A stretch of DNA of 64,000 bases from assembly GCA_028704015.1 (NCBI GenBank), contig JAQVLT010000006.1, positions 10,102 to 74,101 of the forward strand. The letters run 5' to 3'. The stretch comes from Patescibacteria group bacterium (GTDB taxonomy: Bacteria > Patescibacteriota > Patescibacteriia > Patescibacteriales > JAQVLT01). This document shows, one piece after another, positions 1 to 64,000 of the stretch. Position numbers and translations under genes: made by a program. The notes under the pieces are model-generated. The model did no database searches and was not told where the DNA came from. It worked only from the letters and a program-made list of their open reading frames with translations. How positions within the stretch are numbered: position 1 is the first letter of the stretch; every line of letters begins with the position of its first letter.

Positions 1-108
1 ATTTTTACTGTCAATTTTCGCCAGATTGCGAATAAGATAATAGGAATAATATTCCGTTCCTGTTTTTTTATCCCGATTCGCCCGACTGGCGTCAATGCCG
101 ATTAACAT
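1..108 (-). CDS. glycosyltransferase-like protein, N-terminal 36 codons only (gene runs off the left edge)
   Basis: Reverse complement of 1-108 starts at ATG (106-108) and reads MLIGIDASRANRDKKTGTEWYSYYLIRNLAKIDSKN, resembling GT4-type N-termini. It is truncated by the window edge, so it is absent from the ORF track. Confidence 0.4.
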   Translation of the reverse strand, partial: MLIGIDASRANRDKKTGTEYYSYYLIRNLAKIDSKN

Positions 109-209
109 ACAAAGGATAATTAAGATAATTAAGACAATTAAGATCTTTAAGGTGTATTTTTACAATCCCAATAATCTTAAAAATCTTAATGATCCCAAAA
201 ATCATAAAT

Positions 210-1217
210 CTATTTCGTCGCTAAAATGCTCCGCTTATAGCTATCCAGGTTCTCCAAAGCAATGCCTGTGCCTTTGGCCACGCAGAGCAAAGATTCGTCA
301 GCTACATAAGCCGGAACACCGGTTGTGCGAGAAAGAAGTTGGTCAATATTGCGTAAAAGCGAACTGCCGCCAGAAAGAACCATGCCTTTGTCCATAATAT
401 CTGCCGCTAATTCCGGCGGCGTTTGATGCAATACTTTTTTGGCCGCGTTAATTATCGCTTCCAATTCATTTTGTAAAGCTTCGGTCACATCATCACTTGT
501 TACAGTGATACTCCGCGGCAAGCCGGTAATCAAATCGCGGCCACGGATCTCCATGGACAATTTATCTTCTAAATATAGAGCTGAACCAATATTAATTTTG
601 ACATCTTCTGAAGTTCTTTCACCAATCGCTAAATTATATCGGCGCCTAACATATTCCAGAATCGCGGCATCAAATTTGTTACCACCGATACGCACCGAAG
701 TGGAAGCTACAATTCCCCCCAAGGATATCACGGCCATTTCTGCCGTACCGCCGCCAATATCAATAATCATATGTCCGGATGCCGAACCAATCGGAATGTC
801 AGCGCCAATAGCCGCCGCGATTGGTTCTTTTATAATATAAGCCGCTCTTGCTCCGGCGGCAATCGTTGCTTCCGAAACCGCTCTTCTCTCAGTAGAGGTG
901 ATTCCTGCCGGCACGGCAACCATTACCTCTGGACGAAAAAGCCGTACACCGCCCAAAGCTTTATTGATAAAATATCTAAGCATAGCTTCGGTTGTCCGAT
1001 AATCAGCAATTACCCCATCTTTAAGCGGCTTAACTGCCACAATAGTATCAGGCGTTCTACCTAACATATCCTTAGCTTCATTGCCAACAGCCAAAACTTT
1101 TCTATCTTCTATTGATACAGCCACCACGCTCGGTTCATTAATAACAATGCCTCTTTTAGGCAGATGAACTAATGTGTAGGTTGTTCCGAGATCAATCCCG
1201 ATGCGTTTTATAAACAT
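210..1217 (-). CDS. mreB: rod shape-determining actin-like protein MreB
   Basis: 335 aa. Actin-fold phosphate motifs GIDLGTTYT and DIGGGTAE, and typical MreB length and termini. Confidence 0.95.
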   Translation of the reverse strand: MFIKRIGIDLGTTYTLVHLPKRGIVINEPSVVAVSIEDRKVLAVGNEAKDMLGRTPDTIVAVKPLKDGVIADYRTTEAMLRYFINKALGGVRLFRPEVMVAVPAGITSTERRAVSEATIAAGARAAYIIKEPIAAAIGADIPIGSASGHMIIDIGGGTAEMAVISLGGIVASTSVRIGGNKFDAAILEYVRRRYNLAIGERTSEDVKINIGSALYLEDKLSMEIRGRDLITGLPRSITVTSDDVTEALQNELEAIINAAKKVLHQTPPELAADIMDKGMVLSGGSSLLRNIDQLLSRTTGVPAYVADESLLCVAKGTGIALENLDSYKRSILATK

Positions 1218-1287
1218 GATTATAAATTAAAATTAATAATTTGGTTAATTAATCCTAATATCTTAACGATCTTAACAATCATCCAAT

Positions 1288-3306
1288 CTAAAAATCCACT
1301 TCAAATCTCTTATCAACAGATAAATCGCTTTCCCAGCCGATTTCGTTATTCTTTTCTTTACTAACAGAAAATCCAACCGGACTATATGATTTTATCTTAT
1401 TATTGAACTTGAAGTCAACTGTCAACTTCTCTATATTGCTACCAGGTTGTTTCTGAATATACAATCCGTAAATTCCACTTTTGATTTGCGCGCTAATTTT
1501 ATCCGGCAATTTATAAGTAAAAATCAAAGATCCAATATCACCTGGCTCAATTTTTATATAACCGCCAAAATAAGTTTTATTTAATTCCTGGCCAACCGCC
1601 GCTTCGCCGTCACTTATCCCTTCAGCCCTAATTAATTCGCTTCCCAAGGGAACATACAGACGAGTATAGCTTTGATATCTGGTGGTGCGCCAATCAAAAC
1701 CGCCGTGATGGGCATAATTGATTTTTGCGGTAGCAATAATTTCGCCGTTTTTTTCTTCCAAACTGTATTTGATACTTTTGCTCATAACGGCGTCAGTTTT
1801 AAACGCGCCCATATTAGCATCAACGGCCATTAAATAATCACCCGCTGTTTCCTTCACCTCCCCCGCCCAACCTAAATTTTTGGATAAATTTTGAATTTGC
1901 GAATCATTAAAATAAAATAAAATATTTCTTTCGTATAAATTCCGACTGACGATATCAATCAACTTCGGCCATTCGGCAATCGGCAAATTGAATAATTTAA
2001 TTTTTATTTCCTTAAATATTTCGCCAATCACTTCCTTCCGCTGCCAAGAAGGAATGCCTAATTTCACATAGCTCTTCTCAACACGATACTCCAAAAGCTT
2101 GGTAAAATTGTCTTTGTTGTATTCCTCGCCTTCAATAATAATCGGGCCGGTTAAACTCAATAAATCAGAAACTAATTTTGGTGTAATGCCTATTACGCCG
2201 CTAAAATTTCCATCAAATTTATCAATTTTTTCTTTAGCGGGCAAATAGTTGTATTCCATTTGATAAAACCATTCAATATTTTTAGCCGACTCAGGCCAAT
2301 CGGGAGACCAGTTGGCATCGCGCATAAACCATTGATCGTTCAAGTATTTTTTTATTGGCGGCGGCGGCACTATATTCAATCGGTTCTCAACCGGCATATC
2401 CAAATGATAAACGTCATGGGTTGAAAAATTTAAAATATCACCGTTTTTTATGGTTAAATTTCCATAAGTTCCCAGAAATCCTCCGGTCGGCCTTAGCTCA
2501 TCACTATTTTGCAATAACACCAAAAAATTTGACTCATTTGGATAGCCCGCCAAATACGGAAGCATCTCGGCCATAGGAATAATTTCATTAAATGTTTTTT
2601 TCGCCTCATTTAACTGAACTTTGACATTGTCAATTTTATTTTTTAGCGGCCAAAGAAAACCATAAGCTTTTACCTGATTCAAGTTCAAAGCGGCAAGTTC
2701 TAAATTGGCTTTCAGGCCGTTTAATTCTGGTGTTGATTCAAAGACTAATTTAAGGATATTTTTCTTTTCCTCCTCACTGAATTGAGCAAAATTTAAATTT
2801 TTGTTTTGAGATAATAAATTGGTGAATTTTTGTCCAAAAAGAGAACTCTGATCTAAAGCACGACTTAAAGTCGTTCCGGCGTTGGCTAAATATTCCAAAT
2901 CATTAAACTGATATTCCAAAGCGGAAAAACGAGCAATAATAAAATTATTTTTAATCTCCCGAATATTTGAATAAACATTATTAAAATTTTTCTCCGCATT
3001 TTGCGAAAAAATTTGCGACTGATTAAAATTTCCGCTTTGAGCAAAAGCCAAAGCGGTTTCTAAATTATTTTTGCCTTCTATTGCTTGATAGTAAATATCC
3101 CTGAAACTAAAAAATAAAACACTGACTACGATTACAAAAACAGCAAGGGAAATAATAATGCCCAGACTGAAATACTTAAGAAAATTAGCTATTTTATTAC
3201 GCCTCCGTCTTTCTTTTACCAGAGGAATATTAGCTGCAAATTTCTCAATTTTTTCTTCAATTCCAGAAATATTAATACGTTTTTTTCTAGAAAAAATTGG
3301 CGTCAT
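1288..3306 (-). CDS. DUF4012 domain membrane-anchored protein
   Basis: 672 aa. N-terminal TM helix, and the motif LLQNSDELRPTGGFLGTYG characteristic of DUF4012 as I recall it. Confidence 0.75.
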   Translation of the reverse strand: MTPIFSRKKRINISGIEEKIEKFAANIPLVKERRRRNKIANFLKYFSLGIIISLAVFVIVVSVLFFSFRDIYYQAIEGKNNLETALAFAQSGNFNQSQIFSQNAEKNFNNVYSNIREIKNNFIIARFSALEYQFNDLEYLANAGTTLSRALDQSSLFGQKFTNLLSQNKNLNFAQFSEEEKKNILKLVFESTPELNGLKANLELAALNLNQVKAYGFLWPLKNKIDNVKVQLNEAKKTFNEIIPMAEMLPYLAGYPNESNFLVLLQNSDELRPTGGFLGTYGNLTIKNGDILNFSTHDVYHLDMPVENRLNIVPPPPIKKYLNDQWFMRDANWSPDWPESAKNIEWFYQMEYNYLPAKEKIDKFDGNFSGVIGITPKLVSDLLSLTGPIIIEGEEYNKDNFTKLLEYRVEKSYVKLGIPSWQRKEVIGEIFKEIKIKLFNLPIAEWPKLIDIVSRNLYERNILFYFNDSQIQNLSKNLGWAGEVKETAGDYLMAVDANMGAFKTDAVMSKSIKYSLEEKNGEIIATAKINYAHHGGFDWRTTRYQSYTRLYVPLGSELIRAEGISDGEAAVGQELNKTYFGGYIKIEPGDIGSLIFTYKLPDKISAQIKSGIYGLYIQKQPGSNIEKLTVDFKFNNKIKSYSPVGFSVSKEKNNEIGWESDLSVDKRFEVDF

Positions 3307-3446
3307 TGTTTGATTAATTAATTAAACAAAATATGCAAATATTATAACAATAATTTTACTGTTTGACAATCATAAAAATTTGGAGTAAATTATTTTGAAC
3401 AGCGTCCTTTTTATTGCAAAAACTACTCCGACCACATAGGAGAAAA

Positions 3447-3773
3447 ATGATACCCATCGCGATTCTAAAAACCGACAAAGACCCAATCTTCCTTTCTGGT
3501 ATCTTCAAAGGTTGCGATATCAAAATTGGAGGCCAGAAGGCATACGAGGTAATTGAAAGAAAACCGCGTCTGTTTACTTTCACACCTCTTCGTCAAAGAA
3601 CTTATTCGCGGCTGCCCACGGCCGCCATAAGAAACAATCGTGTGTGGTGTGGGAGTAAGGCATACCCCATAGTTAAATTGCTTCTCAAAGAAGCTGGTGT
3701 GAGCTTTGAAAAGGAACTTAGAACTTTTAAAACCCCCCGAGACGTGCTTGAAGCATTTCTCTCACACACATAA
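3447..3773 (+). CDS. hypothetical protein (108 aa; ORF track start 3414, internal ATG 3447 preferred)
   Basis: AGGAG lies 6 nt upstream of ATG 3447. This is a lone plus-strand ORF in a minus-strand block, followed by a hairpin and a T-run. Confidence 0.5.
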   Translation: MIPIAILKTDKDPIFLSGIFKGCDIKIGGQKAYEVIERKPRLFTFTPLRQRTYSRLPTAAIRNNRVWCGSKAYPIVKLLLKEAGVSFEKELRTFKTPRDVLEAFLSHT

Positions 3774-3779
3774 ATTTTA

Positions 3780-3818
3780 AGGGCAAGTTCGCGTATGCGT
3801 CTCCTGCCCTCTTTTTTT
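3780..3818 (+). terminator. putative intrinsic terminator
   Basis: AGGGCA...TGCCCT stem followed by CTTTTTTT. The loop is long, so the call is weak. Confidence 0.4.
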
Positions 3819-3854
3819 ATATGTTATGTGTTACGTGACATATGCTATGTGACG

Positions 3855-5129
3855 CTATTCATTTCTCAGTGCGGTAATCGGATCCAGCTTTGCGGCTTTG
3901 CGCGCCGGATAAAGACCAAAAAATATCCCAAAAATTATTGAAAAAACCAAGGCAACAATATAAGCTTTCAGAGGAATTCCGAAGCGCCAATCAAGCCCGT
4001 ACGCATTTGCCCCCCACGATATTAAAATAGCTATGGCCACGCCAGCAACAATTCCAATGACTCCACCAATCAAAGTAACTAATATTGATTCAATGAGAAA
4101 TTGCAACATAATGTCGTTATATTTCGCGCCGACCGCCTTTCTCAAGCCAATTTCCGCGGTACGCTCGCTTACAACTACATACATAATATTCATAATGCCG
4201 ACACCGCCAACAATCAAAGAAATCGCCACGATCGCCAGAAGCAAAATTGTCAAAGCATTAGTAATAGTGTCAAGCATGCTCAGCATTTCCGCCATTGTTG
4301 TAACGCGAAAATCGTCCTTGCTAAAATCTTTCGGATCAGAAGAAATAATATCATGACGTTCGCGAAGAAGAGCGCGAATTTCTTCGGCCGTATTTTCCGA
4401 ACGGCTTAAATCATTAACCTGATGAATTAAATATAAAACGTAATCCGTGCCTGTAAGACGTTTTTGCAAAGTTCTAACCGGCACATAAACATAATCATCA
4501 AAATTCATTACCATTACCGCGCCGCGTTCTTTCATCACACCAATAACTCTAAATTTTGATTTTCTGATTTTAATTGACTGGCCGATTGGATCTGAATCGC
4601 CGAACAATTTTTCTTTCATTTTTGAACCCAATACCACTACTTGCGACAAAGACTTGTCTTCCGCGTCAGTGAAAAAACGTCCGTATTCAATTTCGCTTTT
4701 ATCAATATCAATATAGCTGGCATTTGTGCCCATTAAAAATGCTTTGCGAAGTTCATTGCCATAACTCACCTGTTCCTGGCTCATCACGCCGGCATAACTG
4801 TCTTTAACATTGGACAATTTATTGATTTCTTCCATATCATCAAGCGTTAGCGTAGTAATCTGCGCGCCCTGCGCCTGAGTCATTGCTCCGCTGGCATCGG
4901 CATTACTGGTAGTTTTATTACCGGTTGGCACTTTAACTTCTGTTTCAATAATATCGGTGCCAAACGACTCAATTTGGCCTAAAATCAAACCTCTGATCCC
5001 TTCGCCGGCGGAAAAAACAATTATCACTGCGGCAATGCCAATCACAATTCCCAAGACGGTGAGTCCTGTTCTTACCAGATTTGACCTCATTGACCGAAAG
5101 GCCATTTGGAACGAAGTGATAATATTCAT
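3855..5129 (-). CDS. ABC transporter permease, MacB/FtsX family
   Basis: 424 aa. N-terminal TM, large periplasmic domain, C-terminal FtsX-type TM bundle, and the GLRKAVGA motif. Confidence 0.85.
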   Translation of the reverse strand: MNIITSFQMAFRSMRSNLVRTGLTVLGIVIGIAAVIIVFSAGEGIRGLILGQIESFGTDIIETEVKVPTGNKTTSNADASGAMTQAQGAQITTLTLDDMEEINKLSNVKDSYAGVMSQEQVSYGNELRKAFLMGTNASYIDIDKSEIEYGRFFTDAEDKSLSQVVVLGSKMKEKLFGDSDPIGQSIKIRKSKFRVIGVMKERGAVMVMNFDDYVYVPVRTLQKRLTGTDYVLYLIHQVNDLSRSENTAEEIRALLRERHDIISSDPKDFSKDDFRVTTMAEMLSMLDTITNALTILLLAIVAISLIVGGVGIMNIMYVVVSERTAEIGLRKAVGAKYNDIMLQFLIESILVTLIGGVIGIVAGVAIAILISWGANAYGLDWRFGIPLKAYIVALVFSIIFGIFFGLYPARKAAKLDPITALRNE

Positions 5130-5289
5130 AAAAATTCTAATTTCTAATATTCTTAAAATCCTAATATCTAAATACTAAACTCTAAACAAATTCAAAATTC
5201 AAATTATCAAAATTAAAAACTGTTTTGAATTTAGGATTTTAATAATTTGAATTTATTTAGGATTTAGTGCTTAGAATTTAGAATTTGCG

Positions 5290-6543
5290 CTATTCATAGC
5301 GTAACGCTTCTACCGGTTCCAACTTTGAAGCTTTCCTTGCTGGATACAAACCAAAAATTAAACCTATAATCATCGCCACAAACAAAGCCAGAAGAATTGA
5401 CCAGATAGACACGGAAAATGTCCAATCATAATCAAGCGCCTGAATGACAATTGCAATCAAAAAAGAAAAAATCACTCCGCTTATTATTCCAATAACTCCG
5501 CCGATAGAAGTAATAATTATTGCTTCTATTAAAAATTGCGTAGTAATATTAGAATTATTCGCTCCAACCGCTTTACGTAAACCAATTTCGCGAGTGCGCT
5601 CGGTCACGGAAACCAGCATAATATTCATAATGCCAATACCCCCGACAAGAAGAGACAACGCGGCCATCGCGGCAAGAAAAAAACGCAAAGCGTCGGTGAT
5701 CGTCGTGATCATATCCAACGCTTCAGCGGCACTACTTATCGTAAAATCATCGCTAGCTCCGCTCTTGTCAGTAATATCATGACGTTCGCGCAAAGTAACC
5801 ACCGCATCTTCCATTGCCTTGTCCATGTTTTCTTCATAATCAACCTTGGCACGAATCAAACCAAGATGATTAATGCCAAACAATAATTTTTGCGCCGTTT
5901 TAATCGGAATAATTATTTGGTCGTCGTAATCCTGAAAAGCGATTTTCCCGCGCTCTTTCATAACACCGATTACTTCAAAAGTATGCTTTTTTATTTTAAT
6001 ACGCTCGCCAACCGCATCTGAATTTCCAAATATTTCATCTTTTGCTTTACTACCCAATACCACTACACGCGCCAAACTATTTTCTTCTTCTTCGGTAAAA
6101 AATCTGCCTTCCGCTACTTCGCCGCCTTCAACCGCCAAATACCCAACCGTTGAACCGCGCAAGGTCGTGTCATATGAGTTTGATTGCCAGCTCGCCGTGC
6201 CGTTGCCCATGCTATAACCGGCAACTTCAACAAAATTCGGGACATTTTTTTTGTCACGTAAAGCCAAGGCATCTTCATAAGTTAATGTTGTGATTACTAC
6301 TCCCATCACAGACGCCGGCGGACCTTTTTCCTCTGATTTCCCCGGCATAATGCCGACTAAATTTGTTCCCAAACTTTTAACTTGCGCCACAATCAAACTT
6401 TGCGCTCCGGCGCCAACCGAAACTATAATAATCACCGCCGCCACGCCAATAATAATCCCGAGCATAGTCAAAAAACTTCTCGCCTTATTAGCCAGAAGCG
6501 CCACCAATGACATTTTAATGGATTGTCTGATTAGAGAAAACAT
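5290..6543 (-). CDS. ABC transporter permease, MacB/FtsX family (paralog)
   Basis: 417 aa. Same architecture as 3855-5129, with the motif REIGLRKAVGA. Confidence 0.85.
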   Translation of the reverse strand: MFSLIRQSIKMSLVALLANKARSFLTMLGIIIGVAAVIIIVSVGAGAQSLIVAQVKSLGTNLVGIMPGKSEEKGPPASVMGVVITTLTYEDALALRDKKNVPNFVEVAGYSMGNGTASWQSNSYDTTLRGSTVGYLAVEGGEVAEGRFFTEEEENSLARVVVLGSKAKDEIFGNSDAVGERIKIKKHTFEVIGVMKERGKIAFQDYDDQIIIPIKTAQKLLFGINHLGLIRAKVDYEENMDKAMEDAVVTLRERHDITDKSGASDDFTISSAAEALDMITTITDALRFFLAAMAALSLLVGGIGIMNIMLVSVTERTREIGLRKAVGANNSNITTQFLIEAIIITSIGGVIGIISGVIFSFLIAIVIQALDYDWTFSVSIWSILLALFVAMIIGLIFGLYPARKASKLEPVEALRYE

Positions 6544-6646
6544 TTAAAAAATTTAAAATGCAAAAATCAAAATGAAAAATTAATGTATTTCGTTCCGCCC
6601 GCAGGCGGGACTCAATATTTTTAATTTTTGATTTTTAAATTTTGAT

Positions 6647-7375
6647 TTATTTTAACATGTCACCATCCTTCGCTTTTCTCTTATTACTCACGGCATAATC
6701 GTCAACAATCAAACCGTCTTTAACTTTAATGATCCGATCAGCATGCTCGGCGGTATAAGTTTCGTGAGTTACAAGAATTATGGTATTTCCGGCATCATTT
6801 AAATCTTGGAGAATTTCCATAATCTGAACGCCGGATTTGGAATCAAGATTGCCGGTTGGCTCGTCGGCGAAAATTACCGACGGCTCATTGACCAGGGCAC
6901 GGGCAATTGCCACCCTCTGCTTCTCGCCGCCTGATATCTGATTGGTAAAAAAATTCAATCGATGGCCAAGGCCGACGCTTTCCAAAACCTTCCTCGCCCG
7001 CTCATCTATTTGTTTCTGATTTTTGGAATACGTCAAAGGCAATTTGACATTTTCCAAGACAGTAGTCCGGGGCAGTAAATTGAATGCTTGAAAAACAAAT
7101 CCAATTTTTTCATTGCGCAAATTTGCCAATTCATCATCGGATAAGGTAGTAACATTTTGTCCTTCCAAATTATAAATGCCGCCACTGGCACGATCCAATA
7201 ATCCCAAAATATGCATTAATGTTGATTTTCCCGAACCGGAAGGACCCATAATGGAAATAAATTCACCTTTTTTAACATTAAAAGAAAGGCCGTGCAAAAC
7301 GCTAGTCACGACCTCCTCATTAACAAATTCTTTAACTAAATCTTTAATCTCAATCAGCATATAAATAAAATTCAA
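6647..7375 (-). CDS. ABC transporter ATP-binding protein (MacB/LolD type)
   Basis: Walker [10 protein letters not shown], signature [14 protein letters not shown], Walker [13 protein letters not shown]. The true start may be the Met at 7360. Confidence 0.9.
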
Positions 7376-7433
7376 AAGTTAAAAATCAAAAATCAAAATT
7401 ACAATTCAAAAATGAAAAAATAATTAGATAAAA

Positions 7434-7967
7434 CTATAAATAACTTTTTATAAATTTAAATCTTTGATTTAATGGCATCTTTTTTACTTCAATTACCGTG
7501 CAGCCTAATTCTTTATAAATATTTTTTACTAGCTTGTTTAATTTTAAAGAATCTTTCTTATTTAATGATCTCCCGGAAAATTCTCTCTCATTAAAATCCG
7601 CCAATGTGTCGCAGACAAAAACGATGTCATAAAAAATATCTGCTAATAAAATCCTTAATGACTCGGGAACGGCTTGTCCGGCCAATTCTAGCATCGCAAT
7701 ATAATCATACACGCCTCGATCAAAAACAATGACTCTATCTTTTAAATTTTGTTCTATCTCTAATTGTTTTCTTATTATTTTTGAATAAAATTCAACGGGA
7801 TTATTTTTTCTGAATTCTTTCTGTTTATTTTTTCCTAATTTTTTATTTAATTCCTTGATAACCTCTAGTCCAACATCTTTAACCGTTTCAAATCCATTTT
7901 CCTTAAATAACTCAACAAGACTTGATTTGCCGGCATACGTTCCTCCAGTGATTACAATTTTTCTCAT
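7434..7967 (-). CDS. P-loop NTPase (AAA_28/NadR-like ATPase)
   Basis: 177 aa with N-terminal P-loop ITGGTYAGKSS. Confidence 0.55.
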   Translation of the reverse strand: MRKIVITGGTYAGKSSLVELFKENGFETVKDVGLEVIKELNKKLGKNKQKEFRKNNPVEFYSKIIRKQLEIEQNLKDRVIVFDRGVYDYIAMLELAGQAVPESLRILLADIFYDIVFVCDTLADFNEREFSGRSLNKKDSLKLNKLVKNIYKELGCTVIEVKKMPLNQRFKFIKSYL

Positions 7968-8027
7968 AAGTAATAAAAAATGCTATTGAAATTTGAAACT
8001 TTAAAATTAAAATTTTATTTAAATTTT

Positions 8028-9854
8028 TTATTTTTGGCTCTCTTTAACGTAAGTAACTACTTCATCGCCTTCGTTCAAGCCTTCAAGTATCTCAATCATG
8101 CCGCTATCGCCCTTAAGTCCGGTCTTTACCGGCACCTCAATTAATTTACCATTTTTTAAAACCCGAGCTAATTTTGTTTTTACGCCGCTGCCGTTGCCGT
8201 TTTTCTCAATTATTGCGCGCGCCGGAGCGAAAAGCGCATTTTCTTTCTTATCTGTAATAATCACCGCGTTAGCCGTCATTCCCGGTTTAATATTATTATA
8301 ATATTCCTCGCTAACTTTTCCGTCATGAACCAGCCTAATTGTCACTTTGTAATAAACCACGTCTTGAATTACGGTTTCCGCTGGCTCAACAAAAGCAACT
8401 TCTCCGGAAAACTTAACATCTTCTCCAAAAGCATCCAATGTTATCTCGGATAAATCGCCAACTTTGACTTTGTAAATATCGGCTTCAGAAATATCAATTT
8501 TTACTTCATAATCATTATTACCAACCATCGCCAACACATTTTCCGTCGCATTAACTTGCTCGCCTATTTTATAATTTGATTCAGTCACCACGCCGTCTAT
8601 CGGCGCTTTAATAATGCTGTCTTCAACTTGTTTTTTGGCAATTTCCCATGCCGCCTCCGCTTGCGTTAATTGCGCTTGATACAAAGAAATATCCTGGCTT
8701 CTGGGCGAAGCTTCTGTTTGATTTAATTGCGCCTTAGCTAAATCCCAAGCTTTCAAGGCGCCATCAACTTGAGTTTGCGCGGTAGACAATTGTTTCTCGC
8801 CGCTTTTTTCCGCTGTCGTTAAACTATTTTTAGCGGTTTTAATAGCATCATCAAGCGCCAAAATAGCATCAGTCAAATTTTGTTTGGCAGACTGCACCGC
8901 TGCTATTGCCGTATTAATACCGTTCTGATTTGTGCTAATTGTAGTTTTATAAACATCAAGTTCTGTTTGCAAAAAAGCGGAAGAAGTAATGCTTTTTTCC
9001 AAAGATTTATAGCAATAATTCAAAGCCTCATAAGTTTTATTTAGCAAAATCACGCAGTCATTAGCGGCTTGATTAATACTTGCTTCGTTTATATTTATTT
9101 CAGCTTTTGCCAGGCTGGATTGTGCCGGACTAATTAATGCCTTAGCGTCATTATAGCTTAATTTGGTGTTAGCTAAATATGAAGTGTCTAAAACACTTAA
9201 AGTATCCTCTGCGTCCGTATCTTTTAAAATAGTATTGATATTATCAAGAGCTGCGTTTGCTTCGTCAATTTTTAGTTCAATAGTAGTTAAAGCATTAGTT
9301 TTTTTATTTTCTACTGCTTGGCGATAAGAACTTTTAATTGGCGATGTGGATTCTAAATCGGCTAATTTATTTTTAGCTTGTTCAATGCTTTCACTAACTG
9401 TTTTTTCAGTTTTATCTTGCTCATCCAAGGCGGAGTAATAAGCGCTTTTTGCCTTGGAAACACTGGTTTGGCTAACTCCCAACTCCTCTACCGTCGCGCC
9501 GGCAAAAAGTTTATTTAAATTTGCCTGAGCAACCAAATAGTTTGCATAAGCCTCTTTCTCTTTTAAAACATACGAACGGTTATCCAACTCGGCTAAAATT
9601 TGATCTTTTATTACCTTGTCACCAATATTAACTGACAACTTCGCCACTTTACCGCTGACTAAAAAATTTAAATCTATTTTTTCCGCCGCCTTAATTGAGC
9701 CGGTCTCACTAACGCTTTGGATTAATTCTCCTTTTTTAACTTTTTCGGTAGTATACTCCTCCTGCGGTTTTTTATTAAAAATAAAATAACCCGCAATAAT
9801 AACTATCAATGCTACCAATATAATTATTATAATTTTTTTCTTTGTTTTTATCAT
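8028..9854 (-). CDS. HlyD/MacA-family periplasmic adaptor with long coiled-coil insert
   Basis: 608 aa. N-terminal TM, lipoyl-like segment VSGKVAKLSVNIGDKV, and a long Ala/Gln/Lys-rich coiled coil. It lies in an operon with MacB-type genes. Confidence 0.8.
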   Translation of the reverse strand: MIKTKKKIIIIILVALIVIIAGYFIFNKKPQEEYTTEKVKKGELIQSVSETGSIKAAEKIDLNFLVSGKVAKLSVNIGDKVIKDQILAELDNRSYVLKEKEAYANYLVAQANLNKLFAGATVEELGVSQTSVSKAKSAYYSALDEQDKTEKTVSESIEQAKNKLADLESTSPIKSSYRQAVENKKTNALTTIELKIDEANAALDNINTILKDTDAEDTLSVLDTSYLANTKLSYNDAKALISPAQSSLAKAEININEASINQAANDCVILLNKTYEALNYCYKSLEKSITSSAFLQTELDVYKTTISTNQNGINTAIAAVQSAKQNLTDAILALDDAIKTAKNSLTTAEKSGEKQLSTAQTQVDGALKAWDLAKAQLNQTEASPRSQDISLYQAQLTQAEAAWEIAKKQVEDSIIKAPIDGVVTESNYKIGEQVNATENVLAMVGNNDYEVKIDISEADIYKVKVGDLSEITLDAFGEDVKFSGEVAFVEPAETVIQDVVYYKVTIRLVHDGKVSEEYYNNIKPGMTANAVIITDKKENALFAPARAIIEKNGNGSGVKTKLARVLKNGKLIEVPVKTGLKGDSGMIEILEGLNEGDEVVTYVKESQK

Positions 9855-10249
9855 ATTGCTATTTTTTCTTTATTATTTATAACTTTTTTAAATCTATAAA
9901 TAAAATCATCAATACTTAATTCATTTTTGATAAAATAATATTTAACACCCAAATTTGCCCCCATGCTTCGGCTATCATTGTCGCTTAAACTGGTGAAAAT
10001 AAAAACCGGAATAGCGGAAGTTTCCAAATCTTCACGCAACGCCTTCGCCATTTTAAAGCCATCAATTTTGGGAAGAATCAAGTCCAAGATTATATAATTT
10101 GGCTTAAACTCTTTTATTTCATATAATGCATTTTCTACCGCCTCACTGCCGTTATTTATTTCCACTTCAAAACCCTCCAGGCTTAATTTCGCCTGCAAAG
10201 CATACAAAATATTAGCGTCATCTTCAATAATGAATACTTTTTTGCGCAT
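9851..10249 (-). CDS. single-domain response regulator (CheY-like receiver)
   Basis: 132 aa with the EDD...DLILP acidic pocket pattern. It overlaps the adaptor gene by 4 nt. Confidence 0.85.
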   Translation of the reverse strand: MRKKVFIIEDDANILYALQAKLSLEGFEVEINNGSEAVENALYEIKEFKPNYIILDLILPKIDGFKMAKALREDLETSAIPVFIFTSLSDNDSRSMGANLGVKYYFIKNELSIDDFIYRFKKVINNKEKIAI

Positions 10250-10360
10250 ATTATAGAATTTAGCTAATCATATTATAGCACAATACATTAAAACACAAAA
10301 GCAATCTTCATGGAAGACTGCTTTTAATACTGTTTTAATGTTTTCATGCTTTAATGATTT

Positions 10361-10972
10361 TTACGCGAATTTTCTAATCACCCCTCTAACCACCCCTTGG
10401 ATCAGCGGATCTTGAACATATATCGGCTGCATTGCAGAATTCGCCGGTTGTAAACGAATGCGATTCGGTTCGCGGTAAAATTTCTTGAGCGTCGCATAGG
10501 CATTATTAAGAAGAGCAACTACCACGTCGCCATTTCTTGGCGAGGGATTACGCTCCACGATAACAAAATCTCCGTTCAAAATTCCTTCTTCAATCATTGA
10601 CTCGCCTTTTACTTTCAAGACATAACTATTAAAACTATCAGTGACAAAATCTGCTGGCACGGCAATAGTCTCTGTATCTTCAACCGCTTCAATCGGCTCA
10701 CCGGCCGTAATCAATCCAGCTAACGGCAACTCAATCGCCTCTGCCCAATTAACCTCAGTTTTAACCAGCTCAATGGAACGCGCCTCGTTAAAAGATTTTT
10801 TTAAAAATCCTTTAGCCTTCAAATTGTCCAAATGTGATTGCACGGTCGCCGGACTGGACAAATCAAAATGCTCGCCGATTTCCCGCACTGTCGGCGCGTA
10901 GCCGTGCTTGCGCGTGAAATCATTGATAAAATCCAAAATTTGTCGTTGGCGTTTGGTGAGATTGTTGGTCAT
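10361..10972 (-). CDS. lexA: LexA repressor
   Basis: 203 aa. N-terminal wHTH (GYAPTVREIGEHF) and S24 peptidase motifs GESM and K in TLKKF. Confidence 0.9.
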   Translation of the reverse strand: MTNNLTKRQRQILDFINDFTRKHGYAPTVREIGEHFDLSSPATVQSHLDNLKAKGFLKKSFNEARSIELVKTEVNWAEAIELPLAGLITAGEPIEAVEDTETIAVPADFVTDSFNSYVLKVKGESMIEEGILNGDFVIVERNPSPRNGDVVVALLNNAYATLKKFYREPNRIRLQPANSAMQPIYVQDPLIQGVVRGVIRKFA

Positions 10973-11004
10973 ATTTTTGAAGTTAGTTATATTTTTGAAA
11001 TAGA

Positions 11005-11610
11005 CGCCCAGCCATAAATGGCCGAGCTACGTTCTTCCGCAAGCCCCATTAATGGGGCTTTGATTTTCTAGCCCAATCCGTTTACGGTTGGGCGATTGGG
11101 ATATATTCCAATATTTTTATAATATTATTTTCACCGTGATGTTTATTTTGATTCTGAATATAACTTTTAATAAATGGCGTCCCATTACTGCTTAAAGTTA
11201 AACCTCCAAATCCTTGTTGCCATTGGATGTATTTTTCTCCAAATATATTATTAATCTCGTGCGCGCTATATCCCTTTATTTGACCAACAAAATCCGATAA
11301 ACTAATTTGTGGCGGGACAGAACATAATAAGTGACAATGATCTAAATAGCTATTGAATTCAATTACTTTACTGCCCAAATTTTCACTTTTTCCGCAAATC
11401 AACCTACTTAATTTTTTGCTTATCTCCTCATCAATCAATCTCTGTCTATTTTTTGTACACCAAATTATATGGTAATATAATTTATAAAAATTATGTGGCA
11501 TATTTTTTCCTTTCACGCCGCCCAGCCATAAATGGCCGGGCTACATTTTTCCGTAAGCCCCATTAATGGGGCTTTTATTTTTATTAGCCCAATCCGTTTA
11601 CGGTTGGGCG
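11005..11610 (-). mobile_element. IS200/IS605-like unit: Y1 transposase gene bracketed by two about 90 bp triple-hairpin repeats in direct orientation
   Basis: Repeats at 11005-11094 and 11519-11610 are near-identical. Each holds three hairpins (GCCCAGCCATAAATGGCCGGGC, AAGCCCCATTAATGGGGCTT, GCCCAATCCGTTTACGGTTGGGC). Confidence 0.75.
11082..11516 (-). CDS. IS200/IS605-family Y1 (HUH) transposase TnpA, RAYT-like
   Basis: 144 aa. YHIIWCTKNR N-terminus, HUH motif DHCHLL, and C-terminal catalytic Tyr context SYIQNQ. The last codons lie inside the flanking repeat. Confidence 0.85.
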   Translation of the reverse strand: MKGKNMPHNFYKLYYHIIWCTKNRQRLIDEEISKKLSRLICGKSENLGSKVIEFNSYLDHCHLLCSVPPQISLSDFVGQIKGYSAHEINNIFGEKYIQWQQGFGGLTLSSNGTPFIKSYIQNQNKHHGENNIIKILEYIPIAQP

Positions 11611-11648
11611 AAGATGGCTAGCAATTCCTAAATCATAAATCTATTTAT

Positions 11649-11677
11649 AGTATACCCGAACAAAAAACGAACGTCAA
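11649..11677 (-). promoter_or_regulatory. sigma70-like promoter (TTGACG-17-TATACT) with a GTTC-N7-GTTC direct repeat in the spacer
   Basis: Minus strand reads cTTGACGTTCGTTTTTTGTTCGGGTATACT. On the plus strand, GAAC is at 11658-11661 and at 11669-11672. Confidence 0.55.
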
Positions 11678-11730
11678 GAAAAAAATAAAACCTTGAAAAC
11701 TTTGGCTAATATTCAAGGTTATTTTGCTAA

Positions 11731-12222
11731 TTATTTACCTAAAAATTTCAACGCTTCTTTGATTACTTTTACGCTATCCACAGAGTTATAAAATTTAATC
11801 TTATCAACCTCACCCAAGTTAATCCATTCTGCGATATCGGCATATCCTTGCTCATCTTCATCTAGATACTCTTTTGATAATTCCCCGCTAACTTTTTCGC
11901 ATAAAAAATACATAAGCTGGCAATTCCAATATCCTTTAACAAAACTCGGCGTAAAAAAAGAACTCTCGCAAACAACCGTCCGGCCGCGTTTTATTTTTAA
12001 TCCGGTTTCTTCCCAAAATTCTCTCTCCAAAGCTTCATTAATTGTTTCAGCAATCTCAACTCCCCCTCCCGGAAAATCATAGCCGTCCCATTGTTTAGAT
12101 AATAAAATTTTTCCGTCCTCAATCAAAATGCCATAAACCGAGGGACGAAAAATAAGTTCGCTCGCATCAACTTCTTTGTTTTCGCCATGCATATCTTGGC
12201 AGATTACTTTTTCTTTTGACAT
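11731..12222 (-). CDS. NUDIX hydrolase
   Basis: NUDIX box GGGVEIAETINEALEREFWEETG. Confidence 0.85.
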   Translation of the reverse strand: MSKEKVICQDMHGENKEVDASELIFRPSVYGILIEDGKILLSKQWDGYDFPGGGVEIAETINEALEREFWEETGLKIKRGRTVVCESSFFTPSFVKGYWNCQLMYFLCEKVSGELSKEYLDEDEQGYADIAEWINLGEVDKIKFYNSVDSVKVIKEALKFLGK

Positions 12223-12569
12223 ATTTTTATCTTCTTAATCATTAAATACACTAAGCAAGAAAAAAGGTAAACAGCAAAAAAGAAAAATAAAGTTTGCAAT
12301 AATCCAAAAATAAATTTTAATATAGCAGACTTAGGGCTGATGGTAGAGCACCATTCAACGAGAGGATTGCACTCACGAGGATTGGTCAGCGTGACAAATA
12401 GCATCGATACGTTTTCGCATTTTTCTTCATATTTTAATTTTCCGGAGACATCTTCCGGAAACACAATGTCGGTCCAGCATTTTTGATAAGCAGGAATAAA
12501 ATATAAAACAACTAATATTATCAAAAAAATACTTATTTTATATTTTGTAGGCCTAAAAAATCTAATCAT
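12204..12569 (-). CDS. hypothetical membrane protein
   Basis: 121 aa, two predicted TM helices, no recognised motif. Confidence 0.45.
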   Translation of the reverse strand: MIRFFRPTKYKISIFLIILVVLYFIPAYQKCWTDIVFPEDVSGKLKYEEKCENVSMLFVTLTNPRECNPLVEWCSTISPKSAILKFIFGLLQTLFFFFAVYLFSCLVYLMIKKIKICQKKK

Positions 12570-12610
12570 AAAAATAATTTAAAATTTATAACAAATTTTA
12601 TCCTATTTTT

Positions 12611-13615
12611 TTATGCTACCCCGTACTGCTTCTCATAATATTTACGATATTCTCCGCTTTTAATCTCCTTCCACCAATCCTGATTTTTCTCATACCACGC
12701 GATTGTGTCTTTGAGGCCGTCGGCTAATTTAATTTTTGGCTCCCAATCCAGTTCGTTTTTCGCTTTGGAATAATCCAGATCATAGCGCAAATCATGACCC
12801 GGCCGATCTTTGACAAACTCCAACATCTCCTCGCCCTTGCCCATCAAATTTAAAATCATTTTGGTTAAATCAATATTGGCGGTTTGATTGTTGCCGCCCA
12901 AACAATAGGTTTCACCAATTTTTCCTTTTTTAATTATCGCCTCCACGCCGGCGTTATGATCGTCAACGTGAATCCAATCGCGAATATTTTTTCCCTCGCC
13001 ATAAACCGGAACTTTTTTTCCTTCTAGTAAATTGGTGATAAAAAGCGGAATGACTTTTTCCGGAAATTGGTATGGCCCATAATTATTTGAACAATTGGAA
13101 ATGGTAATTGGCAAATTGTGCGTATGAAAATAAGCGCACACCAAATGATCGGACGCGGCTTTGGAAGCGCTGTATGGACTGCGCGGTTTGTAAATTGAAT
13201 TTTCATTTGACGCCGCATCACCAGAATTTAACGAACCGAAAACTTCATCCGTAGAAATGTGATGAAATCTGGTGCCATTAATCTTCGCGGCATCAAGGAG
13301 AACGCGCGTACCCTCAACGTTAGTTCGGATAAAATCAGAGCTATCAATGACCGATCGGTCAACATGCGATTCAGCGGCAAAATGCACAATCAAATCAACG
13401 TCTTTCACTAAATTATTAACCAAATCCGCATCGCAAATATCGCCTTTGACAAATTGGTAGTTAGCATTATTTTCAACATCTTTTAAATTTTCCAAATTGC
13501 CAGCATACGTCAAAACATCCAGATTGACAATTTTGTCTTCCGGATATTTCTTTAACCAATAATGAATAAAATTACTGCCGATGAAGCCGGCGCCGCCGGT
13601 GATTAATAATTTCAT
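12611..13615 (-). CDS. rfbB: dTDP-glucose 4,6-dehydratase
   Basis: 334 aa. TGGAGFIGS Rossmann motif, YSASK catalytic motif, typical RfbB termini. Confidence 0.9.
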   Translation of the reverse strand: MKLLITGGAGFIGSNFIHYWLKKYPEDKIVNLDVLTYAGNLENLKDVENNANYQFVKGDICDADLVNNLVKDVDLIVHFAAESHVDRSVIDSSDFIRTNVEGTRVLLDAAKINGTRFHHISTDEVFGSLNSGDAASNENSIYKPRSPYSASKAASDHLVCAYFHTHNLPITISNCSNNYGPYQFPEKVIPLFITNLLEGKKVPVYGEGKNIRDWIHVDDHNAGVEAIIKKGKIGETYCLGGNNQTANIDLTKMILNLMGKGEEMLEFVKDRPGHDLRYDLDYSKAKNELDWEPKIKLADGLKDTIAWYEKNQDWWKEIKSGEYRKYYEKQYGVA

Positions 13616-13680
13616 TTTAGCTTTGAGCTTGAAGCTTTGAGCTTGAAGCTTAAAGATTTTTAAATCTAAAAGCTAACAGC

Positions 13681-13700
13681 CCTGCCTGCCGGTAGACAGG
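13681..13700. repeat. GC-rich palindrome family member (CCTGCCTGCCGGTAGACAGG)
   Basis: Perfect or near-perfect hairpin downstream of the 13718 gene, flanked by AGCTTTGAGCTTGAAGCTT word repeats that recur at 14262-14295. Confidence 0.85.
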
Positions 13701-13717
13701 TAAACACTTAAAGCTAT

Positions 13718-14260
13718 TTACAGTTTACTATTTTTATATAGCAAATATTTATAAAATAAAGAAATAGTGTAGCCACAAGTAATTTTTTGATTTTGAATCA
13801 ACTGTTTAATTTCTGAAACTGTAAATTTTTTAATTTTAAATAATTCTGTAGGGTCGGGATTCTCCTTAACCGATACTAAATCGCTGGCGATAAAAAGATG
13901 GGCTTTTTCCGGCAATAAAAAATTAGCTGCATAAAAAAATCCGATTTTTTTCCATTTTTTAGCGCGCAACCCGGCCTCTTCTTCCAATTCGCGCTTAGCA
14001 GCCTGAAGCGGTGATTCTCCTTTTTCTTTTCCGCCAGCCGGAAATTCCCAAGAAAATTTATTGCCAATCGGATAGCGATATTGTCCAACCAAAAAAATTT
14101 TTCCTTGTTTATCTTCGGCAACAATACCAACACTATCTTGATTATCTACCCAATAATATTTTCCAATATTTCCTCGCGGCGTAATAACATCATCTTCGCG
14201 GTAAATACGCCAAGAGCTCTGGTGAATAATCTTACTTTTTATTTTTTTCCAACCCTTCAT
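13718..14260 (-). CDS. NUDIX hydrolase (ADP-ribose pyrophosphatase-like)
   Basis: NUDIX box GGKEKGESPLQAAKRELEEEAG. Confidence 0.85.
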   Translation of the reverse strand: MKGWKKIKSKIIHQSSWRIYREDDVITPRGNIGKYYWVDNQDSVGIVAEDKQGKIFLVGQYRYPIGNKFSWEFPAGGKEKGESPLQAAKRELEEEAGLRAKKWKKIGFFYAANFLLPEKAHLFIASDLVSVKENPDPTELFKIKKFTVSEIKQLIQNQKITCGYTISLFYKYLLYKNSKL

Positions 14261-14297
14261 ATAGCTTTTAGCTTTGAGCTTGAAGCTTAAAGCTATT

Positions 14298-14693
14298 TTA
14301 AATATTTTTCTTAATCTTCTCCGCTATCTCCGCCATTTCTTCTTTGCTTAAATTTTTAACCGCTTTCAAATCAATAGCTCCGCCATGGTCGTCGTTCGGC
14401 AAGCGCGGCACAAGCCAAACATGCGCGTGCGCCACTTCCTCGCCAAAAACCATCGAAACAACATAGTCAGTATTAAATGCTTGGCGGATCGCATTTGCCA
14501 CTTTACCGACCGCTTCATAATACGCGCCGATATTTTCATGATCCCAAACCCAACGATAATGTTTCTTGGGAATTACCAAAGTGTGCCCGGGATTAAGCGG
14601 ACGAATATCCAAAAACGCCAAAAAATTTTCATCTTCATAAACTTTATAACACGGAATTTCTCCAGCTATGATTTTACAAAAAATACAATCCAT
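14298..14693 (-). CDS. HIT-family nucleotide hydrolase
   Basis: Histidine triad HAHVWLVP, and GHTLVIPKKH. Confidence 0.85.
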   Translation of the reverse strand: MDCIFCKIIAGEIPCYKVYEDENFLAFLDIRPLNPGHTLVIPKKHYRWVWDHENIGAYYEAVGKVANAIRQAFNTDYVVSMVFGEEVAHAHVWLVPRLPNDDHGGAIDLKAVKNLSKEEMAEIAEKIKKNI

Positions 14694-14725
14694 AAATTTA
14701 ATAATAAGTAAACAGTAATAAGTAA

Positions 14726-15052
14726 TTAGGGAATTAATTCAAATATGATAATCTTTACTAAATCTTCACCAGTGATTTCTCTTTTGTAATATTCTGAATA
14801 CGTTTTATACATTATTTCGTCAGACGCAAATCTTTCATGGCCTTGCCAATCGTCATCATTTAAGTCTTTTATTTTCTTCTCAACAACGAAAACAATCTTC
14901 GCTTTAGCAAATTCCTCTTTCGTTTGCTTGTTTATTAAAATCAATTGATCGCCGACGGTTAAATCTTTGTCGTCAAACAATCGCCAGGTATTAGTCTTTT
15001 CACCACGCAGAATTAATTCTACTAATTTATCATCAAATTTTAAAGTTTTCAT
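14726..15052 (-). CDS. ASCH domain protein
   Basis: 108 aa with an N-terminal ...LILRGEKTNTWR pattern typical of ASCH. Confidence 0.65.
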   Translation of the reverse strand: MKTLKFDDKLVELILRGEKTNTWRLFDDKDLTVGDQLILINKQTKEEFAKAKIVFVVEKKIKDLNDDDWQGHERFASDEIMYKTYSEYYKREITGEDLVKIIIFELIP

Positions 15053-15089
15053 ACCTCTTAGTTGTATGTTATATGTTTCGCGCTATGCG

Positions 15090-15542
15090 TTACGCAATTT
15101 TATACGGCGACTCCGGATCTTTTTCCCAACGAATTTCATCAATCTCTTCTTTTTTTCCTTCGCCGCGATAAAGTTTGTCGGGCAAATTGATTGATAATGC
15201 GTCCTTATCGCCTACACATTTGTATCCGTGCACTACTCCCGGCGGCACAAAAACCGCGGCCGGATTATTCTCGCCAAAAACTTCTTTAAAATATTCTCCC
15301 TTGGTTTCCGAATCTTCGCGCCGATCCCAAAGATGCAGTTCAAAACTTCCCGGACCGACAAAAACAAAACAATCAGTCTGTTCTTTGTGTTCATGCGGAC
15401 CGCGAACTACTCCTGGTTTGGTAATACTAACATAAGACATGGCCGGTTGATATTTATCTTCATCAGCGCGATAAATTTCCGCCAGCCAACCGCGCTCATC
15501 TTCAAATTTATTTAATTTTTTAATTATTACGTCTTTGATCAT
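15090..15542 (-). CDS. cupin, dTDP-4-dehydrorhamnose 3,5-epimerase-like
   Basis: 150 aa. FEDERGWLAEIY and RGPHEH motifs resemble the RmlC/WxcM cupin family. It is shorter than canonical RmlC. Confidence 0.6.
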   Translation of the reverse strand: MIKDVIIKKLNKFEDERGWLAEIYRADEDKYQPAMSYVSITKPGVVRGPHEHKEQTDCFVFVGPGSFELHLWDRREDSETKGEYFKEVFGENNPAAVFVPPGVVHGYKCVGDKDALSINLPDKLYRGEGKKEEIDEIRWEKDPESPYKIA

Positions 15543-15556
15543 AAATATAATGCGAA

Positions 15557-15578
15557 CCTGCCTGCCGGTAGGCGGGTC
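15557..15578. repeat. GC-rich palindrome family member (ACCTGCCTGCCGGTAGGCGGGT)
   Basis: Hairpin between the 15610 gene end and the 15542 gene start. Confidence 0.85.
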
Positions 15579-15609
15579 TACAAATTATATGCGAATGCTA
15601 CGAATATGT

Positions 15610-15849
15610 TTATTGCAAATTATTTGCATCATTAGAATTTGAAGAATTTGCATTAATTCGAGGATTTGCATTGTTTATTACTAACAAAACCATAACATCA
15701 ATCAACCAAAAAATCAACACCCAGTTTATATTAACATAAGACAAAACCATACGCTCCCACAACAATTCCATTGCGCAAAAAATTACTAATGCGCCAGTGA
15801 GGATGTAAAATAATTCGGTCGTTATAATTGTAATAATTTGTTTTCTCAT
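15610..15849 (-). CDS. small membrane protein
   Basis: 79 aa, two TM helices. Confidence 0.4.
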   Translation of the reverse strand: MRKQIITIITTELFYILTGALVIFCAMELLWERMVLSYVNINWVLIFWLIDVMVLLVINNANPRINANSSNSNDANNLQ

Positions 15850-15910
15850 TAATTCAAAATGTAAAAATCAAAATGACAATGCAAAATGTAAAATTTTTAA
15901 TTTTAAACTG

Positions 15911-17362
15911 TCATTTTGCATTTTGATTTTTAAATTTTAATTTTTCCGATATTTTCTCCCACAAACTTCTCCCCTCCAATTCAACTTTTATCTCATCAAT
16001 TTCAATATTTCCTTCATTCAACCCCGGAATGGACAAAAGAAAACTGTATTTATAAAATTCCCGATAAGCGTGCTTGGTGTCAAATTCCGCGCTGGCGACT
16101 TTCCATCCGTCAATTTCTTGCGGCGGCGTGTAGCGCGCCAAAATAAAATTTATTCCCTCCGCGTCAGCATCAAAACTTCCGTCCACTTCCCGAAAATCAG
16201 GATTGATTAAACCGCCCTGGTTAAAACTAAATACCCCATTACCGCTCAAAATTATGTCGTCCTTGGCAATTTTTAAAGGCGTAATTTTATCGCTTAATTT
16301 TAAACCAAATTGTTTGTAGGTCTCGCTTAAATCTAACACGCTTTCTCCGGCATAAATCTTTTGCAAGCGTCCCGGGTTAATCGTCTGGGCATTAATCGCG
16401 CGGCTGTCCGTATAAATTGTTAGGTCTTTTTTTTCAGCATCGGCGAGCCAGACGCGATTGATAAACGCGATTTTGGTCTGTTGAGTTTCAATATCTTTTG
16501 TCACGATGTCATCGTTACAGCGCAATTCAACTTTGTACACTCCCTCAGGCAAGTTCGCTTCTTTAAATTCCAAAATTCTGGGCGCGGAGATCTTACCGCC
16601 ATCAGTTTTATCACCGTCATCGTCCAAATGCCGGCTGGAAATTAGCTGACCCTGATAATATAAATTAATATCAATCGGATCGCTATCTTGGTTAATATTT
16701 AAATCTGCAAAATCAAAATTAAAATTCAGCTCTTCACCTTTATTGAGGTAAGTATAAAATTGCCAAGGACCACGTAAACTCAAGGAGCTTAGCTCTTTAT
16801 TATTTACTGATCCGGAGCTTAGCTCTGGGTACCCAGAGCTAAGCTCCAAATTTTTCAAATCCGTGTTATACAAAGCAATCTCATCGCGCTGCGGCAATTT
16901 TTCCTGAAAGTCCGCGATACTGGAAAACTTTTTTTCACGTTGGAGTAACATCAAATTGCCTTCGCGAATCACACTCCATGATTTCAGTAAATTATCCAGA
17001 ATGTCATTTTCCAGCGGCTTCAAATCATAATGCCAAACGGTTTTGTCAGTCAAAACTCCGGCTTCAATAATCGACGCGGCGGAATTATTTTTGTATTTGA
17101 TCGTCACTTTCGTCGTATCAAATGTCCGCGGCGTACGCAGAGAAAAATACGCCGGATCGCCAATAATTTTTTGCGTGCCATTTTCCGGATCCGCTACTCT
17201 CTCTGCCGGAGTCAGCTTCAGAATAAACTCACTCGGCTTGATAAAATCATAAACATAAGTAATATCACCGCCCGGCACAATTGCCAAATAAAAAAGCCAA
17301 GCGACAATGATTGCGAGTATTGACCAAAAAATTAATCTAATTTTTATTTTAAATTTTTTCAT
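15911..17362 (-). CDS. hypothetical membrane-anchored protein (start moved to Met at 17362)
   Basis: The ORF track start 17416 reads through a repeat element (LRRSQRFASRNDK). MKKFKIKI plus a TM helix begins at 17362. Confidence 0.6.
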   Translation of the reverse strand: MKKFKIKIRLIFWSILAIIVAWLFYLAIVPGGDITYVYDFIKPSEFILKLTPAERVADPENGTQKIIGDPAYFSLRTPRTFDTTKVTIKYKNNSAASIIEAGVLTDKTVWHYDLKPLENDILDNLLKSWSVIREGNLMLLQREKKFSSIADFQEKLPQRDEIALYNTDLKNLELSSGYPELSSGSVNNKELSSLSLRGPWQFYTYLNKGEELNFNFDFADLNINQDSDPIDINLYYQGQLISSRHLDDDGDKTDGGKISAPRILEFKEANLPEGVYKVELRCNDDIVTKDIETQQTKIAFINRVWLADAEKKDLTIYTDSRAINAQTINPGRLQKIYAGESVLDLSETYKQFGLKLSDKITPLKIAKDDIILSGNGVFSFNQGGLINPDFREVDGSFDADAEGINFILARYTPPQEIDGWKVASAEFDTKHAYREFYKYSFLLSIPGLNEGNIEIDEIKVELEGRSLWEKISEKLKFKNQNAK

Positions 17363-17375
17363 TAATCTTTTCTGC

Positions 17376-17495
17376 TTGTCATTGCGAGAAGCGAACCGCT
17401 GTGAGCGACGAAGCAATCTTTAATATTTTCCCAGACCAATAAACCCAGTATTATAGATTGCTTCAGCCGGTTGCGACCGGCTTCGCAATGACAAA
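17376..17495. repeat. inverted pair of an about 40 bp element TTGTCATTGCGA-(GC-rich)-GAAGCAATC
   Basis: 17376-17418 and the reverse complement of 17457-17495 share both conserved termini. Confidence 0.8.
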
Positions 17496-17606
17496 ATATA
17501 CTAGTAAATCTTGCCATACTCATTCATTCTGTTATACTAAAATTAGTTTTATTTTACTTTATTTTACATAAAAAAACAACGGGGTTGGATATATAATTTC
17601 AAACAT

Positions 17607-18050
17607 ATGAAAGAGCAAGAAGACATAAAAGGTCATCTAAAATATTTACTACAAAATTGCCAAACCGCTTTCATAGAATTAAAACGTTTAAACAAAGAAT
17701 TAAAAGAAGCCATATCTAAAAACGTCGAAACAAAAGTAGATATAAATCAGCTAGGAGCACTCCATACAATAATTCAAGACTATCTCATAATAAGAAGCGC
17801 GGGGCTCTTTGACTCAAAAAATTATGCTGTTTCTTTTGAACAAGAATTTTCTCAAGAAAAAGAATATAAAAATATTAAAAATGAAGAAATAATAAAATAT
17901 CTACAAAAATTAAGAGGCAACTTTGTTGGGCATAAACATATAAAATCTTCTTTCCCGGAAACTTCTAAAATTTTAAACTCAAATCTTTTAAATATTTTTA
18001 ATAAACTCGATAAAATGTTAACACACAAAATGAGTAATCATGAATGGTAA
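17607..18050 (+). CDS. hypothetical protein, possible HEPN-like (RGNFVGH)
   Basis: 147 aa helical protein. It has an R-x5-H motif near the C-terminal third, which is weak evidence. Confidence 0.5.
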   Translation: MKEQEDIKGHLKYLLQNCQTAFIELKRLNKELKEAISKNVETKVDINQLGALHTIIQDYLIIRSAGLFDSKNYAVSFEQEFSQEKEYKNIKNEEIIKYLQKLRGNFVGHKHIKSSFPETSKILNSNLLNIFNKLDKMLTHKMSNHEW

Positions 18051-18078
18051 ATAAAATTATTTTATAATTTAAAAATTT

Positions 18079-18507
18079 ATGAAAAAAGAAACAATCGAAG
18101 TCTTAAGCGAAACACATCGCGATCAAAGAATAACACCTACTATATGGAAATGGTATTTTGGATGGCATCCACGAATATTATTAACAGTACCAATTTTTAT
18201 ATTTTTTATATACAGCGGACTTTGGTTTATTTGGGCTGAAATAGGTGATGTTATATATTTTTTTCAATCAAAGCCCGTAACATGGGGTGCTATTTTTCTA
18301 ATAATATTCTTAGGCAGTTTTTTACTTACGCTCATTTTAGCGCCAATATATATCTGTTTTCTTTCAATAGGTTGGCTATATGAAATAATAATTGGGGACT
18401 ATGGTGCTTGGAAAAAATTCTTATATACAACAGGAATTATCTTGCTTGTACTAATTGGAACTTCGCTTATAAGATTATTCACTGTTTGGTTCCTTGGTAT
18501 TTTATAA
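18079..18507 (+). CDS. hypothetical membrane protein
   Basis: 142 aa with 3-4 TM helices. Confidence 0.5.
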   Translation: MKKETIEVLSETHRDQRITPTIWKWYFGWHPRILLTVPIFIFFIYSGLWFIWAEIGDVIYFFQSKPVTWGAIFLIIFLGSFLLTLILAPIYICFLSIGWLYEIIIGDYGAWKKFLYTTGIILLVLIGTSLIRLFTVWFLGIL

Positions 18508-18548
18508 TATAAATCTTTTAACAGTGCGTGCGACCTTAACCACCACCT

Positions 18549-18908
18549 ATGAAAATATACATTGGACACTCAAAAGAATTTGATTACAAAAATGATTTAT
18601 ACTCGCCCATCCGAAATAGCGAGCTGAATTCCAAACATGAAATAATTTTTCCGCATGAAACTGATGAGCTTATAATCTCCCGCGATATAATAAAAACCGT
18701 TGATCTCATGATAGCGGAAGTCAGTTATCCGGCGACCGGGATGGGAATTGAGTTGGGCTGGGCGGATTCTTTTGGTCGTCCGATTATTTGTATTTACAAA
18801 AAAGGATCAAAAATATCCAAATCGCTAAAAGCAGTATGCGATAATTTTATAGAATATTCCGACGAAAAAGATTTGGTAGAAAAATTAAAAAAAGTATTAA
18901 ATAACTAA
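18549..18908 (+). CDS. nucleoside 2-deoxyribosyltransferase-like protein
   Basis: 119 aa. Motif ATGMGIELGWA matches the xGxxxExGxA nucleophile loop of the NDT fold. Confidence 0.6.
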   Translation: MKIYIGHSKEFDYKNDLYSPIRNSELNSKHEIIFPHETDELIISRDIIKTVDLMIAEVSYPATGMGIELGWADSFGRPIICIYKKGSKISKSLKAVCDNFIEYSDEKDLVEKLKKVLNN

Positions 18909-18911
18909 CCC

Positions 18912-19334
18912 ATGGCCTACTATAATAAAATTGGCTTATTAATTTTAAGCGATGACAAAACTAAATTTCTGGTTTGCGAGCCGGGTGATAAATACTTGGA
19001 AAAAAGCGTCACGCAATACTTGATGCCCGGCGGCCAGCTGGAAGAAAAATCGGATCTGGAATGTTTAGAACGCGAAATCAAAGAAGAGCTTGACTGCAAA
19101 ATCAAGAAAGATAACATTAATCTTATCGGCGAATACACCGACATCGCCGCCACTCCCGGACGTGATGTGATGATTAGATTATACGCCGGTGAAATTATCG
19201 GCGAGCCAATGCCCAATACGGAAATCGGCGCGCTTCACTGGATTGGCCGGAACGACATTACCAACGAACGCGTCTCACCGATTATCAGAAATAAAATCAT
19301 TCCTGATTTAATAAAAAGAAAAATTTTATTATAA
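18912..19334 (+). CDS. NUDIX hydrolase
   Basis: NUDIX box GGQLEEKSDLECLEREIKEELD. Confidence 0.8.
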   Translation: MAYYNKIGLLILSDDKTKFLVCEPGDKYLEKSVTQYLMPGGQLEEKSDLECLEREIKEELDCKIKKDNINLIGEYTDIAATPGRDVMIRLYAGEIIGEPMPNTEIGALHWIGRNDITNERVSPIIRNKIIPDLIKRKILL

Positions 19335-19338
19335 AAAT

Positions 19339-19587
19339 ATGTTAAATGACATCATTGGATATCTTGGCGGAATTTTTACTACAATAAGCTTTCTCCCACA
19401 AGTTATTAAATCATACCGAACAAAAAGCGCCAACGACCTATCATCGGGGATGATTTTTGCCACCTTAATAGGAACCGCTTTTTGGATAATTTATGGTTTC
19501 TTAATTAATAGTGTGCCCATCATTATAATGAACGTTATCTTTGAAATTATCGTTTTATTTCAATTATTTTTCAAGATTAAATATTAA
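19339..19587 (+). CDS. SemiSWEET / PQ-loop transporter
   Basis: 82 aa, 3 TM helices, with the PQ motif FLPQVIKSYRTKS. Confidence 0.75.
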   Translation: MLNDIIGYLGGIFTTISFLPQVIKSYRTKSANDLSSGMIFATLIGTAFWIIYGFLINSVPIIIMNVIFEIIVLFQLFFKIKY

Positions 19588-19616
19588 TATTAACAAAAAT
19601 ATTTTATTATCATAAT

Positions 19617-19763
19617 ATGCTTGATAAAGATGTTCCAGAATTAATTATTTACTCAATAATTATTTCCGATGTATTAATCGCTATCAGTATTACCCTTTAT
19701 CACCTGATTGATAATGGAATTTTTTACAATCTAAATAATATAACTCTCTCGGTAAATTGGTAA
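19617..19763 (+). CDS. small hydrophobic protein (48 aa)
   Basis: ATG at 19617 and an in-frame TAA at 19761 (MLDKDVPELIIYSIIISDVLIAISITLYHLI...). It is below the ORF-track cutoff. Confidence 0.3.
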   Translation: MLDKDVPELIIYSIIISDVLIAISITLYHLIDNGIFYNLNNITLSVNW

Positions 19764-19766
19764 AAA

Positions 19767-19802
19767 ACAAAGAGAGCTCGCCATTTGGCGGGCTCTCTTT
19801 GT
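19767..19802. terminator. bidirectional intrinsic terminator
   Basis: ACAAAGAGAGCtcGCC-ATTTG-GCGGGCTCTCTTTGT flanked by an A-run and a T-run. It sits between convergent genes (the plus-strand island and rpoC). Confidence 0.75.
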
Positions 19803-19812
19803 TTTTCTGATT

Positions 19813-22800
19813 CTAATATTTTACTCTTTCTTTATTCTTCCTATATCCAGTACCTGCCGGAATCAATCGTCCGATGATTACATTTTCTTTAAGGCCATCT
19901 AAATAATCAATTTTACCGTTTACGGCCGCGTCAATCAAAACGCGAGAAGTATCTTGGAACGAAGCGGCTGACAAGAAACTATCGGTAGTAAGAGAAGATT
20001 TGGTAATACCAAGAAACAAACGCTCTTCTTTGGCTGGTTTAGCCGCATTTTTATTGGCGCGAGCTAAAACCGCTTCTTCAACAATTTCCCCTGGCAAAAG
20101 TTCGGTATCTCCCGATTCAACAATAAAGTGTCGGGAAAACATCTGGCGAGCAATAATTTCCACATGCTTATCATTAAGCGGCTGTCCTTGCGAGGAATAT
20201 ACATATTGAATTTCTTTGATAATATATTTCTGCACGGCCAATTTATTTTTTAACTTATAAAGTTGCTGCAAATCAACGCTGCCTTCGGTTAATTGATCGC
20301 CCTTTTCAACCTTATCGCCATCGCTAACCATGATTGAAGTTCCTTTTGGTATTATATATTCTCTTATTTTATCCGCTTCACTGGACACCTTGATATATTT
20401 TGATTCAATTGACACGACGCCAGCCTTCTCGGCTTTTACAATTTTTTTATCAATAGAAAAAAGTTCTGCTCCTTTTTTCACATCCTCGCCGTCTTTCACT
20501 GAAATCTTCGGTTCTAATTTTTTGCCGCTCAAACCCTTTTCCAACTTCACTTCATTAGCGGCTTCGGCAAAATAATATTTTTCCGAATCAATGCCGCGAT
20601 ATTTAATCTTGAGAACTTTTTCTTGTTGGTTCGCAACAACGATTGTGCTGCCGTCTTCTTGCGTAATTGTCCTCTGGGCTGTCTCTATCTGCACAGTGCC
20701 TGATGATTCGGCAATTAAAGCTTTTCTTTTTGGCGGACGCGCTTCAAAAATTTCTTCCACGCGCGGCAAACCCTGGGTAATATCTTCTTGGCCGGCAACA
20801 CCACCAGTGTGGAAAGTTCTCATAGTAAGCTGGGTGCCAGGTTCGCCAATTGACTGAGCGGCAATGATGCCAACGGCCGTCCCCAATTTGACCGGCTTGT
20901 TGTAACCCAAATCATAGCCGTAACATTTAGCACAGGTACCGCGAGACAATTTGCAGCTCAAAACAGATCTAATGCATACTTCTGTAATTTCTTCATTCTT
21001 GATTTTGTTAGCGATTTCTTCGCTTATTAATTCGCCAGCGGCTAAAAACACTTTGCCATTTTTATCTTTTACATCTTGAGCGGCAAACCTGCCGGTAATT
21101 TTTTTGAAGAAATCTTCGCCGATTTTATCACTATCTTTTTTGTAAAGCACTACACCTTCTTTATCGCCGCAATCTTCTTCAAAAATAATCATATCCTGAG
21201 CCACATCCACGAGACGGCGGGTCAGATAACCGGCGTTAGCGGTACGCAAAGCTGTATCGGACAAACCTTTACGCACGCCGTGAGTGGAAATAAAGTAACC
21301 CAATACGTCAAATCCCTCTTTAAAATTACCTTTTACAGGCAATTCAATAATATCGCCGGAAGGAGAAGTCACTAAACCTTTCATGCCGATAATCTGCGTA
21401 AGTTGCGCCCAACTGCCACGAGCGCCGGATTCAATCATTGAATAAATCGGACTTTCTAATTTTAAACCAACTTTGCAAATACCAGTAACTTTTTCTTTAG
21501 TATTAGTCCAAGCTTCAATAACCTTGCTGTAACGTTCACTTTCAGTTAAAAGACCATCGTCATATTGTGATTGGATGTTTTCTACTTCTTTTACGGAGTT
21601 AGCAATCAGCTTGTCTCTTTCTTCCAAGTGCGGCAAATCACCAAAACTCCAAGACAAACCGCTTTTGGTAATAAAATTAAAACTGGTATTTTTGAGATGA
21701 TCAAGAAACTCTACCGTCATCTCTTCACCATAATGCCCTAAACATTCCTTAATCAATCCTTTCAATTTGCTTTTACCGACAACTTCATTGATGTAGCGCA
21801 ACTTTTCCGGCAATACATCATTAAATAACACTCGGCCGACAGTAGTTTGCAATAACGAGCCATTTATTCTTACTCTGATCGGTTCATGGAGAGTAATAGC
21901 TTTTGCCGCGTAAGCATATTTCGCATCCGCAATACTAGCAAAAGCTCTTAAATCTTTTTCTTCTTTTTCGGTTTTTTCTTCCGAGGTCATGTGATAAGCT
22001 CCCCAAACAATATCCTGTCCTGGCGCAACTACCGGATCTCCGGTCGCCGGTTTCAAAAGATTATGAGAAGCAAGCATTAAATCGCGCGCCTCGGCAACTG
22101 CTTCCTTGGTAAGCGGTACATGCACGGCCATTTGGTCACCATCAAAGTCAGCATTAAAAGCGGTACAAACTAAAGGATGTATCTGAATGGCTTTACCCTC
22201 AATCAAAATTGGTTTAAACGCCTGAATACCAAGACGGTGTAAGGTCGGAGCGCGGTTGAGCAAAACATAAGCCCCTTGAACTATCTCTTCCAAAATATCC
22301 CACACTTCTTCATGGCCAGCTTCAATATAGCGGGAAGCGCTGCGAACATTATGAACTATTTCTTGTTTAATTAATTTTGAAATTACAAATGGCTTGAATA
22401 ATTCAAGAGCCATTATTTTGGGTAAACCGCATTGATCCAGCTTTAATCTCGGATTAACGACGATGACACTTCTACCTGAGTAATCAATTCTTTTACCCAA
22501 AAGATTCTGGCGGAAGCGCCCTTGCTTGCCTTTCAGCGAATCAGCCAAAGACTTTAACATTCTCTTTTGACCGGTAGACGCGGTGACAGTTTTTCCATGA
22601 CGCGCGGAATTGTCCAGAAGCGCGTCAACCGCCTCTTGAAGCATTCTTTTTTCATTACGGCAAATAACTTCCGGCGCATTCAATTCAATCAATTGTTCTA
22701 AACGATTATTTCTATTTATCACGCGACGGTAAAGGTCATTCAAATCAGAAGTGGCAAAACGACCGCCATCCAAAGCTACCATTGGGCGCAAATCAGGAGG

Positions 22801-23757
22801 AATAACCGGAACCTGAGTAAGAATCATCCATTCCGGCCTAATATTATTTGCTCTAAGACTTTTTAATAATTTTAAACGCTTGGTGATTTTTTCTTTTTTT
22901 GCATCAGTCGCGCCAGGAAGAAAAGTTTCCAATTCATTGATGGTTTTATTCAGATTAATTCTTTCTAATAATTTTCTGATGGCTTCGGCGCCAATTCCAG
23001 CTTCAAAAATATGACCATATTTCAAGCTCAAATTTTGATAAACATTCTCGGAAATTATTAAAAGCGGTTTTAAATCTTTAAGTTCTTTTTGCGCTTGTTC
23101 AAAGGCGCGCATTAAATTTTCCATCTTCTCATCTTTGACCTTGGTGAGCGCTCCAATTTCTGACAATATTCCTTCTTCCACATCGCTTTTTTCCTTGCCG
23201 TCCTGAAGCATTTTTCCTTTGCTATTTTTGATTTCATCAACCTGTTTTTTATATTCGCCTTCAATATTCTTCTTTTTTTGTTTAAGCTCCTGTTTAATTT
23301 GTTCTATAGTCGCGTTTTTTAAATCATCATCAACGTCAGTGACAACAAAACTCGCAAAATAAACTACTTTTTCCATCGCTTGCATGGAAAGATCCAGGAT
23401 CAAACCAATCTTTGAAGAAATACCGCGCAAAAACCAGATATGCGAGCAAGGCGATTGCAAGCTAATATGGCCCATGCGTTCACGGCGTACAATGGAACGA
23501 GTTACTTCCACTCCGCATTTATCGCAGATAATTCCTTTATAGCGAATCTTTTTGTACTTTCCGCAATAGCATTCCCAGTCCTTTGAGGGGCCAAAAATTC
23601 GCTCGCAAAACAAACCGTCTTTCTCCGGTTTTTGCGTGCGATAGTTTATGGTCTCGGGACGAGTTACCTCGCCGTGCGACCAACGCAAAATATCATCAGG
23701 AGAAGCTAATTTTAATTTAATGGCGTCAAAATCTGTTGTTTTTATTGGAATAAGCAT
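19813..23757 (-). CDS. rpoC: DNA-directed RNA polymerase subunit beta'
   Basis: 1314 aa with the NADFDGDQM catalytic motif and zinc-binding cysteines near the N-terminus. Confidence 0.98.
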   Translation of the reverse strand: MLIPIKTTDFDAIKLKLASPDDILRWSHGEVTRPETINYRTQKPEKDGLFCERIFGPSKDWECYCGKYKKIRYKGIICDKCGVEVTRSIVRRERMGHISLQSPCSHIWFLRGISSKIGLILDLSMQAMEKVVYFASFVVTDVDDDLKNATIEQIKQELKQKKKNIEGEYKKQVDEIKNSKGKMLQDGKEKSDVEEGILSEIGALTKVKDEKMENLMRAFEQAQKELKDLKPLLIISENVYQNLSLKYGHIFEAGIGAEAIRKLLERINLNKTINELETFLPGATDAKKEKITKRLKLLKSLRANNIRPEWMILTQVPVIPPDLRPMVALDGGRFATSDLNDLYRRVINRNNRLEQLIELNAPEVICRNEKRMLQEAVDALLDNSARHGKTVTASTGQKRMLKSLADSLKGKQGRFRQNLLGKRIDYSGRSVIVVNPRLKLDQCGLPKIMALELFKPFVISKLIKQEIVHNVRSASRYIEAGHEEVWDILEEIVQGAYVLLNRAPTLHRLGIQAFKPILIEGKAIQIHPLVCTAFNADFDGDQMAVHVPLTKEAVAEARDLMLASHNLLKPATGDPVVAPGQDIVWGAYHMTSEEKTEKEEKDLRAFASIADAKYAYAAKAITLHEPIRVRINGSLLQTTVGRVLFNDVLPEKLRYINEVVGKSKLKGLIKECLGHYGEEMTVEFLDHLKNTSFNFITKSGLSWSFGDLPHLEERDKLIANSVKEVENIQSQYDDGLLTESERYSKVIEAWTNTKEKVTGICKVGLKLESPIYSMIESGARGSWAQLTQIIGMKGLVTSPSGDIIELPVKGNFKEGFDVLGYFISTHGVRKGLSDTALRTANAGYLTRRLVDVAQDMIIFEEDCGDKEGVVLYKKDSDKIGEDFFKKITGRFAAQDVKDKNGKVFLAAGELISEEIANKIKNEEITEVCIRSVLSCKLSRGTCAKCYGYDLGYNKPVKLGTAVGIIAAQSIGEPGTQLTMRTFHTGGVAGQEDITQGLPRVEEIFEARPPKRKALIAESSGTVQIETAQRTITQEDGSTIVVANQQEKVLKIKYRGIDSEKYYFAEAANEVKLEKGLSGKKLEPKISVKDGEDVKKGAELFSIDKKIVKAEKAGVVSIESKYIKVSSEADKIREYIIPKGTSIMVSDGDKVEKGDQLTEGSVDLQQLYKLKNKLAVQKYIIKEIQYVYSSQGQPLNDKHVEIIARQMFSRHFIVESGDTELLPGEIVEEAVLARANKNAAKPAKEERLFLGITKSSLTTDSFLSAASFQDTSRVLIDAAVNGKIDYLDGLKENVIIGRLIPAGTGYRKNKERVKY

Positions 23758-23806
23758 AGTATTTAGTAATTAGTAAATAGTAATTTGTAATTTGAAAAGA
23801 AAGTTT

Positions 23807-26800
23807 TTATTTTTCTTCTATATTAGCATCCTTATTTTTTTCTTCGCCGCCGTCTTGTGTCTTTTTCTCTTCAAATTTCTCGCCATATTCATCCGTCTTC
23901 TCGCCGCCCAAAAGTTCAACATCCAAACAAAGCCCTTTTAACTCGCGCACCAAAACGTTAAACGATTCCGGAACATTTAATTTTCTAATAGTCTCACCCT
24001 TAATGATTGATTCATACGCCTTGCTTCTACCCGGCACGTCATCGGATTTGATTGTTAAAATTTCTTGAAGACAATGAGCCGCGCCATAGCCTTCCAATGC
24101 CCAGACTTCCATTTCACCGAAACGTTGTCCGCCGAATTGCGCCTTGCCACCCAGAGGCTGTTGAGTGATTAATGAGTATGGACCAATTGAGCGCTGATGC
24201 ACCTTGTCTTCCACCATGTGGTTGAGTTTTAACATATATTTGATTCCCACGGTAATTCTATTATCATAAGGTTCGCCGGTTTTTCCATCATAAAGCACGG
24301 CTTTACCATCTTCGGGTAATCCGGCTTTTTTTAGTTCGTCTTTTATTTGTTCTTCTGTCACGCCATGCAAAACCGGAGTGGCTATACGATAACCCAAACG
24401 TTTAGCGGCAAAACCTAAGTGAGTTTCCAGGAGTTGGCCCAAGTTCATACGAGAAATAATACCCAAAGGAGACAAAATAATATCAATCGGAGTACCGTCA
24501 GCCAAATAAGGCATATCTTCGGCTGGAACAATTTTTGAAATAACGCCTTTGTTGCCATGTCGGCCGGCCATCTTGTCGCCTGCCTGTATTTTTCTCAAAT
24601 TCGCAACTGAAACTTGAATTGTTTTAATTACGCCAGCCGACAATTTATCGCCGTCTTCGCGGGAAAAAGTCTTAATATCAACTACTCTACCATGTTCGCC
24701 ATGCTCAAGATACAACGAAGAATCGCGCACGTCCTTGGCTTTTTCACCGAAAATGGCGCGCAATAATTTTTCTTCCGCGGATAATTCAGTCTCGCCTTTT
24801 GGCGTGATTTTACCAACCAAAATATCACCCGAAGAAATTTCAGCGCCAATGCGGATTATTCCGTTTTCATCAAGATCTTTTAATTTTTCTTCACCAATAT
24901 TCGGAATGTCATTGGTAATAATTTCCGGACCAAGCTTAGTATCGCGTACGTCAATTTTGTACTCTTCTATATGAATTGAGGAATAAGCGTCATTTCTTAC
25001 CAGCCGCTCGGAAATTATAATCGCGTCTTCATAGTTAAATCCTTCCCAAGTCATAAAAGCGACTAAAATATTTTTACCCAATGCCAATTCACCTTTGTCA
25101 ATCGCCGGACCATCAGTTAACACCTGTCCTTTTTTTACTTCATCTCCGATATTTACTATCGGTCTTTGGTTAATGCAGGTAGAAGAGTTGGAGCGTAAAT
25201 ATTTAATTAGCCGATATGATTTGGTTTTTTCTTTAAATTTTATTTCAATGGAAAATGAATCAACTTTTGTGACTATTCCATCATCTTCAGCGACGATTAC
25301 ATGTCCGGAATCTTTAGCGGCACGCGCCTCTACGCCAGTGCCGATAATCGGCGCTTCCGGATTAACAATCGGGACTGCCTGACGTTGCATGTTCGTTCCC
25401 ATGAGAGCGCGCTGTCCATCATCGTGTTCCATGAACGGAATCAAAGAAGTCGCTACGGAAATAATCTGATTAGCCGCAATGCCAAAAAGATCAATTTTTG
25501 TTATCTCTTGCGTAGCCGGCTGGCCATATTTTCTAGCTTCGCATTTTTCAACCAAAAAATATCCGTTACTATCAATAGGCGTAGTAGAAGCGGTAGAAAT
25601 ATATTTTTCTTCTTCAAAAGCGTCTAAATAAATTATTTCGTCGGTAACCACCGGCTTAATAGGTATTAAAGCGTGGCGGTCAACTTTCTTCGTCAATTCT
25701 TCAGCCGCAGATTTATCAATAACTTCTCCGGCTTTGACTATAACTTTTCCTTTTTTATCATCATCAGCTTCGCTATACAAAATGCGCCATTCATTTTTGT
25801 CGCTTATCAATCCTTTGGTTAAATCAGGCACATAATCTCGACTTAAATCTTTTACTTCGCAAATATCTTCGCGCGCAATTTTTCCTGTGGTAATTTTGGG
25901 ATTATTCTCAATATCGTGTAAAACTACGCGATAAGGCGCTTCAATAAAACCATATTTATTCAATCGCGCGTAGCTGGCTAAATGGCCGACTAAACCGATA
26001 TTCGGACCTTCCGGAGTAGCAATTGGACAAATTCTGCCGTAGTGAGTGGTGTGCACGTCGCGCACGTCAAATCCGGCGCGTTCGCGCGTCAAACCGCCCG
26101 GACCCATCGCCGACAATCTTCTTTTGTGCTCCAATTCGGCTAACGGATTGGTTTGATCCATGAATTGCGACAACTGAGAAGACATAAAAAATTCTTTTAC
26201 AACACTGATAACCGGACGAGCATTTATCAATTTATTCGGGGTCAAAGTATTAATATCTCCGGTACTCATTCTGTCTTTGATGATGCGTTCCATGCGCGCT
26301 AAGCCAACGCGGAATTTATTTTGAATAAGCTCACCAATAGCCCGAACACGGCGGTTTCCCAAATGATCAATATCGTCTTCTTTTCCCTGAGTTATGTTCA
26401 AGCGTATCACTTCCTTGATGATAGAAACTAAATCTTCTATTTTTAAAATTCTATTTTCTTTATTAATCGGGGTGTTTAATTTAAAACGTCTATTCAATTT
26501 GTAGCGACCGACTCTGTCAAAATCATAGCGATCAAAACGAAAAAACATAGAATGAATCAATTGGCGGGCATTATCAGTTGTCGCCAAGTCTCCCGGACGA
26601 ATTCTCTTGTACACTTCTTTTAAGCCCTCAGCTTCATTCTTGGCAACATCTTTGGAAATAGTCGCGTCAATATAACCGCTTTCCTCTTCGTTTTTAGTCA
26701 AATCAATATCTTTGAACAATGTTCTAATTTCTTCGTCGGTAGAAATCCCAAAAGCGCGCAATAACGAAGTTATTGCCACTTTTCTTTTGCGGTCAATGCG

Positions 26801-27340
26801 CACCCAAACAACTTTGTTCAAGTCGGTTTCAATCTCCAGCCAAGCGCCGCGGTTTGGAATAATTTTCGCGCCGTAATATTTCTTTCCTTTAATAAATTCG
26901 GAAGTAAAAATTACACCGGCGCTTCTGATTAGCTGTGAAACTACTACTCTTTCTATGCCGTTAATAATAAAAGTGCCGTTCTTGGTCATTAAAGGGAAAT
27001 CTCCCAAAAATACTTCTTGCGTTGAAGTTTCATTTAAACGCTTATTTACCAAACGCGCTTTTACTCTAAGTGGTGCTTCAAAAGTGGCATTTTTAGCCTT
27101 GCTTTCCAATTCATCAAATTTTGGCTCGTCCAAATAATAATCGTCAAAATATAATTCCAAATCACGACCGATAAAATCAGTTATCGGGGAAACCTCTTCA
27201 AAAAGTTCTTTCAGTCCCTCTTCCAAAAACCATTTATAAGAATCTTTCTGAATTTCTATCAAGTCCGGCATAGGCATTATCTCCCGGCTTTCGGAAAAAT
27301 ATTTTCTTTCACTATTTTTAGCGCGCATGGTATTAGACAT
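23807..27340 (-). CDS. rpoB: DNA-directed RNA polymerase subunit beta
   Basis: 1177 aa with conserved [13 protein letters not shown] and [10 protein letters not shown] motifs. Confidence 0.98.
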
Positions 27341-27548
27341 ATTTTTAAATATTATAATTTATAATTATTTAAAGTTTTTAAGCTGGGGTTTTGGCAAAGA
27401 CAACAAAAAATCTCAATCCGAACGAGAATTGAGTTAAATTAACTGTTAATTATTCAGTTTAGACAAGCGGAAGAAGATTGCCACAGATTGTTTAAAGGCT
27501 AAAATAATTTAAAAGCATGGGTGATACTTTTACTTTTAAAACAAAAAA

Positions 27549-27595
27549 ACGGGAGTATTGCGCATTTACTGAAAACGCAGATTATCCGTTTTTAA
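27549..27595 (-). terminator. hairpin plus T-run inside the rpoB leader (attenuator-like)
   Basis: Minus strand reads ACGGATAATCTGCG-loop-CGCAATACTCCCGT followed by TTTTTTTG. It lies between the predicted promoter (27644-27672) and the rpoB ATG (27340). Confidence 0.4.
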
Positions 27596-27643
27596 ATTTT
27601 TTCTTTTCTTCCACAGAAAAATTCAGTTTCTTTATTTCCTCTT

Positions 27644-27672
27644 ATATTAACAATAATTTTGAGTATTGTCAA
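27644..27672 (-). promoter_or_regulatory. sigma70-like promoter TTGACA-17-TAATAT upstream of rpoB
   Basis: Minus strand reads TTGACAatactcaaaattattgtTAATAT, about 300 nt upstream of the rpoB start. Confidence 0.6.
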
Positions 27673-27820
27673 GCAAAATGGCCTTAAAAATCTAAAAATC
27701 TAAAAATCTAAAAAATTTTAGCTAACATTAAATAAAATATAAACTAAAAAATATTAGTAAATTTGACAAAAAAATCTCTCCGCCGATTTATACACAGCCG
27801 ATCTAACATAATAAAATGTA

Positions 27821-27955
27821 ATTGTTAATTGTTAATTGTTAATTGTTAATTGTTAATTGTTAATTGTTAATTGTTAATTGTTAATTGTTAATTGTTAATT
27901 GTTAATTGTTAATTGTTAATTGTTAATTGTTAATTGTTAATTGTTCTCTTACCAC
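27821..27955. repeat. tandem octamer AATTGTTA x about 17
   Basis: Perfect head-to-tail repeats read directly. They overlap the last codons and the stop of the Mur-ligase gene (..LTINN*). Confidence 0.95.
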
Positions 27956-29329
27956 CCTTCTATCATCCCAAGGAATTTTCTCGCCATTAGCCACGCAAAT
28001 CGCCTGCTCGCTCCCCTTGCCGGTAATCAAAACAATATCGCCGGTTTCGGCCAAAGACAAAGCTTTTTTAATCGCTTCGCGACGATCCAAAATATTAAAA
28101 AGGTTTTCATTCTTCTTTTTTCCCGCGTGTTCGGCGCCAACTTCCACTTGATCAATGATAATTTGCGGATCGTCATCGTAAGGATCTTCGTTGGTTACAA
28201 TAACATAATCGGCATTGGCGCCGGCAACTTTTCCCAATATCGGCCGGCGCGCCACATCACGTCCCCCGCCCGCCGAACCCAGGACATGAATAATTTTATT
28301 GTGCGGAATAAATTTTACCGTCTCATACAATTTTTCCACTGCCTTTGGCTCAAAAGCGTAATCAACAATAACAACGAATTTTTGCCCCTCATCAATCTTC
28401 TCCAACCTACCGGGAATTCCCGAGACGCTTTCCAAACCTAATTTTATTTTTTCTCGCGCTATTTCCTGCGCTTCGCCCACGCAATACGCCGCCATGGCAT
28501 TTGTCGCGTTAAATTCACCGAGCAGCTGCAAAGCAATTTTATTATCCCCAACTTGAAAACTTGTACCCTTTTCGGACGCAACAATATCACTGTACTCAAT
28601 TATTTTAATATTACTAAATAAATCTTGTTTCTTGTTTCTTGTTTCTTGTTTCTTTGCATAGCCATATTTTTCTTCCGCCCAAAAATCCAAAAAATATTCC
28701 GCGTTATCGTCATCCAAATTGGCAATGATGGTTTTTTTAACGCGCTTCAAATCTAATTTACGAATATTGCTTAGCCCTGTATGCACCGCTCTATTGTCGT
28801 CGGCGTATTTTGTTTTGCATCGTTTCAGATGAGCGAACAATTCACCCTTGGTTTTCTTGTAATTAAGAAAGCTGCCATGCGATTCAATATGCTCCGGATA
28901 CAAACCGGGAAAAACCAAAATATCATAATTAATAAAACGGTGGCGATATTGCCTAATACCTTCGGAAGTAGTTTCGATAATCGCGTACTGGCAGCCGTTC
29001 TTGATCATTTTGCGTAAAATTCCCTGGGTGAAAAATCTGCCCATCATGGTCATTTTTTTATCATTCAGCCATTCTTTATTTCCATCACCGAACATTGCCG
29101 TGGAAGTATAGCCGACTTTGTAGCCGGAATTCGCAAACATCTTAGCGACCAAATAAGTGATCGTGGTTTTTCCGGTGGTGCCAGTCACGCCGATAACAAT
29201 TAAATTATCACTCGGCCAGCGATAAACGACCGAAGCAATCCAACTCATTAGAAAATGATAGACCGGCTGGAGCGCTTTGAATAGTTTTCTGGGTAGTAAT
29301 TTTTTAATTTTAACTAATATTTTATCCAT
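27923..29329 (-). CDS. Mur ligase family protein (MurE-like)
   Basis: 468 aa with P-loop GVTGTTGKTT and Mur ligase middle and C-terminal domain patterns. It contains a CTTGTTT x4 tandem at 28624-28651. Confidence 0.7.
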   Translation of the reverse strand: MDKILVKIKKLLPRKLFKALQPVYHFLMSWIASVVYRWPSDNLIVIGVTGTTGKTTITYLVAKMFANSGYKVGYTSTAMFGDGNKEWLNDKKMTMMGRFFTQGILRKMIKNGCQYAIIETTSEGIRQYRHRFINYDILVFPGLYPEHIESHGSFLNYKKTKGELFAHLKRCKTKYADDNRAVHTGLSNIRKLDLKRVKKTIIANLDDDNAEYFLDFWAEEKYGYAKKQETRNKKQDLFSNIKIIEYSDIVASEKGTSFQVGDNKIALQLLGEFNATNAMAAYCVGEAQEIAREKIKLGLESVSGIPGRLEKIDEGQKFVVIVDYAFEPKAVEKLYETVKFIPHNKIIHVLGSAGGGRDVARRPILGKVAGANADYVIVTNEDPYDDDPQIIIDQVEVGAEHAGKKKNENLFNILDRREAIKKALSLAETGDIVLITGKGSEQAICVANGEKIPWDDRRVVREQLTINN

Positions 29330-29426
29330 AATATATAATAATAATTTCTAATGCCTAAATTATAATTTCTAATAAATTTACTAATGACCAATGAACTAAT
29401 TTTTTAACATTTAATCATTTATTAGA

Positions 29427-29447
29427 TCTGCCTGCCGGCAGGCAGGA
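29427..29447. repeat. GC-rich palindrome family member (TCTGCCTGCCGGCAGGCAGGA)
   Basis: Hairpin between the FemAB-family gene end and the Mur ligase start, flanked by AT-rich inverted words (ATAATTTCTAAT / ATTAGAAATTGT). Confidence 0.85.
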
Positions 29448-29469
29448 ATTAGAAATTGTAATTTAGAAA

Positions 29470-30546
29470 TTAAACGGCTCTCCTTATTTTTCTCAACAAC
29501 CCGTAAATTCCATACCATCCTCTACTAAACACCGCGTCAAACGTCCCCGGATAATCATATTCAAATCCGGCGAAGCCTTTTTTGAACCGCGTTACGCCCG
29601 GCCATTTCGTTTCGCTGATACCATAAAAATCATAATATTTATAACCCAACTCTTTGGCTAATTTAATGCAGTGCCATTGCAAGGCGTATGGCGCCATTAA
29701 ATTTCTGAATTCGTTGGAAGACGCACCGTGCATATAAGTAACCGTGTCGCCAAAAAACGCCACAATATTTCCGGAAATTATTTTCCCTTGATACTTCGCG
29801 AGAAATAATTTTACATTTAATTCAGAATTTGTAATTCGTAACCTGCCTGCCGGTAGGCAAGGTTGATAATTCGTAATTGATAATTGCTTTTGATAATATT
29901 CTTTCTCATGTAATCTAAATTTATCGCGTGTCTTGGTTTGCTCCATGATCTTCCACCACTCATCAAAATCAGCGCTCCCCTCTCCTTGAGCTTTGTCCTC
30001 CCTCCTTACGAAGGAGGGAGATAGAGGGAGGTCCTGGGGTGAGGTTATTATCTCAATTCCCTTTTTCTCCGCCAACCGGATATTATATCTCGTCTTTTCA
30101 TGCATATCTTTCAATAATTCTTCCTCGGACTTAGACAAATCAAGAAGTAAAGTTTTAGATGGCTGAATGTCAATTGTGCGCGTAACGCGTAACGCATAAC
30201 GCGTAACGTCAAATGTTGGCTCAAAACGTAAAAAAATAATTTTCTCTTTCTTAGCTTTTTTATTAATTTCATTAAAGAAAAAAGTTATATGTTCTACGTT
30301 ATGCGTTATGCGAAAGATTGGTCCGCGTGGCGAATACCAATACTTCATTCCGAGCGGCAATCGCTTCTCAATTAAAGTCGCAGCCGCCATGAACTCTCCT
30401 TTATCTTCTACGCCAAAACGCAAAACTTTATTCCCCGCGCTTGCCTGAAATTCACCCCATTCATAGGACTCCAAAAACGCGCTATGCTCCTCGGCACTTA
30501 CAAATTTATTCAATTCTTCTTTATTTTTTATTTCAACTAAATTCAT
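29470..30546 (-). CDS. FemAB-family peptidoglycan interpeptide-bridge aminoacyltransferase
   Basis: 358 aa with the N-terminus ...FLESYEWGEFQ and the C-terminal GVTRFKKGFAG pattern. It carries at least 4 in-frame repeat-derived inserts (see findings). Confidence 0.7.
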   Translation of the reverse strand: MNLVEIKNKEELNKFVSAEEHSAFLESYEWGEFQASAGNKVLRFGVEDKGEFMAAATLIEKRLPLGMKYWYSPRGPIFRITHNVEHITFFFNEINKKAKKEKIIFLRFEPTFDVTRYALRVTRTIDIQPSKTLLLDLSKSEEELLKDMHEKTRYNIRLAEKKGIEIITSPQDLPLSPSFVRREDKAQGEGSADFDEWWKIMEQTKTRDKFRLHEKEYYQKQLSITNYQPCLPAGRLRITNSELNVKLFLAKYQGKIISGNIVAFFGDTVTYMHGASSNEFRNLMAPYALQWHCIKLAKELGYKYYDFYGISETKWPGVTRFKKGFAGFEYDYPGTFDAVFSRGWYGIYGLLRKIRRAV

Positions 30547-30689
30547 ATTATTTATCTTAGCATTTTAAAGAATAATTGCAAAAATTTATCCAAACCTGAT
30601 AATTGTTAAATTGCTTGCATGCACTAATAATTTATTGCTATAATATAAATAATAATAGGGAGGAAATTTATAAACTAACCAATAAAATT

Positions 30690-31013
30690 ATGTTTCAACC
30701 AGACGGAGTTAAACCAACTAATAAACACGAGGATCAGTCGGACCAAAGCAAAGAAACTACTATTGAGCAAGCTCTAATGAATTTTGGTAAAATACTGGAA
30801 TGGCACAAGGCAGACCCAAAATTAATTGAGCAAATAAACACATTAATAAAAAAACTGGGAGAAAACGCAAATCCAGAAGAATTAATTTCTCTTAAAAATG
30901 AAATTTTAACATCAGTATCATCACTTCAAAAAGATCTGAATTTTAATGGAGAAAGTCCTGAACTAGACGAACAACTTAGCGCATTAGCGCAGACGTTAAA
31001 GGCACAATTGTAA
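30690..31013 (+). CDS. hypothetical protein (107 aa; ORF track start 30603)
   Basis: ATG at 30690 lies downstream of a TGcTATAAT extended -10 (30636-30644). No recognised motif. Confidence 0.4.
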   Translation: MFQPDGVKPTNKHEDQSDQSKETTIEQALMNFGKILEWHKADPKLIEQINTLIKKLGENANPEELISLKNEILTSVSSLQKDLNFNGESPELDEQLSALAQTLKAQL

Positions 31014-31078
31014 TAATTTTTAAAGTAAAATTATACGGACATAAGCCTGCAAGGGTTCAATTTCAAATAAACTCATAA

Positions 31079-31897
31079 TTACAACGGACTTTTGATATTT
31101 TTTAAACTTGGTTTTGTCACCTGCGTATAAATTTGAGTAGTCCTGATATTGCAATGACCCAAGAGCTCCTGCACATATCTCACGTCTGTGCCGTTTTCTA
31201 AAAGATGCGTAGCAAAACTATGACGCAATGAATGGAAAGTTGCGTCTTTTTTTATTTTAGCTTTGGTCAAGGCATTTTCAAAAATCTTCTGCGCCGTTCT
31301 GTCGGTTAGCTTGCCGCCTTGATTACTTTCAAAAACCAAATCTTCGCCTCGCCTTCCCGCCAAATAATTTTTTAATTCTTCCCGCAATTTCTCCGGCAGA
31401 AGCGTAACCCGATCTTTTTTTCCTTTAGCTTCTTTCAAGTGAATAAAATTATTGGCGAAATCGACATCTTTTACTTTTAAATTTATGGCCTCGCTCACTC
31501 GGAAGCCAGCACCGTAAGATAAGGCAACCAATAGTTTGTGTTTGCCATTGCTTATCGCACCAATCACTTCTTCAATTTCCTCGCGCGACAAAACCACCGG
31601 CAATTTTTTGGAAGTCTTGGCAAATTTTAAATCAATCGCCACCGCGCTTTTAAAAATTTCCCGGTAAAGATGTTTAATGGCGTTGAGATGAAGATTTATC
31701 GTCTGCGACGACAAACCGCGTTCTTGTTTTTTCAGCAAATATTTTTTTATCAACTCAATCTCCGGATCTTTTTTGACTACTTTAATAAATTTAAAATAAT
31801 CAACCAAGCAACCAAGGTAGCTCTTAATCGTTTGCCGGCTGTAATTCCGCAGTTTTAATTCATTCTCAATTTTTACCAACAACTCTTTAAATTCCAT
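31079..31897 (-). CDS. tyrosine recombinase, integron-integrase-like but lacking the IntI-specific insertion
   Basis: 272 aa. Box I GAGFRVSEAINLKVKDVDF, KGKKDR, box II HSLRHSFATHLLENGTDVRYVQELLGHCNIRTTQIYTQV (R..H-x-x-R..H..Y). N-terminal SAM-like RNYSRQTIKSYL. Confidence 0.9.
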   Translation of the reverse strand: MEFKELLVKIENELKLRNYSRQTIKSYLGCLVDYFKFIKVVKKDPEIELIKKYLLKKQERGLSSQTINLHLNAIKHLYREIFKSAVAIDLKFAKTSKKLPVVLSREEIEEVIGAISNGKHKLLVALSYGAGFRVSEAINLKVKDVDFANNFIHLKEAKGKKDRVTLLPEKLREELKNYLAGRRGEDLVFESNQGGKLTDRTAQKIFENALTKAKIKKDATFHSLRHSFATHLLENGTDVRYVQELLGHCNIRTTQIYTQVTKPSLKNIKSPL

Positions 31898-32007
31898 ATT
31901 ATTATGTTATACTTAACAACAAGAGTGCTGTTACTAACAAAATACCAAAATTTCGCATAATATACAACGACAAGTAGTTAATTAACATAAAATTCGTATA
32001 AAAACTA

Positions 32008-32186
32008 GTTCCGCCGAAATCGCTCGCTTACGCTCGCTCCTTTTCGGCGGAACGGCTTCGGAATCCTTCCTCGTCCCGCTCAGTCGCTCGCTCACGCTCG
32101 CGACATCGCGGAACTCGGAATACGCGAAATTGCCTTTCGTCCCGAAGCGTCGGGACTCCGGCAACTTCGCTTATTCCGAAGCCGTT
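32008..32186 (+). repeat. 179-bp GC-rich ORF-less element, copy E1 (at the attI-like junction)
   Basis: GTTCCGCCGAAA...TTTCGGCGGAAC hairpin, then a GGCTTCGGAAT...ATTCCGAAGCC long stem, bounded by GTT on both sides. Identical to E2 and E3 by eye. Confidence 0.95.
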
Positions 32187-32290
32187 ATACGCCATAATAA
32201 AAAGCCTCTTTTATTTTTAGTAATAATTTTGGCAATTTATTTTGTGAGGTCGACGTATAATTTTTTAAGTAATATTAATTAACAAAAAAT

Positions 32291-32581
32291 ATGCGAGACA
32301 AAATTACATTTACACAAAACAACCCAGGAGGACAAACTGGATTTGACAGATTCGAAGAAATTATTACGACATTAAACCCCGATCTTCAGGCCATCCTGAA
32401 GAGAATTCCTGAAGAAAAAATTGCACAAATGCTTAAAACATTCGGTGAAGCCGGAATAACGCCTGATAAAATAAATTTCACATCTGCTCTACCTAACTTT
32501 TCTTCTAAAGATAATAATGTTATTTTTACTGGGACCAAGGCCGACGGCGAAGAAGTTAAATATGGTATTGATGTGGCTTAG
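32291..32581 (+). CDS. hypothetical protein (cassette C1)
   Basis: 96 aa. The ORF is bracketed by an about 45 bp inverted repeat (32193-32243 / 32586-32631). Confidence 0.55.
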   Translation: MRDKITFTQNNPGGQTGFDRFEEIITTLNPDLQAILKRIPEEKIAQMLKTFGEAGITPDKINFTSALPNFSSKDNNVIFTGTKADGEEVKYGIDVA

Positions 32582-32631
32582 GATAAATTAAATTGCCAAA
32601 ATTATTTTATTAATAGAGGCTTTTTATTACA

Positions 32632-32833
32632 GCGTATAACAACGCATATCTGGCTACGGAAATTGTGCATTAATAGAAACCTTGAGGTGGCACAATTTCC
32701 TCCGCCCAAATCCCGCACTAATTTTTGTGGGATTTGGATGGAGTTAAGCATTTAAAGAAGTTTGCATTAATTTATTGCTTGTTTAAGAAACAACGAAAAA
32801 TTAGCGCGGGACTTCAGATGATGCGTAAACGTT
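32632..32833 (+). other. attC-like site 1
   Basis: GCGTATAAC-AA-CGCATATCTGG ... CTTCAGATGATGCG-TAAAC-GTT. Confidence 0.65.
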
Positions 32834-33009
32834 CCGCCGAAATCGCTCGCTTACGCTCGCTCCTTTTCGGCGGAACGGCTTCGGAATCCTTCCTCGTCCC
32901 GCTCAGTCGCTCGCTCACGCTCGCGACATCGCGGAACTCGGAATACGCGAAATTGCCTTTCGTCCCGAAGCGTCGGGACTCCGGCAACTTCGCTTATTCC
33001 GAAGCCGTT
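32831..33009 (+). repeat. 179-bp element copy E2
   Basis: Identical to E1 by eye. It starts at the GTT of attC-like site 1. Confidence 0.95.
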
Positions 33010-33089
33010 AGGCGACATATTTTAAAAACGATTCCAAAAACTTTTTTTATCGCCTTCGGCGATTTGGGGGCGAAAACTTTTTTTATTTT

Positions 33090-33098
33090 TGTTATAAT
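33090..33098 (+). promoter_or_regulatory. extended -10 element TGTTATAAT, 6 nt before ATG 33105 (possible leaderless transcript)
   Basis: Sequence tttTGTTATAATgaatacATG. No convincing -35. Confidence 0.4.
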
Positions 33099-33104
33099 GA
33101 ATAC

Positions 33105-33335
33105 ATGAATACTAAACCTTACTACAAATACAAAGATTTTTCTCTTTTTCACGGCAACTGCCTTGATATTTTAGCTAAAATTCCAGAAAATTCGGTTGAT
33201 ATGATCTTCGCCGATCCACCCTACCTACTCTCAAATGGCGGTTTTACCTGTCATGCTGGTCAAATGGTTAGCGTAAATAAAGGCCAGTGGGATGTAAGCA
33301 ACGGCCTAAAGAAAGATTTTGAATTTCATCTATGA
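33105..33335 (+). pseudogene. 5' fragment of a DpnA-like (beta-class, DPPY) N6-adenine DNA methyltransferase
   Basis: 76 aa. TKPYYKYKDF...SVDMIFADPPYLLSNGGF...VSVNKGQWD closely parallels the N-terminus of M2.DpnII (DpnA) as I recall it. It stops after about 25 percent of the expected length, and its TGA overlaps the next ATG. Confidence 0.7.
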
Positions 33336-34099
33336 AAATAATTTTTAATACAGCTCTTGCAAATAAATATACTAGCTTATCTCAAAAAGCCAGAGTTTTA
33401 ACTGAAACATGGGTTGACAATGAAATATTTTGTCCGAGTTGTGGGACAAATATTGAAAATTATGAAAATAATCGTCCAGTAGCTGATTTTTATTGCCCAA
33501 ATTGCAAAGAGGAATATGAATTAAAAAGCAAAAAAGATGGTTTGTCTAAAAAAATTGTTGATGGAGCTTATAAAACAATGCTTGAGAGATTAAAAAGCAA
33601 TAATAATCCGAACTTTTTTTTCTTAAATTACAATCCGATAAAATATGAGGTTTTAAACTTCTTGGTTATCCCAAAACATTTTTTTGTCCCTGATATCATC
33701 GAGAGAAGAAAACCATTATCAGAAAACGCTAGACGAGCTGGCTGGATAGGTTGTAATATCTTGCTTCAAGCTATTCCGCAAAGCGGAAAAATATTTTATA
33801 TAAAAAATGGAAATATTGAGAGCAAAGAGGATGTCTTAAAAAATTGGCAAAAAACTTTATTTTTAAGAGACTCAGACAAAGCTGAATTAAAAGGCTGGAT
33901 TTTAGATATAATGAGTTGTATTGATAAATTGAATAAAATAGAATTCTCTCTCGATGAAATTTATAATTTTGAAAACATTTTAAGCAAAAAACATCCGGAA
34001 AATAGACACATCAAAGATAAAATAAGGCAGCAACTACAATTTCTGAGAGACAAGGGGTATTTGAAATTTTTAGACAGAGGAAAATATAAATTAGTTTAA
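33332..34099 (+). CDS. DpnI-like methyl-directed (type IIM) restriction endonuclease
   Basis: 255 aa, collinear with remembered DpnI. SQKARVLTETWV, CPSC...NNRPVADFYCPNC zinc ribbon, EYELKSKK (D-EXK), NNPNFFFL, ARRAGWIGCNI, and the C-terminal wH IRQQLQFLRDKGYL..GRGKYKL. Confidence 0.8.
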   Translation: MKIIFNTALANKYTSLSQKARVLTETWVDNEIFCPSCGTNIENYENNRPVADFYCPNCKEEYELKSKKDGLSKKIVDGAYKTMLERLKSNNNPNFFFLNYNPIKYEVLNFLVIPKHFFVPDIIERRKPLSENARRAGWIGCNILLQAIPQSGKIFYIKNGNIESKEDVLKNWQKTLFLRDSDKAELKGWILDIMSCIDKLNKIEFSLDEIYNFENILSKKHPENRHIKDKIRQQLQFLRDKGYLKFLDRGKYKLV

Positions 34100-34301
34100 A
34101 ATTATGGAAATCAACATCAGCCCTTTACTGGCAAAAAATATTTTACGAATTAATTTTCTCACAAGAATAAAAATTATGTGCCGCGGATATAGTGAAGATA
34201 AAAAAAATTTCACCGAGCTTGTTTGGCCAGACGACAAAGATCTTGATTTTTACAACAAGAAAGATTATCCGCAATTTCAACTTTGGTTTATTTGAATTTA
34301 A

Positions 34302-35144
34302 ATGAAATATTCTATGGAAACTAATCATATTGCTATTTTTAAAGGCAAATCAATTAGAAAAACTATTTTTCATAACGAGTGGTGGTTTTCGGTAATTGAC
34401 GTTGTCGAAGCTCTAACCGGTACGGGCAGACCTAGAAAATATTGGAATGATTTAAAGAAAAAGCTACTAAGCGAAGGATTTTTTGAAGTGTCCGAAAAAA
34501 TCGGACAGTTTAAATTAATGGCTTCAGACGGCAAAATAAGAGAAACTGACTGCGCCGATACCGAGACAATGTTTCGTATTATTCAATCTATTCCATCACC
34601 AAACGCCGAACCATTTAAGCGCTGGCTAGCTAAAGTTGGTTACGAAAGAACCCAAGAAATTGAGAATCCTGAGCTGGGAATTAAAAGAACAAAGACTCTT
34701 TACAAACTTAAAGGATATTCTGAGGACTGGATTGAAAAGCGCATGCGTGGTATTACTATACGTGAAGAATGGACCGATGAATGGAAAAAACGAGGCGTTA
34801 AGGAAAATATCGAGTTTGCTATCTTAACCGCCGAAATATCAAAAGCAACTTTCGGCATGACACCAAGCCAATACAAAAAATTTAAAGGCTTAAAACGAGA
34901 AAATTTGCGAGACCACATGGACGACCTTGAATTAATTTTTTCTATGCTCGGCGAAGCTTCAACTACAAAGATTACTAGAAGCAAAAATGCAAATGGTTTT
35001 ATCGAGAATAAAACTGCCGCCCAGAAAGGCGGAAAAATCGCGGGTGATGCCAGGCGAAAACTTGAGGTTGAATCCGGCGACAAGGTTATTACTAGAAAAA
35101 ATTATTTAATAGGCGCTCAAAATCTTAAAAAACTAAAAAAATAA
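34302..35144 (+). CDS. Bro-N domain protein (antirepressor/DinD-like)
   Basis: 280 aa with the N-terminus IAIFKGKSIRKTIFHNEWWFSVIDVVEAL, typical of Bro-N. Confidence 0.65.
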   Translation: MKYSMETNHIAIFKGKSIRKTIFHNEWWFSVIDVVEALTGTGRPRKYWNDLKKKLLSEGFFEVSEKIGQFKLMASDGKIRETDCADTETMFRIIQSIPSPNAEPFKRWLAKVGYERTQEIENPELGIKRTKTLYKLKGYSEDWIEKRMRGITIREEWTDEWKKRGVKENIEFAILTAEISKATFGMTPSQYKKFKGLKRENLRDHMDDLELIFSMLGEASTTKITRSKNANGFIENKTAAQKGGKIAGDARRKLEVESGDKVITRKNYLIGAQNLKKLKK

Positions 35145-35250
35145 AAAAATTTTCGCCCCAAATCTAATTCGCTTCGCGAATTATAAAAAAAGTTTTTGGA
35201 ATCGTTTTTAAAATACGCTAAAGCCACGCTGCGCTCTCGCTATCGCTCGG

Positions 35251-35348
35251 GTCGCCTAACAACCGATATCCGGTTCGGGGCTCAGCTCGCCCCTCTCCCA
35301 TATTTTTGCTCCCGTTGGTCGCAAAAACATCGGATATCGCGAAACGTT
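35251..35348 (+). other. attC-like site 2
   Basis: GTCGCCTAAC-AA-CCGATATCCGG ... CATCGGATATCG-CGAAAC-GTT. Its R'' is the exact reverse complement of GTTAGGCGAC at 33007. Confidence 0.7.
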
Positions 35349-35524
35349 CCGCCGAAATCGCTCGCTTACGCTCGCTCCTTTTCGGCGGAACGGCTTCGGA
35401 ATCCTTCCTCGTCCCGCTCAGTCGCTCGCTCACGCTCGCGACATCGCGGAACTCGGAATACGCGAAATTGCCTTTCGTCCCGAAGCGTCGGGACTCCGGC
35501 AACTTCGCTTATTCCGAAGCCGTT
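35346..35524 (+). repeat. 179-bp element copy E3
   Basis: Identical to E1 by eye. Confidence 0.95.
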
Positions 35525-35544
35525 ATATGACATTTTAAAAAAAT

Positions 35545-35922
35545 ATGAATACGGAGCAATTGAAAAACAACAAATATTTTCTAGGATGCTATACAGACCC
35601 CGGAGCGTTTAACGGGTGGCAAATTGGGTCATTTTTTCCTGAAAACCATCCGTGCAGAACTGACATGGTTGAATTATTGTATAAAGAGCATGCCGCCGGA
35701 GATACAGAAAAGCCCCATTACCACAAACAAAAAATTGAATTAATAATCATGCTCGAGGGACAAGCCAAGTATAACGTAAACGGAAAAGATGTTCTGTTAG
35801 AAAACAGCAATTTTTTATTTGTAGATACAAACAATGTTATTTACGGGGAATTTCTAAAGCCTTCGAAAATATTTGTAGTGCACACACCTAGCCTGCCTAA
35901 GGATAAAACTTTAATTGAGTAG
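35545..35922 (+). CDS. cupin-fold protein (cassette C3)
   Basis: 125 aa with the HYH..E..LEG cupin-like motif PHYHKQKIELIIMLEG. Confidence 0.55.
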   Translation: MNTEQLKNNKYFLGCYTDPGAFNGWQIGSFFPENHPCRTDMVELLYKEHAAGDTEKPHYHKQKIELIIMLEGQAKYNVNGKDVLLENSNFLFVDTNNVIYGEFLKPSKIFVVHTPSLPKDKTLIE

Positions 35923-35938
35923 AAATTTTTTTAAAACA

Positions 35939-36058
35939 TCATATAACAAAGAATATCTGGTTCAAGAATTTTTCTTGTTAATGTATAAGGAGTAAAAATT
36001 CTTTCACCCAAATTTTATTTCACTACGTTCAATAAAACTTCAGATATTCTTATACGTT
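35939..36058 (+). other. attC-like site 3
   Basis: TCATATAAC-AAA-GAATATCTGG ... TTCAGATATTC-TTATAC-GTT. Confidence 0.65.
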
Positions 36059-36232
36059 CCGCCGAAATCGCTCGCTTACGCTCGCTCCTTTTCGGCGGAA
36101 CGGCTTCGGAATCCTTCCTCGTCCCGCTCAGTCGCTCGCAAGCTCGCGACATCGCGGAACTCGGAATACGCGAAATTGCCTTTCGTCCCGAAGCGTCGGG
36201 ACTCCGGCAACTTCGCTTATTCCGAAGCCGTT
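36056..36232 (+). repeat. 177-bp element copy E4 (short variant GCTCGCAAGCTCGC)
   Basis: Same as E1 except for a 2-nt shorter inner hairpin. Confidence 0.95.
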
Positions 36233-36376
36233 AGCTGAAATATATATTTTTCTTTTGCCCTGCGGGGCAACTCTTAAAAAGAATTCAATTTTTGTTTTTT
36301 TATTAATTAGAAAGGGGTAATAAGTGTTTTCTTCGCTACGCTACAAAAACGATTTATTAATTAATCCAAAAAATAT

Positions 36377-38548
36377 ATGAAGAAACAATTAACAATTCTA
36401 CTAATTCTAACTTTTATTTTAGGGTTAGTGCCTTTCAATTTTTCAGAGGCGATTACTCAAAATCAAATTAGTGCCGAGGTTCAAATTGTTTGCCCGGACA
36501 ACTACGGAAATTGGTATAGCGGTTCGGGAACAATCATTGATCCTAAAGGAATTATTTTGACAAATAAGCACGTGGTATCCGACCAATATGGCGGAATTAT
36601 AAAAACCTGCTTTATTGGCTTTACGGAATCCATAAGCCAAGAACCAAATTTTGGTACTGAAACAAACCCAAATTTGGCAGAGGTAAAGTATTATACGACT
36701 GCAAATGATATGGATGCGGCTATCTTGTATCTCAATAATCTAACAAATAAAAGCTACGCTTATGTTGATATATGGAATTCCAACTCAAACGCTTTGCAAT
36801 TCGGCCACAAAATTGAAGCTATTGGTTTTCCCGGTATTGGCGGCTCGACAATAACTTATACTTCTGGCGATTTTAGTGGTTTTGGTAGTACGTCAGACGG
36901 AACACAAAATTACCTAAAGGCCACAACTCCACTCGAACATGGCAACTCTGGTGGTGCGGCATATAATCCAACAGGGCAATTTATCGGCATTCCAACAATG
37001 GTGGTTGCTGGCACTTTAAATTCTTTAAGTTATATCTTATCCGTCAATAGTATTAAAAGTTGGTTGTCTGGGATTTTAGGAAATAATTATCAACAAGAGG
37101 TTATCGAGCAAAAACCAATCGTAGAAAAACCAAAAGTCAGCGTGCAGAACGATATCACGCCGCCCGACATTAGTAAGTATAAACCAATTGCTACATGGAA
37201 TACGTTTATTTATTATGATTTATATAATAAAAATAATGAAACAATAAAAATGGGTCAATCAATAGATAATAAAATTATTCAAACTGGCATTTCTAACAAA
37301 ATTTCCTTATACACAAGCTACTCAGGAGATAAGACTTGGAATAAAACTATGGGTTATGACGTGGTTGAAAGTGAAAGCGGACTTTACAGTGTTTATTATA
37401 AATTCTCAAATAGTTTATCAGGATTAAACGATAAACCTTATGAAGAACAGGTGTTAAAATTAGATCTTGGCAGAACTGCAATTACTCCAATAATTGAATT
37501 ACCCGATAAAGAAGGCAGTTATTATTTTTCAATTAAATTTAAAGATAACGCAGGGAATGTTTCAAATGAATACATTTTAACGTATACATATTTAAAAGAG
37601 CATTATAAAGAATTAAAAACTTTGTATTTTTATTCTGATAAAAATTATAAAAATCTAATTGGTAGTTACGACATGAACTTTCTCTTTGATGGTTTTGATT
37701 ATTTGCGATGTATCACAAAATATAATACTGTCTATGTTCGATGGAAATATGATGATGACGATCAATTTCCTGGTTATGTAGCGAGAATCTTCCCTGACGA
37801 TATGTACGCGCTCAACCCTTCGGATACTATCAATAATAAAAACCTATCTTTAATAACAAATAATAAAATTCCCGTATATAATATAAATAAGTCAACAAAA
37901 GACGATCATGTATCCGATCTAAAAATATGCATGGATAAAAACGATACTCTGTGCAATTTAAGTGGCCAGGTAACATCGCTTTTGCTAAAACCAGTTGCAA
38001 ATAAGGACCTTTTTTTGGAAGGCAAAAATACTGTTGTAAAATTTCATTACAATTCAAATTTTGATCAAGGGTTTATGTGTGGATATCCTGATATAGAAAA
38101 TGAAAGTAAGCGCAATGCCATAGGAGAACCAAATTATTATATTCTAACTCAAGGTAATACTAATGCATCTAATGATTTATCGGAAAAGTTAAGCGGCCGC
38201 ATATTATTGCAAGTTGAAGCTCATGGTGAAGCTTATTATGTATATCCTAAAGACGGCAAAAGATACTATATGGCCAACGGTAATGAAGCATACAGAATAA
38301 TGAGATATTTAGGTGTTGGTATAACCAACAACGATTTGAATAAAATCAAAAATGATAAAAATTTCGCTAAAAAACACAGCGGAAAAATATTTTTGCAGGT
38401 TGAATCTCGTGGCGAAGCCTATTATATAGACTTTAACGGCAACGCCCATTATCTAAAGGATGGCGCCGCTGCATATACCGCCATGAGAGAATTAGGGCTT
38501 GGGATTACTAATAATAATTTAAATAAAATTCCAGAAGGAAGATTGTGA
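36377..38548 (+). CDS. secreted trypsin-like (S1/S1C-type) serine peptidase with large C-terminal extension and two terminal repeats
   Basis: 723 aa. Signal peptide or TM, TNKHV (His), DMDAAIL (Asp), GNSGGAAY (Ser). Two about 55-aa C-terminal repeats (LQVEaHGEAYY...GITNNdLNKI). Confidence 0.7.
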   Translation: MKKQLTILLILTFILGLVPFNFSEAITQNQISAEVQIVCPDNYGNWYSGSGTIIDPKGIILTNKHVVSDQYGGIIKTCFIGFTESISQEPNFGTETNPNLAEVKYYTTANDMDAAILYLNNLTNKSYAYVDIWNSNSNALQFGHKIEAIGFPGIGGSTITYTSGDFSGFGSTSDGTQNYLKATTPLEHGNSGGAAYNPTGQFIGIPTMVVAGTLNSLSYILSVNSIKSWLSGILGNNYQQEVIEQKPIVEKPKVSVQNDITPPDISKYKPIATWNTFIYYDLYNKNNETIKMGQSIDNKIIQTGISNKISLYTSYSGDKTWNKTMGYDVVESESGLYSVYYKFSNSLSGLNDKPYEEQVLKLDLGRTAITPIIELPDKEGSYYFSIKFKDNAGNVSNEYILTYTYLKEHYKELKTLYFYSDKNYKNLIGSYDMNFLFDGFDYLRCITKYNTVYVRWKYDDDDQFPGYVARIFPDDMYALNPSDTINNKNLSLITNNKIPVYNINKSTKDDHVSDLKICMDKNDTLCNLSGQVTSLLLKPVANKDLFLEGKNTVVKFHYNSNFDQGFMCGYPDIENESKRNAIGEPNYYILTQGNTNASNDLSEKLSGRILLQVEAHGEAYYVYPKDGKRYYMANGNEAYRIMRYLGVGITNNDLNKIKNDKNFAKKHSGKIFLQVESRGEAYYIDFNGNAHYLKDGAAAYTAMRELGLGITNNNLNKIPEGRL

Positions 38549-38605
38549 TAGCAAAATAGAAACGATAAATATAAATTTTAAAAAATTAGCCTTAAACAAA
38601 AAACA

Positions 38606-39811
38606 ATGATTAGTTTTGAAGTTAAAAATAATTTTCTTATACTTATCTACAATGCAGAGAGCGAAAACAATGAATGGGTTTTTAATAAAATAAAAGAGTC
38701 TGGTAAAGTTACACTCAGACAAACTTTTACTTTCACCGAGGAAGATTTACATAACATTAATCTAAAATCAGTAGATGAAAATGATTATGAAAAACCAATA
38801 AAATTTTCACTTGCGAAATTAGCAGATGGCTATTTTAAAATTGAAAAAAGAATATTACTAATAGATTATTTTGTATTTATATATAAAGACGTAAAAATAT
38901 CATTAAATTTTTTTATGTCAACAAAAAACATCTCAATATTTAAAATAATAAATAAACTAACAAGCGAAGATGTTTACATTGGGGGTAATAGCCCTGATGC
39001 CATACCCAAAAAAGTTTTTTTTGAACTTATTGAAAATTTTCCCAATAATTATGAGGTAGCTAAATACGTTAACGCACGTATTAGCTCCATTTTAAGAGAC
39101 TATTTTGACTCAACAATCGATAGCGAAAAAGAATACAATCAATACATGAATAAAAAAATAAGTCATAGGGGAAAAAATTTATCAATCCTATTTGTGGATA
39201 ATGAACTAAATAAATATAAAATCATTTTAGATAAACTCAGGGAGATGCTAAAAGATGAAGATAAATATAACGAAAAACAATGGCAAGAAGAAATCATACA
39301 AATAATATTATTTATATTTCCCAAATATATTAGAGTTTTTAACGAAGCTCCTGTAAGGGACACATACAACAACAAAACAAGACTTATTGATTACTTATTA
39401 ATTGATTCAAATGGAAATACTGATATTATTGAAATAAAAAAACCCTTTAGTCATTGTATTGTAACAAAAACCGTATACAGAGATAACTACATCCCCTTAA
39501 GAGAATTATCTGGTACCGTTATGCAAATCGAAAAATATATTTTCTATCTGAATAAATGGGGAAAAAAGGGTGAAAATAAATTAACAAATAAATATAAAAA
39601 CGAGCTTCCAAACAAATTTCAAATAAAAATTACAAACCCTGGCGGTATTATAATTATGGGTAGAGAAGATAAACTATCAACAGCTCAAAAACATGACTTT
39701 GAAGTAATAAAAAGAAAATATAAAAATATTATTGATATTATAACTTATGATGATTTACTGAAAAGATTGCAATTTATTATAGATCGATTAGAAAATTTAT
39801 CCAAAAAATAA
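38606..39811 (+). CDS. Shedu-like (DUF4263) PD-(D/E)xK nuclease
   Basis: 401 aa. C-terminal LIDYLLIDSNGNTDIIEIKKP (D...ExK), QIEKY, PGGIIIMGR, ITYDDLL, as in SduA-family proteins from memory. Confidence 0.6.
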   Translation: MISFEVKNNFLILIYNAESENNEWVFNKIKESGKVTLRQTFTFTEEDLHNINLKSVDENDYEKPIKFSLAKLADGYFKIEKRILLIDYFVFIYKDVKISLNFFMSTKNISIFKIINKLTSEDVYIGGNSPDAIPKKVFFELIENFPNNYEVAKYVNARISSILRDYFDSTIDSEKEYNQYMNKKISHRGKNLSILFVDNELNKYKIILDKLREMLKDEDKYNEKQWQEEIIQIILFIFPKYIRVFNEAPVRDTYNNKTRLIDYLLIDSNGNTDIIEIKKPFSHCIVTKTVYRDNYIPLRELSGTVMQIEKYIFYLNKWGKKGENKLTNKYKNELPNKFQIKITNPGGIIIMGREDKLSTAQKHDFEVIKRKYKNIIDIITYDDLLKRLQFIIDRLENLSKK

Positions 39812-39830
39812 TTAATTAAAATGCTATAAT

Positions 39831-39896
39831 GAGTTTTAGATTATGGGCATTCACCCCTAACCCCTCTGCCCAAAATCTAAAACGAAAAAAACAAAA
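39831..39896 (+). repeat. conserved hairpin with C-rich loop (TTTTAGATTaTGGGCA-TTCACCCCTAACCCCTC-TGCCCAAAATCTAAAA), copy 1
   Basis: A near-identical copy lies at 47763-47825. Both sit after the last ORF of a cassette. Confidence 0.85.
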
Positions 39897-39954
39897 CTGA
39901 ATTCTTTTTGCGAGTAATCCCAATAGCTATCGGGATTAAAGAAAAATATATACA

Positions 39955-40054
39955 TCAGCTAACACGGCATATCCGGTTGCGGCTTTTATACAAAAGCCTA
40001 CACCCACATTTGCCTCCGCTACGCTACGGCAAACATCAGATATGCCGAAACGTT
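39955..40054 (+). other. attC-like site 4
   Basis: TCAGCTAAC-AC-GGCATATCCGG ... CATCAGATATGCC-GAAAC-GTT. Its R'' is the reverse complement of GTTAGCTGA at 36230. Confidence 0.7.
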
Positions 40055-40228
40055 CCGCCGAAATCGCTCGCTTACGCTCGCTCCTTTTCGGCGGAACGGC
40101 TTCGGAATCCTTCCTCGTCCCGCTCAGTCGCTCGCAAGCTCGCGACATCGCGGAACTCGGAATACGCGAAATTGCCTTTCGTCCCGAAGCGTCGGGACTC
40201 CGGCAACTTCGCTTATTCCGAAGCCGTT
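40052..40228 (+). repeat. 177-bp element copy E5 (short variant)
   Basis: Identical to E4 by eye. Confidence 0.95.
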
Positions 40229-40420
40229 ATACGCAATTCAAAAAATATTTTTCTTTTAATAAGGAATTTTGACAGGCTTTTTAAAAAGGGGAATAAATTT
40301 GTTTTTTTATTTATTAGAAAGGGGTAATATTGTGTTTTTTCTGCTTTTGGAGGCGCAGAAAAAACGATTTACTTACAAGGGGAAAACGGGTACTATACAA
40401 TTACTTATTAGGAATAAACT

Positions 40421-41614
40421 ATGGCAAATAAAAATCTTACAAATGCTAAAAAGGCAAAGAATGATGAATTTTATACTCAATTTTCAGATATTCAAAAAGA
40501 AGTTGAGTCCTATCTTGAATATGACGCTAACACTTTCAAAGGGAAAGTAGTTTATAGCAACTGCGACGACCCATTTGAGAGTAATTTCTTCCGCTATTTT
40601 GTCCTAAATTTTAAAAGACTAGGGATGAAAAGACTTATTGCAACTAGTTACAAACCGTCACCAGTTGCGAATACTCAATTAGAGCTTTTTGGAAATGATA
40701 CTACTCTTAAACCCATGAAAGGACGCCCGAAAATAACTGCTAATAAATTCATTATTAACGAAGTTGGTGATGTGAATGGCGACGGTTCTTTTACGCTAGA
40801 AGATATTGCCCTACAACTTAAAGCAAACAAAAACAACGAATGGTCTCCGCTTGAGGGTGATGGTGACTTCAGGAGTGATGAGTGTGTCGAGTTACTCAAG
40901 CAATCTGATATTGTCGTCACTAATCCTCCGTTTAGTTTATTTCGTGAATATATAACTCAACTCTTTGAACATAAAAAACAATTTCTAATCATCGGAAATC
41001 TCAATGCAATAACTTACAAGGAAATTTTTCCAATGATCAAAGCGAATAAAGTTTGTTTGGGAAATAATGCAAGAGTTAATGGTGGTGCAATGTTTTATGA
41101 GATTCCAGAAGCTGTTGCAAACTTGGATCAAGTTCGTGAAATCAAAACGGATGAAAAAGGTAAAAAGGTATATATAACAAGAGTCCAGGGAGTTCGTTGG
41201 TTTACAAACCTTGACCACGGACGACTACACCAACCTATTCCCCTAATGAGTCATGCCGACGTCTTAAAGTTCAGTACAAATAAGCCATTCGTACACTATG
41301 ACAATTATGATGCTATTGAAATTGCTTTAGTAAAAAATATTCCTAAAGACTACAACGGCGTTATGGGCGTACCAATCAGTTTTTTAGATAAGTATTCACC
41401 CGATCAATTTGAGATTTTAGGGACAAGCGATAACGGTCTCGTAGATGACAAGTACAAAACATCGCTAGGTTTAAAAAAACAATTTGTAGAAGACTACTAC
41501 AAAGCTGGGGGCACTGGTGCCTACAAAGAAGGTAATCCAACAGCGGGTTTTTACGAAGACGGCATCGCAAAAATGGCTTACAAGCGAATTTTTATAAAAC
41601 ACAAGAAAAACTAA
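40421..41614 (+). CDS. N6-adenine DNA methyltransferase, EcoRI-methylase-like family
   Basis: 397 aa with N-terminal NDEFYTQ and catalytic VVTNPPFSLF (NPPF). Confidence 0.75.
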   Translation: MANKNLTNAKKAKNDEFYTQFSDIQKEVESYLEYDANTFKGKVVYSNCDDPFESNFFRYFVLNFKRLGMKRLIATSYKPSPVANTQLELFGNDTTLKPMKGRPKITANKFIINEVGDVNGDGSFTLEDIALQLKANKNNEWSPLEGDGDFRSDECVELLKQSDIVVTNPPFSLFREYITQLFEHKKQFLIIGNLNAITYKEIFPMIKANKVCLGNNARVNGGAMFYEIPEAVANLDQVREIKTDEKGKKVYITRVQGVRWFTNLDHGRLHQPIPLMSHADVLKFSTNKPFVHYDNYDAIEIALVKNIPKDYNGVMGVPISFLDKYSPDQFEILGTSDNGLVDDKYKTSLGLKKQFVEDYYKAGGTGAYKEGNPTAGFYEDGIAKMAYKRIFIKHKKN

Positions 41615-41615
41615 C

Positions 41616-42878
41616 ATGAAAAAAGTTAAAGTTTCAATTCAAGATGAAAACACGTTGGTTTTATTAGAAGATGGATCAAGGGGTGATTTAATTGACCTCA
41701 GGTCCATACATGAAGCTGATATTGATAAAACAACCATTACAAATGTGGTTAACTCCATAAAACGTGATGTTTTTAATGCTGAACTCCAAAAAGAAAAAAA
41801 TGTCATTAAGCGTGAAAATGAATTAAAGCTTGAACTCAAGGAAAAAGAGTTCAAAAGCCGCGCAAAAGAAGATTTAATGGAGAAAGACAAGGAAATTATT
41901 GCACTTAATTCAGAACTAAAAAATATCGCTGAGAAAACAGAATCAGCTATAAAACTTAAAGATATTCAAGAGAAGCAAAAGATAGAGGAGGAATACAGAG
42001 AAAAGTTGAACGAGAAAGAAATTGAGATAAATAACATCAAGCACGAGAAAGAATTAAGCGAGGAAAAACTAAAAGAACAAATCAAGTCAACAGAGACAGC
42101 TCTTGTTTCACTAAAGGAAATGCGCACCAAGATGAGTACTAAGATGATTGGTGAGTCTCTTGAAGTACACTGCGAAAATGAATTTAATCGTATTCGTCAT
42201 ATAGCATTTCCTAATGCAAAGTTTGGTAAAGATAATGCCGTATCAGAATCTGGTTCAAAGGGAGACTACGTTTATCGCGAAGTTGATGAAGATGGCAATG
42301 AGATTTTGTCCATTATGTTTGAAATGAAGAACGAGGATGACATTACCGCTACAAAGAAAAAGAATAAAGATTTCTTTAAGGAACTAGATAAAGATCGTCA
42401 GGAGAAAAAATGTGAATATGCTGTCTTGGTAAGTCTCCTTGAAAAAGATAATGAATATTATGATGACATTGTTCCTGTTTATGAATATAAACTTATGTAT
42501 GCTATCCGCCCCCAGCATTTCATTACTATCATTGGATTTCTACGACAAGCAAATATAAAATCACAGCACCTCAAGCGTGAAATTCACATACTTAACAATC
42601 AAAATGTTGACGTTTCAAACTTTGAAGCAAACATGAATGCATTTAAGGAGGCATTCTCAAGAAATTTCAGTTTGGCATCAACACAATTCTCTAACGCTAT
42701 TGCAGAGATAGATAAAACCATTGACCATTTAAATAAAGTCAAAGAAAATCTTCTAAAATCTGATAACAACCTACGACTTGCAAATAATAAGGCCACCGAC
42801 TTATCTATAAAGAAACTAACCTCCAATAGTCCAAGCGTAGCCAAAGCATTCGAAGAAATTAATAATGAAAATAAATAA
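41616..42878 (+). CDS. DUF2130 protein (coiled coil plus C-terminal PD-(D/E)xK-like module)
   Basis: 420 aa. [47 protein letters not shown] match the DUF2130 pattern from memory. Confidence 0.7.
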
Positions 42879-42880
42879 TT

Positions 42881-44044
42881 ATGAAAACCACACTAAAAAA
42901 TGACATCACGATAAAAGAAGTTTGCGATGGTTTTGTATATAATGAACTTGAAGGCAAAGGGCTGTTCGGTCTCTCGGGCAAACTAACTATTCAGCCAGAG
43001 TATCAGCGTAATTACATTTACGCTGACGGCAAATGTGACGTTGCTGTAATTGACTCAATTTTAAAAGGTTACCCAATAGGTTTAATTTATTTCAACCATG
43101 TTAGCACTGATAAATTTGAAGTGCTCGACGGACAGCAACGCATCACTAGTATTGGTCGGTTTGTGACAGGCAAGTTTGCCGTCAAAGATAAAAATGGACA
43201 TGAACAATATTACAGTGGCATGGCTACCAGTCAACGCGAGCAAATAATGAACGCTAAATTGTTAGTGTATTTGTGTAAAGGTGATGAGCTTGAGATTAAG
43301 GATTGGTTTAAAACTATCAATATCGCCGGAGTACCATTAACCGAACAAGAGATTCTCAATGCAGTATATTCTGGAACATTTGTTACTCGCGCTCGCGAAG
43401 AATTCAGTAATAGCCAAAATACCAACATTCAGAAATGGAGTACCTATATTGCAGGTGATATCAAACGCCAAGCATATTTAGAACGGGCTTTAGATTGGGT
43501 TTCTGGTGGAGAAATCGATAGCTACATGAGTAAACATCGGAACGATAAAAACATCACTGAACTGAAAAAGCATTTCGATACTGTCATTGACTGGGTTTCA
43601 ACCACCTTCACGGACGTTGAAAGTGAAATGAAGGGTCTTGAGTGGAACAGGCTTTACCAAACTTACCACAAGAAAAAATACAACCCAGCAATAGTTTCTG
43701 CTAAGGTTCAGAAACTCTATGCTGACGGCTTTGTAAAAAGTCGTAAAGGCATTTTTGAATATGTTTTAGGTGGAGAAGTAGAAACAAAACTGCTTGAAGT
43801 TCGAGTATTTGAAGACCCGACAAAACGTTCAGTGTATGAAGCTCAAACTTCCGCCGCAAAAAATAAAGGCATTTCAAATTGCTCGCATTGCGCGATTGGT
43901 CACGATGCGAACAAAACGAAAATTTGGGGTTTGAGCGATATGGATGCCGATCATGTTTCGGCTTGGAGCAAGGGCGGTGCAACAGATGTAAAAAATTGTG
44001 AGATGTTGTGTAAGACGCACAATCGAGCAAAGGGAAATCGTTAA
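42881..44044 (+). CDS. DUF262 (ParB/GmrS-like, DGQQR) plus C-terminal HNH endonuclease
   Basis: 387 aa. [19 protein letters not shown], and C-terminal [32 protein letters not shown]. Confidence 0.75.
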
Positions 44045-44145
44045 CCAAATAATTAAAATCAGTATGGAAAATGCTTAAAAAATAAATTGAGGATATAATG
44101 GAGAAAGTGAAATGTACATATATAATTTAGGCTAAAGACAGCAAT

Positions 44146-44173
44146 AAAAAACGCCTACCGGGGGCGTTTTTTG
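44146..44173 (+). terminator. intrinsic terminator
   Basis: AAAAAACGCC-TACCGGG-GGCGTTTTTTG. Confidence 0.75.
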
Positions 44174-44247
44174 TATTAATAGAGTTAAATACAGAAAGGT
44201 AAAGCATAAAAGAAAATGATAATTATTTGTTTTTGTGTCCCATTTTG

Positions 44248-44276
44248 TTGCGCTGGTGTCCCAAATATGCTAATAT
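44248..44276 (+). promoter_or_regulatory. promoter TTGCGC-17-TAATAT flanked and overlapped by a GTGTCCCA direct repeat
   Basis: tttGTGTCCCAttttgTTGCGCtgGTGTCCCAaatatgcTAATAT. It lies 40 nt upstream of the AAA ATPase gene. Confidence 0.5.
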
Positions 44277-44316
44277 ATTAAGTGTGGATAAAATAAATTC
44301 ATTTCATTTAAAATAA

Positions 44317-45363
44317 ATGTATATGCGCAAAAAAAACATTTTAAATTTAATTAAATATCATGCCGAAAAAAATGAGGCGGGTTTTAAAAATGAAGCCTAT
44401 GACATAGCAAGATATTTCGATTCTACTGGTGACTCTGAATTGGCTCAATATATTATGGCCTTACTGTCTGGCGCTAATACTTTTGTGCCGCAGGACAACG
44501 AATACAATCTTCCATTTTTTATGAAAGCAAATTTAGATAGTAGCAAATCCTTCCCACTTCCCACTCTTATAACAAACGATATAGTGGGCATTATAAATTC
44601 AATTGGACATAAGATTGGGGTTAACAAATTCTTATTTGAGGGTGATCCTGGAACAGGCAAAACTGAAACAGCAAAACAAATTGCTCGTATTCTTGAACGA
44701 GATTTATATGTGATAGATTTTGATAGTGTTATAGATAGCAAGCTTGGTCAAACGTCCAAAAACATTGCTTCCGTTTTTACAGAGTTACAAAGATTGCCTC
44801 ACCCAGAAAAAGTCATTATTTTATTTGACGAGATAGACGCAATAGCTTTAGATAGAATTAACTCTAACGATTTACGAGAAATGGGGAGAGTAACTTCTTC
44901 TGTTTTAAAAGGGTTGGATGGATTAAATGATGAAGTTGTTCTTATAGCCACCACTAATCTTTTTGGGCAATTCGATAAGGCTTTACTTAGAAGATTTGAT
45001 TCAATTATAAATTTTAATAGGTATAACAAAGAAGAATTGATTGAAGTCGCAGAATCTATGTTAAATGAGTTTTTAACAAAATTTAAATTTGCTAGTCGTA
45101 ATATGAGGCTTTTTAAAAAAATATTTTTAACATTAGACCATATTCCTTATCCTGGTGATTTGAAAAATATAATTAAAACCGCACTAGCATTTAGTGATCC
45201 AAATAATGAATATGATTACTTAAAAAAATTATATGAATCTATACAACCTAAAGACAAAAAGATAGATTTAAAAAAATTACAGTACAGCGGTTTTACGGTT
45301 AGAGAAATAGAAATATTAACAGGAGTTTCTAAAAGCCAAGTGTCGAGAGAACTAAATGTCTAA
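44317..45363 (+). CDS. AAA+ ATPase, IetA-like, with C-terminal HTH
   Basis: 348 aa. Walker A GDPGTGKTE, Walker B VIILFDEIDA, ATTN sensor. C-terminal FTVREIEILTGVSKSQVSREL. Confidence 0.75.
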   Translation: MYMRKKNILNLIKYHAEKNEAGFKNEAYDIARYFDSTGDSELAQYIMALLSGANTFVPQDNEYNLPFFMKANLDSSKSFPLPTLITNDIVGIINSIGHKIGVNKFLFEGDPGTGKTETAKQIARILERDLYVIDFDSVIDSKLGQTSKNIASVFTELQRLPHPEKVIILFDEIDAIALDRINSNDLREMGRVTSSVLKGLDGLNDEVVLIATTNLFGQFDKALLRRFDSIINFNRYNKEELIEVAESMLNEFLTKFKFASRNMRLFKKIFLTLDHIPYPGDLKNIIKTALAFSDPNNEYDYLKKLYESIQPKDKKIDLKKLQYSGFTVREIEILTGVSKSQVSRELNV

Positions 45364-47611
45364 AATTATGAACAATATTCTTCAATTAAAAGGTGTCCTT
45401 CAAGAACGTTCGCATATTGGCCGGCCAAGCTCTCGTAATGTTCCAAAAAATTCCCCAACTATAAATTCTGATAAACTAAAAAATTTGGTTAGACAGCTCC
45501 AGGATCTTGCTGATTATTGGACTAGGCAAAATATTATTAAGGGTTGCTTAGTTGATGTTTGTTATATCGACGTCATCGCTAAGAGTAATAGAATTAGTGG
45601 GTTATTATCAAGTAGTGGCTCTGTAAATGACTCTGTTGTTGGTGCAAGATTTGCTAATGAAGAGACAAGAAAACATGTGATTACGCATCATGTCAGCGAA
45701 AAAGTAATTCAGGATACAATTAAAAAATTAGAAGGCTGTATAAAGCTATTAGATGAAATATTTAGCGGAAAGATAACCCATGATTTGATTGGTGGTTTAA
45801 ATGATAAAAATATAAAGTATGAAAAATATGGGGTAACAAAAACAAATTTTCGAAATATAATTGTAGATTCACATTATGTAGAAGGTTTTACGGTTCCAAA
45901 TAACAGTGCAAACACAAATAATAGATCAATAATTACAATATATAAAACTAATGTTGGTTTAACTGAATTAATGAAAGATATCGGTATAAACGTTCAGCCT
46001 GATAAAATACTAAGTGAAACCACCTTGCTTTTATACCCAGATGAAATCAAACTCTTGTCAGACAAGGCACCATATCTAATTGCAATGTCGACAGAAGATA
46101 TATCTAAACTAAGTTTTAAAGATATTGTTGATGGCGCAAACAGCGAATCTGCTATAAAAACAATAGGATCACCCAAAGACGAACCTATTGTTGGCGTAAT
46201 AGATACTTTATTTGATGAATCAGTGTATTTTTCTGAATGGGTGGATTTTAGAAAAATGATCAATAAAGAAATACCTACGGAATCCAAAGATTATGTTCAC
46301 GGAACATCGGTAAGTTCAATTATTGTTGATGGGCCAACTATTCACCCAGAGCTAGATGATGGGTGTGGCAGATTCAGAGTTAGGCATTTTGGTGTAGCCG
46401 CACAAGGACAGTATAGCGCCTTTTCTATTATGAAAGCCATAAAAGAGATAGTTACTTCAAATCCAGATATAAAGGTATGGAATCTGTCTTTGGGATCCGA
46501 CAGAGAAATTAATCCCAATTTTATATCACCAGAAGCAGCTATACTAGATGAAATTCAATATGAAAATAATGTTATTTTTGTAATAGCAGGCACTAATAAA
46601 CGCGACGATGAAAGTAGGGTAGAAAAAATGATTGGCTCGCCCGCCGATTCAATTAATGCTATAGTTGTAAATTCGGTAAATAGTAAGGGATCTCCAGCAA
46701 CCTATTCCAGAAAGGGGTTAGTTTTATCATTTTTTAATAAACCAGACGTTAGTAGTTATGGAGGTGATAATGGCGATTATCTTAGGGTGTGTACACCAAC
46801 TGGCGAAGGTTTGTGCAGTGGTACTTCATACGCAGCTCCATGGGTAACTCGAAAAATTGCTTACTTGATAGAAGTACTCGGACTTAATCGAGAAGTCGCA
46901 AAAGCGCTAATTGTAGACGCTGCTGCTGGGTGGAATAGTATTGGCAATAATACTAAATTAGCACCCTTTGTGGGCCATGGGGTAGTACCTAAAAATATAG
47001 AAAACATTATAAAAGCGGATAATGATGAAATAAAGTTTATCATAAGTGGTATCTCTGAGAAATGGGATACATATGCTTATAATTTACCTGTTCCAACACA
47101 TAATAATAAACACCCTTTTGTTGCCAAAGCTACCTTATGTTATTTTCCCGGCTGCTCTATTAATCAAGGAGTTGATTACACAAACACAGAACTAGATATA
47201 TATTTTGGTAGAATTAAAGACAAGGGTATTAAGTCTATAAACAAGAATTGTCAAAATAATGATGACGGCGAAAAACATTATATATACGAAGGTAATGCCA
47301 GGGAATTTTACCGAAAATGGGACAACACTAAACATATAAATGAAATTCTTACAGATAGAGTTCATGCACGCGACGTTTACGATAAAGGCATGTGGGGACT
47401 AAGTATTAAATCAAAAGAAAGATTGAGTAGGCGTAGCAATGGTATTAATTTTGGTTTAGTTGTGACATTAAAGGAGATTTATGGAGTTAATAGAATTAAT
47501 GATTTTGTACATCAATGCGAATTACTTGGCTGGTTGGTAAATCGTGTAGATATAGATAATAAAATTGATATCTATAACAAGGCTCAGGAAATAGTTACAT
47601 TTGATAAGTAA
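45356..47611 (+). CDS. S8 subtilisin-like serine peptidase, IetS-like
   Basis: 751 aa with triad contexts VGVIDTLFD, HGTSVSSII, GTSYAAPWV. It overlaps the ATPase gene by 8 nt. Confidence 0.75.
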   Translation: MSKIMNNILQLKGVLQERSHIGRPSSRNVPKNSPTINSDKLKNLVRQLQDLADYWTRQNIIKGCLVDVCYIDVIAKSNRISGLLSSSGSVNDSVVGARFANEETRKHVITHHVSEKVIQDTIKKLEGCIKLLDEIFSGKITHDLIGGLNDKNIKYEKYGVTKTNFRNIIVDSHYVEGFTVPNNSANTNNRSIITIYKTNVGLTELMKDIGINVQPDKILSETTLLLYPDEIKLLSDKAPYLIAMSTEDISKLSFKDIVDGANSESAIKTIGSPKDEPIVGVIDTLFDESVYFSEWVDFRKMINKEIPTESKDYVHGTSVSSIIVDGPTIHPELDDGCGRFRVRHFGVAAQGQYSAFSIMKAIKEIVTSNPDIKVWNLSLGSDREINPNFISPEAAILDEIQYENNVIFVIAGTNKRDDESRVEKMIGSPADSINAIVVNSVNSKGSPATYSRKGLVLSFFNKPDVSSYGGDNGDYLRVCTPTGEGLCSGTSYAAPWVTRKIAYLIEVLGLNREVAKALIVDAAAGWNSIGNNTKLAPFVGHGVVPKNIENIIKADNDEIKFIISGISEKWDTYAYNLPVPTHNNKHPFVAKATLCYFPGCSINQGVDYTNTELDIYFGRIKDKGIKSINKNCQNNDDGEKHYIYEGNAREFYRKWDNTKHINEILTDRVHARDVYDKGMWGLSIKSKERLSRRSNGINFGLVVTLKEIYGVNRINDFVHQCELLGWLVNRVDIDNKIDIYNKAQEIVTFDK

Positions 47612-47762
47612 CCGTTAGTTTACAATTCCATCGGAGCTGTGTAAAAACAAAAGTACGTTTAATAGTATCACCAAAAAGTTTTAGGGATCAAACCCAAATA
47701 AAAGACAAAAATTCCCTCCCCTTAAACCCCTTCCTTTTTGCCTTTTATTTGAAAAGAATAAG

Positions 47763-47825
47763 GAGTTTTAGATTTTGGGCATTCACCCCTAACCCCTCTG
47801 CCCAAAATCCAAAACAAAAAACAAA
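47763..47825 (+). repeat. conserved hairpin with C-rich loop, copy 2
   Basis: Matches 39831-39896. It is preceded by a second AT-stem/C-rich-loop hairpin at about 47697-47755. Confidence 0.85.
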
Positions 47826-47879
47826 TTTATTATTAAGTAGCCTATCAAAATATTATTTTATTTAAAATATTTTTGAACA

Positions 47880-48005
47880 GCGTATAACACGGCATAATCT
47901 GGTTCCAGAATTTTTCATTAACAGTTAATAATAAGGAGTAAAAAATTCTTACACCCATATTTGCCTCCGCTACGCTACGGCAAACATCAGATATGCCGAT
48001 ACGTT
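47880..48005 (+). other. attC-like site 5
   Basis: GCGTATAAC-AC-GGCATAATCTGG ... CATCAGATATGCC-GATAC-GTT. Its R'' is the reverse complement of GTTATACGC at 40226. Confidence 0.7.
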
Positions 48006-48181
48006 CCGCCGAAATCGCTCGCTTACGCTCGCTCCTTTTCGGCGGAACGGCTTCGGAATCCTTCCTCGTCCCGCTCAGTCGCTCGCTCACGCTCGCGACA
48101 TCGCGGAACTCGGAATACGCGAAATTGCCTTTCGTCCCGAAGCGTCGGGACTCCGGCAACTTCGCTTATCCCGAAGCCGTT
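48003..48181 (+). repeat. 179-bp element copy E6
   Basis: As E1 with one substitution (TTATCCCGAAG). Confidence 0.95.
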
Positions 48182-48219
48182 AGACGAAATTTTTCAAAGC
48201 TACTAACAAAAATGAATAT

Positions 48220-48531
48220 ATGAAAAAAATTATTATCATTTCAACAATTATTATTCTGATTCTAGTAACTATTACTGGATTTATTTATTTTTATATGAAC
48301 CAAGGGTCTGATATTTCCGGGTTTCCAGATTATTATAAAAATTTAGCCAAAGAATGTGAATTAAAGCTAAGTCATGATTGTTGCATGTCTTCAGTAAACA
48401 TAATGACTAATGGAAATTATCAATTAGCTCCTGGCAAAACATTAGCAGAAAGCGGCTGCCCGGAAGGATATCAACCAAATATGTTAAAATGTATTGATAG
48501 CTTCAGATGGTGTGAGCCAATAAAACGGTAG
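48220..48531 (+). CDS. small secreted/membrane-anchored Cys-rich protein (cassette C6)
   Basis: 103 aa with an N-terminal TM helix and 7 Cys in the ectodomain. Confidence 0.55.
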   Translation: MKKIIIISTIIILILVTITGFIYFYMNQGSDISGFPDYYKNLAKECELKLSHDCCMSSVNIMTNGNYQLAPGKTLAESGCPEGYQPNMLKCIDSFRWCEPIKR

Positions 48532-48543
48532 TTTTGAAAAACA

Positions 48544-48595
48544 TCACTTAACACGCAATAAGCGACATTAAAACAATCGCTTATTGCGGGACGTT
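48544..48595 (+). other. attC-like site 6 (compact, no 179-bp element)
   Basis: TCACTTAAC-AC-GCAATAAGCGA-CATTAAAACAA-TCGCTTATTGC-GGGAC-GTT. Confidence 0.75.
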
Positions 48596-48660
48596 ATCGG
48601 AATTGCTCTTTTACAAAATACTTTTTAGGGGCTACATAACACGAAAAAAAGGAGGACAAG

Positions 48661-48903
48661 ATGGCCATCCAAGTCACAAGTTGGCAAGATCTAGCCGAGA
48701 AAACGTTCTTTAGCGGCTTAACTGCCCAAGAAGTTAAGGAAATGGGACTAACTTACAAACCAGGGAAAAGCTTTTCAACCCTGGCACAGACAATCAATAC
48801 TACAGGACCTCGTCCACCTTACAGTTACTGGGCAGTATTAGCCGGAAGGGAGGATGTTCTTCGAGAACATCTCGAAGGCAATCTTACAAACGACCGTGAT
48901 TAA
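48661..48903 (+). CDS. hypothetical protein (cassette C7)
   Basis: 80 aa with a strong SD, AAAGGAGGacaagATG. Confidence 0.55.
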   Translation: MAIQVTSWQDLAEKTFFSGLTAQEVKEMGLTYKPGKSFSTLAQTINTTGPRPPYSYWAVLAGREDVLREHLEGNLTNDRD

Positions 48904-48999
48904 CAGGGCTCCTTGGGGACATAAGCATGTCCCCGCCCCTAAAAAGCATTTTGTATTTTGGCTAATCGCCAAAAGGCTATCGCCTAAAAGAGCAATACA

Positions 49000-49121
49000 T
49001 CCGATAACACGGCATATCCAGCTCGGACTTTTCCGAAAGTCCTCACGCAAATTTTTGTTTCTCTTTACTTTATAATAAATAAAGGTGGAGAAACAAAATC
49101 TTCGGATGATGCCGAAACGTT
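49000..49121 (+). other. attC-like site 7
   Basis: TCCGATAAC-AC-GGCATATCC ... GGATGATGCC-GAAAC-GTT. Its R'' is the reverse complement of GTTATCGGA at 48593. Confidence 0.7.
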
Positions 49122-49315
49122 CCGCCGAAATCGCTCGCTTACGCCTGCCTACCGGCAGGCAGGCTCGCTCTTTTTCGGCGGAACGGCTTCGGAATTCTTC
49201 CTCGTCCCGCTCAGTCGCTCGCAAGCTCGCGACATCGCGTAACTCGGAATAAGCGAAATTGCCTTTCGTCCCGAAGCGTCGGGACTCCGGCAACTTCGCT
49301 TATTCCGAAGCCGTT
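49119..49315 (+). repeat. 197-bp element copy E7 (divergent; carries a nested GC-rich palindrome)
   Basis: Short variant with several substitutions. CCTGCCTACCGGCAGGCAGG (49143-49164) is inserted in the first hairpin loop. Confidence 0.95.
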
Positions 49316-49349
49316 GTACGAAATATCATTCACCTTTAATTCGTAAAAT

Positions 49350-49769
49350 ATGAAAACTGCCTACATATTCGGGCCAATTCATTTATTCGGACAAGATTAT
49401 TTACCCGTCTATAAACATCTCATGAAACTTTGTGAGCCGTATTTTGATAAAGTCATTGGCACTTATCCCGATTTTTGGGATAGTAAAGAAACTCCGCGTG
49501 AATTTTATGACCGCACCTACCAAGTTATTACTAAATGCCAGCTTTTTATCGGCGAGGTCTCAAGTCCTTCGATGGGTGTTGGCATGGAATTTCAAATGGC
49601 GCAGGAAAACAATATCCCATGTATAGCGCTTTGCAAAAAAGGAGTTGAGCCGTCGATGATGATCGCTGGCATACCTTGTACTAAAAAAGTTGTTTATTAT
49701 GAAGACTTCGCCGACTTGTCCGAACAAATGAATGAGATATTAAAAGATACGAGCTGGTTAAACGGGTGA
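49350..49769 (+). CDS. nucleoside 2-deoxyribosyltransferase-like protein (cassette C8)
   Basis: 139 aa with the SMGVGMEFQMA nucleophile-loop pattern. It differs at 2 aa from the 59818-60237 copy. Confidence 0.6.
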   Translation: MKTAYIFGPIHLFGQDYLPVYKHLMKLCEPYFDKVIGTYPDFWDSKETPREFYDRTYQVITKCQLFIGEVSSPSMGVGMEFQMAQENNIPCIALCKKGVEPSMMIAGIPCTKKVVYYEDFADLSEQMNEILKDTSWLNG

Positions 49770-49777
49770 ACGATACA

Positions 49778-49828
49778 TCGTACAACACGCGATATCCAAA
49801 ATTAGAACTTCAAATATGCCGAAACGTT
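49778..49828 (+). other. attC-like site 8 (compact)
   Basis: TCGTACAAC-AC-GCGATATCC-AAAATTAGAAC-TTCAAATATGCC-GAAAC-GTT. Confidence 0.7.
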
Positions 49829-49853
49829 ATCTGAAATTTCACCCCTCCTCACT

Positions 49854-50501
49854 ATGGTAGATAAAAAAACTTTTGAATTAGCAAACAAGTTGTGGGACTA
49901 CCACCATGTTAATCAATCTCTTGAAAAATCTGATTGCATTTTAGTTCTGGGTAGCCATGATTTGAGGGTCGCCGAAAGAGGCGCGGAATTATATCTTGAA
50001 AAATGGGCACCGCTTATTATTTTTTCCGGCGGACTCGGCAACTTAACCAAAGGTATTTGGGGTGAAGCTGAAGCTGACAAGTTCGCAGCTGTTGCTCAAA
50101 AAATGGGTATTCCTAAAAAAAATATTTTGATTGAAAATAAATCAACTAACACCGGTGAAAACATATTATTTACGCAACGGCTGCTACGTGAAAAAAATCT
50201 AGACTTTCAATCTTTCATCGTTGTTCAAAAACCATATATGGAGCGTAGAAGCTATGCAACCTTTAAAAAACATTGGCCAAATAAAAAACTAATCGTAACT
50301 TCCCCCCAAATACCTTTTCTGGAATACTATAACGATGAGATTCCGCTCGAGAAAGTAATTAACATAATGGTCGGCGACTTACAAAGAATTAAAATATACC
50401 CTGATAAAGGCTTTCAGATTTTTCAAGAGATTCCCACGGACGTATGGGAAGCGTACGAGCAACTTGTTGAGTTAGGCTATGATAAACATTTAGTGCGTTG
50501 A
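49854..50501 (+). CDS. YdcF/DUF218 family protein (cassette C9)
   Basis: 215 aa with the CILVLGSHD...FSGG...STNTGEN pattern of DUF218. Confidence 0.7.
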   Translation: MVDKKTFELANKLWDYHHVNQSLEKSDCILVLGSHDLRVAERGAELYLEKWAPLIIFSGGLGNLTKGIWGEAEADKFAAVAQKMGIPKKNILIENKSTNTGENILFTQRLLREKNLDFQSFIVVQKPYMERRSYATFKKHWPNKKLIVTSPQIPFLEYYNDEIPLEKVINIMVGDLQRIKIYPDKGFQIFQEIPTDVWEAYEQLVELGYDKHLVR

Positions 50502-50518
50502 ACCGGAGGGGCAAAACA

Positions 50519-50686
50519 TCACCTAACACCGCGATAAGCGGCTACAGAAAAGTTTCTTAATTAATATAATAATGAGTAAACTTTTCTTCCGGCCCAAATT
50601 TTGCAGATGAATAATAATTATAATAATGTATCTGCAAAACTTCGCTTATTCCGAAGCCGTTAAAACATCGCATACGCCGAAACGTT
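50519..50686 (+). other. attC-like site 9 (compound: two GTT ends, contains the 3' 25 nt of the 179-bp element)
   Basis: TCACCTAAC-AC-CGCGATAAGCGG ... ACTTCGCTTATTCCGAAGCC-GTTAAAAC-ATCGCATACGCC-GAAAC-GTT. Confidence 0.6.
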
Positions 50687-50753
50687 AGCTGAAATATTAT
50701 TCGGGGAGCGCCCCGCAAAAAAATTTATATAATTCTTAATCAATCAAAATAAT

Positions 50754-51383
50754 ATGCAACCTGATTACAACCTTGAATTCGCTCATATTTATGCAGATGA
50801 AGAATTTGGATTAGAACAACTCAAAAGTTTGGAGGTTTTGAAGAAAGTCATTTCAAAATTAAAAAAAGAAAATAAAACTTTCGTTACTTCTATTTTGATT
50901 GACGAATTTCATCCCGTAGTTTTCAGACTCGATGAAAATAAGATTATCGAAGAATTCAAAAAACATGGCATTGTTGTGGATTTTATCGGTTATGAATCAA
51001 AACTTGGAATTATAGCTGATAAAATTCTAAAAGAACTTCCAAAATCAATGTTAAAACTTGAACATTTTCATAAACCGGAGAAAGAAATTTTGATGTTAAA
51101 AGAAAATAATAAAAAAATTGGTTTAAAAGAAGACTTTGCGTTTATGTATAGACATACTTGTGCATTATTAAGTTGCTCTTGGTCACTTTGTAGATTAGGA
51201 ATTTTTAAAATTCCCAAAGATGCCATCAGAAACTTAAGCAATGCAAATTTTGATGCCAAACGAATAATCACGATTCTCCCCGAAAAATATCGTGTAGTTG
51301 AAGATAAAATCATTGAGATAATAAAATCATCAAAATACAAAAAGGCCGTACAAAATATAGAATATGAATTCTTCGAAATTTAA
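50754..51383 (+). CDS. hypothetical protein (cassette C10)
   Basis: 209 aa, no recognised motif. Confidence 0.55.
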   Translation: MQPDYNLEFAHIYADEEFGLEQLKSLEVLKKVISKLKKENKTFVTSILIDEFHPVVFRLDENKIIEEFKKHGIVVDFIGYESKLGIIADKILKELPKSMLKLEHFHKPEKEILMLKENNKKIGLKEDFAFMYRHTCALLSCSWSLCRLGIFKIPKDAIRNLSNANFDAKRIITILPEKYRVVEDKIIEIIKSSKYKKAVQNIEYEFFEI

Positions 51384-51446
51384 CTCAGCGCTCCCTGCGT
51401 CATACTGTCGCTTCGTTTCGCTCTACTCATTCGCCTTACAGGTTCA

Positions 51447-51533
51447 CCACATAACACGGCTTAAACGGAAATTTCTTACAAAAATTAACTAAATGCTCGG
51501 CTAACGCCTCGCACTTCGTTAAGCCGAAACGTT
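51447..51533 (+). other. attC-like site 10
   Basis: CCACATAAC-AC-GGCTTAAACGG ... CGTTAAGCC-GAAAC-GTT. Confidence 0.7.
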
Positions 51534-51557
51534 AGGCTAAATATTTTTTTAAATACT

Positions 51558-52187
51558 ATGAAAACATTAATTCTCGCTTCGAGCGGACAGTTTATAACCA
51601 ATAACAATGTTGATAATTTTTTGCCTAAAAAAATAGCTGATTGCAAAATCGCATATATTATAACCGCTTCAAAAAAGACTTCAGATACCGGATATATAGA
51701 CAAGCATCGACAAAAAATGGACGAATTAAATTTCTACTACGACGAAATAGACATTGCCGGTATGCATGAAAGCGAATTGAAAAAGGCACTTGACGGGCAT
51801 GATATTATTATGGTTGAGGGTGGTAACGCATTTTATTTGTTGAAAGCTATAAGAGAAAGCGGCTTTGATAATGTTATAAAAAAGTTAATTGATAACGGCG
51901 TAGTTTATATTGGCTCAAGCGCCGGTTCTTATGTTGCGTGCCCATCAATAATTGTATCAACCTATACTAATAAACAAAGAGATAGATGCGGTATTACCGA
52001 TTTTACTGGAATGAACTTAGTGCCTTTTTTAATCAAAGCACATTACACGCCAGACATGTTGCCAGACATGAAGGATCTTAGAAAAAACGTGGAATACCCG
52101 TTGCATATTTTAAATGACCAACAAGCACTATTGATTAGAGACGGAGAATTTCAACTCTTAGGTAGCGGTAAAGAAATAATATTATAA
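51558..52187 (+). CDS. peptidase S51 (dipeptidase E-like) (cassette C11)
   Basis: 209 aa with the nucleophile-elbow context VYIGSSAGS. Confidence 0.65.
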   Translation: MKTLILASSGQFITNNNVDNFLPKKIADCKIAYIITASKKTSDTGYIDKHRQKMDELNFYYDEIDIAGMHESELKKALDGHDIIMVEGGNAFYLLKAIRESGFDNVIKKLIDNGVVYIGSSAGSYVACPSIIVSTYTNKQRDRCGITDFTGMNLVPFLIKAHYTPDMLPDMKDLRKNVEYPLHILNDQQALLIRDGEFQLLGSGKEIIL

Positions 52188-52217
52188 GTATATTTATCAC
52201 GACGAAAAAAATTAAAT

Positions 52218-52340
52218 CACACAACACTATATATCTAGTTCAGAAATTTTACATTAATAAAGAGTAAAAATTTATTAATACTATATTTTATATTTTTTCT
52301 CATTTGAATAAGCAAACAAGATAAAAATATCAGACATTTT
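52218..52340 (+). other. terminal, degenerate attC-like half-site
   Basis: TCACACAAC-AC-TATATATCTAG and the shared inner module (TTCAGAAATTTT..AAGAGTAAAAATTT) are present. No matching L'-GAAAC-GTT is found. Confidence 0.45.
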
Positions 52341-52348
52341 TAAATATT

Positions 52349-52381
52349 AAAAAAAGTGTCGCCGGTTAAACCGTGCGACAC
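52349..52381 (-). terminator. intrinsic terminator of the 52388-52606 gene
   Basis: Minus strand reads GTGTCGCACGG-TTTAA-CCGGCGACAC followed by TTTTTTT. Confidence 0.8.
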
Positions 52382-52387
52382 ATTGCT

Positions 52388-52606
52388 TTACTCGCCGAAC
52401 AGACCATCATCATAACCCATGGCAAAGGTCGTCGGCTTTTTAAACACGAGGCTTTCGCCGCCGCTCCCCCTGTCCAACCTCCCTTTTTGTAAGCCTTGGT
52501 TATAAAGCTTGATCCGCCGCTCCCTCTCCCCACCTTCAACACTCATGGGACAGAGAGGATCATGGCCTTGCCCTTTTTCCCAATTGCAATACTTGCATTT
52601 GTCCAT
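52388..52606 (-). CDS. small Cys-containing protein
   Basis: 72 aa with a strong SD (AAGGAGGAT) and its own promoter and terminator. It has two Cys pairs (CKYC...C). Confidence 0.6.
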   Translation of the reverse strand: MDKCKYCNWEKGQGHDPLCPMSVEGGERERRIKLYNQGLQKGRLDRGSGGESLVFKKPTTFAMGYDDGLFGE

Positions 52607-52643
52607 ATACCTATCCTCCTTGGTATTTAAAAAGCATCAAATT

Positions 52644-52672
52644 AACATAACAGAAAATATTCTTACTGTCAA
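52644..52672 (-). promoter_or_regulatory. promoter TTGACA-17-TATGTT
   Basis: Minus strand reads TTGACAgtaagaatattttctgtTATGTT, upstream of the 52606 start. Confidence 0.55.
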
Positions 52673-52839
52673 GCAAACAAGGTAATGTGCGCATACACTC
52701 CAAGATTGATAGCCAGAACATTGTTCAAAAAATATGATAAATATTATATAATACATCGGAAGCGATTAAACACATTAAACAATACAAAAAAATAAATAAC
52801 CATAGCTAAATAAAATTTAATTACAATAAACTCAATTAA

Positions 52840-53523
52840 ATGATCAACGAAATAAAAGATGACCTAAGACGTCGGATGCAAAAAGCGCAAGAAAGTTTGC
52901 AGTCTGACAAAAAAATTGGAGTTAAACATTTGGAGCAACTAGGCGACGAAATAATGTCAGCCTTCGATCGGGCGATCGGCTCGCTTGATTTTAAAATCAA
53001 TATTTTTGAAGAACTGAAAAAAAGACGCGAGGACCTAAAAAATTGGAAAATAAGCTGGCGCAAAACTTTTTTTCCGATCAATTTCAAATATCTTCTTAGC
53101 GCTCCTTTTATTTACGGTATGATTATACCCGGAGTATTTTTTCATATTACACTAGAAATCTATCACCAAGTTTGTTTCCGATTTTACGGTATTCCTCGAG
53201 TAAAACCTGGGGACTATTTTATTTACGATCGACGTCTCCTGCCATATCTCAATTGGTTTGAAAAGCTAAATTGCATATATTGCAGTTACTTTAATAATCT
53301 ATTACAATACGCCGTTGAGATAGCGGGACGAACGGAACGTTTTTGGTGTCCAATTAAATACGCCAAACGAGTAACAAAAACTCATTCTCAGTATAACAAA
53401 TTCGTAGATTATTTGGATGCCAAAAACTTCCGCGAAAAATGGCAAGAATTGAGAGGCTTTTCTGATATTAAGCAGCTCGAAGAAAAAAAATGTGATTTTG
53501 ATAAAAATAAAGAGAAAAAATAA
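52840..53523 (+). CDS. conserved hypothetical membrane protein
   Basis: 227 aa. The central YGIPRVKPGDYFIYDRRLLPYLNWFEKLNCIYCSY...ERFWCPIKYA segment resembles a widespread uncharacterised family. Confidence 0.55.
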   Translation: MINEIKDDLRRRMQKAQESLQSDKKIGVKHLEQLGDEIMSAFDRAIGSLDFKINIFEELKKRREDLKNWKISWRKTFFPINFKYLLSAPFIYGMIIPGVFFHITLEIYHQVCFRFYGIPRVKPGDYFIYDRRLLPYLNWFEKLNCIYCSYFNNLLQYAVEIAGRTERFWCPIKYAKRVTKTHSQYNKFVDYLDAKNFREKWQELRGFSDIKQLEEKKCDFDKNKEKK

Positions 53524-53528
53524 TTTTC

Positions 53529-53846
53529 ATGATAACGCCAATACATCTTATTTTTGATTTCGGAATTTATTCCTTAGCTAATTCAGCCGGCATCATCCAC
53601 GCAAATAGCACTGATCTACTGCTTCTTTTTTCATCCGAGCTGATTGATCTGGATCACTTATTTTCTCACCCAATTTATCATCCGCGCCGCAATCCTTTCA
53701 CAACGCATTTTCTGCATAAAAATTGGAGAATTTTATTAATAATATCTATTTTAATAATTTTCTATCGACCGTTAACATTTTTCGGCATTGGCATTTTATC
53801 CCATTTTCTCTTGGATTATTTGTATAATAAAATTTATAAATTATAA
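53529..53846 (+). CDS. small polytopic membrane protein (possibly YdjM/DUF457-like)
   Basis: 105 aa, 3 TM helices, with several His. The family call is weak. Confidence 0.4.
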   Translation: MITPIHLIFDFGIYSLANSAGIIHANSTDLLLLFSSELIDLDHLFSHPIYHPRRNPFTTHFLHKNWRILLIISILIIFYRPLTFFGIGILSHFLLDYLYNKIYKL

Positions 53847-53872
53847 AAAACTCCGGATGTCCGGAGTTTTTT
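53845..53872. terminator. bidirectional intrinsic terminator
   Basis: AAAAAACTCCGG-ATGT-CCGGAGTTTTTT between convergent genes. Confidence 0.8.
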
Positions 53873-53882
53873 ATAATTTATT

Positions 53883-54455
53883 TTATCTTCCAATTGTTTT
53901 CAATGCCTCTCTAATTCTCTCGCCGCTATCTTTTATTTTTGGGTCAACGAGCTTTAAGGCCTCGCGCGCCTGCGGCATGGAATAACCCAGTGCCATCAAG
54001 GCATCAATCTCATCGGACGCAAAATTTTGCGTCCCTACTCTATTGCCATCTGCCAACTTCCCAATTTTTTCTCTTAATTCCAACACCACTCTTTCGGCGG
54101 TCTTGCGGCCGATGCCGGATACCTTTGTCAGAAGCGCTGAGTCGCCGCGCGCTATTGATTCTTTTATATCTTCAATGCTGGCAACTGACAATACCCCCAG
54201 AGCAGACTTCGGTCCGATGCCGGAAATAGTCAAAAGCAACTCAAAAAATTCTAATCCTTCAATATTTTTAAAACCGTATAAATCAAGCGCATCCTCGCGC
54301 ACTTGCTGATGCGTATAGATTTCCACTTCACTCTTCAAAGCCAAATCAGCAAAAAATGACGGGGCAACAAAAACTTGATAACCGACACCGACGGTTTCAA
54401 TAATAATATAACCTTTGCTTTTATTTATAATTTTACCTTTGAGATAACTGATCAT
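53883..54455 (-). CDS. ruvA: Holliday junction branch-migration complex subunit RuvA
   Basis: 190 aa with N-terminus MISYLKGKI...VGVGYQV and HhH motifs ISGIGPKSA / VSGIGRKTAERV. Confidence 0.9.
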   Translation of the reverse strand: MISYLKGKIINKSKGYIIIETVGVGYQVFVAPSFFADLALKSEVEIYTHQQVREDALDLYGFKNIEGLEFFELLLTISGIGPKSALGVLSVASIEDIKESIARGDSALLTKVSGIGRKTAERVVLELREKIGKLADGNRVGTQNFASDEIDALMALGYSMPQAREALKLVDPKIKDSGERIREALKTIGR

Positions 54456-54496
54456 AAACGTAGTATAAAGTAAAAAGGTAAAAATTAAAAGACTTT

Positions 54497-55846
54497 CTAC
54501 TTTCTACTTTCTACTTTTCGCCTCAGTACGCTGTATTCCGGCACGCTCTCGCCGACCTCCAAAATCACTGTTTGGCCGCCGCTACCGCCGTGCGCTTCGC
54601 TAATTTCCTTATTATTTTTAATATCAACCAATTTTTCCACCCTCATTTTTATTATATCATAAAACGGCCGGACAATCTCAATCTCATCCCCCACTTTTAC
54701 GGTATTGTGTACTTTAACTAAAATTCTGTTACGTGCTATGTGATATGTGCTATGTGAAATAACTTGTCCGCAAAACTCCCATTTACTCGACTGATGTGAC
54801 AGCTTTAGCTCTTGGTCCGCCTTGCCACCCAAAAGAAAGCCGGTAGTATAACCGCGATGCACTAATTTTTTATCCAATTCATTATAAAAATAATCCAAAT
54901 CTTTTTTTGTTATGTGTTTTATGTTATGTGTTACGTGAGAATAAATTCCATTAACCATCGCCTCATAATAAACGCTCTTGGCCCGCCCTTCGATTTTAAA
55001 GCTAGTTACACCGGCGTCAACTAATTTATCCAAATATTTTATCAAACATAAATCTTTTGAATTCAAAATATAACTTCCATGCTCCTCTTCCACAATCTCC
55101 AAGGGCTGATCAAATCTTTTTTCTTCTGCAATAAAATATTCTTTACTTTCTACTTTCAACTTCTTGTCCGCCGAAGCTTTAGCGAAGGCAGATCTACTTT
55201 CAACTCCGTAAGGCCACCGGCATGGCTGTGTGCAATCGCCTAAATTAGCGCTCCGATCATTAAAATATTTAGAAAGAAAACAACGTCCCGAATATGCCAT
55301 ACACATCGCGCCATGGACAAAATATTCCAATTCCATTTCCGGCGCGCGCCGATGAATTTCTTTAATTTCATCAAGCGTCGTTTCCCGGCCCAAGATAATC
55401 CTCTTTACTCCGGCTTTCCGCCAAAATTTAACCGCCTGCCAATTTGTGCAATTCGCCTGCGTGGAAAGATGAATTTCGCAAGCCGGCCATATTTTTTTTG
55501 CCAAAACTAAAACTCCAGGGTCAGAAATAATTAAGGCGTCAACTTTTATCTTTTTAAGCTCTTTTAAATAAGGCGGCAATTTATCAAGATGTTTGTTGTG
55601 CGCAAAAATATTTATTGTCACATAAACTTTCTTGCCTAATTCATGGGCATATTTCACCGCCTCTTTCACTCCGGCTAAATCAAAATCATTAATCCGCACA
55701 CGCAAAGAAAAATCAGGAATGCCCAGATAAATCGCGTCGGCGCCAAAAGCGAAAGCGGTTTTCATTTTTTCCAAATTCCCTGCTGGTGCGAGTAACTCAA
55801 TTTTTTTTATTTTTAATTTTTTCATAATAACCTCGTTAAAAAACAC
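54497..55846 (-). CDS. U32 family peptidase
   Basis: N-terminal ELLAPAGN..AFAFGADAIYLG pattern. The likely start is Met 55825. It contains two in-frame GTTAYGT heptad arrays. Confidence 0.8.
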   Translation of the reverse strand: MFFNEVIMKKLKIKKIELLAPAGNLEKMKTAFAFGADAIYLGIPDFSLRVRINDFDLAGVKEAVKYAHELGKKVYVTINIFAHNKHLDKLPPYLKELKKIKVDALIISDPGVLVLAKKIWPACEIHLSTQANCTNWQAVKFWRKAGVKRIILGRETTLDEIKEIHRRAPEMELEYFVHGAMCMAYSGRCFLSKYFNDRSANLGDCTQPCRWPYGVESRSAFAKASADKKLKVESKEYFIAEEKRFDQPLEIVEEEHGSYILNSKDLCLIKYLDKLVDAGVTSFKIEGRAKSVYYEAMVNGIYSHVTHNIKHITKKDLDYFYNELDKKLVHRGYTTGFLLGGKADQELKLSHQSSKWEFCGQVISHSTYHIARNRILVKVHNTVKVGDEIEIVRPFYDIIKMRVEKLVDIKNNKEISEAHGGSGGQTVILEVGESVPEYSVLRRKVESRK

Positions 55847-55921
55847 TCAAATCTACAAATGCATACAAATCTACAAATACTAATAAATTCGTAGATTTGA
55901 AAATATTTGCAAATTTGAGTG

Positions 55922-56305
55922 TTATTCGCCTAATTCTTCTCTAATTTTTTCTATTATTTCTTCGGTGGTAAAATGCGCTTTAACCAAATAATTATTCGCG
56001 CCAAATTCCATGGCTTTTTTAATATCAGTTTCTTCACCCAGATTTGAGAGCATTATTACCGGCACTTTCTTGGCGTTTTCGTCTTCTAGGGAACGTATTT
56101 TTTGCAGAACTTCAAAACCATTAATACTGGGAAGCAAAATGTCTAATAAAATTAAATCAAATTTTTCTTTGTCTACTGCCAATAACGCTTTCTCTCCGTC
56201 TTCCGCTTCTGTCACTACAAATCCTTCTTTGGCTAATCTTTTAAAAATTATTTCTCGCAAAAATGAGTCGTCCTCCACTAATAATATTTTTTTGTCTTTA
56301 GCCAT
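55922..56305 (-). CDS. single-domain response regulator
   Basis: 127 aa with the VEDD...DLILLDILLP receiver pattern. Confidence 0.85.
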   Translation of the reverse strand: MAKDKKILLVEDDSFLREIIFKRLAKEGFVVTEAEDGEKALLAVDKEKFDLILLDILLPSINGFEVLQKIRSLEDENAKKVPVIMLSNLGEETDIKKAMEFGANNYLVKAHFTTEEIIEKIREELGE

Positions 56306-56315
56306 ATTTTTAAAA

Positions 56316-58160
56316 TTATTTACTTAATGATATATCAAAAATAAATTCCGATCCCTTGCCTTCCTCGCTTGAAAAAGAAATGCTGCCGCCGTGTTTTATA
56401 ATAATATTTTTAGCGATAAACAACCCCAAGCCAGTACCCTCGGTTTCCATGCGCAAAACCTTATCGCTGCGGAAAAATTTAGAAAACAATTTTTCTTGAT
56501 CTTTCGGCGGAATGCCGATGCCGCTGTCCTTAATACTTACATAAAACCTATCACCCGCCGTCTTAAAAGTCAACTCAATTTTACCGCCAAGCGGCGTATA
56601 TTTAACAGCGTTATCAAGAAGATTCTGCATCACCATGCCGATTTTATCTTTATCAATATACACCCTGGGCAATTCTTGATTTTTTTCTATAATTAATTTT
56701 ATTTTCTTTTTCTTAATTGTCGCCTCCAAATTTTCAACCGCAATTTCCAAAATATCCGCAAATTTATAATTATTAAAATTATAGCCGAAACGGCCTTCTT
56801 CAATACGGGAAACATTCAATAAATCATCAACCAATTTTATCATTCTTTCATTGCTTTTGTAACCTTTTTTCAAAAGATCTATTTGTTCAGCATCAATTTT
56901 CCCTTTATTTTCCTTAATTACCAAATCAATAGACCATTTAATAGCGGCAAGCGGGGTGCGCAATTGATGCGCGGCCACAGTGATAAATTCCGATTTCATT
57001 TTATCAATGGTTTTTTCCCGAGTCAAATCATAAAATATTTTCATAACACCCAGATATTCGTCATCATCGCCTCGCACTTCGGAAGTAATCACCTTATAAT
57101 AGCGCGCTTCATTTTGAATTTTTAAATCCATCTCTTCAATTCCCAAATTATTATTGTTTTCCTCAACTGATTTGGCATAATTAAAATCGGCGCTAATTAT
57201 AGTTTTGAATTTGTCCAAAGAAAAATCATTTCCATCTAATACTTTTTTGCCAATATCAGAAAATTTAACTCCTAAAATTTCTTTACTGGCGTGATTGTAA
57301 ATCGCCAATTTGTTTTCATTGTCCAAAACAATAATCGGATCGGAAAAATTGGAAATAATCGCCAAGGTTTTGTATTTTTCATCTTCGGATTTTTCTTTTT
57401 CTTTTTCCAGCGCTTTGATCGTGCGATTTAATTCTGAATCGCGCTTGACTAGAAGTTTAGCAGTCCTATCCAGTTGTTTTAATTCATGAAGGCGCTTCTC
57501 CGTCTCGGCATTTAGCTTTTGCGTCTGTTCTCCCAGAAGCTCCTCGCGCCGAAAAAGCATATTGATTCCATAGCCGCTAAGAATTGCCACGATAATAAAG
57601 GCCGTGGAAATAGTTATAGATTTGGCCAAACCAACTGATAAAACTAAATAATCAACCGTCGGAACATTAAAGCGCCCGGCGTGGGGAATTATTTTATAAT
57701 ATTCCGCCAGTACCAAACCATTAACTAACAAAGAGGAGAGAATACTAGTGGACAGGGATCCTCTCAGCCCAAAAATAAGGGCGGCGGAAACAATAGAAAA
57801 AAAATAAAAAAAATGTATTATACTCTCCGCGCCGCCGGTATAATGCATAATCAAGGTAAGCGCAATTAATTCTGACCCAACTTGCCACCAGCTTAAAATT
57901 TCCAAATTTATCGCCGATTTATCCTTCTTTATATACTGCAAATACAAGTAAAAAATAAAATTTATTGCAATATAAAATAAATAAAGGATCGCCATTGTGA
58001 CCAGCGGAAAATTGACGCTGGAATAACTAAAAAACTTAGTATACAACCCAAGCACAAGAATAGCTGAGGCATAAAACCACCTGGCCTTGATAATCAAACC
58101 ATTAAATTCTATTTTTCGTTCAATCACTCTAATATTTTCCATAATAAAATTATAACACAA
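56316..58160 (-). CDS. sensor histidine kinase (polytopic N-terminus, PAS-like, HisKA, HATPase_c)
   Basis: H-box AAHQLRTPL, N-box LLDNAVKYT, G-boxes DSGIGI and GTGLGL. The likely start is Met 58142. Confidence 0.9.
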   Translation of the reverse strand: MCYNFIMENIRVIERKIEFNGLIIKARWFYASAILVLGLYTKFFSYSSVNFPLVTMAILYLFYIAINFIFYLYLQYIKKDKSAINLEILSWWQVGSELIALTLIMHYTGGAESIIHFFYFFSIVSAALIFGLRGSLSTSILSSLLVNGLVLAEYYKIIPHAGRFNVPTVDYLVLSVGLAKSITISTAFIIVAILSGYGINMLFRREELLGEQTQKLNAETEKRLHELKQLDRTAKLLVKRDSELNRTIKALEKEKEKSEDEKYKTLAIISNFSDPIIVLDNENKLAIYNHASKEILGVKFSDIGKKVLDGNDFSLDKFKTIISADFNYAKSVEENNNNLGIEEMDLKIQNEARYYKVITSEVRGDDDEYLGVMKIFYDLTREKTIDKMKSEFITVAAHQLRTPLAAIKWSIDLVIKENKGKIDAEQIDLLKKGYKSNERMIKLVDDLLNVSRIEEGRFGYNFNNYKFADILEIAVENLEATIKKKKIKLIIEKNQELPRVYIDKDKIGMVMQNLLDNAVKYTPLGGKIELTFKTAGDRFYVSIKDSGIGIPPKDQEKLFSKFFRSDKVLRMETEGTGLGLFIAKNIIIKHGGSISFSSEEGKGSEFIFDISLSK

Positions 58161-58226
58161 ATTATCATAATATAAAAATCCGCCTCAAATACTCAAGACG
58201 GATTTTTATTTAAATTTTTCTTTAAA

Positions 58227-59654
58227 TTAATTCTCAAAAAATGCTTTATAGCCAAGATAGGCGCAATAGAGATCTGCCTTGGAAGCGATTTCCAGCGGCG
58301 CGTGCATATTAAAAAGCGGCACGCCCATATCAACGATGTCCATATCACGGTTAGCCATAAACATCGCAATCGTTCCGCCACCGCCCAAATCAACCTTCGC
58401 TCCCAAATTACCGCTAACTTGATAAATAATATTTTTATTTTTATTTAAAATGTCTTTTATTTCTCTAACAAATTTAGCTGATGCCTCGGAAGTGTGAACT
58501 TTACCGCCCGCTCCGGTATATTTTTCCATTACTGCGCCAGCACCCAATCGCGGAGCACTGCGTAAATCAAATACATCTTTGTAGTCCGGATCAACTCCGG
58601 CGCAGACATCCGCTGAGATTGCTTTGGCATTTGAAAACGCGGCATAAACATTTTTTATTTTGCCTTCTTCACCGGATAGCTCCAGGAGATTGGCAATAAA
58701 ATTCTCTATAAAAATTGATTGCGCGCCGGTTGCGCCTTCGGAGCCGATTTCCTCGCGATCAATCCAAACGCATATTTTTGTAATCTCATTATTTTTTGAA
58801 TCTGCCAGGGCTTTAATAGCGGCAAATGAACAGATGCTATCGTCATGGCCATAGGCGCAAATTAATGATCGATCAAAACCCAAATCACGCGCTTTTTCAC
58901 AAGGCACGGCCTCAAGTTCGGCGCTCGCGAAATCATCTTCTTTGATGCCATATTTATTAAATAAATATTCAAGTACCGCTAATTTAACTTTTTCTTTGAC
59001 ATTTTTTTCATTCACTGGGATTGAACCAATGAGCAGGTTGAGATCTTCGCCCTGCACTTCCCGTTTTCTTATCTCTCCGCCCGGACCGGTCGGCCGATCA
59101 AGATGAGGAAGCAAATCAGTTATCATAAAAACCGGATCATTTATATCTTCACCAATATTTATTTCCATTTCTTTTCCGCCGGCAAGATAAACCACGCCAT
59201 GCAAAGCCAAGGCGATCGTCGGCCATTGGTATTTCTTGATACCACCGTAGTAATGAGTTTTAAAAAATGCTAAATTTTCTTCTTCATAAAGCGGAGTCAC
59301 TTTTAAATCCAGATGCGGCGAATCAATATGCGACATAATAAATCTAAAACCGTTGCTTATTTTTTCTTTGCCAATGGTGGCTAAAATCAAACTGCGATTA
59401 CGATGAGCGTAATACACCTTGTCGCCGAATTTTAAATTTTTTACTTCGGCAATATTCTTGAAACCATTTTGCTTAGCAATCAAAATTCCGGCGCGCGTCG
59501 CCTCTCTCTCGGTCTTTGCTTGATTTAAAAATTCCTTATACCCCTCGGCAAAAGAAAAAGCTTCTTTCTTTGTTTTATCATCCCAAACCTCCCAAATATT
59601 TTTTTTCTTCAAGGTTAATTGTTCCTCCAATTTTTTGTAATTTTTTTTAGCCAT
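58227..59654 (-). CDS. M18 family aminopeptidase
   Basis: 475 aa with SHIDSPHLDLK and the typical M18 length and pattern. Confidence 0.8.
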   Translation of the reverse strand: MAKKNYKKLEEQLTLKKKNIWEVWDDKTKKEAFSFAEGYKEFLNQAKTEREATRAGILIAKQNGFKNIAEVKNLKFGDKVYYAHRNRSLILATIGKEKISNGFRFIMSHIDSPHLDLKVTPLYEEENLAFFKTHYYGGIKKYQWPTIALALHGVVYLAGGKEMEINIGEDINDPVFMITDLLPHLDRPTGPGGEIRKREVQGEDLNLLIGSIPVNEKNVKEKVKLAVLEYLFNKYGIKEDDFASAELEAVPCEKARDLGFDRSLICAYGHDDSICSFAAIKALADSKNNEITKICVWIDREEIGSEGATGAQSIFIENFIANLLELSGEEGKIKNVYAAFSNAKAISADVCAGVDPDYKDVFDLRSAPRLGAGAVMEKYTGAGGKVHTSEASAKFVREIKDILNKNKNIIYQVSGNLGAKVDLGGGGTIAMFMANRDMDIVDMGVPLFNMHAPLEIASKADLYCAYLGYKAFFEN

Positions 59655-59680
59655 ATTTATTATTTTTAATTCGTAATTAT

Positions 59681-60274
59681 AACGTATCCAAATATCTGAA
59701 GTTTGTTGGAGTGAAACGAAAGCAAATTTGGGTTGAAAAAGTTTTTCACTCCTTAATTTAAAAATCTAATAAGGCAAAACTTTTGAGCCAGCTATTTGGT
59801 GTTGTACGATGTATCGTTCACCCGTTTAACCAGCTCGTATCTTTTAATATCTCATTCATTTGTTCGGACAAGTCGGCGAAGTCTTCATAATAAACAACTT
59901 TTTTAGTACAAGGTATGCCAGCGATCATCATCGACGGCTCAACTCCTTTTTTGCAAAGCGCTATACATGGGATATTGTTTTCCTGCGCCATTTGAAATTC
60001 CATGCCAACGCCCATTGAAGGACTCGAGACCTCGCCGATAAAAAGCTGGCATTTAGTAATAACTTGGTAGGTACGGTCATAAAATTCACGCGGAGTTTCC
60101 TTGCTATCCCAAAAATCGGGGTAAGTACCAATGACTTTATCAAAATACGGCTCACAAAGTTTCATGAGCTGTTTATAGACGGGCAAATAATCTTGCCCGA
60201 ACAAATGAATTGGTCCAAATACGTAGGCAATTTTCATAATTTACGGATTAAGGGTGAATGATATTTCGTACAAC
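59681..60274 (-). mobile_element. orphan integron-type cassette (NDT-like gene plus its own attC-like site) inserted between core genes
   Basis: Minus strand reads G|TTGTACGAA...CDS...TCGTACAAC-AC-CAAATAGCTGG...CTTCAGATATTTGG-ATAC-GTT. Homology to array cassette C8 begins exactly at GTT. Confidence 0.7.
59818..60237 (-). CDS. nucleoside 2-deoxyribosyltransferase-like protein (inverted duplicate of 49350-49769)
   Basis: 139 aa, differing from 49350-49769 at 2 residues. The 3' half of the gene is identical at the DNA level by eye. Confidence 0.6.
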   Translation of the reverse strand: MKIAYVFGPIHLFGQDYLPVYKQLMKLCEPYFDKVIGTYPDFWDSKETPREFYDRTYQVITKCQLFIGEVSSPSMGVGMEFQMAQENNIPCIALCKKGVEPSMMIAGIPCTKKVVYYEDFADLSEQMNEILKDTSWLNG

Positions 60275-60285
60275 TCTGAATTATT

Positions 60286-61170
60286 TTACCAACTCCCGCT
60301 AGATCCTCCGCCCCCCGAACCGCCACCGCCAAAACCACCAAACCCTCCACCGCCAAAACCACTGCCGCCTCGCCCACCGCCAATCCACCATGGGATAGGT
60401 CCGCCAGCTTTGTGCTTAGCATAACTCCTAGATACCACAAAATCAAACAACAAGCCAAGCGGTATTAAAATGACGATGGAAGCAATGCCGAAATATAAAA
60501 AACCTTTAATAACACCAATAATTACACCGATTATCCCACCTATAACACCACCGGCCCACCAAGACTTGCTTCTACCTAATATACTAGCTAACCACAAAAT
60601 AACAAATATTACAACCCAAAATATAAATTCCCAATTACTGTTACTCAAACCACTTGCTAGTTTTTCTTCTGGCACATATTCGCCCTTAGTCGCGGCAATA
60701 ATTTTATCAACGGCGCCGTCAATCCCGCCGTAATAATTATTTTCGCGAAATGCCGGCTTCATTATGTCATTAATAATCCAATAGCTCTGCGCGTCAGTTA
60801 AAGCGCCTTCCAGGCCATAGCCGACTTCAATGCGCATCTGCCGATCATTAATAGCGACCAAAAGCAAAACGCCATTATCTTTATTTTTCTTGCCAATTCC
60901 CCAATCCTTAAATAATTCCACGGCAAAATTTTCAATAGTGTCGCCGTCCAGGCTCGCAATTGTCACAATAGAAATTTCATTACTGGTATCTTTCTCAAAT
61001 TGTACTAATTTATTTTCCAGCGCCTGTTTTTGGTCAGCCGCCAACACTCCGGCAAAATCATTAGCATAACCAGTCGGCTGGCCAGGATTGGTATAAGCAA
61101 AAACGGGAAAAACAAGAAAACAAGAAAACAAGAAAACAAGAAAACAATTTTTTAGTAAACTTTTTTTCAT
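60286..61170 (-). CDS. TPM-domain protein with Gly-rich C-terminus
   Basis: 294 aa with signal peptide, NDFAGVL...QFEKDTSNEISIVTI (TPM), C-terminal TMs, and a GGGSGFGGGGFGG tail. AACAAGAA x4 lies in the signal-peptide codons. Confidence 0.8.
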   Translation of the reverse strand: MKKSLLKNCFLVFLFSCFLVFPVFAYTNPGQPTGYANDFAGVLAADQKQALENKLVQFEKDTSNEISIVTIASLDGDTIENFAVELFKDWGIGKKNKDNGVLLLVAINDRQMRIEVGYGLEGALTDAQSYWIINDIMKPAFRENNYYGGIDGAVDKIIAATKGEYVPEEKLASGLSNSNWEFIFWVVIFVILWLASILGRSKSWWAGGVIGGIIGVIIGVIKGFLYFGIASIVILIPLGLLFDFVVSRSYAKHKAGGPIPWWIGGGRGGSGFGGGGFGGFGGGGSGGGGSSGSW

Positions 61171-61192
61171 TCTTAAATCTTAATTCCTAATT

Positions 61193-61235
61193 CCCTGCCT
61201 GCCGCCTGCCTGTCCGGTAGGCAGGGCAGGCAGGT
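61193..61235. repeat. GC-rich palindrome family member (double-length)
   Basis: CCCTGCCTGCCGCCTGCCTGTCCGGTAGGCAGGGCAGGCAGGT. Confidence 0.85.
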
Positions 61236-61240
61236 TAAAT

Positions 61241-61810
61241 CTAAAATTTCACCGCTGGTGCATTTTCCGCTCCGGCAGCCGCTTCAAAATATGCTTTTTC
61301 ATTAAAGCCAAACCAACCAGCAAGAATATTCGCCGGCACGCGTTTGATCATAGTATTGAATGCCTGAACTTGATCATTAAATCTTTTTCTTTCTACACTG
61401 ACTCTGTTTTCCGTGCCTTCCAATTGCGCCATTAAAGTCTGGACAGTATCAACCGATTTTAATTGCGGATAATTTTCCATAACCACTAGCAATCTTGACA
61501 ATGCGCCCTCAACTTCTGTCGCCGCTTCTGCTTTTTCATTTACAGTCGCAGCGCCGGCATAACGAGTACGCGCTTCGGCTAAATCTCCAAAAACTTTAGT
61601 TTCCTGCGCCATTGCGCCCTTTACTGATTCTACTAAATTTGGAATTAAATCAAAACGCCTTTGATATTGCGTTTCTACCTGCGCCCATTGACCGGTAACT
61701 GCCTGATCAGCGGCAACCATTTTGTTATAAACGCTCCAAGCGTAGATGCCCACGACAACAACGAGGGCAAAAATGATAATAAGAGCTTTTTTCATAAAAC
61801 TTTTTCGCAT
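61241..61810 (-). CDS. lemA: LemA family protein
   Basis: 189 aa with N-terminal TM and the QYQRRFDLIPNLV and ENRVSVERKRFN motifs. Confidence 0.9.
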   Translation of the reverse strand: MRKSFMKKALIIIFALVVVVGIYAWSVYNKMVAADQAVTGQWAQVETQYQRRFDLIPNLVESVKGAMAQETKVFGDLAEARTRYAGAATVNEKAEAATEVEGALSRLLVVMENYPQLKSVDTVQTLMAQLEGTENRVSVERKRFNDQVQAFNTMIKRVPANILAGWFGFNEKAYFEAAAGAENAPAVKF

Positions 61811-61876
61811 AACGCGTAACGTAAAACGTATAACGCATTATGAAAATTTTTAATTTTGTAATTTTTAAATAATATC

Positions 61877-62227
61877 TTAATTTTTATTAACAACTTTGAC
61901 ATTATTCAAATCAAAAACTTCTTTGATTATAACTAAAATAGCATTTTTTGGCGGATATGTCATATCGCTATGAAAACATAAATCAAAATATTTTCCCTCG
62001 GAAAAAATTTCCGCCTCTCCTTTGATCCTAAAATAACCACCTATAATACAAATATTTTTATTACTTTGCAAATTCTTAAGCGTGGTGTTCATCTGAGAAT
62101 CTTTTATTAACAATTTGCCATCAACAAAACCTAATGAAGTAACTATATTCGCGTTTGGTATTCCGTCAGGCGAAACAGTTGCCAGAATAATTTCCTTTTC
62201 TTTTTGAAAATTTTCTTGCCAACCCAT
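61877..62227 (-). CDS. pyridoxamine 5'-phosphate oxidase-like FMN-binding split-barrel protein
   Basis: 116 aa with LATVSPDGIPNANIV, typical of the PNPOx-like fold. Confidence 0.5.
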   Translation of the reverse strand: MGWQENFQKEKEIILATVSPDGIPNANIVTSLGFVDGKLLIKDSQMNTTLKNLQSNKNICIIGGYFRIKGEAEIFSEGKYFDLCFHSDMTYPPKNAILVIIKEVFDLNNVKVVNKN

Positions 62228-62238
62228 ATTTATAATTT

Positions 62239-63387
62239 TTAATTGATAACCTGCCTGCCGGTAGGCAAGGTTTTTAGTTGAAAATTAACTTCCCTACCTC
62301 TCGCTTTCGGCGCATGATAACCAGCGAGGAGACAAGCGGACTTTAAAATTTCTTCTTCGCTTTTATTCTCACTTAATTTTAAATTTTCTATATTTAGCTC
62401 CTTCGGAATTTGTAATTTAAAATTTGATAATTCATTTAAAACCTGCCTGCCCTGCCTGCCGGACAGGCAGGCGGTAGGCAAGGTTGAAAATTGAAAATTG
62501 AAAATTCTAACAACAGTCAGCGGTCCTACTTCGTTCTTTAATTCTACCACAATATCTCCCTTTTTTGCCAATTTTTCTAATGCTTCATTATCTCTTTTAT
62601 CTCTACCCACTATAATTAATATATATTTTTTATCCATCTTTGCCCAAAAAGGCCGTCCATATTTAAGCAACTCTACATCTTTAGGCCCACACTCCGGCCA
62701 ATTCTTTATCATCTCTCGTAATTTATCACAAAATTGCGCTTCAGTTAGCAAACATCCGCCAGCAGGAGCAGGATATTTTTTGATGCCAAATTTTTTTGCG
62801 AGTTTCATCTGCCTTTCCCGGCCGCGGCCTTCAATGTCCAATAATTTTTTTCTGTTTATCAAGCCTATTTTTTCATAAATTGTCTCTGGCAATAATTTCG
62901 CGGAAAGTGGACGCAAAACTTCCACCCCGGCTAATTTTTCCACTCGTCCAAGCGACTGTTTATTTTGCGACATCGGACGCTGGCCCAAAACTTCACCCGT
63001 AGCAATAACCTCTCCCGCCCCCTCTCTCCTGCCTCTCCCCGACTCGCTATCGCTCGTCACCCCTCTCCTAATTAGGAGAGGGGTCGGGGGAGAGGTGAGG
63101 ACGGACGCTTTTTTTATCATGAACGCATGGCAATCAATACAAGGATTTAGACATTTGCCATGTCCACACTTGGGATTTTTTACTATTTCCAAAAGTTCTT
63201 TACTAATATTAATAACTTCCAATGGAACTTTAAGTTCTTCAACCGCTTCACGCGCTTTATTGGCGTTAAAAAAATTACTCTCAAAAGCAACCGCGGTCAC
63301 ATCAATTCCTTGCGCTTGTAAAATTTTTACCGCGAGCATTGAGTCCAATCCGCCGGATAATAAAACTAGAGCTTTAATCTTTTTCAT
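62239..63387 (-). CDS. PP-loop ATP pyrophosphatase (ThiI/MnmA-like tRNA thiolation-type) carrying three in-frame repeat inserts
   Basis: N-terminal SGGLDS PP-loop and CIDCH Cys pair. Inserts lie at 62248-62272, 62441-62485 and 63009-63100. Confidence 0.6.
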   Translation of the reverse strand: MKKIKALVLLSGGLDSMLAVKILQAQGIDVTAVAFESNFFNANKAREAVEELKVPLEVINISKELLEIVKNPKCGHGKCLNPCIDCHAFMIKKASVLTSPPTPLLIRRGVTSDSESGRGRREGAGEVIATGEVLGQRPMSQNKQSLGRVEKLAGVEVLRPLSAKLLPETIYEKIGLINRKKLLDIEGRGRERQMKLAKKFGIKKYPAPAGGCLLTEAQFCDKLREMIKNWPECGPKDVELLKYGRPFWAKMDKKYILIIVGRDKRDNEALEKLAKKGDIVVELKNEVGPLTVVRIFNFQFSTLPTACLSGRQGRQVLNELSNFKLQIPKELNIENLKLSENKSEEEILKSACLLAGYHAPKARGREVNFQLKTLPTGRQVIN

Positions 63388-63454
63388 ATTTAAACTTTTG
63401 ACAAGCGTGGTGGGGGCTAAGACTGCTAGCCCCCGATTTATTTATCCTCTCCTC

Positions 63455-63670
63455 TTAATAATAGAGGTATACAACCTCCGCGGCATACCATGGAACAAAC
63501 AACATACTCATGGTAATTTTAAAAGATTTTTTGACCTTACAATGATCGGGGTTAACAAGATACCCCCGCGTTTCCCCCATCGAACCAGCGACGGCATAGA
63601 GTATCGGGTAGCCCGCCACTCCCTTGAGTTGGATCAGAAATAAACTCACGTTCCCCTCCTTTCTCTTCAT
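63455..63670 (-). CDS. possible small protein (65-71 aa) in a GC-rich intergenic block
   Basis: AAGGAGG lies 6 nt before GTG at 63649, and the ORF runs to TAA at 63455. There is no recognisable family, so the region could instead be structured RNA. Confidence 0.3.
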   Translation of the reverse strand: MKRKEGNVSLFLIQLKGVAGYPILYAVAGSMGETRGYLVNPDHCKVKKSFKITMSMLFVPWYAAEVVYLYY

Positions 63671-63696
63671 CTGAAGAAATTTGAAGGAACAATATC

Positions 63697-64000
63697 TTAA
63701 ACTCGCTTAATCCCCAAAATACATTTCTCGCCATTCACATTAACTTCTTTCTTATTCTCTCCGCCCTCGCCTTGAGTTAAACTAACCGATAGAGTATCTT
63801 TTAATATTTCATCTTTAAATAATTCAAATGCCTCTTTCACGCCCGCGCCATCACTCTGCCAATAGATTTCCACGCGATCTTGAATTGATAATCCAGCATC
63901 TTTGCGCAAAGCATTGACAAAGCGAACAATTTCGCGCTTCACGCCTTCCAATTTTAATTCTTCGGAAATCTCCGTGTTCAGTTCAACCGCAATCTCTCCG
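63697..64000 (-). CDS. class I aminoacyl-tRNA synthetase C-terminus (IleS-like), partial (continues right of window)
   Basis: The frame is open to the window edge (..GEIAVELNTEISEELKLEGVKREIVRFVNALRKDAGLSIQDRVEIYW..), resembling IleRS C-terminal domains. Confidence 0.5.
   Translation of the reverse strand, partial: GEIAVELNTEISEELKLEGVKREIVRFVNALRKDAGLSIQDRVEIYWQSDGAGVKEAFELFKDEILKDTLSVSLTQGEGGENKKEVNVNGEKCILGIKRV

Follow-up and report, generated by a model that had tools for sequence, protein, structure and literature searches.

The 64-kb window (the whole stretch of Patescibacteria DNA analysed here, 64,000 nt) contains seven copies (E1–E7) of a structured repeat, E, on its forward strand, and alignment of all copies confirmed that only E7 carries a GC-rich palindrome in the loop of its first hairpin. 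The question raised by this locus is how the palindrome came to be there, and whether the loop is, as a preliminary description had it, a position equivalent to cargo. E was shown to be a strongly folded, ORF-less module of 174–176 nt, for which 0 matches were expected in the shuffled window. The bodies were located at 32008–32183 (E1, abutting the recombinase-proximal site described below), 32831–33006 (E2), 35346–35521 (E3), 36056–36229 (E4), 40052–40225 (E5), 48003–48178 (E6) and 49119–49312 (E7), with E4, E5 and E7 forming a subgroup. E7 is 194 nt long, i.e., 176 nt plus a 20-nt insert, minus a 2-nt deletion common to E4 and E5. Its predicted fold consists of hairpin 1 and a large domain, with a closing helix in which the segment following hairpin 1 pairs with the 3′ end. 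Rfam covariance models gave no match to the E body at gathering scores over the whole window and only noise around E3 and E4 at E<1, and a known RNA family was thus rejected. A scan of representative genomes with the hairpin-1 stem retrieved just two terminator hairpins, which were unrelated.

Hairpin 1 of E7 (49119–49184) comprises a 5′ stem (49119–49130), a loop of 41 nt including the insert (49131–49171) and a 3′ stem (49172–49184). The loop sequence is TCGCTCGCTTACGCTCGCTCC in six of the seven E copies, and in E7 it reads TCGCTCGCTTACG[CCTGCCTACCGGCAGGCAGG]CTCGCTCT, with one further change, C>T. The insert, CCTGCCTACCGGCAGGCAGG, is exactly 20 nt and occupies 49144–49163 on the forward strand; the position of 49143–49164 and the loop length of 22 nt given previously are hereby corrected, the loop being 21 nt. 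The insertion point is ambiguous across three positions (TTAC^G^C^T), the junction shows 1–2 nt of microhomology, and no target duplication was detected in comparison with E1–E6. The copy alignment shows the sequence of the other copies in E7 with exactly 20 nt added, i.e., a clean insertion, and in the predicted fold hairpin 1 is retained with the palindrome stacked above it.

Judged from the aligned sequences, the insert is a derived, later acquisition, since E7 nests with E4 and E5 by subgroup markers, has the most private substitutions (4, compared with 0–1 in the other E copies) and has homologs in other genomes (bodies F, G, H and J) from which the palindrome is absent. E7 is the most degenerate copy, and it drops 25 bits on the covariance model of the hairpin. 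That the E7 loop is instead ancestral with loss in six copies, or that the insert is an assembly artefact, appears extremely improbable. Such a reading would suit the distal position of E7 among the E-bearing junctions, its divergence, which is the highest of all copies, and its presence in one assembly only. However, because E7 carries the E4/E5 markers, an ancestral insert would demand at least two identical precise deletions, the outgroup bodies do not contain it, and the insert matches exactly the consensus of a family known from other sites. Also against this reading, further palindrome copies occur in the organism's NCBI MAG and Logan contigs; these show 100% identity to the window, however, and may stem from the same reads. 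E7 is known from a single assembly because MAG contigs break on either side of it; the other public assemblies reached do not cover the junction, two contigs identical to the window (L001 and L002) not extending to E7, the MAG contig beginning at ~49662 and the product of the downstream gene having no entry on record. No presence/absence polymorphism at E7 within the population was obtained from this material, L001 and L002 being the same as the window.

The same platform was found in other Patescibacteria with different bodies of ~175 nt that share one fold. The E, F, G, H and J bodies were shown to belong to one length class and one fold, with compensatory changes at 18 of 50 pairs, and the bottom strand was the more stable in all four folded bodies compared (4/4). 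A further covariance-model match, in L064, falls within coding sequence; it is probably spurious. Between genomes the conservation of the hairpin-1 loop (identity 0.67–0.84) is at least that of the stems (0.46–0.71), and the loop contains a shared motif, ACGCTnGCTCC. The E7 insert splits this motif, and the proposal that the loop is a slot for cargo, accepting inserts as part of the function of E, is thus unsupported and is regarded as very improbable. In its favour, loop length varies by family (13, 19, 19, 21, and 27 nt) and the predicted fold survives the insert, so that the claimed tolerance of insertions holds in this weak sense, but not otherwise: the insert is present in one of seven E copies and in 0 of ~9 copies of other families, no foreign sequence of any kind occurs in any other copy, and the only filled loop belongs to the most decayed copy. 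What this system carries as cargo are gene cassettes flanked by recombination sites, and the insertion in E7 is probably neutral or degenerative rather than functional.

Further analysis of the window showed that the insert is identical to the consensus of a palindrome family present at seven further sites, making 10 units at 8 sites where shuffled sequences gave an expectation of 0. Three sites reported previously keep their starting positions: 13681–13700, between NUDIX and sugar dehydratase genes; 15557–15576, located 15 nt upstream of the start codon of a dTDP-sugar epimerase gene; and 29427–29446, located 24 nt downstream of femAB. The other four were also real, with starts shifted by one or two positions. 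A copy at 29842–29861 (previously 29841) lies within femAB, where it is translated in frame (PCLPAGR) inside a translated AT-rich heptamer repeat. At 61194–61234 (previously 61193), between LemA and TPM genes, a 21-nt copy is nested at the centre of a 20-nt copy. The copy at 62250–62269 (previously 62248) falls in the last 11 codons of a PP-loop ATPase gene, and a second nested pair at 62442–62482 (previously 62441) lies in the same CDS, both in frame. Thus, the assignment of three of the eight sites to CDSs was correct, and all three are in frame with copies that are 21 nt long or have additional bases. The other sites are intergenic, beside ordinary chromosomal genes, the one at 15557 being upstream of a gene. 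The view that the palindrome is mobile or templated is borne out in so far as, given the match to the consensus and the clean 20-nt difference, it is a secondary, copied-in sequence.

The palindrome was also found as an isolated GC island in dozens of AT-rich, CPR-like metagenome contigs. The exact 20-mer is present in high-GC contigs as well, where it is organised differently, so homology is not needed to account for every match. The element ends in CCTG/CAGG; GTAG is confined to its interior, in one orientation of the G.T (asymmetric) form. In filled/empty pairs, the insertion was exactly 20 nt in at least eight independent comparisons, and no target duplication, for which the preliminary description had suggested looking, was seen in the comparisons of E7 with E1–E6, of tRNA fragments or of nested copies. 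In L086, for example, an intact tRNA-Ser and two partial copies form such a pair in the D-loop, again without target duplication. Palindromes were found in D- and T-loops of tRNA fragments; a splitting of functional tRNAs was considered and rejected, since ARAGORN places the copies in partial fragments beside intact tRNAs. Self-nested palindromes were repeatedly split at the same 11|9 position.

Flanking inverted repeats of at least 7 nt were detected at 11% of 76 palindrome sites and at 0.8% of controls, by a crude exact-match criterion of hairpin context for which a rank test gave only p = 0.04. Flanking direct repeats of at least 8 nt were found at 20% of the 76 sites, compared with 2.6% of controls; a target-site duplication was rejected as the cause, this enrichment representing pre-existing AT-rich heptamer tandem repeats. 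The flanks showed no conserved target motif or common word. Within the window, all asymmetric copies have TACCGGC on the sense strand; an orientation rule was dropped after the metagenome loci showed 6 copies in the same and 9 in the opposite orientation. Overall, the palindrome tends to occur in hairpin loops, in its own centre and in AT-rich heptamer repeats.

The window has a single Y1 gene, a tnpA of the IS200/IS605 family (11082–11516), whose product scored 89 bits with the IS200 model and 23 bits with the RAYT model, for which the cutoff is 80. The hairpins at the tnpA ends are unrelated to the palindrome in sequence and confined to the tnpA flanks, and TnpA homologs were not enriched near palindromes (1 of ~180 loci). 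On these two grounds, a link between the palindrome and the IS200 TnpA was rejected. No enzyme linked to the palindrome was found, and a search of the literature for its sequence returned nothing relevant.

Two rival explanations of the palindrome were weighed. Without any dedicated mobile element, the 20-mer could have been copied through gene conversion from another copy, through template switching or through microhomology-mediated templated insertion, at places (hairpins, microsatellites) where replication forks stall or the DNA breaks. The structure-prone insertion sites, the microhomology of 1–2 nt at the E7 junction, the extra bases or 21-nt length of the copies in CDSs, and the lack of any linked transposase, target motif or orientation rule are all consistent with repair or replication errors. 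Nevertheless, we consider this origin rather unlikely, as it does not account well for a uniform footprint of exactly 20 nt in at least eight independent comparisons or for one sequence being highly conserved among many different contigs, and recurrent nesting at 11|9 suits an enzyme better than random repair. The other explanation is that the palindrome is maintained by selection for a function (as an operator bound by a protein, as a terminator or a hairpin that stabilises RNA, or as a target of restriction/modification) and, in E7, regulates the downstream cassette. A perfect 20-bp dyad is typical of sites bound by dimers, several copies are located immediately up- or downstream of genes, and the conservation among contigs would fit too. 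Such a role is improbable, though, for a sequence that also occurs in CDSs, in tRNA fragments and inside its own copies, that is followed by no T-run at any of them, and that is absent from ~115 kb of seven other CPR loci bearing the same platform and from six of the seven E copies. Compared with these explanations, we favour a palindrome that may move as a folded single strand by means of a trans-acting enzyme, for which an HUH/Y1-type transposase would be the most plausible class.

The platform into which E7 is built was characterized from its recombinase outwards. A XerA-like tyrosine recombinase of 272 aa is encoded on the reverse strand (31079–31897), divergently from the array and without the IntI-specific insertion. 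It scored 218.9 with NF040815 (XerA; cutoff 220) and 216 with TIGR02249, which is under the integron-integrase cutoff of 265. It could be aligned end to end with XerA (4a8e), whereas in the alignment to IntI4 (2a3v) residues ~211–244 were skipped; XerC and XerD were aligned as well. A Xer-related ‘Cand’ subgroup has been described (PMC8138268). Adjoining the recombinase is a one-way array of gene cassettes of ~20 kb, which reaches at least ~52.3 kb and contains DpnI, Bro-N, cupin, a protease with Shedu, DUF218 and others, besides a multi-gene cassette of EcoRI methylase, DUF2130, GmrSD, AAA and subtilase. GC skew keeps its sign from one flank of the array to the other, in a chromosomal context; a chromosomal dif at the terminus was rejected as GC skew does not switch, and a classical integron was rejected as the recombinase has no IntI domain.

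Dif-like sites of ~30 bp delimit the defence and restriction cassettes. They consist of a left arm TTCAGATAT, a centre of 8–9 nt ending in AAC, the crossover C|GTT and a right arm TTAnnnGAAAT, a pattern found in the window and in four other genomes. The recombinase-proximal left arm, AATTCGTATAAAAACTA|GTT (31991–32007, +), is kept beside the recombinase in at least five other loci (L005, L007, L177, L178, and L180). Upstream of E7, the leader of the preceding cassette (49100–49118, +) contains the left arm TTCGGATGAT and the central sequence GCCGAAAC and ends in C|GTT, and the right arm or trailer GTTGTACGAAAT (49313–49324, +) opens the next cassette. Compact sites without an E body are found on the forward strand at the end of the cassette after E7 (AACTTCAAATATGCCGAAAC|GTTATCTGAAAT, 49806–49837), as two adjacent sites at 50636–50695, where the first leader equals the last 21 nt of E, and at 51513–51542 (ACTTCGTTAAGCCGAAAC|GTTAGGCTAAAT); compact sites also occur in L005 and L178. 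In addition, a second type of site with inverted orientation, ATACATCAGCTAACACGGCATATCCGG (39950–39976, +; further sites at 32627, 35934, and 48995), lies 60–100 nt upstream of leaders, and, beyond the array, the reverse strand bears a solitary leader with site-like sequence (59669–59703, −). A divergent recombinase with a co-oriented array and a primary site was also present in L005, L007, L178, L179, and L181. Between the window and L005, the similarity of one cassette (92% identity) begins exactly at C|GTT, and the L005 junction is E-less, the junction homologous to that of E5 being a compact site. From this anatomy, the C|GTT sites may be active in recombination.

At all seven junctions, the position of the E body was shown to coincide exactly with the crossover C|GTT. 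At its 5′ end E resembles a right arm, at its 3′ end a leader, and joining of the two ends restores a full site, so that E can be likened to a miniature cassette or to an insert in a site. Within E, an internal strand pairs with both module ends. In the modelled fold, this strand would splint the ends together, which would tentatively suggest recombination of a single strand, namely the bottom strand.

Taken together, these results are probably best explained by three nested layers: a platform of recombinase and cassettes, an E module at the crossover, and a later palindrome insertion in E7. In the first layer, a XerA-like recombinase would serve a cassette array bounded by dif-like sites on a Patescibacteria chromosome; in the second, the E module would have been inserted at the site crossover as a miniature cassette or site insert; and in the third, a 20-mer from a dispersed family of 20–21-nt palindromes would have entered E7 later, precisely and free of duplication. 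The palindrome would land where folded DNA is single-stranded, i.e., in hairpin loops, in its own centre and in slippage-prone heptamer repeats. We found no relevant literature on CPR cassette arrays, and a recombinase-linked array of anti-phage cassettes with a folded repeat at the crossovers appears to be undescribed. More tentatively, it is possible that both a minimal CPR hairpin element that enters loops and an integron-analogous capture platform, with a XerA-like ‘Cand’ recombinase and optional self-splinting modules, are new.

The comparison of E7 with E1–E6, a rare filled/empty comparison inside one genome, defines the footprint of the palindromic element as exactly 20 nt, without duplication, in a hairpin loop, and this limits the possible modes of movement of such elements in CPR bacteria, a group with little-known mobile DNA. 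Besides, a candidate-phyla Xer regarded as ‘housekeeping’ was found to adjoin an exchangeable array of defence and restriction cassettes in most sampled genomes for which upstream sequence was present. If the recombinase acts on the sites, this would represent a route of gene capture and immune-gene turnover in very small genomes, and a new point of comparison for the evolution of integrons from Xer systems.

With regard to known systems, IS200/IS605 elements and their miniature derivatives (PATEs) transpose as single-stranded DNA by means of hairpins and, like the palindrome, insert precisely and without duplication. IS200/IS605 elements insert 3′ of a fixed target of 4–5 nt, and the hairpin at their left end is distinct from that at their right end; in miniature derivatives, these hairpins match an autonomous element. 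In contrast, a single 20-nt dyad makes up the whole palindrome element, and its sites share no common target word. REPs are short (20–40 nt), GC-rich, imperfect palindromes whose loops are themselves targets of insertion (PMC3733652, PMC1525189), and in REP/RAYT systems one palindrome end bears a conserved tetranucleotide, GTAG or CGTC (PMC3733652). REP/REPIN sequences are mobilised by RAYTs, which are IS200-like Y1 transposases, and the cognate RAYT gene usually has REPs on its flanks. The family described here is REP/REPIN-like in being short, GC-rich, dispersed in multiple copies, non-autonomous and free of target duplication, and REPs are thought to move as folded single-stranded DNA. It differs in having no terminal GTAG/CGTC tag, in having copies also inside CDSs and each other, unlike extragenic REPs, and in the absence of a RAYT among the genes of the window, where the Y1 gene is of the IS200 type and flanked by other hairpins. 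Yeast mitochondrial GC clusters (GC42), which measure ~42 nt, show a putative duplication of an AG target, are mostly intergenic, and are known to merge and shuffle with each other (PMC4478555), are likewise GC-rich hairpins strewn over an AT-rich genome. Unlike these clusters, the palindrome is 20–21 nt, bacterial and free of the target-site duplication that also flanks MITE-type elements, and nests at a fixed central position. Rickettsia palindromic elements (RPEs) are selfish palindromic repeats located in frame in protein and RNA genes and kept in the products (cf. the review PMC10969869). Compared with RPEs, which are ~100–150 bp and found in Rickettsia only, the core is 20–21 nt and lies within pre-existing translated heptamer microsatellites.

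The platform resembles integrons in its divergent recombinase beside a one-way array, its species-specific, highly similar repeats, its ORF-less cassettes, its folded repeat with a more stable bottom strand and its defence cargo, the last of which is also known from sedentary chromosomal integrons (10.1101/2024.07.02.601686). Unlike an integron, it has a recombinase that lacks the IntI-specific insertion and scores below the integrase cutoff, bodies that are optional inserts at the crossover, and multi-gene cassettes with promoter-like leaders of their own. The attC sites of integrons are imperfect R''-L''/L'-R' hairpins of 57–141 nt that recombine in the form of a folded bottom strand. The minimal sites of the present platform are ~30-bp inverted repeats of the double-stranded type with an AAC|GTT centre, and its optional bodies of ~175 nt do fold. 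In CTX-type IMEX elements, a folded single strand mimics a Xer site. The pdif modules of Acinetobacter have ~28-bp dif-like sites, some of alternating orientation, between which accessory genes are shuffled (PMC13141974, PMC6449649). Xer/dif sites are located at the chromosome dimer-resolution site, at the replication terminus, or on plasmids, and their centre is 6–8 bp long. A Xer-family recombinase and inverted arms of ~11 bp around a short centre are common to the pdif/Xer systems and the present platform, which differs from pdif in being a chromosomal array beside the gene of its single recombinase, away from a GC-skew switch, with folded bodies of ~175 nt at the site centres and Patescibacteria as the host.

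The GC-rich repeat E was found in seven copies in the window, all intergenic and on the + strand, with bodies at 32008–32183 (E1), 32831–33006 (E2), 35346–35521 (E3), 36056–36229 (E4), 40052–40225 (E5), 48003–48178 (E6) and 49119–49312 (E7). A multiple alignment of all seven copies showed 84% identity per column including flanks, and almost identical bodies. In six copies the loop of the first hairpin reads TCGCTCGCTTACGCTCGCTCC, with GTTCCGCCGAAA and TTTTCGGCGGAAC as its flanking arms, whereas the same stretch in E7 reads TCGCTCGCTTACG-CCTGCCTACCGGCAGGCAGG-CTCGCTCT. E7 was thereby shown to equal the other copies plus 20 nt (49144–49163), with an ambiguous junction (TTAC^, TTACG^ or TTACGC^) and no target duplication when this junction was compared with the other E copies. 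The preliminary description, which had placed a dispersed GC-rich palindrome in the E7 loop and plain sequence in the other six, was correct apart from offsets of 1–2 bases, and its further palindrome sites in the window were all present after shifts of the same size. Shuffled sequence gave no chance matches to the palindrome or to E.

A 2-nt deletion and a C>A change are common to E4, E5 and E7; E7 is therefore nested in a subgroup with the other two. The palindrome was not found in the hairpin-1 loop of the homologous bodies F, G, H and J from arrays of other genomes. This nesting, together with the palindrome-free bodies elsewhere, argues that the insert is derived; the opposite reading, an ancestral palindrome lost from the other copies, would require identical exact deletions several times over. 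The insert has exactly the consensus sequence of the palindrome family found elsewhere. With the 20-mer removed, E7 has four private substitutions, E6 one and the other copies none. No second public assembly spanning E7 was found, the contigs of the NCBI MAG GCA_028707515.1 ending within the array on one side of E7 and at ~49662 on the other. The sole difference between the window and a contig of that MAG lies upstream of a Mur ligase gene (27820–27944, 125 nt, vs. L001 8363–8462, 100 nt), and is probably a repeat length differing between assemblies.

The loop had also been regarded as a cargo position, a view that our comparisons do not support. The hairpin-1 loops of E, F (TCACGCGCTCCGCTTGTTC), G (TCGCGCGCTACGCTTGCTC) and J (TACGCTACGCTCC) have ACGCTnGCTCC in common and resemble each other more than the stems do. 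The insert splits this conserved motif, and no other copy, among the six remaining E copies or the bodies of other genomes, contained an insert. A hairpin-1 covariance model scored E7 at 42.7 bits vs. 67.7 for the other six copies. In the predicted fold the palindrome stacks onto hairpin 1, whose loop would be the far tip of a duplex arm, where added length should do the least harm. Most simply read, the insertion is neutral or does slight damage, and E7 is the oldest and most decayed copy.

Elsewhere in the window, palindrome sites with 1–3 mismatches were found at 13681, 15557, 29427, 29842 and 62250, and two compound sites (61194–61234 and 62442–62482) contain a 21-nt copy centred in a 20-nt copy. 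Scanning for CCTGCCTRCCGGYAGGCAGG gave at least 120 stretches in metagenome contigs and 48 in viral contigs. Among the matches listed, GC content ranged from 29% to 71%, and the palindrome was a lone 20-nt GC island in 59 loci of ≤43% GC. The high-GC matches were related palindromes organized differently; one of them, the variant CATGCCTACCGGCAGGCAGGC, is arrayed in tandem with a period of 21 nt (at least 10 units; L174, 3916–4142) and closes a “viral” contig of 53% GC.

Four contexts recurred: the apical loop of a larger hairpin (L026, with a 14-bp stem, L032, L046, L103 and L108); the centre of another copy, split 11|9 (L052, L059, L105, L127 and the two compound sites of the window); the D- or T-loop of a partial tRNA fragment near an intact tRNA (L119, L171, L066 and L086, where the intact tRNA-Ser represents the empty site); and AT-rich heptamer tandem repeats. 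The partial tRNA copies are tandem 5′ or 3′ fragments (L086 4377–4871, L119 640–860, L066 300–360 and L171 ~500), each with a palindrome in the D- or T-loop, and look like leftovers of serial integrations at tRNA genes. Inverted repeats of ≥7 nt flanked 11% of the sites vs. 0.8% of the controls (20 random positions per site, taken from the contig concerned), and direct repeats of ≥8 nt flanked 20% vs. 2.6%. The direct repeats were rejected as target duplications because of the heptamer tandem repeats, e.g., in FemAB, where the palindrome (read as PCLPAGR) sits within a translated (CAATTAY)n repeat and the L005 homolog has plain (AATTACA)4 at the equivalent place. Translated heptamer repeats (CAATTAT/AATTACA/AATTTTC)n, encoding ITNYQ, NFQFS and LQITNYKLQIN, were observed within conserved genes (window 29470–30546, femAB, and 62239–63387; L005 5921–6622); they are placed differently in orthologs and are thus microsatellites within coding sequences of Patescibacteria (CPR) genomes.

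Every filled/empty comparison showed a clean 20-nt insertion; no target word was shared by the insertion sites, and orientation followed no rule with respect to genes. The family was not found in ~115 kb of seven other CPR loci, which points to expansion in particular lineages. The clean footprint and the family matches in other contexts support the earlier proposal that the palindrome is mobile or templated. Precise, duplication-free insertion of a hairpin-only element that prefers single-stranded places in folds suggests movement by HUH/Y1 chemistry (IS200/IS605, RAYT); the main alternative is that templated repair at structure-prone sites places the copies. For HUH/Y1 movement, the window does encode an IS200-type TnpA (11082–11516, − strand, 144 aa; 89 bits vs. 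a cutoff of 55), directly upstream of a LexA gene (10361–10972). Each of its flanks (10990–11110 and 11517–11650) carries one copy of a ~95-nt block made up of three GC-rich hairpins, one of them GTAG-headed, and containing the perfect 20-nt palindrome AAGCCCCATTAATGGGGCTT; this block differs from the 20-mer family and occurs nowhere else in the window. With these different hairpins around tnpA and no enrichment of TnpA homologs near palindromes, a link between TnpA and the palindrome is putative.

Directly left of E1, on the opposite strand, lies a gene for a 272-aa tyrosine recombinase. Its scores were 218.9 with a XerA/“integron integrase” model (cutoff 220) and 216 with an integron-integrase model (cutoff 265); it aligned end to end with Pyrococcus XerA and skipped the IntI-specific insertion when aligned with IntI4. 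The family fits the Xer-related “Cand” subgroup (PMC8138268). Among the best 120 of more than 7,500 homologs, lengths were 272–307 aa (one 401 aa), identities 68–100%, mostly ~70%, and the source was Patescibacteria wherever named. Genes between the E copies encode restriction/defence functions (DpnI; Bro-N; cupin; protease + Shedu; EcoRI methylase + DUF2130 + GmrSD + AAA + subtilase). A divergent run of assorted genes was likewise present in most of the homolog loci that extend upstream of the recombinase, most clearly in L005, L007, L178, L179 and L181. The array shows no GC-skew switch. A 76-aa ORF (33105–33335) directly upstream of the DpnI-like gene, a member of a methyl-directed restriction family, matches only the N-terminus of adenine methyltransferases and may be a remnant methylase. 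A 64-nt repeat (39826–39889 and 47758–47821; 94% identity) with the hairpin TTTTAGATT..GGGCA...TGCCC..AATCTAAAA ends two multi-gene cassettes at their 3′ ends, and similar CACCCCT... hairpins occur in L178, L179 and L007.

Compact ~30-bp dif-like sites were found at 49806–49837, 50636–50695 and 51513–51542, and in L178 and L005. They consist of a left arm TTCAGATAT, 8–9 nt ending in AAC, GTT, and the right arm TTAnnnGAAAT, which repeats the left arm in inverted form; a conserved leader with the layout ACCCAAATTT-hairpin-AAAC lies ahead of them. At E-bearing junctions the leader end (...AAC) is followed by the E start (GTTCC...), and the E end (...GAAGCC) by the trailer (GTT...); the joined E ends, AACTTCGCTTATTCCGAAGCC|GTTCCGCCGAAAT, reproduce the compact site well (AACTTCAAATATGCCGAAAC|GTTATCTGAAAT). 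L005 provided the decisive comparison: its junction homologous to that of E5 is compact, and identity with the window (92%) sets in precisely at C|GTT and extends through the 5′ leader of the cassette. Cassette boundaries therefore coincide with C|GTT, and E is a discrete unit positioned at that boundary. The promoter/RBS-like start leader AAATTTGTTTTTTTATTTATTAGAAAGGGGTAATA (window 40226–40390 and 36230–36330; L005 2655–2816; L178 7471–7528 and 8808–8865) is common to cassettes of different genomes, and is 92% identical between L005 and the window despite a different first gene behind it. Sites of a second conserved type, ATACATCAGCTAACACGGCATATCTGG, look like inverted compact sites (32627, 35934, 39950 and 48995, + strand; also in L178, L179, L007, L005 and L181) and lie 60–100 nt upstream of each leader. 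Site orientation thus alternates, as in pdif modules, and the short segment between such a site and the leader could be invertible. A solitary leader with a site-like sequence (59669–59703, − strand) lies outside the array, flanked by an M18 aminopeptidase gene and a 139-aa ORF.

Folded bodies occupy the same place as E in the arrays of other genomes: F (L007; 177 nt, three copies), G (L181; 174 nt, at least four copies), H (L177; partial) and J (L179; shorter). By a shared plan, the 5′ end is right-arm-like and forms hairpin 1, and the segment directly after hairpin 1 pairs with the final 11–16 nt (GGCTTCGGAAT/ATTCCGAAGCC in E, TGTGCA..TGCGAT/ATCGCA..TGCACA in F and GCGCGCGGATA/TATCCGCGCGC in G). 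RNAalifold recovered the two helices, and 18 of 50 pairs were preserved through double changes. With DNA parameters all four bodies adopted this plan, the bottom strand being stabler by 5.6–9.6 kcal/mol in each. E had no Rfam match.

By itself the nested E7 insert is a modest curiosity. Its value is that it defines the footprint of a very small hairpin element and draws attention to a cassette platform of Patescibacteria, linked to a recombinase and worth separate study. A search covering part of the journals found no published description of the palindrome or the platform in CPR bacteria. The palindrome works similarly to REP/REPIN elements, without their terminal tag, to yeast mitochondrial GC clusters (PMC4478555), without their target duplication, and to Rickettsia RPEs, which differ in size. 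By analogy, the platform may work like an integron (10.1101/2024.07.02.601686) or a set of Xer-dependent dif modules (PMC13141974), but it is set apart by a recombinase without the IntI domain, by minimal sites of dif-like type and by optional folded bodies.

Follow-up and report, generated by a model that had tools for sequence, protein, structure and literature searches.

A single-cassette insertion, by sequence evidence, between two conserved genes of a Patescibacteria genome with an integron-like cassette array

The question raised by this locus is how a short gene that also occurs in a cassette array came to lie between a TPM-domain gene and an M18 aminopeptidase gene, on the other strand and ~8 kb from the nearest attC of the array, and to which of its two copies the attC-like sequence behind it belongs. 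The original prediction held that a copy of array cassette C8 had moved to this place (the "orphan" cassette), and that its attC core had been exchanged at the R'' box. The array, the orphan, and their flanks were compared in the window (the whole 64-kb stretch of DNA analyzed), in related genomes, and in metagenome contigs; L-numbers below denote individual contigs or loci.

The array consists of cassettes co-oriented on the + strand from 32008 to ~53.8 kb, with hairpin sites between them; no second recombinase of the kind that lies beside it (Table 1) was found in the window. The junction sites are co-oriented hairpins of 46–196 nt with variable loops, and share a common plan: an extended R'' (A(A/T)ACATC-nnnn-AAC), a spacer A, L'' of ~11 nt, the variable loop, L' of ~11 nt, a spacer A(A/T)AC, and an extended R' (G|TT-nnnn-GA(A/C)AT). 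AAC and GTT do not vary among 13 sites taken from the window and from other contigs, and the L''/L' helix has compensatory changes at eight of its 12 pairs; in these 13 sites, which were picked with a complementarity scan, 89.7% of the cells of the L helix are paired, vs. 72.8% in shuffles (0/500 as high) and 23–34% in slid controls. In canonical integrons, extrahelical bases make recombination selective for the folded bottom strand; here, a bulged base in L' is present in only three of the 13 L helices (C1, C7, and L115b). Cassettes begin with a sequence complementary to their own R'' arm. Its 4-nt variable core pairs at 4/4 positions in 8/12 array cassettes; over 24 positions, seven cassettes have 17–22 matches, and the 2-nt mismatch in their extended R stems is the same every time. 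Anchored comparisons were used here instead of a strict exact-core search for terminal inverted repeats, which misses imperfect repeats and returns mostly the ORF-less module; this module, a 176-nt cassette, alternates with gene cassettes in the array.

The recombinase aligns with VchIntIA (2a3v) in two pieces, skipping ~35 residues (chain positions ~211–244), and matches archaeal XerA equally well, in one piece. It scores 216 bits against TIGR02249 (cut-off 265 bits), in two stretches, and 218.9 against XerA_Arch (cut-off 220). Because the IntI-specific domain is absent, the platform appears from its sequence to be integron-like rather than a canonical integron. The recombinase family is very large and highly conserved (>5600 homologs of ~273 aa in Patescibacteria, with 68–86% identity), and the enzyme might for that reason be a housekeeping Xer recombinase. 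Two homologs, from L111 (86%) and L115 (73%), also face arrays of the same attC type.

The orphan cassette has all parts of this platform (Table 1). On the − strand it reads G|TTGTACGAAATATCATTCACC, a 36-nt leader, the 139-aa ORF (60237–59818), GGTGAACGATACATCGTACAAC, A, L'' CCAAATAGCTGG, a variable region of 89 nt, L' CAGATATTTGG, ATAC, and G|TTATAA; the predicted attC-like core that differs from that of C8 (CCAAATAGCTGG ... CAGATATTTGG-ATAC-GTT) is thereby found at 59681–59799. The junctions are AGA-G|TTGTACG on the left and GGATAC-G|TTATAA on the right, with the G at 60274 being part of the target and not of the cassette; the stop codon of the ORF falls within the right inverted-repeat arm. 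By folding, the L''/L' hairpin is formed by both strands of the orphan attC, and with the cassette ends connected to mimic an excised circle, the bottom strand gives one long imperfect hairpin (dG −29.8 kcal/mol; z −7.3 vs. shuffles). The circle junction expected for the excised orphan is GGATACG|TTGTACGAAAT. The motif in the R'' arm, ACATCNNNNAACA, occurs seven times in the window vs. 0.4 times expected, with six occurrences in the array (+) and one at the orphan (−). In an attC scan of the 64-kb window, the orphan attC is the only site scoring at least 10 outside the array, and no second solo cassette was found. An Rfam search of 48000–61500 gave no family, and sub-threshold hairpin matches only. 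In the orphan, L'' deviates from the family consensus by one mismatch, and the R' now present, GTTATAA, has lost its match to R''; for these two reasons, the cassette may be immobile at its present site.

Table 1. Positions of the orphan cassette, its parts, its flanking genes, and the related array features within the window.
Feature	Position	Strand	Basis or remark
Tyrosine recombinase, 272 aa, divergent from the array; presumed catalyst, without IntI-specific additional domain	31079..31897	-	
Array cassette C8; same gene (ORF 49350–49769) and same R arms as the orphan, short degenerate attC	49314..49826	+	Sequence, alignment, fold
M18 aminopeptidase gene, downstream neighbor of the orphan	58227..59654	-	Pfam PF02127 at 2e-84; orthologs adjoin TPM in L001 and L107
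Target spacer, right half, TTATAATTACGAATTAAAAATAATAAAT, up to the M18 start codon	59655..59682	-	Sequence, cassette-less reconstruction
Orphan cassette, 591 nt, complete	59683..60273	-	Begins with TT at the left G|TT junction, ends with G at the right one
Orphan attC, 127 nt, full platform type	59681..59807	-	Hairpin fold, circular-junction fold, attC scan, covariation, metagenome copies
Parts of the orphan attC: R'' GTACAAC, spacer A, L'' CCAAATAGCTGG, variable loop, L' CAGATATTTGG, spacer ATAC, R' G|TT	L'' 59788-59799; L' 59688-59698; R' 59683|59682		
Right arm of the inverted repeat: R'' box GTACAAC (59801-59807) and extension, GGTGAACGATACATCGTACAAC	59801..59822	-	Contains motif ACATCNNNNAACA
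Left arm of the cassette-specific inverted repeat: R' box and extension, GTTGTACGAAATATCATTCACC	60253..60274	-	Pairs with 59801-59822 in the modeled circular junction
Cassette ORF, 139 aa; candidate nucleotide N-glycosidase of the NDT superfamily (DNPH1/MilB-like)	59818..60237	-	ORF list, profiles, AF2 and Foldseek
Putative gene-conversion tract, 211 nt, identical to 49578-49788	59799..60009	-	Permutation test, comparison with outgroup
Target spacer, left half, AATAATTCAGA, from the TPM stop to the junction G	60275..60285	-	Sequence, cassette-less reconstruction
TPM-domain gene, upstream neighbor of the orphan	60286..61170	-	Pfam PF04536 at 1e-44; 75% identical to the L107 ortholog

A scan of metagenomes, together with look-ups of exact proteins, recovered the same cassette (~92% identical DNA) from seven groundwater metagenome contigs (L086 and L099–L104). 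In L099–L102 and L086, the ORF is followed by an attC of the orphan type with ~5–6% differences; the short contigs L103 and L104 break off within this attC and have the same type as far as they reach. The homology of these copies to the orphan starts at G|TTGTACG and ends at GGATAC-G|TT, so that the orphan has the same limits as the cassette has in L099–L102 between other neighbors; the right-hand limit also recurs in L086, which begins inside the ORF and so lacks the left one. The left neighbor is another cassette's attC (L099, L100, and L102–L104) or an attI-like flank (L101), and on the right there are three different cassette starts (one in L099, L101, and L102; one in L100; and one in L086). 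Because the same attC lies behind the gene in L086 and L099–L102, the orphan attC can be regarded as the native attC of this cassette family, and the unit together with its attC appears to be mobile as a whole. This reverses the original prediction, in which the orphan's core was the exchanged one: it is C8's that is odd. The recurrence of the cassette also suggests that the cassettes of this CPR platform form a shared mobile pool present in several groundwater metagenomes. In viral contigs, neither the cassette R''/L'' junction nor the ORF-less module was found.

The orphan gene is co-oriented with the row LemA-TPM-M18-histidine kinase in which it lies. The TPM stop codon (60286–60288) is separated by 11 nt from the G at 60274, and the GTT (59681–59683) by 26 nt from the M18 ATG (59654), in line with the 11 and ~27 nt originally given. 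In relatives, TPM and M18 adjoin each other: L001 (M18 64% identical) has the order LemA-TPM-M18 with 24 nt from the TPM stop to the M18 ATG, and L107 (TPM 75%, M18 74% identical) has a TPM-M18 spacer of 59 nt without a gene, while L109 and L110 keep the order LemA-X-M18-histidine kinase. Three related loci with the spacer were inspected, the nearest relatives with an empty site being only 64–75% identical in protein; in an M18 search of genome contigs, L001 was the sole useful relative, with the others (Clostridia etc.) at ≤51% identity. Removing exactly 60273–59683 gives TAA-AATAATTCAGAGTTATAATTACG...ATG, reading AGAG|TTATAA at the junction. This cassette-less reconstruction is colinear across the junction with the spacers of both L107 and L001, with 12/14 matches between ATTcAGAgTTATAA in the reconstruction and ATTaAGAaTTATAA in L107. 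Because relatives have empty sites and identical cassette limits recur in other contexts, the locus appears to be a single-cassette insertion at a secondary GTT site in the TPM-M18 spacer, that is, an event of the SALIN/attG type; in this respect, the prediction of a co-oriented cassette outside the array at a GTT is borne out. A promoter and terminator scan gave nothing decisive.

The whole of the evidence is probably best explained if 59683–60273 (−) belongs as a complete, self-contained cassette to the integron-like system that occupies 31–54 kb with its array and recombinase, and if this cassette, as a circle, recombined with a GTT that is not part of an att site; the orphan and C8 would be old alleles of which the 3' part was converted, and the attC of C8 would have been acquired. 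As a sequence of events, the cassette would have been excised as a circle and its attC folded, and the resident 272-aa tyrosine recombinase, the presumed catalyst, would have joined the circle to the non-att GTT. The reaction would be of the type attC × secondary site ("attG"), crossing over between G and TT. A promoterless gene would thereby have come to lie in sense orientation within the LemA-TPM-M18 row, with putative expression by read-through, and gene conversion would later have homogenized the 3' 211 nt of the orphan and C8.

The relationship between the orphan and C8 was assessed from the segment that they share. A repeat finder gives an inverted repeat of 476 nt, 96% complementary, between 49313–49788 (+) and 59799–60274 (−), and a MAFFT alignment gives the same limits, as originally described, with GTT and AAC at the ends: the homology starts at GTTGTACGAA and ends at TCGTACAAC-AC, and the left contexts are unrelated (CCGAAGCC| in the array, AATTCAGA| at the orphan). 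All 19 differences fall within the 5' 265 nt: the 36-nt leader has three of them, and the ORF 13 synonymous and three non-synonymous ones (T3I, I6V, and H23Q). An identical run of 211 nt has p ~2e-4 in a permutation test with random placement of the 19 differences. With the metagenome copies (L099) as the outgroup, the 5' 265 nt differ at 19 positions between orphan and C8, 24 between orphan and L099, and 23 between C8 and L099; for the 3' 211 nt, the corresponding counts are 0, 17, and 17. At the 19 positions at which orphan and C8 differ, the outgroup agrees with the orphan at eight, with C8 at nine, and with neither at two. The orphan and C8 thus appear to be separate old alleles of the cassette pool, ~7% diverged, mostly at synonymous sites, and apparently under purifying selection. 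The 3' 211 nt would have been homogenized recently, most simply by gene conversion between the two copies, which are inverted and lie 10 kb apart; the gene-conversion-like pattern that had been noted from the scattered 5' differences is thereby upheld. The tract stops at R'' because the homology ends there. As a clean case, the pair would illustrate gene conversion between dispersed cassette copies. Inversion by a crossover between the inverted copies, which would have swapped their attCs, was also considered and rejected; each copy has the expected context behind it: for C8 a DUF218 cassette, and for the orphan M18, as in relatives.

The main alternative is that the orphan is a direct transposed copy of C8, and that the recombinase swapped the attC core at R'' during or after the move. 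This reading would account for the end of the orphan/C8 homology within AAC-AC at R'', and it draws on a property of canonical attC sites, the top strand of which carries an AAC cleavage triplet in R'' and is recombined 1e3–1e4 times less often; a recombinase without the IntI domain might discriminate less well between the strands. We nevertheless consider it unlikely that the orphan originated in this way. At 7.2%, the divergence between the 5' halves of the two copies is close to that of each from the metagenome copies, which speaks against a moved copy of C8; the orphan attC is native to the family, so that any swap happened on the C8 side; and the attC of C8 folds no better than shuffles.

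Under the preferred reading of two old alleles, the array copy C8 appears to bear a non-native attC, and the orphan the native one. The C8 attC (49780–49828, ~49 nt) is not alignable with the orphan type; its arms, CGCGATATCC ... AAATATGCCG-AAAC, resemble the common type of the array, found in C4, C5, and C7 (CGGCATATCC ... GATATGCCG-AAAC). The loop is only ~14 nt, and two arm positions are unpaired. No match to this short attC was found in any fetched locus. Most likely, a deletion would have joined the R'' of C8 to the L''-L'-R' of a downstream attC. In other genomes, the orphan-type attC is cut at other points, after L'' in L082 and L106 and inside the loop in L105, and for this reason deletion or decay explains the C8 junction at least as well as does the originally proposed exchange of attC cores at R'', an idea that comes from one junction (that of C8). 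Judged from these sequences, unspecific deletion or decay would be at least as likely as the recombinase to have produced it. The truncated attCs of L082, L105, and L084 were also considered as split arms with a second gene in the loop; there is no distal L', and they are regarded as truncations.

If the recombinase did make the C8 junction, this would be a top-strand reaction. On a bolder scheme, the CPR recombinase, being Xer-like and lacking the strand-selectivity domain of IntI, may accept either strand of an attC hairpin as substrate, with cleavage at G|TT for R' and at AA|C for R''. Genes with their R arms, on the one hand, and attC cores, on the other, would then reassort as separate modules, and C8 would be the product of an R'' × R'' reaction. 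Across Patescibacteria, an integron-like system would, moreover, be operated by a housekeeping-type Xer, its cassettes being shared with DPANN archaea. We regard this scheme as unlikely. If true, cutting of either strand would be a natural route to attC replacement and cassette genesis; a single candidate hybrid attC, that of C8, bears weakly on how attC sites get replaced.

An assembly artefact is very unlikely, whether as strain variants mis-joined to give two copies or identical 3' halves, or as a repeat resolved wrongly. The source of the window is a MAG contig, and its 211-nt exact inverted repeat could mislead an assembler; exact-protein look-ups in the gene-position index found neither the orphan protein nor that of C8, and the Logan assembly breaks at the repeat. 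That assembly (SRR22315503, contig L081), made with a different assembler and covering the M18-side junction, though it may derive from the same reads as the MAG contig, nevertheless reproduces attC-spacer-M18 exactly. It starts 30 nt inside the repeat, as expected of a k=31 graph branching there; a break k−1 bases into the repeat points to a true branching repeat. The orphan has variants of its own in the 5' half, both of its flanks fit the synteny of relatives, and either inversion isomer would still need a cassette between TPM and M18.

It is also conceivable, at a low probability that we would put below that of an artefact, that the mobile unit was a 476-nt MITE- or transposon-like element with 22-nt terminal inverted repeats (GTTGTACGA...TCGTACAAC) that landed beside pre-existing attC-like sequences, given that the segment common to both copies in the window is bounded exactly by the inverted repeat. 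Against this, there is no target-site duplication around the 476-nt segment (flanks AATTCAGA and ACCAAATA) and no transposase present; the attC travels with the gene as far as GGATAC-G, in full in L086 and L099–L102 and before three different right neighbors; and the end-to-end complementarity is general to the array cassettes, extending the R'/R'' pairing. Least probable of all is an ancestral position of the gene between TPM and M18 with subsequent loss from the relatives, of which three loci with the spacer were inspected, all at ≤75% protein identity: the segment has a platform-type attC and precise G|TT limits, its excision restores a colinear spacer, and the same cassette is found in unrelated contexts elsewhere.

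A module of the pdif/Xer kind was considered on account of the Xer-like recombinase. The IMEX/pdif systems share with the platform a ~270-aa Xer-like recombinase without an IntI domain, and modules bounded by inverted recombinase-binding sequences. The pdif modules of Acinetobacter plasmids have 28-bp double-stranded XerC/XerD sites in alternating orientation; the cassettes of the window, in contrast, are all co-oriented, and this reading was rejected, as their sites are hairpins of 46–196 nt with variable loops and not 28-bp duplex sites.

For canonical integrons, experiments in Escherichia coli and Vibrio cholerae and IntegronFinder genome surveys have shown that cassettes insert outside an array; isolated cassettes (SALIN), the G(W)T triplet as target, use of a resident promoter for expression, and later excision have all been described (Loot et al., bioRxiv 10.1101/2022.09.11.507474). 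The part of the original prediction concerned with movement to secondary GTT sites is supported by the empty sites as regards the insertion, but not as a new kind of event. The orphan resembles a SALIN in consisting of one CDS and one attC far from the integrase and other att sites, in its G(W)T triplet target in double-stranded genomic DNA, with an empty site that can be reconstructed, and in an orientation and position that would allow expression from a resident promoter. It differs in its host (Patescibacteria, CPR), in the resident recombinase without the IntI-specific domain, in the long extended R arms of its attC, and in that its integrase dependence is deduced. The aadB cassette at secondary sites in RSF1010 and pRAY, as cited in the discussion of that paper (10.1101/2022.09.11.507474), is likewise a single complete cassette outside an integron and downstream of a resident promoter; it is one of the plasmid-borne resistance cassettes of class 1 integrons, whereas the orphan is chromosomal, lies in a conserved gene row, and carries a candidate N-glycosidase.

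Sedentary chromosomal integrons (the Vibrio array with its VCR attC sites) and archaeal integrons (Ghaly et al. 2022, PMC9668308) share further traits with the platform: a recombinase divergent from a co-oriented array, attC sites conserved in their hairpin structure more than in sequence, a G|TT crossover, a cassette 5' end complementary to its own R'', and the same cassette in different arrays. Canonical and archaeal IntI have the IntI-specific additional domain (PMC9668308), which the recombinase of the window lacks. The R'/R'' complementarity is ~20 nt here, with the conserved 2-nt mismatch, vs. 7 in those integrons, and the rarity of bulged bases in the L helices (3/13) and the alternating 176-nt ORF-less cassette are further differences. 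A full-text literature search found no paper on integron cassettes or attC arrays of Patescibacteria. The orphan adds a further case of an event already known, with an undescribed variant of the system as its setting. It suggests that the same outcome occurs naturally in a Patescibacteria genome, where both junctions, the empty site, and other contexts of the cassette are all recoverable, and where the only nearby recombinase is without the domain that defines integron integrases. It also indicates that cassettes of this kind can come to be part of core operons even where the genome is very small. For putative integron-type single-strand recombination by a Xer-like enzyme, the attC of the orphan and the AGAGTTATAA target would make a well-defined substrate pair.

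The protein encoded by the orphan has no match in Pfam/NCBIfam at default thresholds or in PADLOC. Against PF05014 it reaches E=0.012 (16.2 bits vs. the 28.8-bit cut-off), with a relative (P0065) attaining the gathering score, and the profile of its family matches DNPH1 at E=4e-5 over the motif EVSxPSxGVGxE. The AF2 model (pLDDT 85.5) superposes in Foldseek on DNPH1 and on the CMP/hmCMP N-glycosidases MilB and BcmB (TM 0.74–0.81). The predicted fold is thus of the DNPH1/MilB type, although the sequence is below the curated PF05014 threshold, in agreement with the NDT-like cargo first proposed, and the model suggests a putative role as a nucleotide N-glycosidase in salvage or in the removal of modified nucleotides. 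The 223 homologs detected, with 60–94% identity, are from Patescibacteria and Woesearchaeota/Nanoarchaeota.

The recombinase that faces the cassette array is a member of a protein family with more than 5600 representatives (~273 aa, 68–86% identity) distributed Patescibacteria-wide, and arrays with attC sites of the window type also lie opposite two of its homologues (see table for coordinates). On the strength of this large conserved family, and of two homologues facing attC arrays of the same type, an integron-like platform driven by a Xer-like enzyme appears to be widespread among CPR bacteria. A sequence adjoining the recombinase gene (31950-31972, TTTCGCATAATATACAACGA) is similar to the left flank (TTTCGCATAATAACGA|GTT) of the cassette in another locus (L101, 150-175), and is a candidate attI. 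The gene for the candidate N-glycosidase, which is the cargo of both the orphan cassette and array cassette C8, also occurs with 70–83% amino acid identity on contigs attributed to Woesearchaeota/Nanoarchaeota (L089-L092 and L098; proteins P0018, P0074, and P0091), where it is surrounded by the inverted repeats GTTCCGCCCC / GGGGCGGAAC and TTATGTGC / GCACATAA. This hints at a cassette pool common to CPR bacteria and DPANN archaea.

Coordinates of recombinase genes, cassette features, and intergenic repeats (window positions unless a locus is named)
Feature	Position	Strand	Remark
Array recombinase	31079-31897	-	lacks IntI-specific domain
Recombinase homologues	L111 4958-5776; L115 8001-8822		
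ORF-less cassette copies	starts 32008, 32831, 35346, 36056, 40052, 48003, 49119		~176 nt each
Example inverted-repeat pairs	32184-32213/32611-32640; 36230/39963; 40226/47888; 49313/49786		
Cassette copy with unmatched R′ core	L082 704-730 and 1170-1183		identical situation in L106
GC-rich palindromes (CCTGCCTGCCGGCAGGCAGG and variants)	29428-29468, 29843-29883, 61193-61251, 62251-62291, 62425-62483		recurrent between core genes
GTTATGTG/GTTACGTG repeats	3816-3852, 54721-54757, 54902-54938; L107 840-880		intergenic

Inverted repeats of ~20–30 nt, specific to each cassette, pair the 5′ end of a cassette with its own R″ arm, and all of them carry a constant 2-nt mismatch (GAAAT opposite ACATC). 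This architecture places the crossover point inside a long stem, whereas in classical attC sites it is near the stem base. The cassette in L082 begins with a 4-nt R′ core (GTTATCG) that mismatches its own R″ (GTACAAC), while the remaining inverted repeat pairs; thus, crossover may sometimes occur at a position other than G|TT, or else the core may have been replaced.

The ORF-less cassette is GC-rich, alternates with gene cassettes, and has its own 75-nt attC (ACATCGCGGAAC-T-CGGAATACGCGAA...TTCGCTTATTCCG-AAGCC-G|TT); possible roles are those of promoter, insulator, or favoured landing site. The last listed copy contains a 20-nt insertion, and the L′ end of this cassette is also found at 50638-50662. 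A multi-gene unit of 7.7 kb (40226-47888), the cassette ends of which match at 19/24, is of unusual size for an integron-type cassette. A 64-nt element (…GGGCATTCACCCCTAACCCCTCTGCCCAAAATC…) is present in two cassettes (39826-39889 and 47758-47821; 94% identical), as well as in a metagenome cassette (L100 upstream region).

Outside the cassettes, the GC-rich palindromes are probably terminators or REP-like elements, and the GTTATGTG/GTTACGTG repeats, of which the copy in the relative L107 sits within the spacer between the TPM and M18 genes, may represent a lineage-specific regulatory motif. At 27819-27951, the heptamer TAATTGT is repeated in tandem (~17 copies), reaching the start codon of the neighbour region of the ORF at 27923-29329 (minus strand).

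Follow-up and report, generated by a model that had tools for sequence, protein, structure and literature searches.

In-frame palindromic inserts in a Patescibacteria PP-loop ATPase gene resemble the selfish DNA found within genes of Rickettsia and yeast mitochondria

Introduction

To our knowledge, selfish DNA located in frame within genes has so far been represented by the RPEs of Rickettsia, the GC clusters of fungal mitochondria and occasional MITEs. The Candidate Phyla Radiation (CPR) constitutes a very large and poorly understood share of bacterial diversity. REP/REPIN sequences are short palindromes moved by RAYT, a Y1/HUH enzyme, and are grouped here with palindromic elements derived from IS200/IS605; REP sequences are, as far as we know, lineage-specific. 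RPEs (Ogata et al. 2000), as far as they are described in PMC10969869, are palindromic elements of about 100-150 bp that are located in frame in unrelated Rickettsia housekeeping genes. In-frame fusions are also made by MITEs, such as ERIC, BOX, Correia and the cyanobacterial MITEs (PMC10969869). The GC clusters of yeast and other fungal mitochondria are mostly intergenic, occur in frame in var1, and can nest or merge (PMC8811140). In addition, heptanucleotide tandem repeats (TAACTGA) and long SSRs are found in Beggiatoaceae, Cyanobacteria and Bacteroidetes (PMC4679880).

The window analyzed here is a stretch of 64,000 nt from a Patescibacteria group bacterium (assembly GCA_028704015.1, contig JAQVLT010000006.1), and all coordinates are window positions. 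It contains a PP-loop ATPase gene with three in-frame inserts, which belong to two families of GC-rich palindromic repeats, designated P and S1. By analogy, the inserts resemble the selfish DNA within genes of Rickettsia and yeast mitochondria, and the 20/21-base palindrome P is found across many bacterial phyla.

Comparison with described systems

Similar to RPEs, the inserts are in frame, predicted to be translated, and located at fold-compatible positions of intact, unrelated housekeeping genes in a small-genome bacterium. They are set apart, going by the available descriptions of RPEs, by their size (20/21 nt for P and about 55-95 nt for the modular S1; 21, 42 and about 93 nt for the three inserts) and by their Patescibacteria host. 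Unlike RPEs, which those descriptions restrict to Rickettsia, P occurs in many phyla and in phage contigs, and nests in itself and in other repeats. The mitochondrial GC clusters share with the present families the GC-rich palindromic sequence in an AT-rich genome, the in-frame coding copies and the nesting, and the mover is not established for either. In contrast to those clusters, whose terminal AG/TAG repeats are taken as target duplications, the present families showed no such repeats, with 1 nt as the upper limit for P; the host is a bacterium rather than a fungal mitochondrion, and the sequences are different.

Like REP/REPIN, P is a palindrome in the range of about 20-40 nt that inserts without target duplication. 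It may also be similar in its dispersal in intergenic DNA, five of the eight loci in the 64 kb being non-coding, and a Y1 gene is present in the window; the absence of target duplication fits transposition of a single-strand hairpin. However, P possesses neither a GTAG-type terminal tetranucleotide (GGTAGG is confined to the loop of the T variants) nor an inverted doublet, and its doubles are nested rather than tail-to-tail. Unlike the RAYT system, the window Y1 scores as IS200, its flanking hairpins are unrelated to P, and P crosses phyla. Similar to MITEs, the elements are small, non-autonomous, at times in frame in ORFs, and bounded by inverted repeats (the arms of S1; P itself is a palindrome). 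MITEs are characterized by terminal inverted repeats, target duplication and a parent IS, whereas a target duplication of at most 1 nt is possible for P, S1 shows replacement of the target, and no parent IS was found in the window. No MITE known to us comes close to the small size of P. Like the reported heptanucleotide repeats, 7-nt arrays are in excess in the flanks of the present elements, in spacers and occasionally in ORFs, in scattered phyla; unlike them, the heptamers differ from array to array and contain GC palindromes, which are not described in that literature (PMC4679880).

The PP-loop ATPase gene and its three inserts

Pfam and NCBIfam assign to the protein a ThiI/MnmA/LarE-like N-terminal domain, a weak NFACT-R_2-like match and a C-terminal domain. 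The protein has an exact match in a Patescibacteria MAG and homologs in the thousands, and the gene order IleRS, PP-loop gene, LemA and TPM is kept in five orthologous loci. The stop-free ORF can be aligned with its orthologs from end to end, with SGGxDS, C83/C86/C212 and the remaining family-invariant residues all kept. The AF2 model of the protein has a mean pLDDT of 89 and a pTM of 0.86, and retrieved TrmU, LarE and MnmA in a Foldseek search. Its only low-confidence segments (residues 98-126, 296-313 and 374-382) coincide with the three inserts, which occupy a loop, a linker and the C-terminal tail, respectively. Compared with 120 orthologs, the inserts add 22, 14 to 16, and 7 aa, and their removal (382 - 45 = 337 aa) restores the family baseline. 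In a second, independent assembly (GCA_028707515.1), a stretch of 4,090 nt that covers all three inserts agrees with the window apart from one mismatch, with zero gaps.

A sequence-only reading of this locus had proposed three repeat-derived segments and the peptides they encode, all of which were found at their places in the 382-aa ORF. It had also regarded them as in-frame insertions at loop or tail positions of a single intact CDS that is neither a pseudogene nor split; orthologs, empty sites and the AF2 model agree with the former, and the single ORF with its conserved residues bears out the latter. Its placement of the third insert between the PP-loop domain and the rest of the protein was incorrect, because the AF2 model locates this insert inside the domain, between helix 83-97 and strand 127-130. 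The gene is likely functional, with three permissive positions colonized by the two small repeat families, in a window whose GC content is only 28-42% (2-kb bins).

Table 1. Location of the host genes, repeat copies and transposase gene in the 64,000-nt window.
Feature	Position	Strand	Description
PP-loop ATPase gene, intact	62239..63387	-	single ORF, 382 aa
P21 unit in PP-loop ATPase gene	62250..62270	-	coding strand CCTTGCCTACCGGCAGGCAGG; adds TLPTGRQ (seven codons) ahead of the ancestral ...VIN* end
Nested double P, 42 nt	62442..62483	-	encodes TLPTACLSGRQGRQ
Heptamer tandem array, (TTGAAAA) x3.3	62484..62506		encodes ..IFNFQFS; hosts double P; detected by TRF
S1, modular nested hairpin	63007..63099 (nested palindrome 63008-63100)	-	encodes LTSPPTPLLIRRGVTSDSESGRGRREGAGEV; extra module GACTCGCTATCGCTCGTC
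Intergenic nested double P, 20 + 21 = 41 nt	61194..61234		between TPM and LemA genes
20-nt P in one 179-bp repeat copy	49144..49163		in first-hairpin loop; alignment of 7 copies
FemAB family gene	29470..30546	-	both repeat families in frame
P21 in FemAB gene	29842-29862	-	PCLPAGR, differing reading frame
Nested CTCCCTCC..GGAGGGAG hairpin in FemAB gene	about 29975-30040	-	encodes LPLSPSFVRREDKAQGEGS
Intergenic 20-nt P copy	29427..29446		
Diverged 20-nt P copies	13681-13700, 15557-15576		
IS200-type Y1 (HUH) transposase	11082..11516	-	Pfam Y1_Tnp, E = 1.5e-28

Family P in the window

P is made up of CCTG/CAGG tetranucleotides, and occurs in non-coding DNA as a 20-nt near-perfect palindrome, CCTGCCTGCCGGYAGGCAGG, and in coding DNA as the 21-nt variant CCTGCCTGCCGGTAGGCAAGG. 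Eight P loci were found in the window, five of them non-coding; the coding sites contain 21, 42 and 21 nt and the non-coding sites 20, 20, 20, 20 and 41 nt. The word CCTGCCTGCC was found 15 times with at most one mismatch (1.13 expected), and the 25-mer AACCTGCCTGCCGGTAGGCAAGGTT is present in exactly two copies, for which the chance expectation is zero: one at 62248-62272 and one at 29840-29864 in the FemAB gene, where it is read in a different frame from the PP-loop copy. Comparison with 27 orthologs identified both FemAB segments, P21 and the nested hairpin, as insertions.

Empty sites in syntenic orthologs showed clean insertion of 21 nt and 42 nt in the PP-loop gene. At the C-terminal site, where orthologs finish with ..FQLRIIN*, the window reads CTAAAAA(21 nt)TTATCAATTAA compared with TTACGAATTATTAATTAG in P0002, and the resulting tail has a pLDDT below 50. 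The double P consists of a 21-nt unit (~62452-62472) centered in a second 21-nt unit that has the sequence of the C-terminal copy. Its site reads TTTTCAA(42 nt)TTTTAAA in the window and TTTTCAATTTTAAA in the syntenic ortholog P0017, and the counterpart of its heptamer array in the ortholog is AATTTTC/AATTTTA. The linker that contains it is 33 aa long against a family median of 17, with a pLDDT below 50 for residues 304-310. A clean insertion was also observed in the alignment of the 179-bp repeats, in which six of the seven copies are empty and one contains a 20-nt P with no more than 1 nt of target-site duplication. Arrays with a period of 7 or 8 flank most P copies in the window, and the typical insertion sites are short (mostly 7-nt) arrays, the center of another P and the loop of another hairpin repeat.

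The sequence-only reading had anticipated a bias toward frame preservation. Such a bias does not act on insertions of arbitrary length: coding copies of the CCTGCC family are in frame because they are the 21-nt length variant, and those of the S1 family because the single stop-free frame of the element is used. Its proposal of one hairpin pool held in that members of the CCTGCC family are found in intergenic spacers, in the coding inserts and in a single copy of the cassette-associated 179-bp repeat, and is weaker than stated in that no terminator role was shown.

Element S1

The outer arms of the S1 copy in the PP-loop gene (ACCTCTCCC../..GGGAGAGGT) are 23 nt long with 83% complementarity and enclose a perfect palindrome, CCCCTCTCCTAATTAGGAGAGGGG, at 63059-63084. 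S1 extends the loop to 38 aa from a median of 16, and residues 98-126 are unstructured in the model, with a pLDDT of about 49. Beyond this gene, S1 is read as "PLLIRRG" in at least 10 housekeeping gene families of CPR-like metagenome contigs, the in-frame hosts being RsmA, TGT, MurG, CCA-adding enzyme, PBP, TsaD, a member of the exonuclease III family and others, and coding copies are always read in the one stop-free frame. As the sequence-only reading had suggested, the extra module is related to the 179-bp element: TCGCTNNCGCTCG ties it to the 179-bp repeats with 12 matches against 0.02 expected. The word TCGCTATCGCTCG, which had been reported as shared with an attC-like site 2, is indeed present there, although at 35237-35249 instead of 35239-35251 and as part of a common 14-mer, CTCGCTATCGCTCG. 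The link to that site is weaker than had been stated (blastn-short E = 0.02), and an extended homology of the insert to the site at 35.2 kb was rejected because only the 14-mer is common.

The S1 core is located at the same site in the orthologs P0013, P0007, P0020 and P0014 and is absent in P0017 and P0032. Comparison of filled and empty alleles at this site (site 1) showed that about 14-17 nt are replaced by about 53-56 nt, which is not a clean insertion. On a neighbor-joining tree, Fitch parsimony requires 11 changes for S1 at site 1. Repeated gain is not claimed, because recombination can produce the same pattern, as illustrated by P0014 (filled) and P0032 (empty), whose 3' 570 nt are 100% identical and are followed by divergence in the 5' direction around the insert. 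Because several orthologs carry S1 at one and the same site, a single old event with later recombination or loss, and not a series of insertions, may account for much of the patchiness of S1.

Family P beyond the window

The 20-mer of P is spread across phyla, with at least 120 genome loci that include cultured isolates and complete genomes. Among the genome loci listed, ORFs of at least 150 aa contain the 21-nt P in 7/9 cases and the 20-nt P in 19/110 (p = 3e-4), and some 20-nt copies are thus also located inside long ORFs, for example in FtsK. The in-frame hosts confirmed by Pfam include LeuRS, MiaA, RsmH and FtsK, and the frame used is nearly always that of LP(A/T)GRQ despite all three frames of the 20-nt P being stop-free. 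P units were also found within tRNA genes and inside other repeats. When P was removed in silico, a short-period array spanned the junction at 23 of 162 sites compared with 5 of 880 random sites (p = 3e-15). All three coding sites in the window are split as AA|TT, but insertion at the dyad axis of a local palindrome was rejected as a general rule, since flank complementarity of at least 2 bp was observed at 14 of 155 P sites against 13.4 expected. A search of the literature on palindromic or in-frame insertions in CPR/Patescibacteria, and on the P sequence, returned nothing relevant.

Interpretation and alternative explanations

From the sequences, the inserts are best read as tolerated, probably translated, selfish palindromic micro-elements that are filtered by length, frame and loop position. 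P and S1 would insert, probably on single-stranded or hairpin DNA, through a putative trans-acting enzyme, the best-known precedent being a Y1/HUH transposase, and filled alleles could then also pass between related genomes by homologous recombination. Transcription and translation would turn the inserts into short, disordered stretches of peptide (LPTGRQ, PLLIRRG, etc.), under the conditions that the length is divisible by three, the frame is stop-free, and insertion has taken place in a linker, the C-terminal tail or a loop at the surface. The inserts would persist because these conditions all hold, and this persistence makes selfish or neutral DNA that has passed through a selective filter the probable interpretation, rather than adaptations of the enzyme.

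Some function of the hairpins may exist. It is improbable, however, that they are selected cis-elements in or beside the gene with an incidental peptide, and the roles that could be proposed (mRNA stabilizer, terminator/attenuator, translational pause, protein-binding site, or coupling to the downstream PNPOx-like gene) are similarly improbable. The C-terminal, double-P and S1 segments fold as stable RNA hairpins (-11, -29 and -58 kcal/mol; z-scores of -2.4, -4.0 and -4.6), the C-terminal copy is located 8 nt ahead of the stop codon and about 22 nt ahead of the next start, intergenic P copies lie between tandem genes, and the S1 core is identical in DNA among orthologs whose proteins share only about 55% identity. 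In contrast, most orthologs are devoid of inserts, even those with ~95-97% identity once the variable regions are set aside (P0032, P0069 and P0073 compared with P0014), and many unrelated genes, as well as tRNA genes and other repeats, harbor the same units. The peptide-frame bias further points to a constraint at the protein level. The sequence-only reading had also suggested that such hairpins seed terminators, which was not supported: coding copies are inside an ORF, the C-terminal copy is not associated with a sense-strand U-tract, the sole terminator-like match there, at 62250, is antisense, and the scan was unenriched (5 sites against 2.9 expected). No Rfam family matched; Rfam 15 gave two chance-level matches over 61000-64000 (E = 0.28 and 0.71), neither of which reached the gathering score.

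A still less probable explanation is that the palindromes arise locally and repeatedly, through slippage or template switches within (CCTG)n/(CAGG)n-like simple repeats that adjoin heptamer arrays, rather than being inserted as ready-made units. Such an origin would be compatible with the tetranucleotide composition of P, its presence within slippage-prone heptamer arrays, and the nested doubles, which can be read as symmetric expansions. However, identical 21-mers and 25-mers are located at unrelated loci of the genome, the same 21-mer is present in other phyla, and filled and empty sites differ cleanly by a fixed length. P was moreover found in 35 phage-contig stretches, whereas each of four control palindromes, two composition-matched and two assembled like P from tetranucleotides (based on CCAG and CGTC), yielded 0 matches, and P as a generic convergent GC hairpin was rejected on this basis.

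It is very unlikely that the inserts are present in DNA and mRNA and absent from the protein as a result of translational bypassing or RNA-level removal. A precedent is given by the GC-cluster "byps" of Magnusiomyces mitochondria (PMC8811140), and the hairpins described here are stable. Nevertheless, all coding copies examined keep the frame and are without stops, which bypassing does not need, and the partition between 21 and 20 nt together with the restriction to the LP(A/T)GRQ and PLLIRRG frames indicates selection on a translated product; the insert-spanning peptides predicted are ..LKTLPTGRQVIN, ..FQLKTLPTGRQVIN and ..PLLIRRGV... Finally, a pseudogene, a pair of genes with breaks at the inserts or an artifact of assembly, to which only the unusual insert composition could be taken to point, is hardly credible in view of the one stop-free ORF aligned end to end with orthologs, the conserved catalytic motifs, the confident full-length structure prediction, the independent assembly with 1 mismatch in 4,090 nt, and the same elements in cultured isolates and complete genomes.

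Possible movement of P

Returning to selfish, translated micro-elements, a broader proposal is put forward tentatively and is considered less likely than not. In this proposal, P could be a mobile 20-nt unit that moves within and between bacterial phyla and phages. It might target short, mostly heptanucleotide arrays as well as loops within structured DNA or RNA genes, and such loops could be those of other hairpin repeats, its own center, and the D-loops and variable loops of tRNAs. A 21-nt derivative may have arisen that enters protein-coding sequence without breaking the frame. The mover might conceivably be a widely distributed, possibly phage-borne, unrecognized activity, and P, S1-type hairpins and heptamer arrays could together be a major source, so far undescribed, of the loop insertions seen in housekeeping proteins of the CPR. 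We know of no other transposable unit as small as 20 nt.

The IS200-type Y1 gene is the only transposase among window ORFs of at least 90 aa. It scored 89 bits with the NCBIfam IS200 model and 22.9 against a cut-off of 80 with the RAYT model, and the triple-hairpin blocks on either side of it are its own, with no other copies in the window. Comparison of these flanks with P and S1 showed unrelated hairpins and no link, and the window yielded no IS whose ends resemble P or S1. Y1 homologs, searched by tblastn with the window Y1 and a Bacteroidota Y1, were found near 3 of 155 P loci and were adjacent at one. A RAYT/REP link is unsupported by these results, though it may exist.

Significance

The analysis extends the phenomenon of in-frame selfish DNA within genes to the Candidate Phyla Radiation with two element families, each present in at least 10 housekeeping gene families. 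At the sequence level, the repeat inserts offer a concrete explanation for some of the so far unexplained variation in length, and some of the low-complexity loops, among CPR proteins. For annotation, LP(A/T)GRQ, PLLIRRG and the heptamer-encoded NYELRITN and FNFQFS are to be regarded as repeat DNA and not as conserved protein motifs. The partition between 20 and 21 nt represents a testable case of purifying selection that sorts length variants of one mobile unit, and the exact 20-mer across phyla, the absence of matches to control palindromes and the preference for heptamer arrays raise, in sharp form, the question of how P moves.

Integrity of the Host Gene and Placement of the Inserts

The PP-loop ATPase gene carries an N-terminal PP-loop region recognized by Pfam and NCBIfam models (ThiI, tRNA_Me_trans, QueC, and LarE-type), together with a weak match to NFACT-R_2. 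A hypothetical protein from a Patescibacteria MAG matches its product exactly, and thousands of homologs exist, mostly about 335 aa in length. Synteny is shared by five orthologs, with IleRS on the upstream side and LemA and TPM on the downstream side. All conserved columns of the family, including SGGLDS, C83, C86, and C212, are kept, and the AlphaFold model, computed with 120 orthologs as input, is confident (pLDDT 89, pTM 0.86), with Foldseek matches to TrmU/MnmA, LarE, ThiI, and TtuA. It follows that the gene, a single ORF, is not a pseudogene and does not represent two genes split at the inserts. Another assembly of this organism (GCA_028707515.1) is identical, except for one mismatch, over 4,090 nt containing all three inserts.

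Re-reading of the sequence confirmed that the three segments flagged in the sequence-only reading exist and encode the peptides described, and ortholog alignment and structure prediction identified them as insertions in disordered regions. Relative to the family median in an alignment of 120 sequences, the stretch from M90 to A129 is longer by 22 aa (38 versus 16 aa), the linker from R294 to P328 by 16 aa (33 versus 17 aa), and the tail after G364 by 7 aa (18 versus 11 aa); subtraction of the summed excess of 45 aa from 382 aa leaves 337 aa, which equals the baseline length of the family. Low confidence in the model is confined to residues 98–126, 296–313, and 374–382. The third insert is located between helix 83–97 and strand 127–130 and thus within the PP-loop domain, not between this domain and the rest of the protein as had been proposed. 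RNA folding of the three segments gave −11, −29, and −58 kcal/mol (z-scores of −2.4, −4.0, and −4.6). A fourth insertion hot spot of the family (alignment A2, between W248 and L257 in query numbering, and the N-termini) is empty in this gene; in other orthologs it is filled by repeat-like peptides (KSTNDGKSTND, TRKERINTKGTK, PPCLPDRQ) or by an additional conserved segment of 45 aa.

Features of the window and further tRNA-associated P loci
Feature	Position	Strand	Remark
PP-loop ATPase gene	62239–63387	−	single ORF, 382 aa
S1 outer arms (third insert)	63008–63030; 63074–63096		nested palindrome
S1 inner palindrome	63059–63084		perfect
FemAB-family gene	29470–30546	−	P and S1-like families both in frame
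FemAB S1-like nested hairpin	about 29975–30040		LPLSPSFVRREDKAQGEGS; CTCCCTCC..GGAGGGAG
IS200-type Y1 transposase gene	11082–11516	−	Pfam
Triple-hairpin blocks	11007–11093; 11521–11609		direct, about 90–95 nt
Tyrosine recombinase	31079–31897	−	Phage_integrase, E = 1e-42
Word TCGCTATCGCTCG at the 35.2-kb site	35237–35249		shared with third insert
P near tRNA, locus L029	4021–4060
P near tRNA, locus L062	2105–2146

P as a Discrete Insertion Unit

The C-terminal and linker inserts consist of P, a GC-rich palindrome unit of 20 or 21 nt. The window holds exactly two copies of the 25-mer AACCTGCCTGCCGGTAGGCAAGGTT (62248–62272 and 29840–29864; chance expectation, none), and CCTGCCTGCC with at most one mismatch occurs 15 times versus 1.13 expected. 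The C-terminal site reads CTAAAAA[CCTTGCCTACCGGCAGGCAGG]TTATCAATTAA in the window and TTACGAATTATTAATTAG in ortholog P0002; comparison of the two shows P as a clean insertion of 21 nt, placed seven codons ahead of the ancestral ..IIN* end. The linker site reads TTTTCAA[42 nt]TTTTAAA in the window and TTTTCAATTTTAAA in ortholog P0017, and its 42 nt comprise one 21-nt unit centered within a second with the same sequence as the C-terminal copy. Both insertions lie within AT-rich 7-nt tandem arrays (AATTTTC, read FNFQFS).

P is present at eight loci in the window, with lengths of 21, 42, and 21 nt at the coding sites (the third in the FemAB-family gene) and of 20, 20, 20, 20, and 41 nt at the non-coding sites, so that the length is divisible by three at all coding sites and at none of the non-coding sites. 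Counted per unit among the window copies, the 21-nt form accounts for 4/4 coding and 1/6 non-coding units (Fisher p about 0.024). The FemAB copy of the 25-mer is read in a different frame from that in the PP-loop gene, as PCLPAGR. Both the P and the S1-like insert of this gene are gaps in 27 orthologs, several of which have P-like (LPTGQAG, LPDGQ) or S1-like inserts of their own at these hot spots. The gene also contains heptamer-encoded segments (CGCGTAA x4.3 at 30179–30208). When the seven copies of the 179-bp repeat were aligned, six were empty and one held a clean 20-nt P, one of the non-coding copies, in a hairpin loop with a target duplication of at most 1 nt, which provides a filled/empty pair inside one genome.

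A scan for the 20/21-nt pattern with one genome per species gave at least 120 loci, and the matches listed include Patescibacteria, Bacteroidota (also cultured strains), Planctomycetota, Omnitrophota, Nitrospirota, and Proteobacteria. The 20-mer was found in 35 phage-contig stretches, versus 0 for each of four control palindromes (two composition-matched, two built from other tetranucleotides). Among the matches listed, 7/9 of the 21-nt copies and 19/110 of the 20-nt copies are held in ORFs of at least 150 aa (p = 3e-4), and these ORFs are real genes: LeuRS, MiaA, family-1 glycosyltransferase, RsmH, a DNA polymerase III delta'-like protein, a GAF protein, an RfbB-like dehydratase, and FtsK. 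The encoded peptide is nearly always xLP(A/T)GRQx, yet none of the three frames of the 20-mer contains a stop codon, which argues from sequence for translation of the P inserts and for a filter acting on the encoded peptide. The nested double P was found again in other genomes.

P also occurs in association with tRNA genes. In phage contig L151 (2239–2330) it occupies the variable region of tRNA-Met(CAT), which ARAGORN still calls as a 92-nt tRNA; at the near-identical sequence of locus L128 (about 8570–8660), ARAGORN called no tRNA. A D-loop-like tRNA 5' half immediately precedes P in phage contig L158 (about 495–560) and in Patescibacteria and WWE3 genomes.

In silico removal of P left a short-period array (mostly 7 nt) spanning the junction at 23/162 sites versus 5/880 random sites (p = 3e-15). 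The window contains 33 period-7 arrays (e.g., 27819–27945, 28623–28654, and 54492–54517) versus 2.9 in Markov-1 simulated sequence. A perfect (TAATTGT) x18 array overlaps the 3' end of a Mur ligase gene, and several arrays lie within ORFs, where a one-copy change would shift the reading frame. Heptamer arrays between genes are a known trait of some bacteria (PMC4679880).

The Modular Hairpin S1 and Its Spread

S1, the modular nested hairpin of the third insert, consists of outer arms (ACCTCTCCC../..GGGAGAGGT), a core (CCCCTCTCCTAATTAGGAGAGGGG), and one extra module. In orthologs P0013, P0014, P0007, and P0020, the core occupies the identical site (site 1), accompanied by between one and three differing inner hairpins; S1 is absent there from P0017 and P0032. 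The 24-nt core was detected in 91 metagenome stretches, nearly all of low GC, and 30/94 matches are located deep within ORFs of 150 aa or more, where the reading is always PLLIRRG, the sole stop-free frame of the palindrome. Besides the PP-loop gene, the hosts include RsmA/KsgA, TGT, family-2 glycosyltransferase, MurG, CCA-adding enzyme, PBP transpeptidase, RMKL-like methyltransferase, an exonuclease III family member, and TsaD. The CPR genes for MurG, TsaD, and exonuclease III (metagenome loci L180, L190, L213) bear further repeat-encoded stretches, e.g., NTKTRKHENTKTRKHENTKTQ, KFQITNSKQITNSKSQIPNKSQIP, and NPSAGSANSPQAGSGRG; several classes of repeat thus appear to enter these same proteins. 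The genome at locus L006 has a triple-hairpin S1 within its PP-loop gene and a second S1-like hairpin (CCCCTCTCCTAAATAGGAGAGGGG, 8008–8031) in the short spacer that immediately precedes the gene start.

On a neighbor-joining tree of conserved columns, S1-type presence at site 1 requires 11 state changes, and filled P0014 has empty near-identical relatives. The gene alignment of P0014 and P0032 (L253 versus L254, A4) is mosaic, with the 3' 570 nt 100% identical and about 93% identity around and 5' of the S1 site, and the filled allele differs from the empty one by replacement of about 14–17 nt by about 53–56 nt. Given this mosaic and the replacement-type difference, filled alleles spreading through homologous recombination are no less likely an explanation at site 1 than repeated insertion. 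Both orthologs have repeat-like N-terminal extensions and a common TRKERINTKGTK insert.

The sequence-only reading had suggested one pool of hairpin modules as the source of terminators, cassette sites, and coding inserts. A common pool is supported for P, which occurs in spacers, the cassette-associated repeat, and coding inserts; for the extra S1 module the support is weak (12 matches to TCGCTNNCGCTCG versus 0.02 expected), and a terminator role was not supported. The word shared by the third insert and the 35.2-kb site is present with a 2-nt offset from the position first assigned. Extended homology between the two was not supported.

Possible Mechanism and Relation to Known Elements

P is a discrete, fixed-length unit with clean filled/empty pairs and no visible target duplication; it nests, favors tandem arrays, and follows length and frame rules in its coding copies. 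Insertion probably takes place on single-stranded or hairpin DNA, catalyzed by a trans-acting enzyme. Targeting of dyad axes by P was tested and rejected as a general rule. In a Pfam scan of every window ORF of at least 90 aa, one IS200-type Y1 transposase and one tyrosine recombinase were found. The Y1 gene is bracketed by two triple-hairpin blocks that are unrelated to P or S1 and absent elsewhere in the window, and among the P matches listed a Y1 homolog is near P in only 3/155 loci.

P and S1 match Rickettsia palindromic elements (RPE; PMC10969869) and mitochondrial GC clusters (PMC8811140) in their behavior as in-frame, loop-compatible, nested GC-rich palindromes of an AT-rich genome. They do not belong to the RPE, GC-cluster, REP/RAYT, or MITE families, as they differ in defining features: from RPE in size and host, from GC clusters in terminal repeats, from REP/RAYT in the cognate RAYT and terminal tetranucleotide, and from MITEs in target duplication. 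Literature searches yielded no account of such elements in CPR bacteria and no publication that mentions the P sequence.

The tyrosine recombinase adjoins an array (about 32000–49300) in which the seven hairpin-rich 179-bp repeats alternate with defense-type genes, and together they form an integron-like cassette organization. Genes of the array encode DpnI, Bro-N, a trypsin-like protease, Shedu SduA, EcoRI methylase, DUF2130, GmrSD/HNH, AAA, and subtilase. Beside the last repeat, a segment of about 364 nt (49313–49676) is 94.8% identical to the 59911–60274 region (via L001 13114–13477), where the ORF 59818–60237 lies, and the two represent paralogous copies of a small gene of unassigned function.
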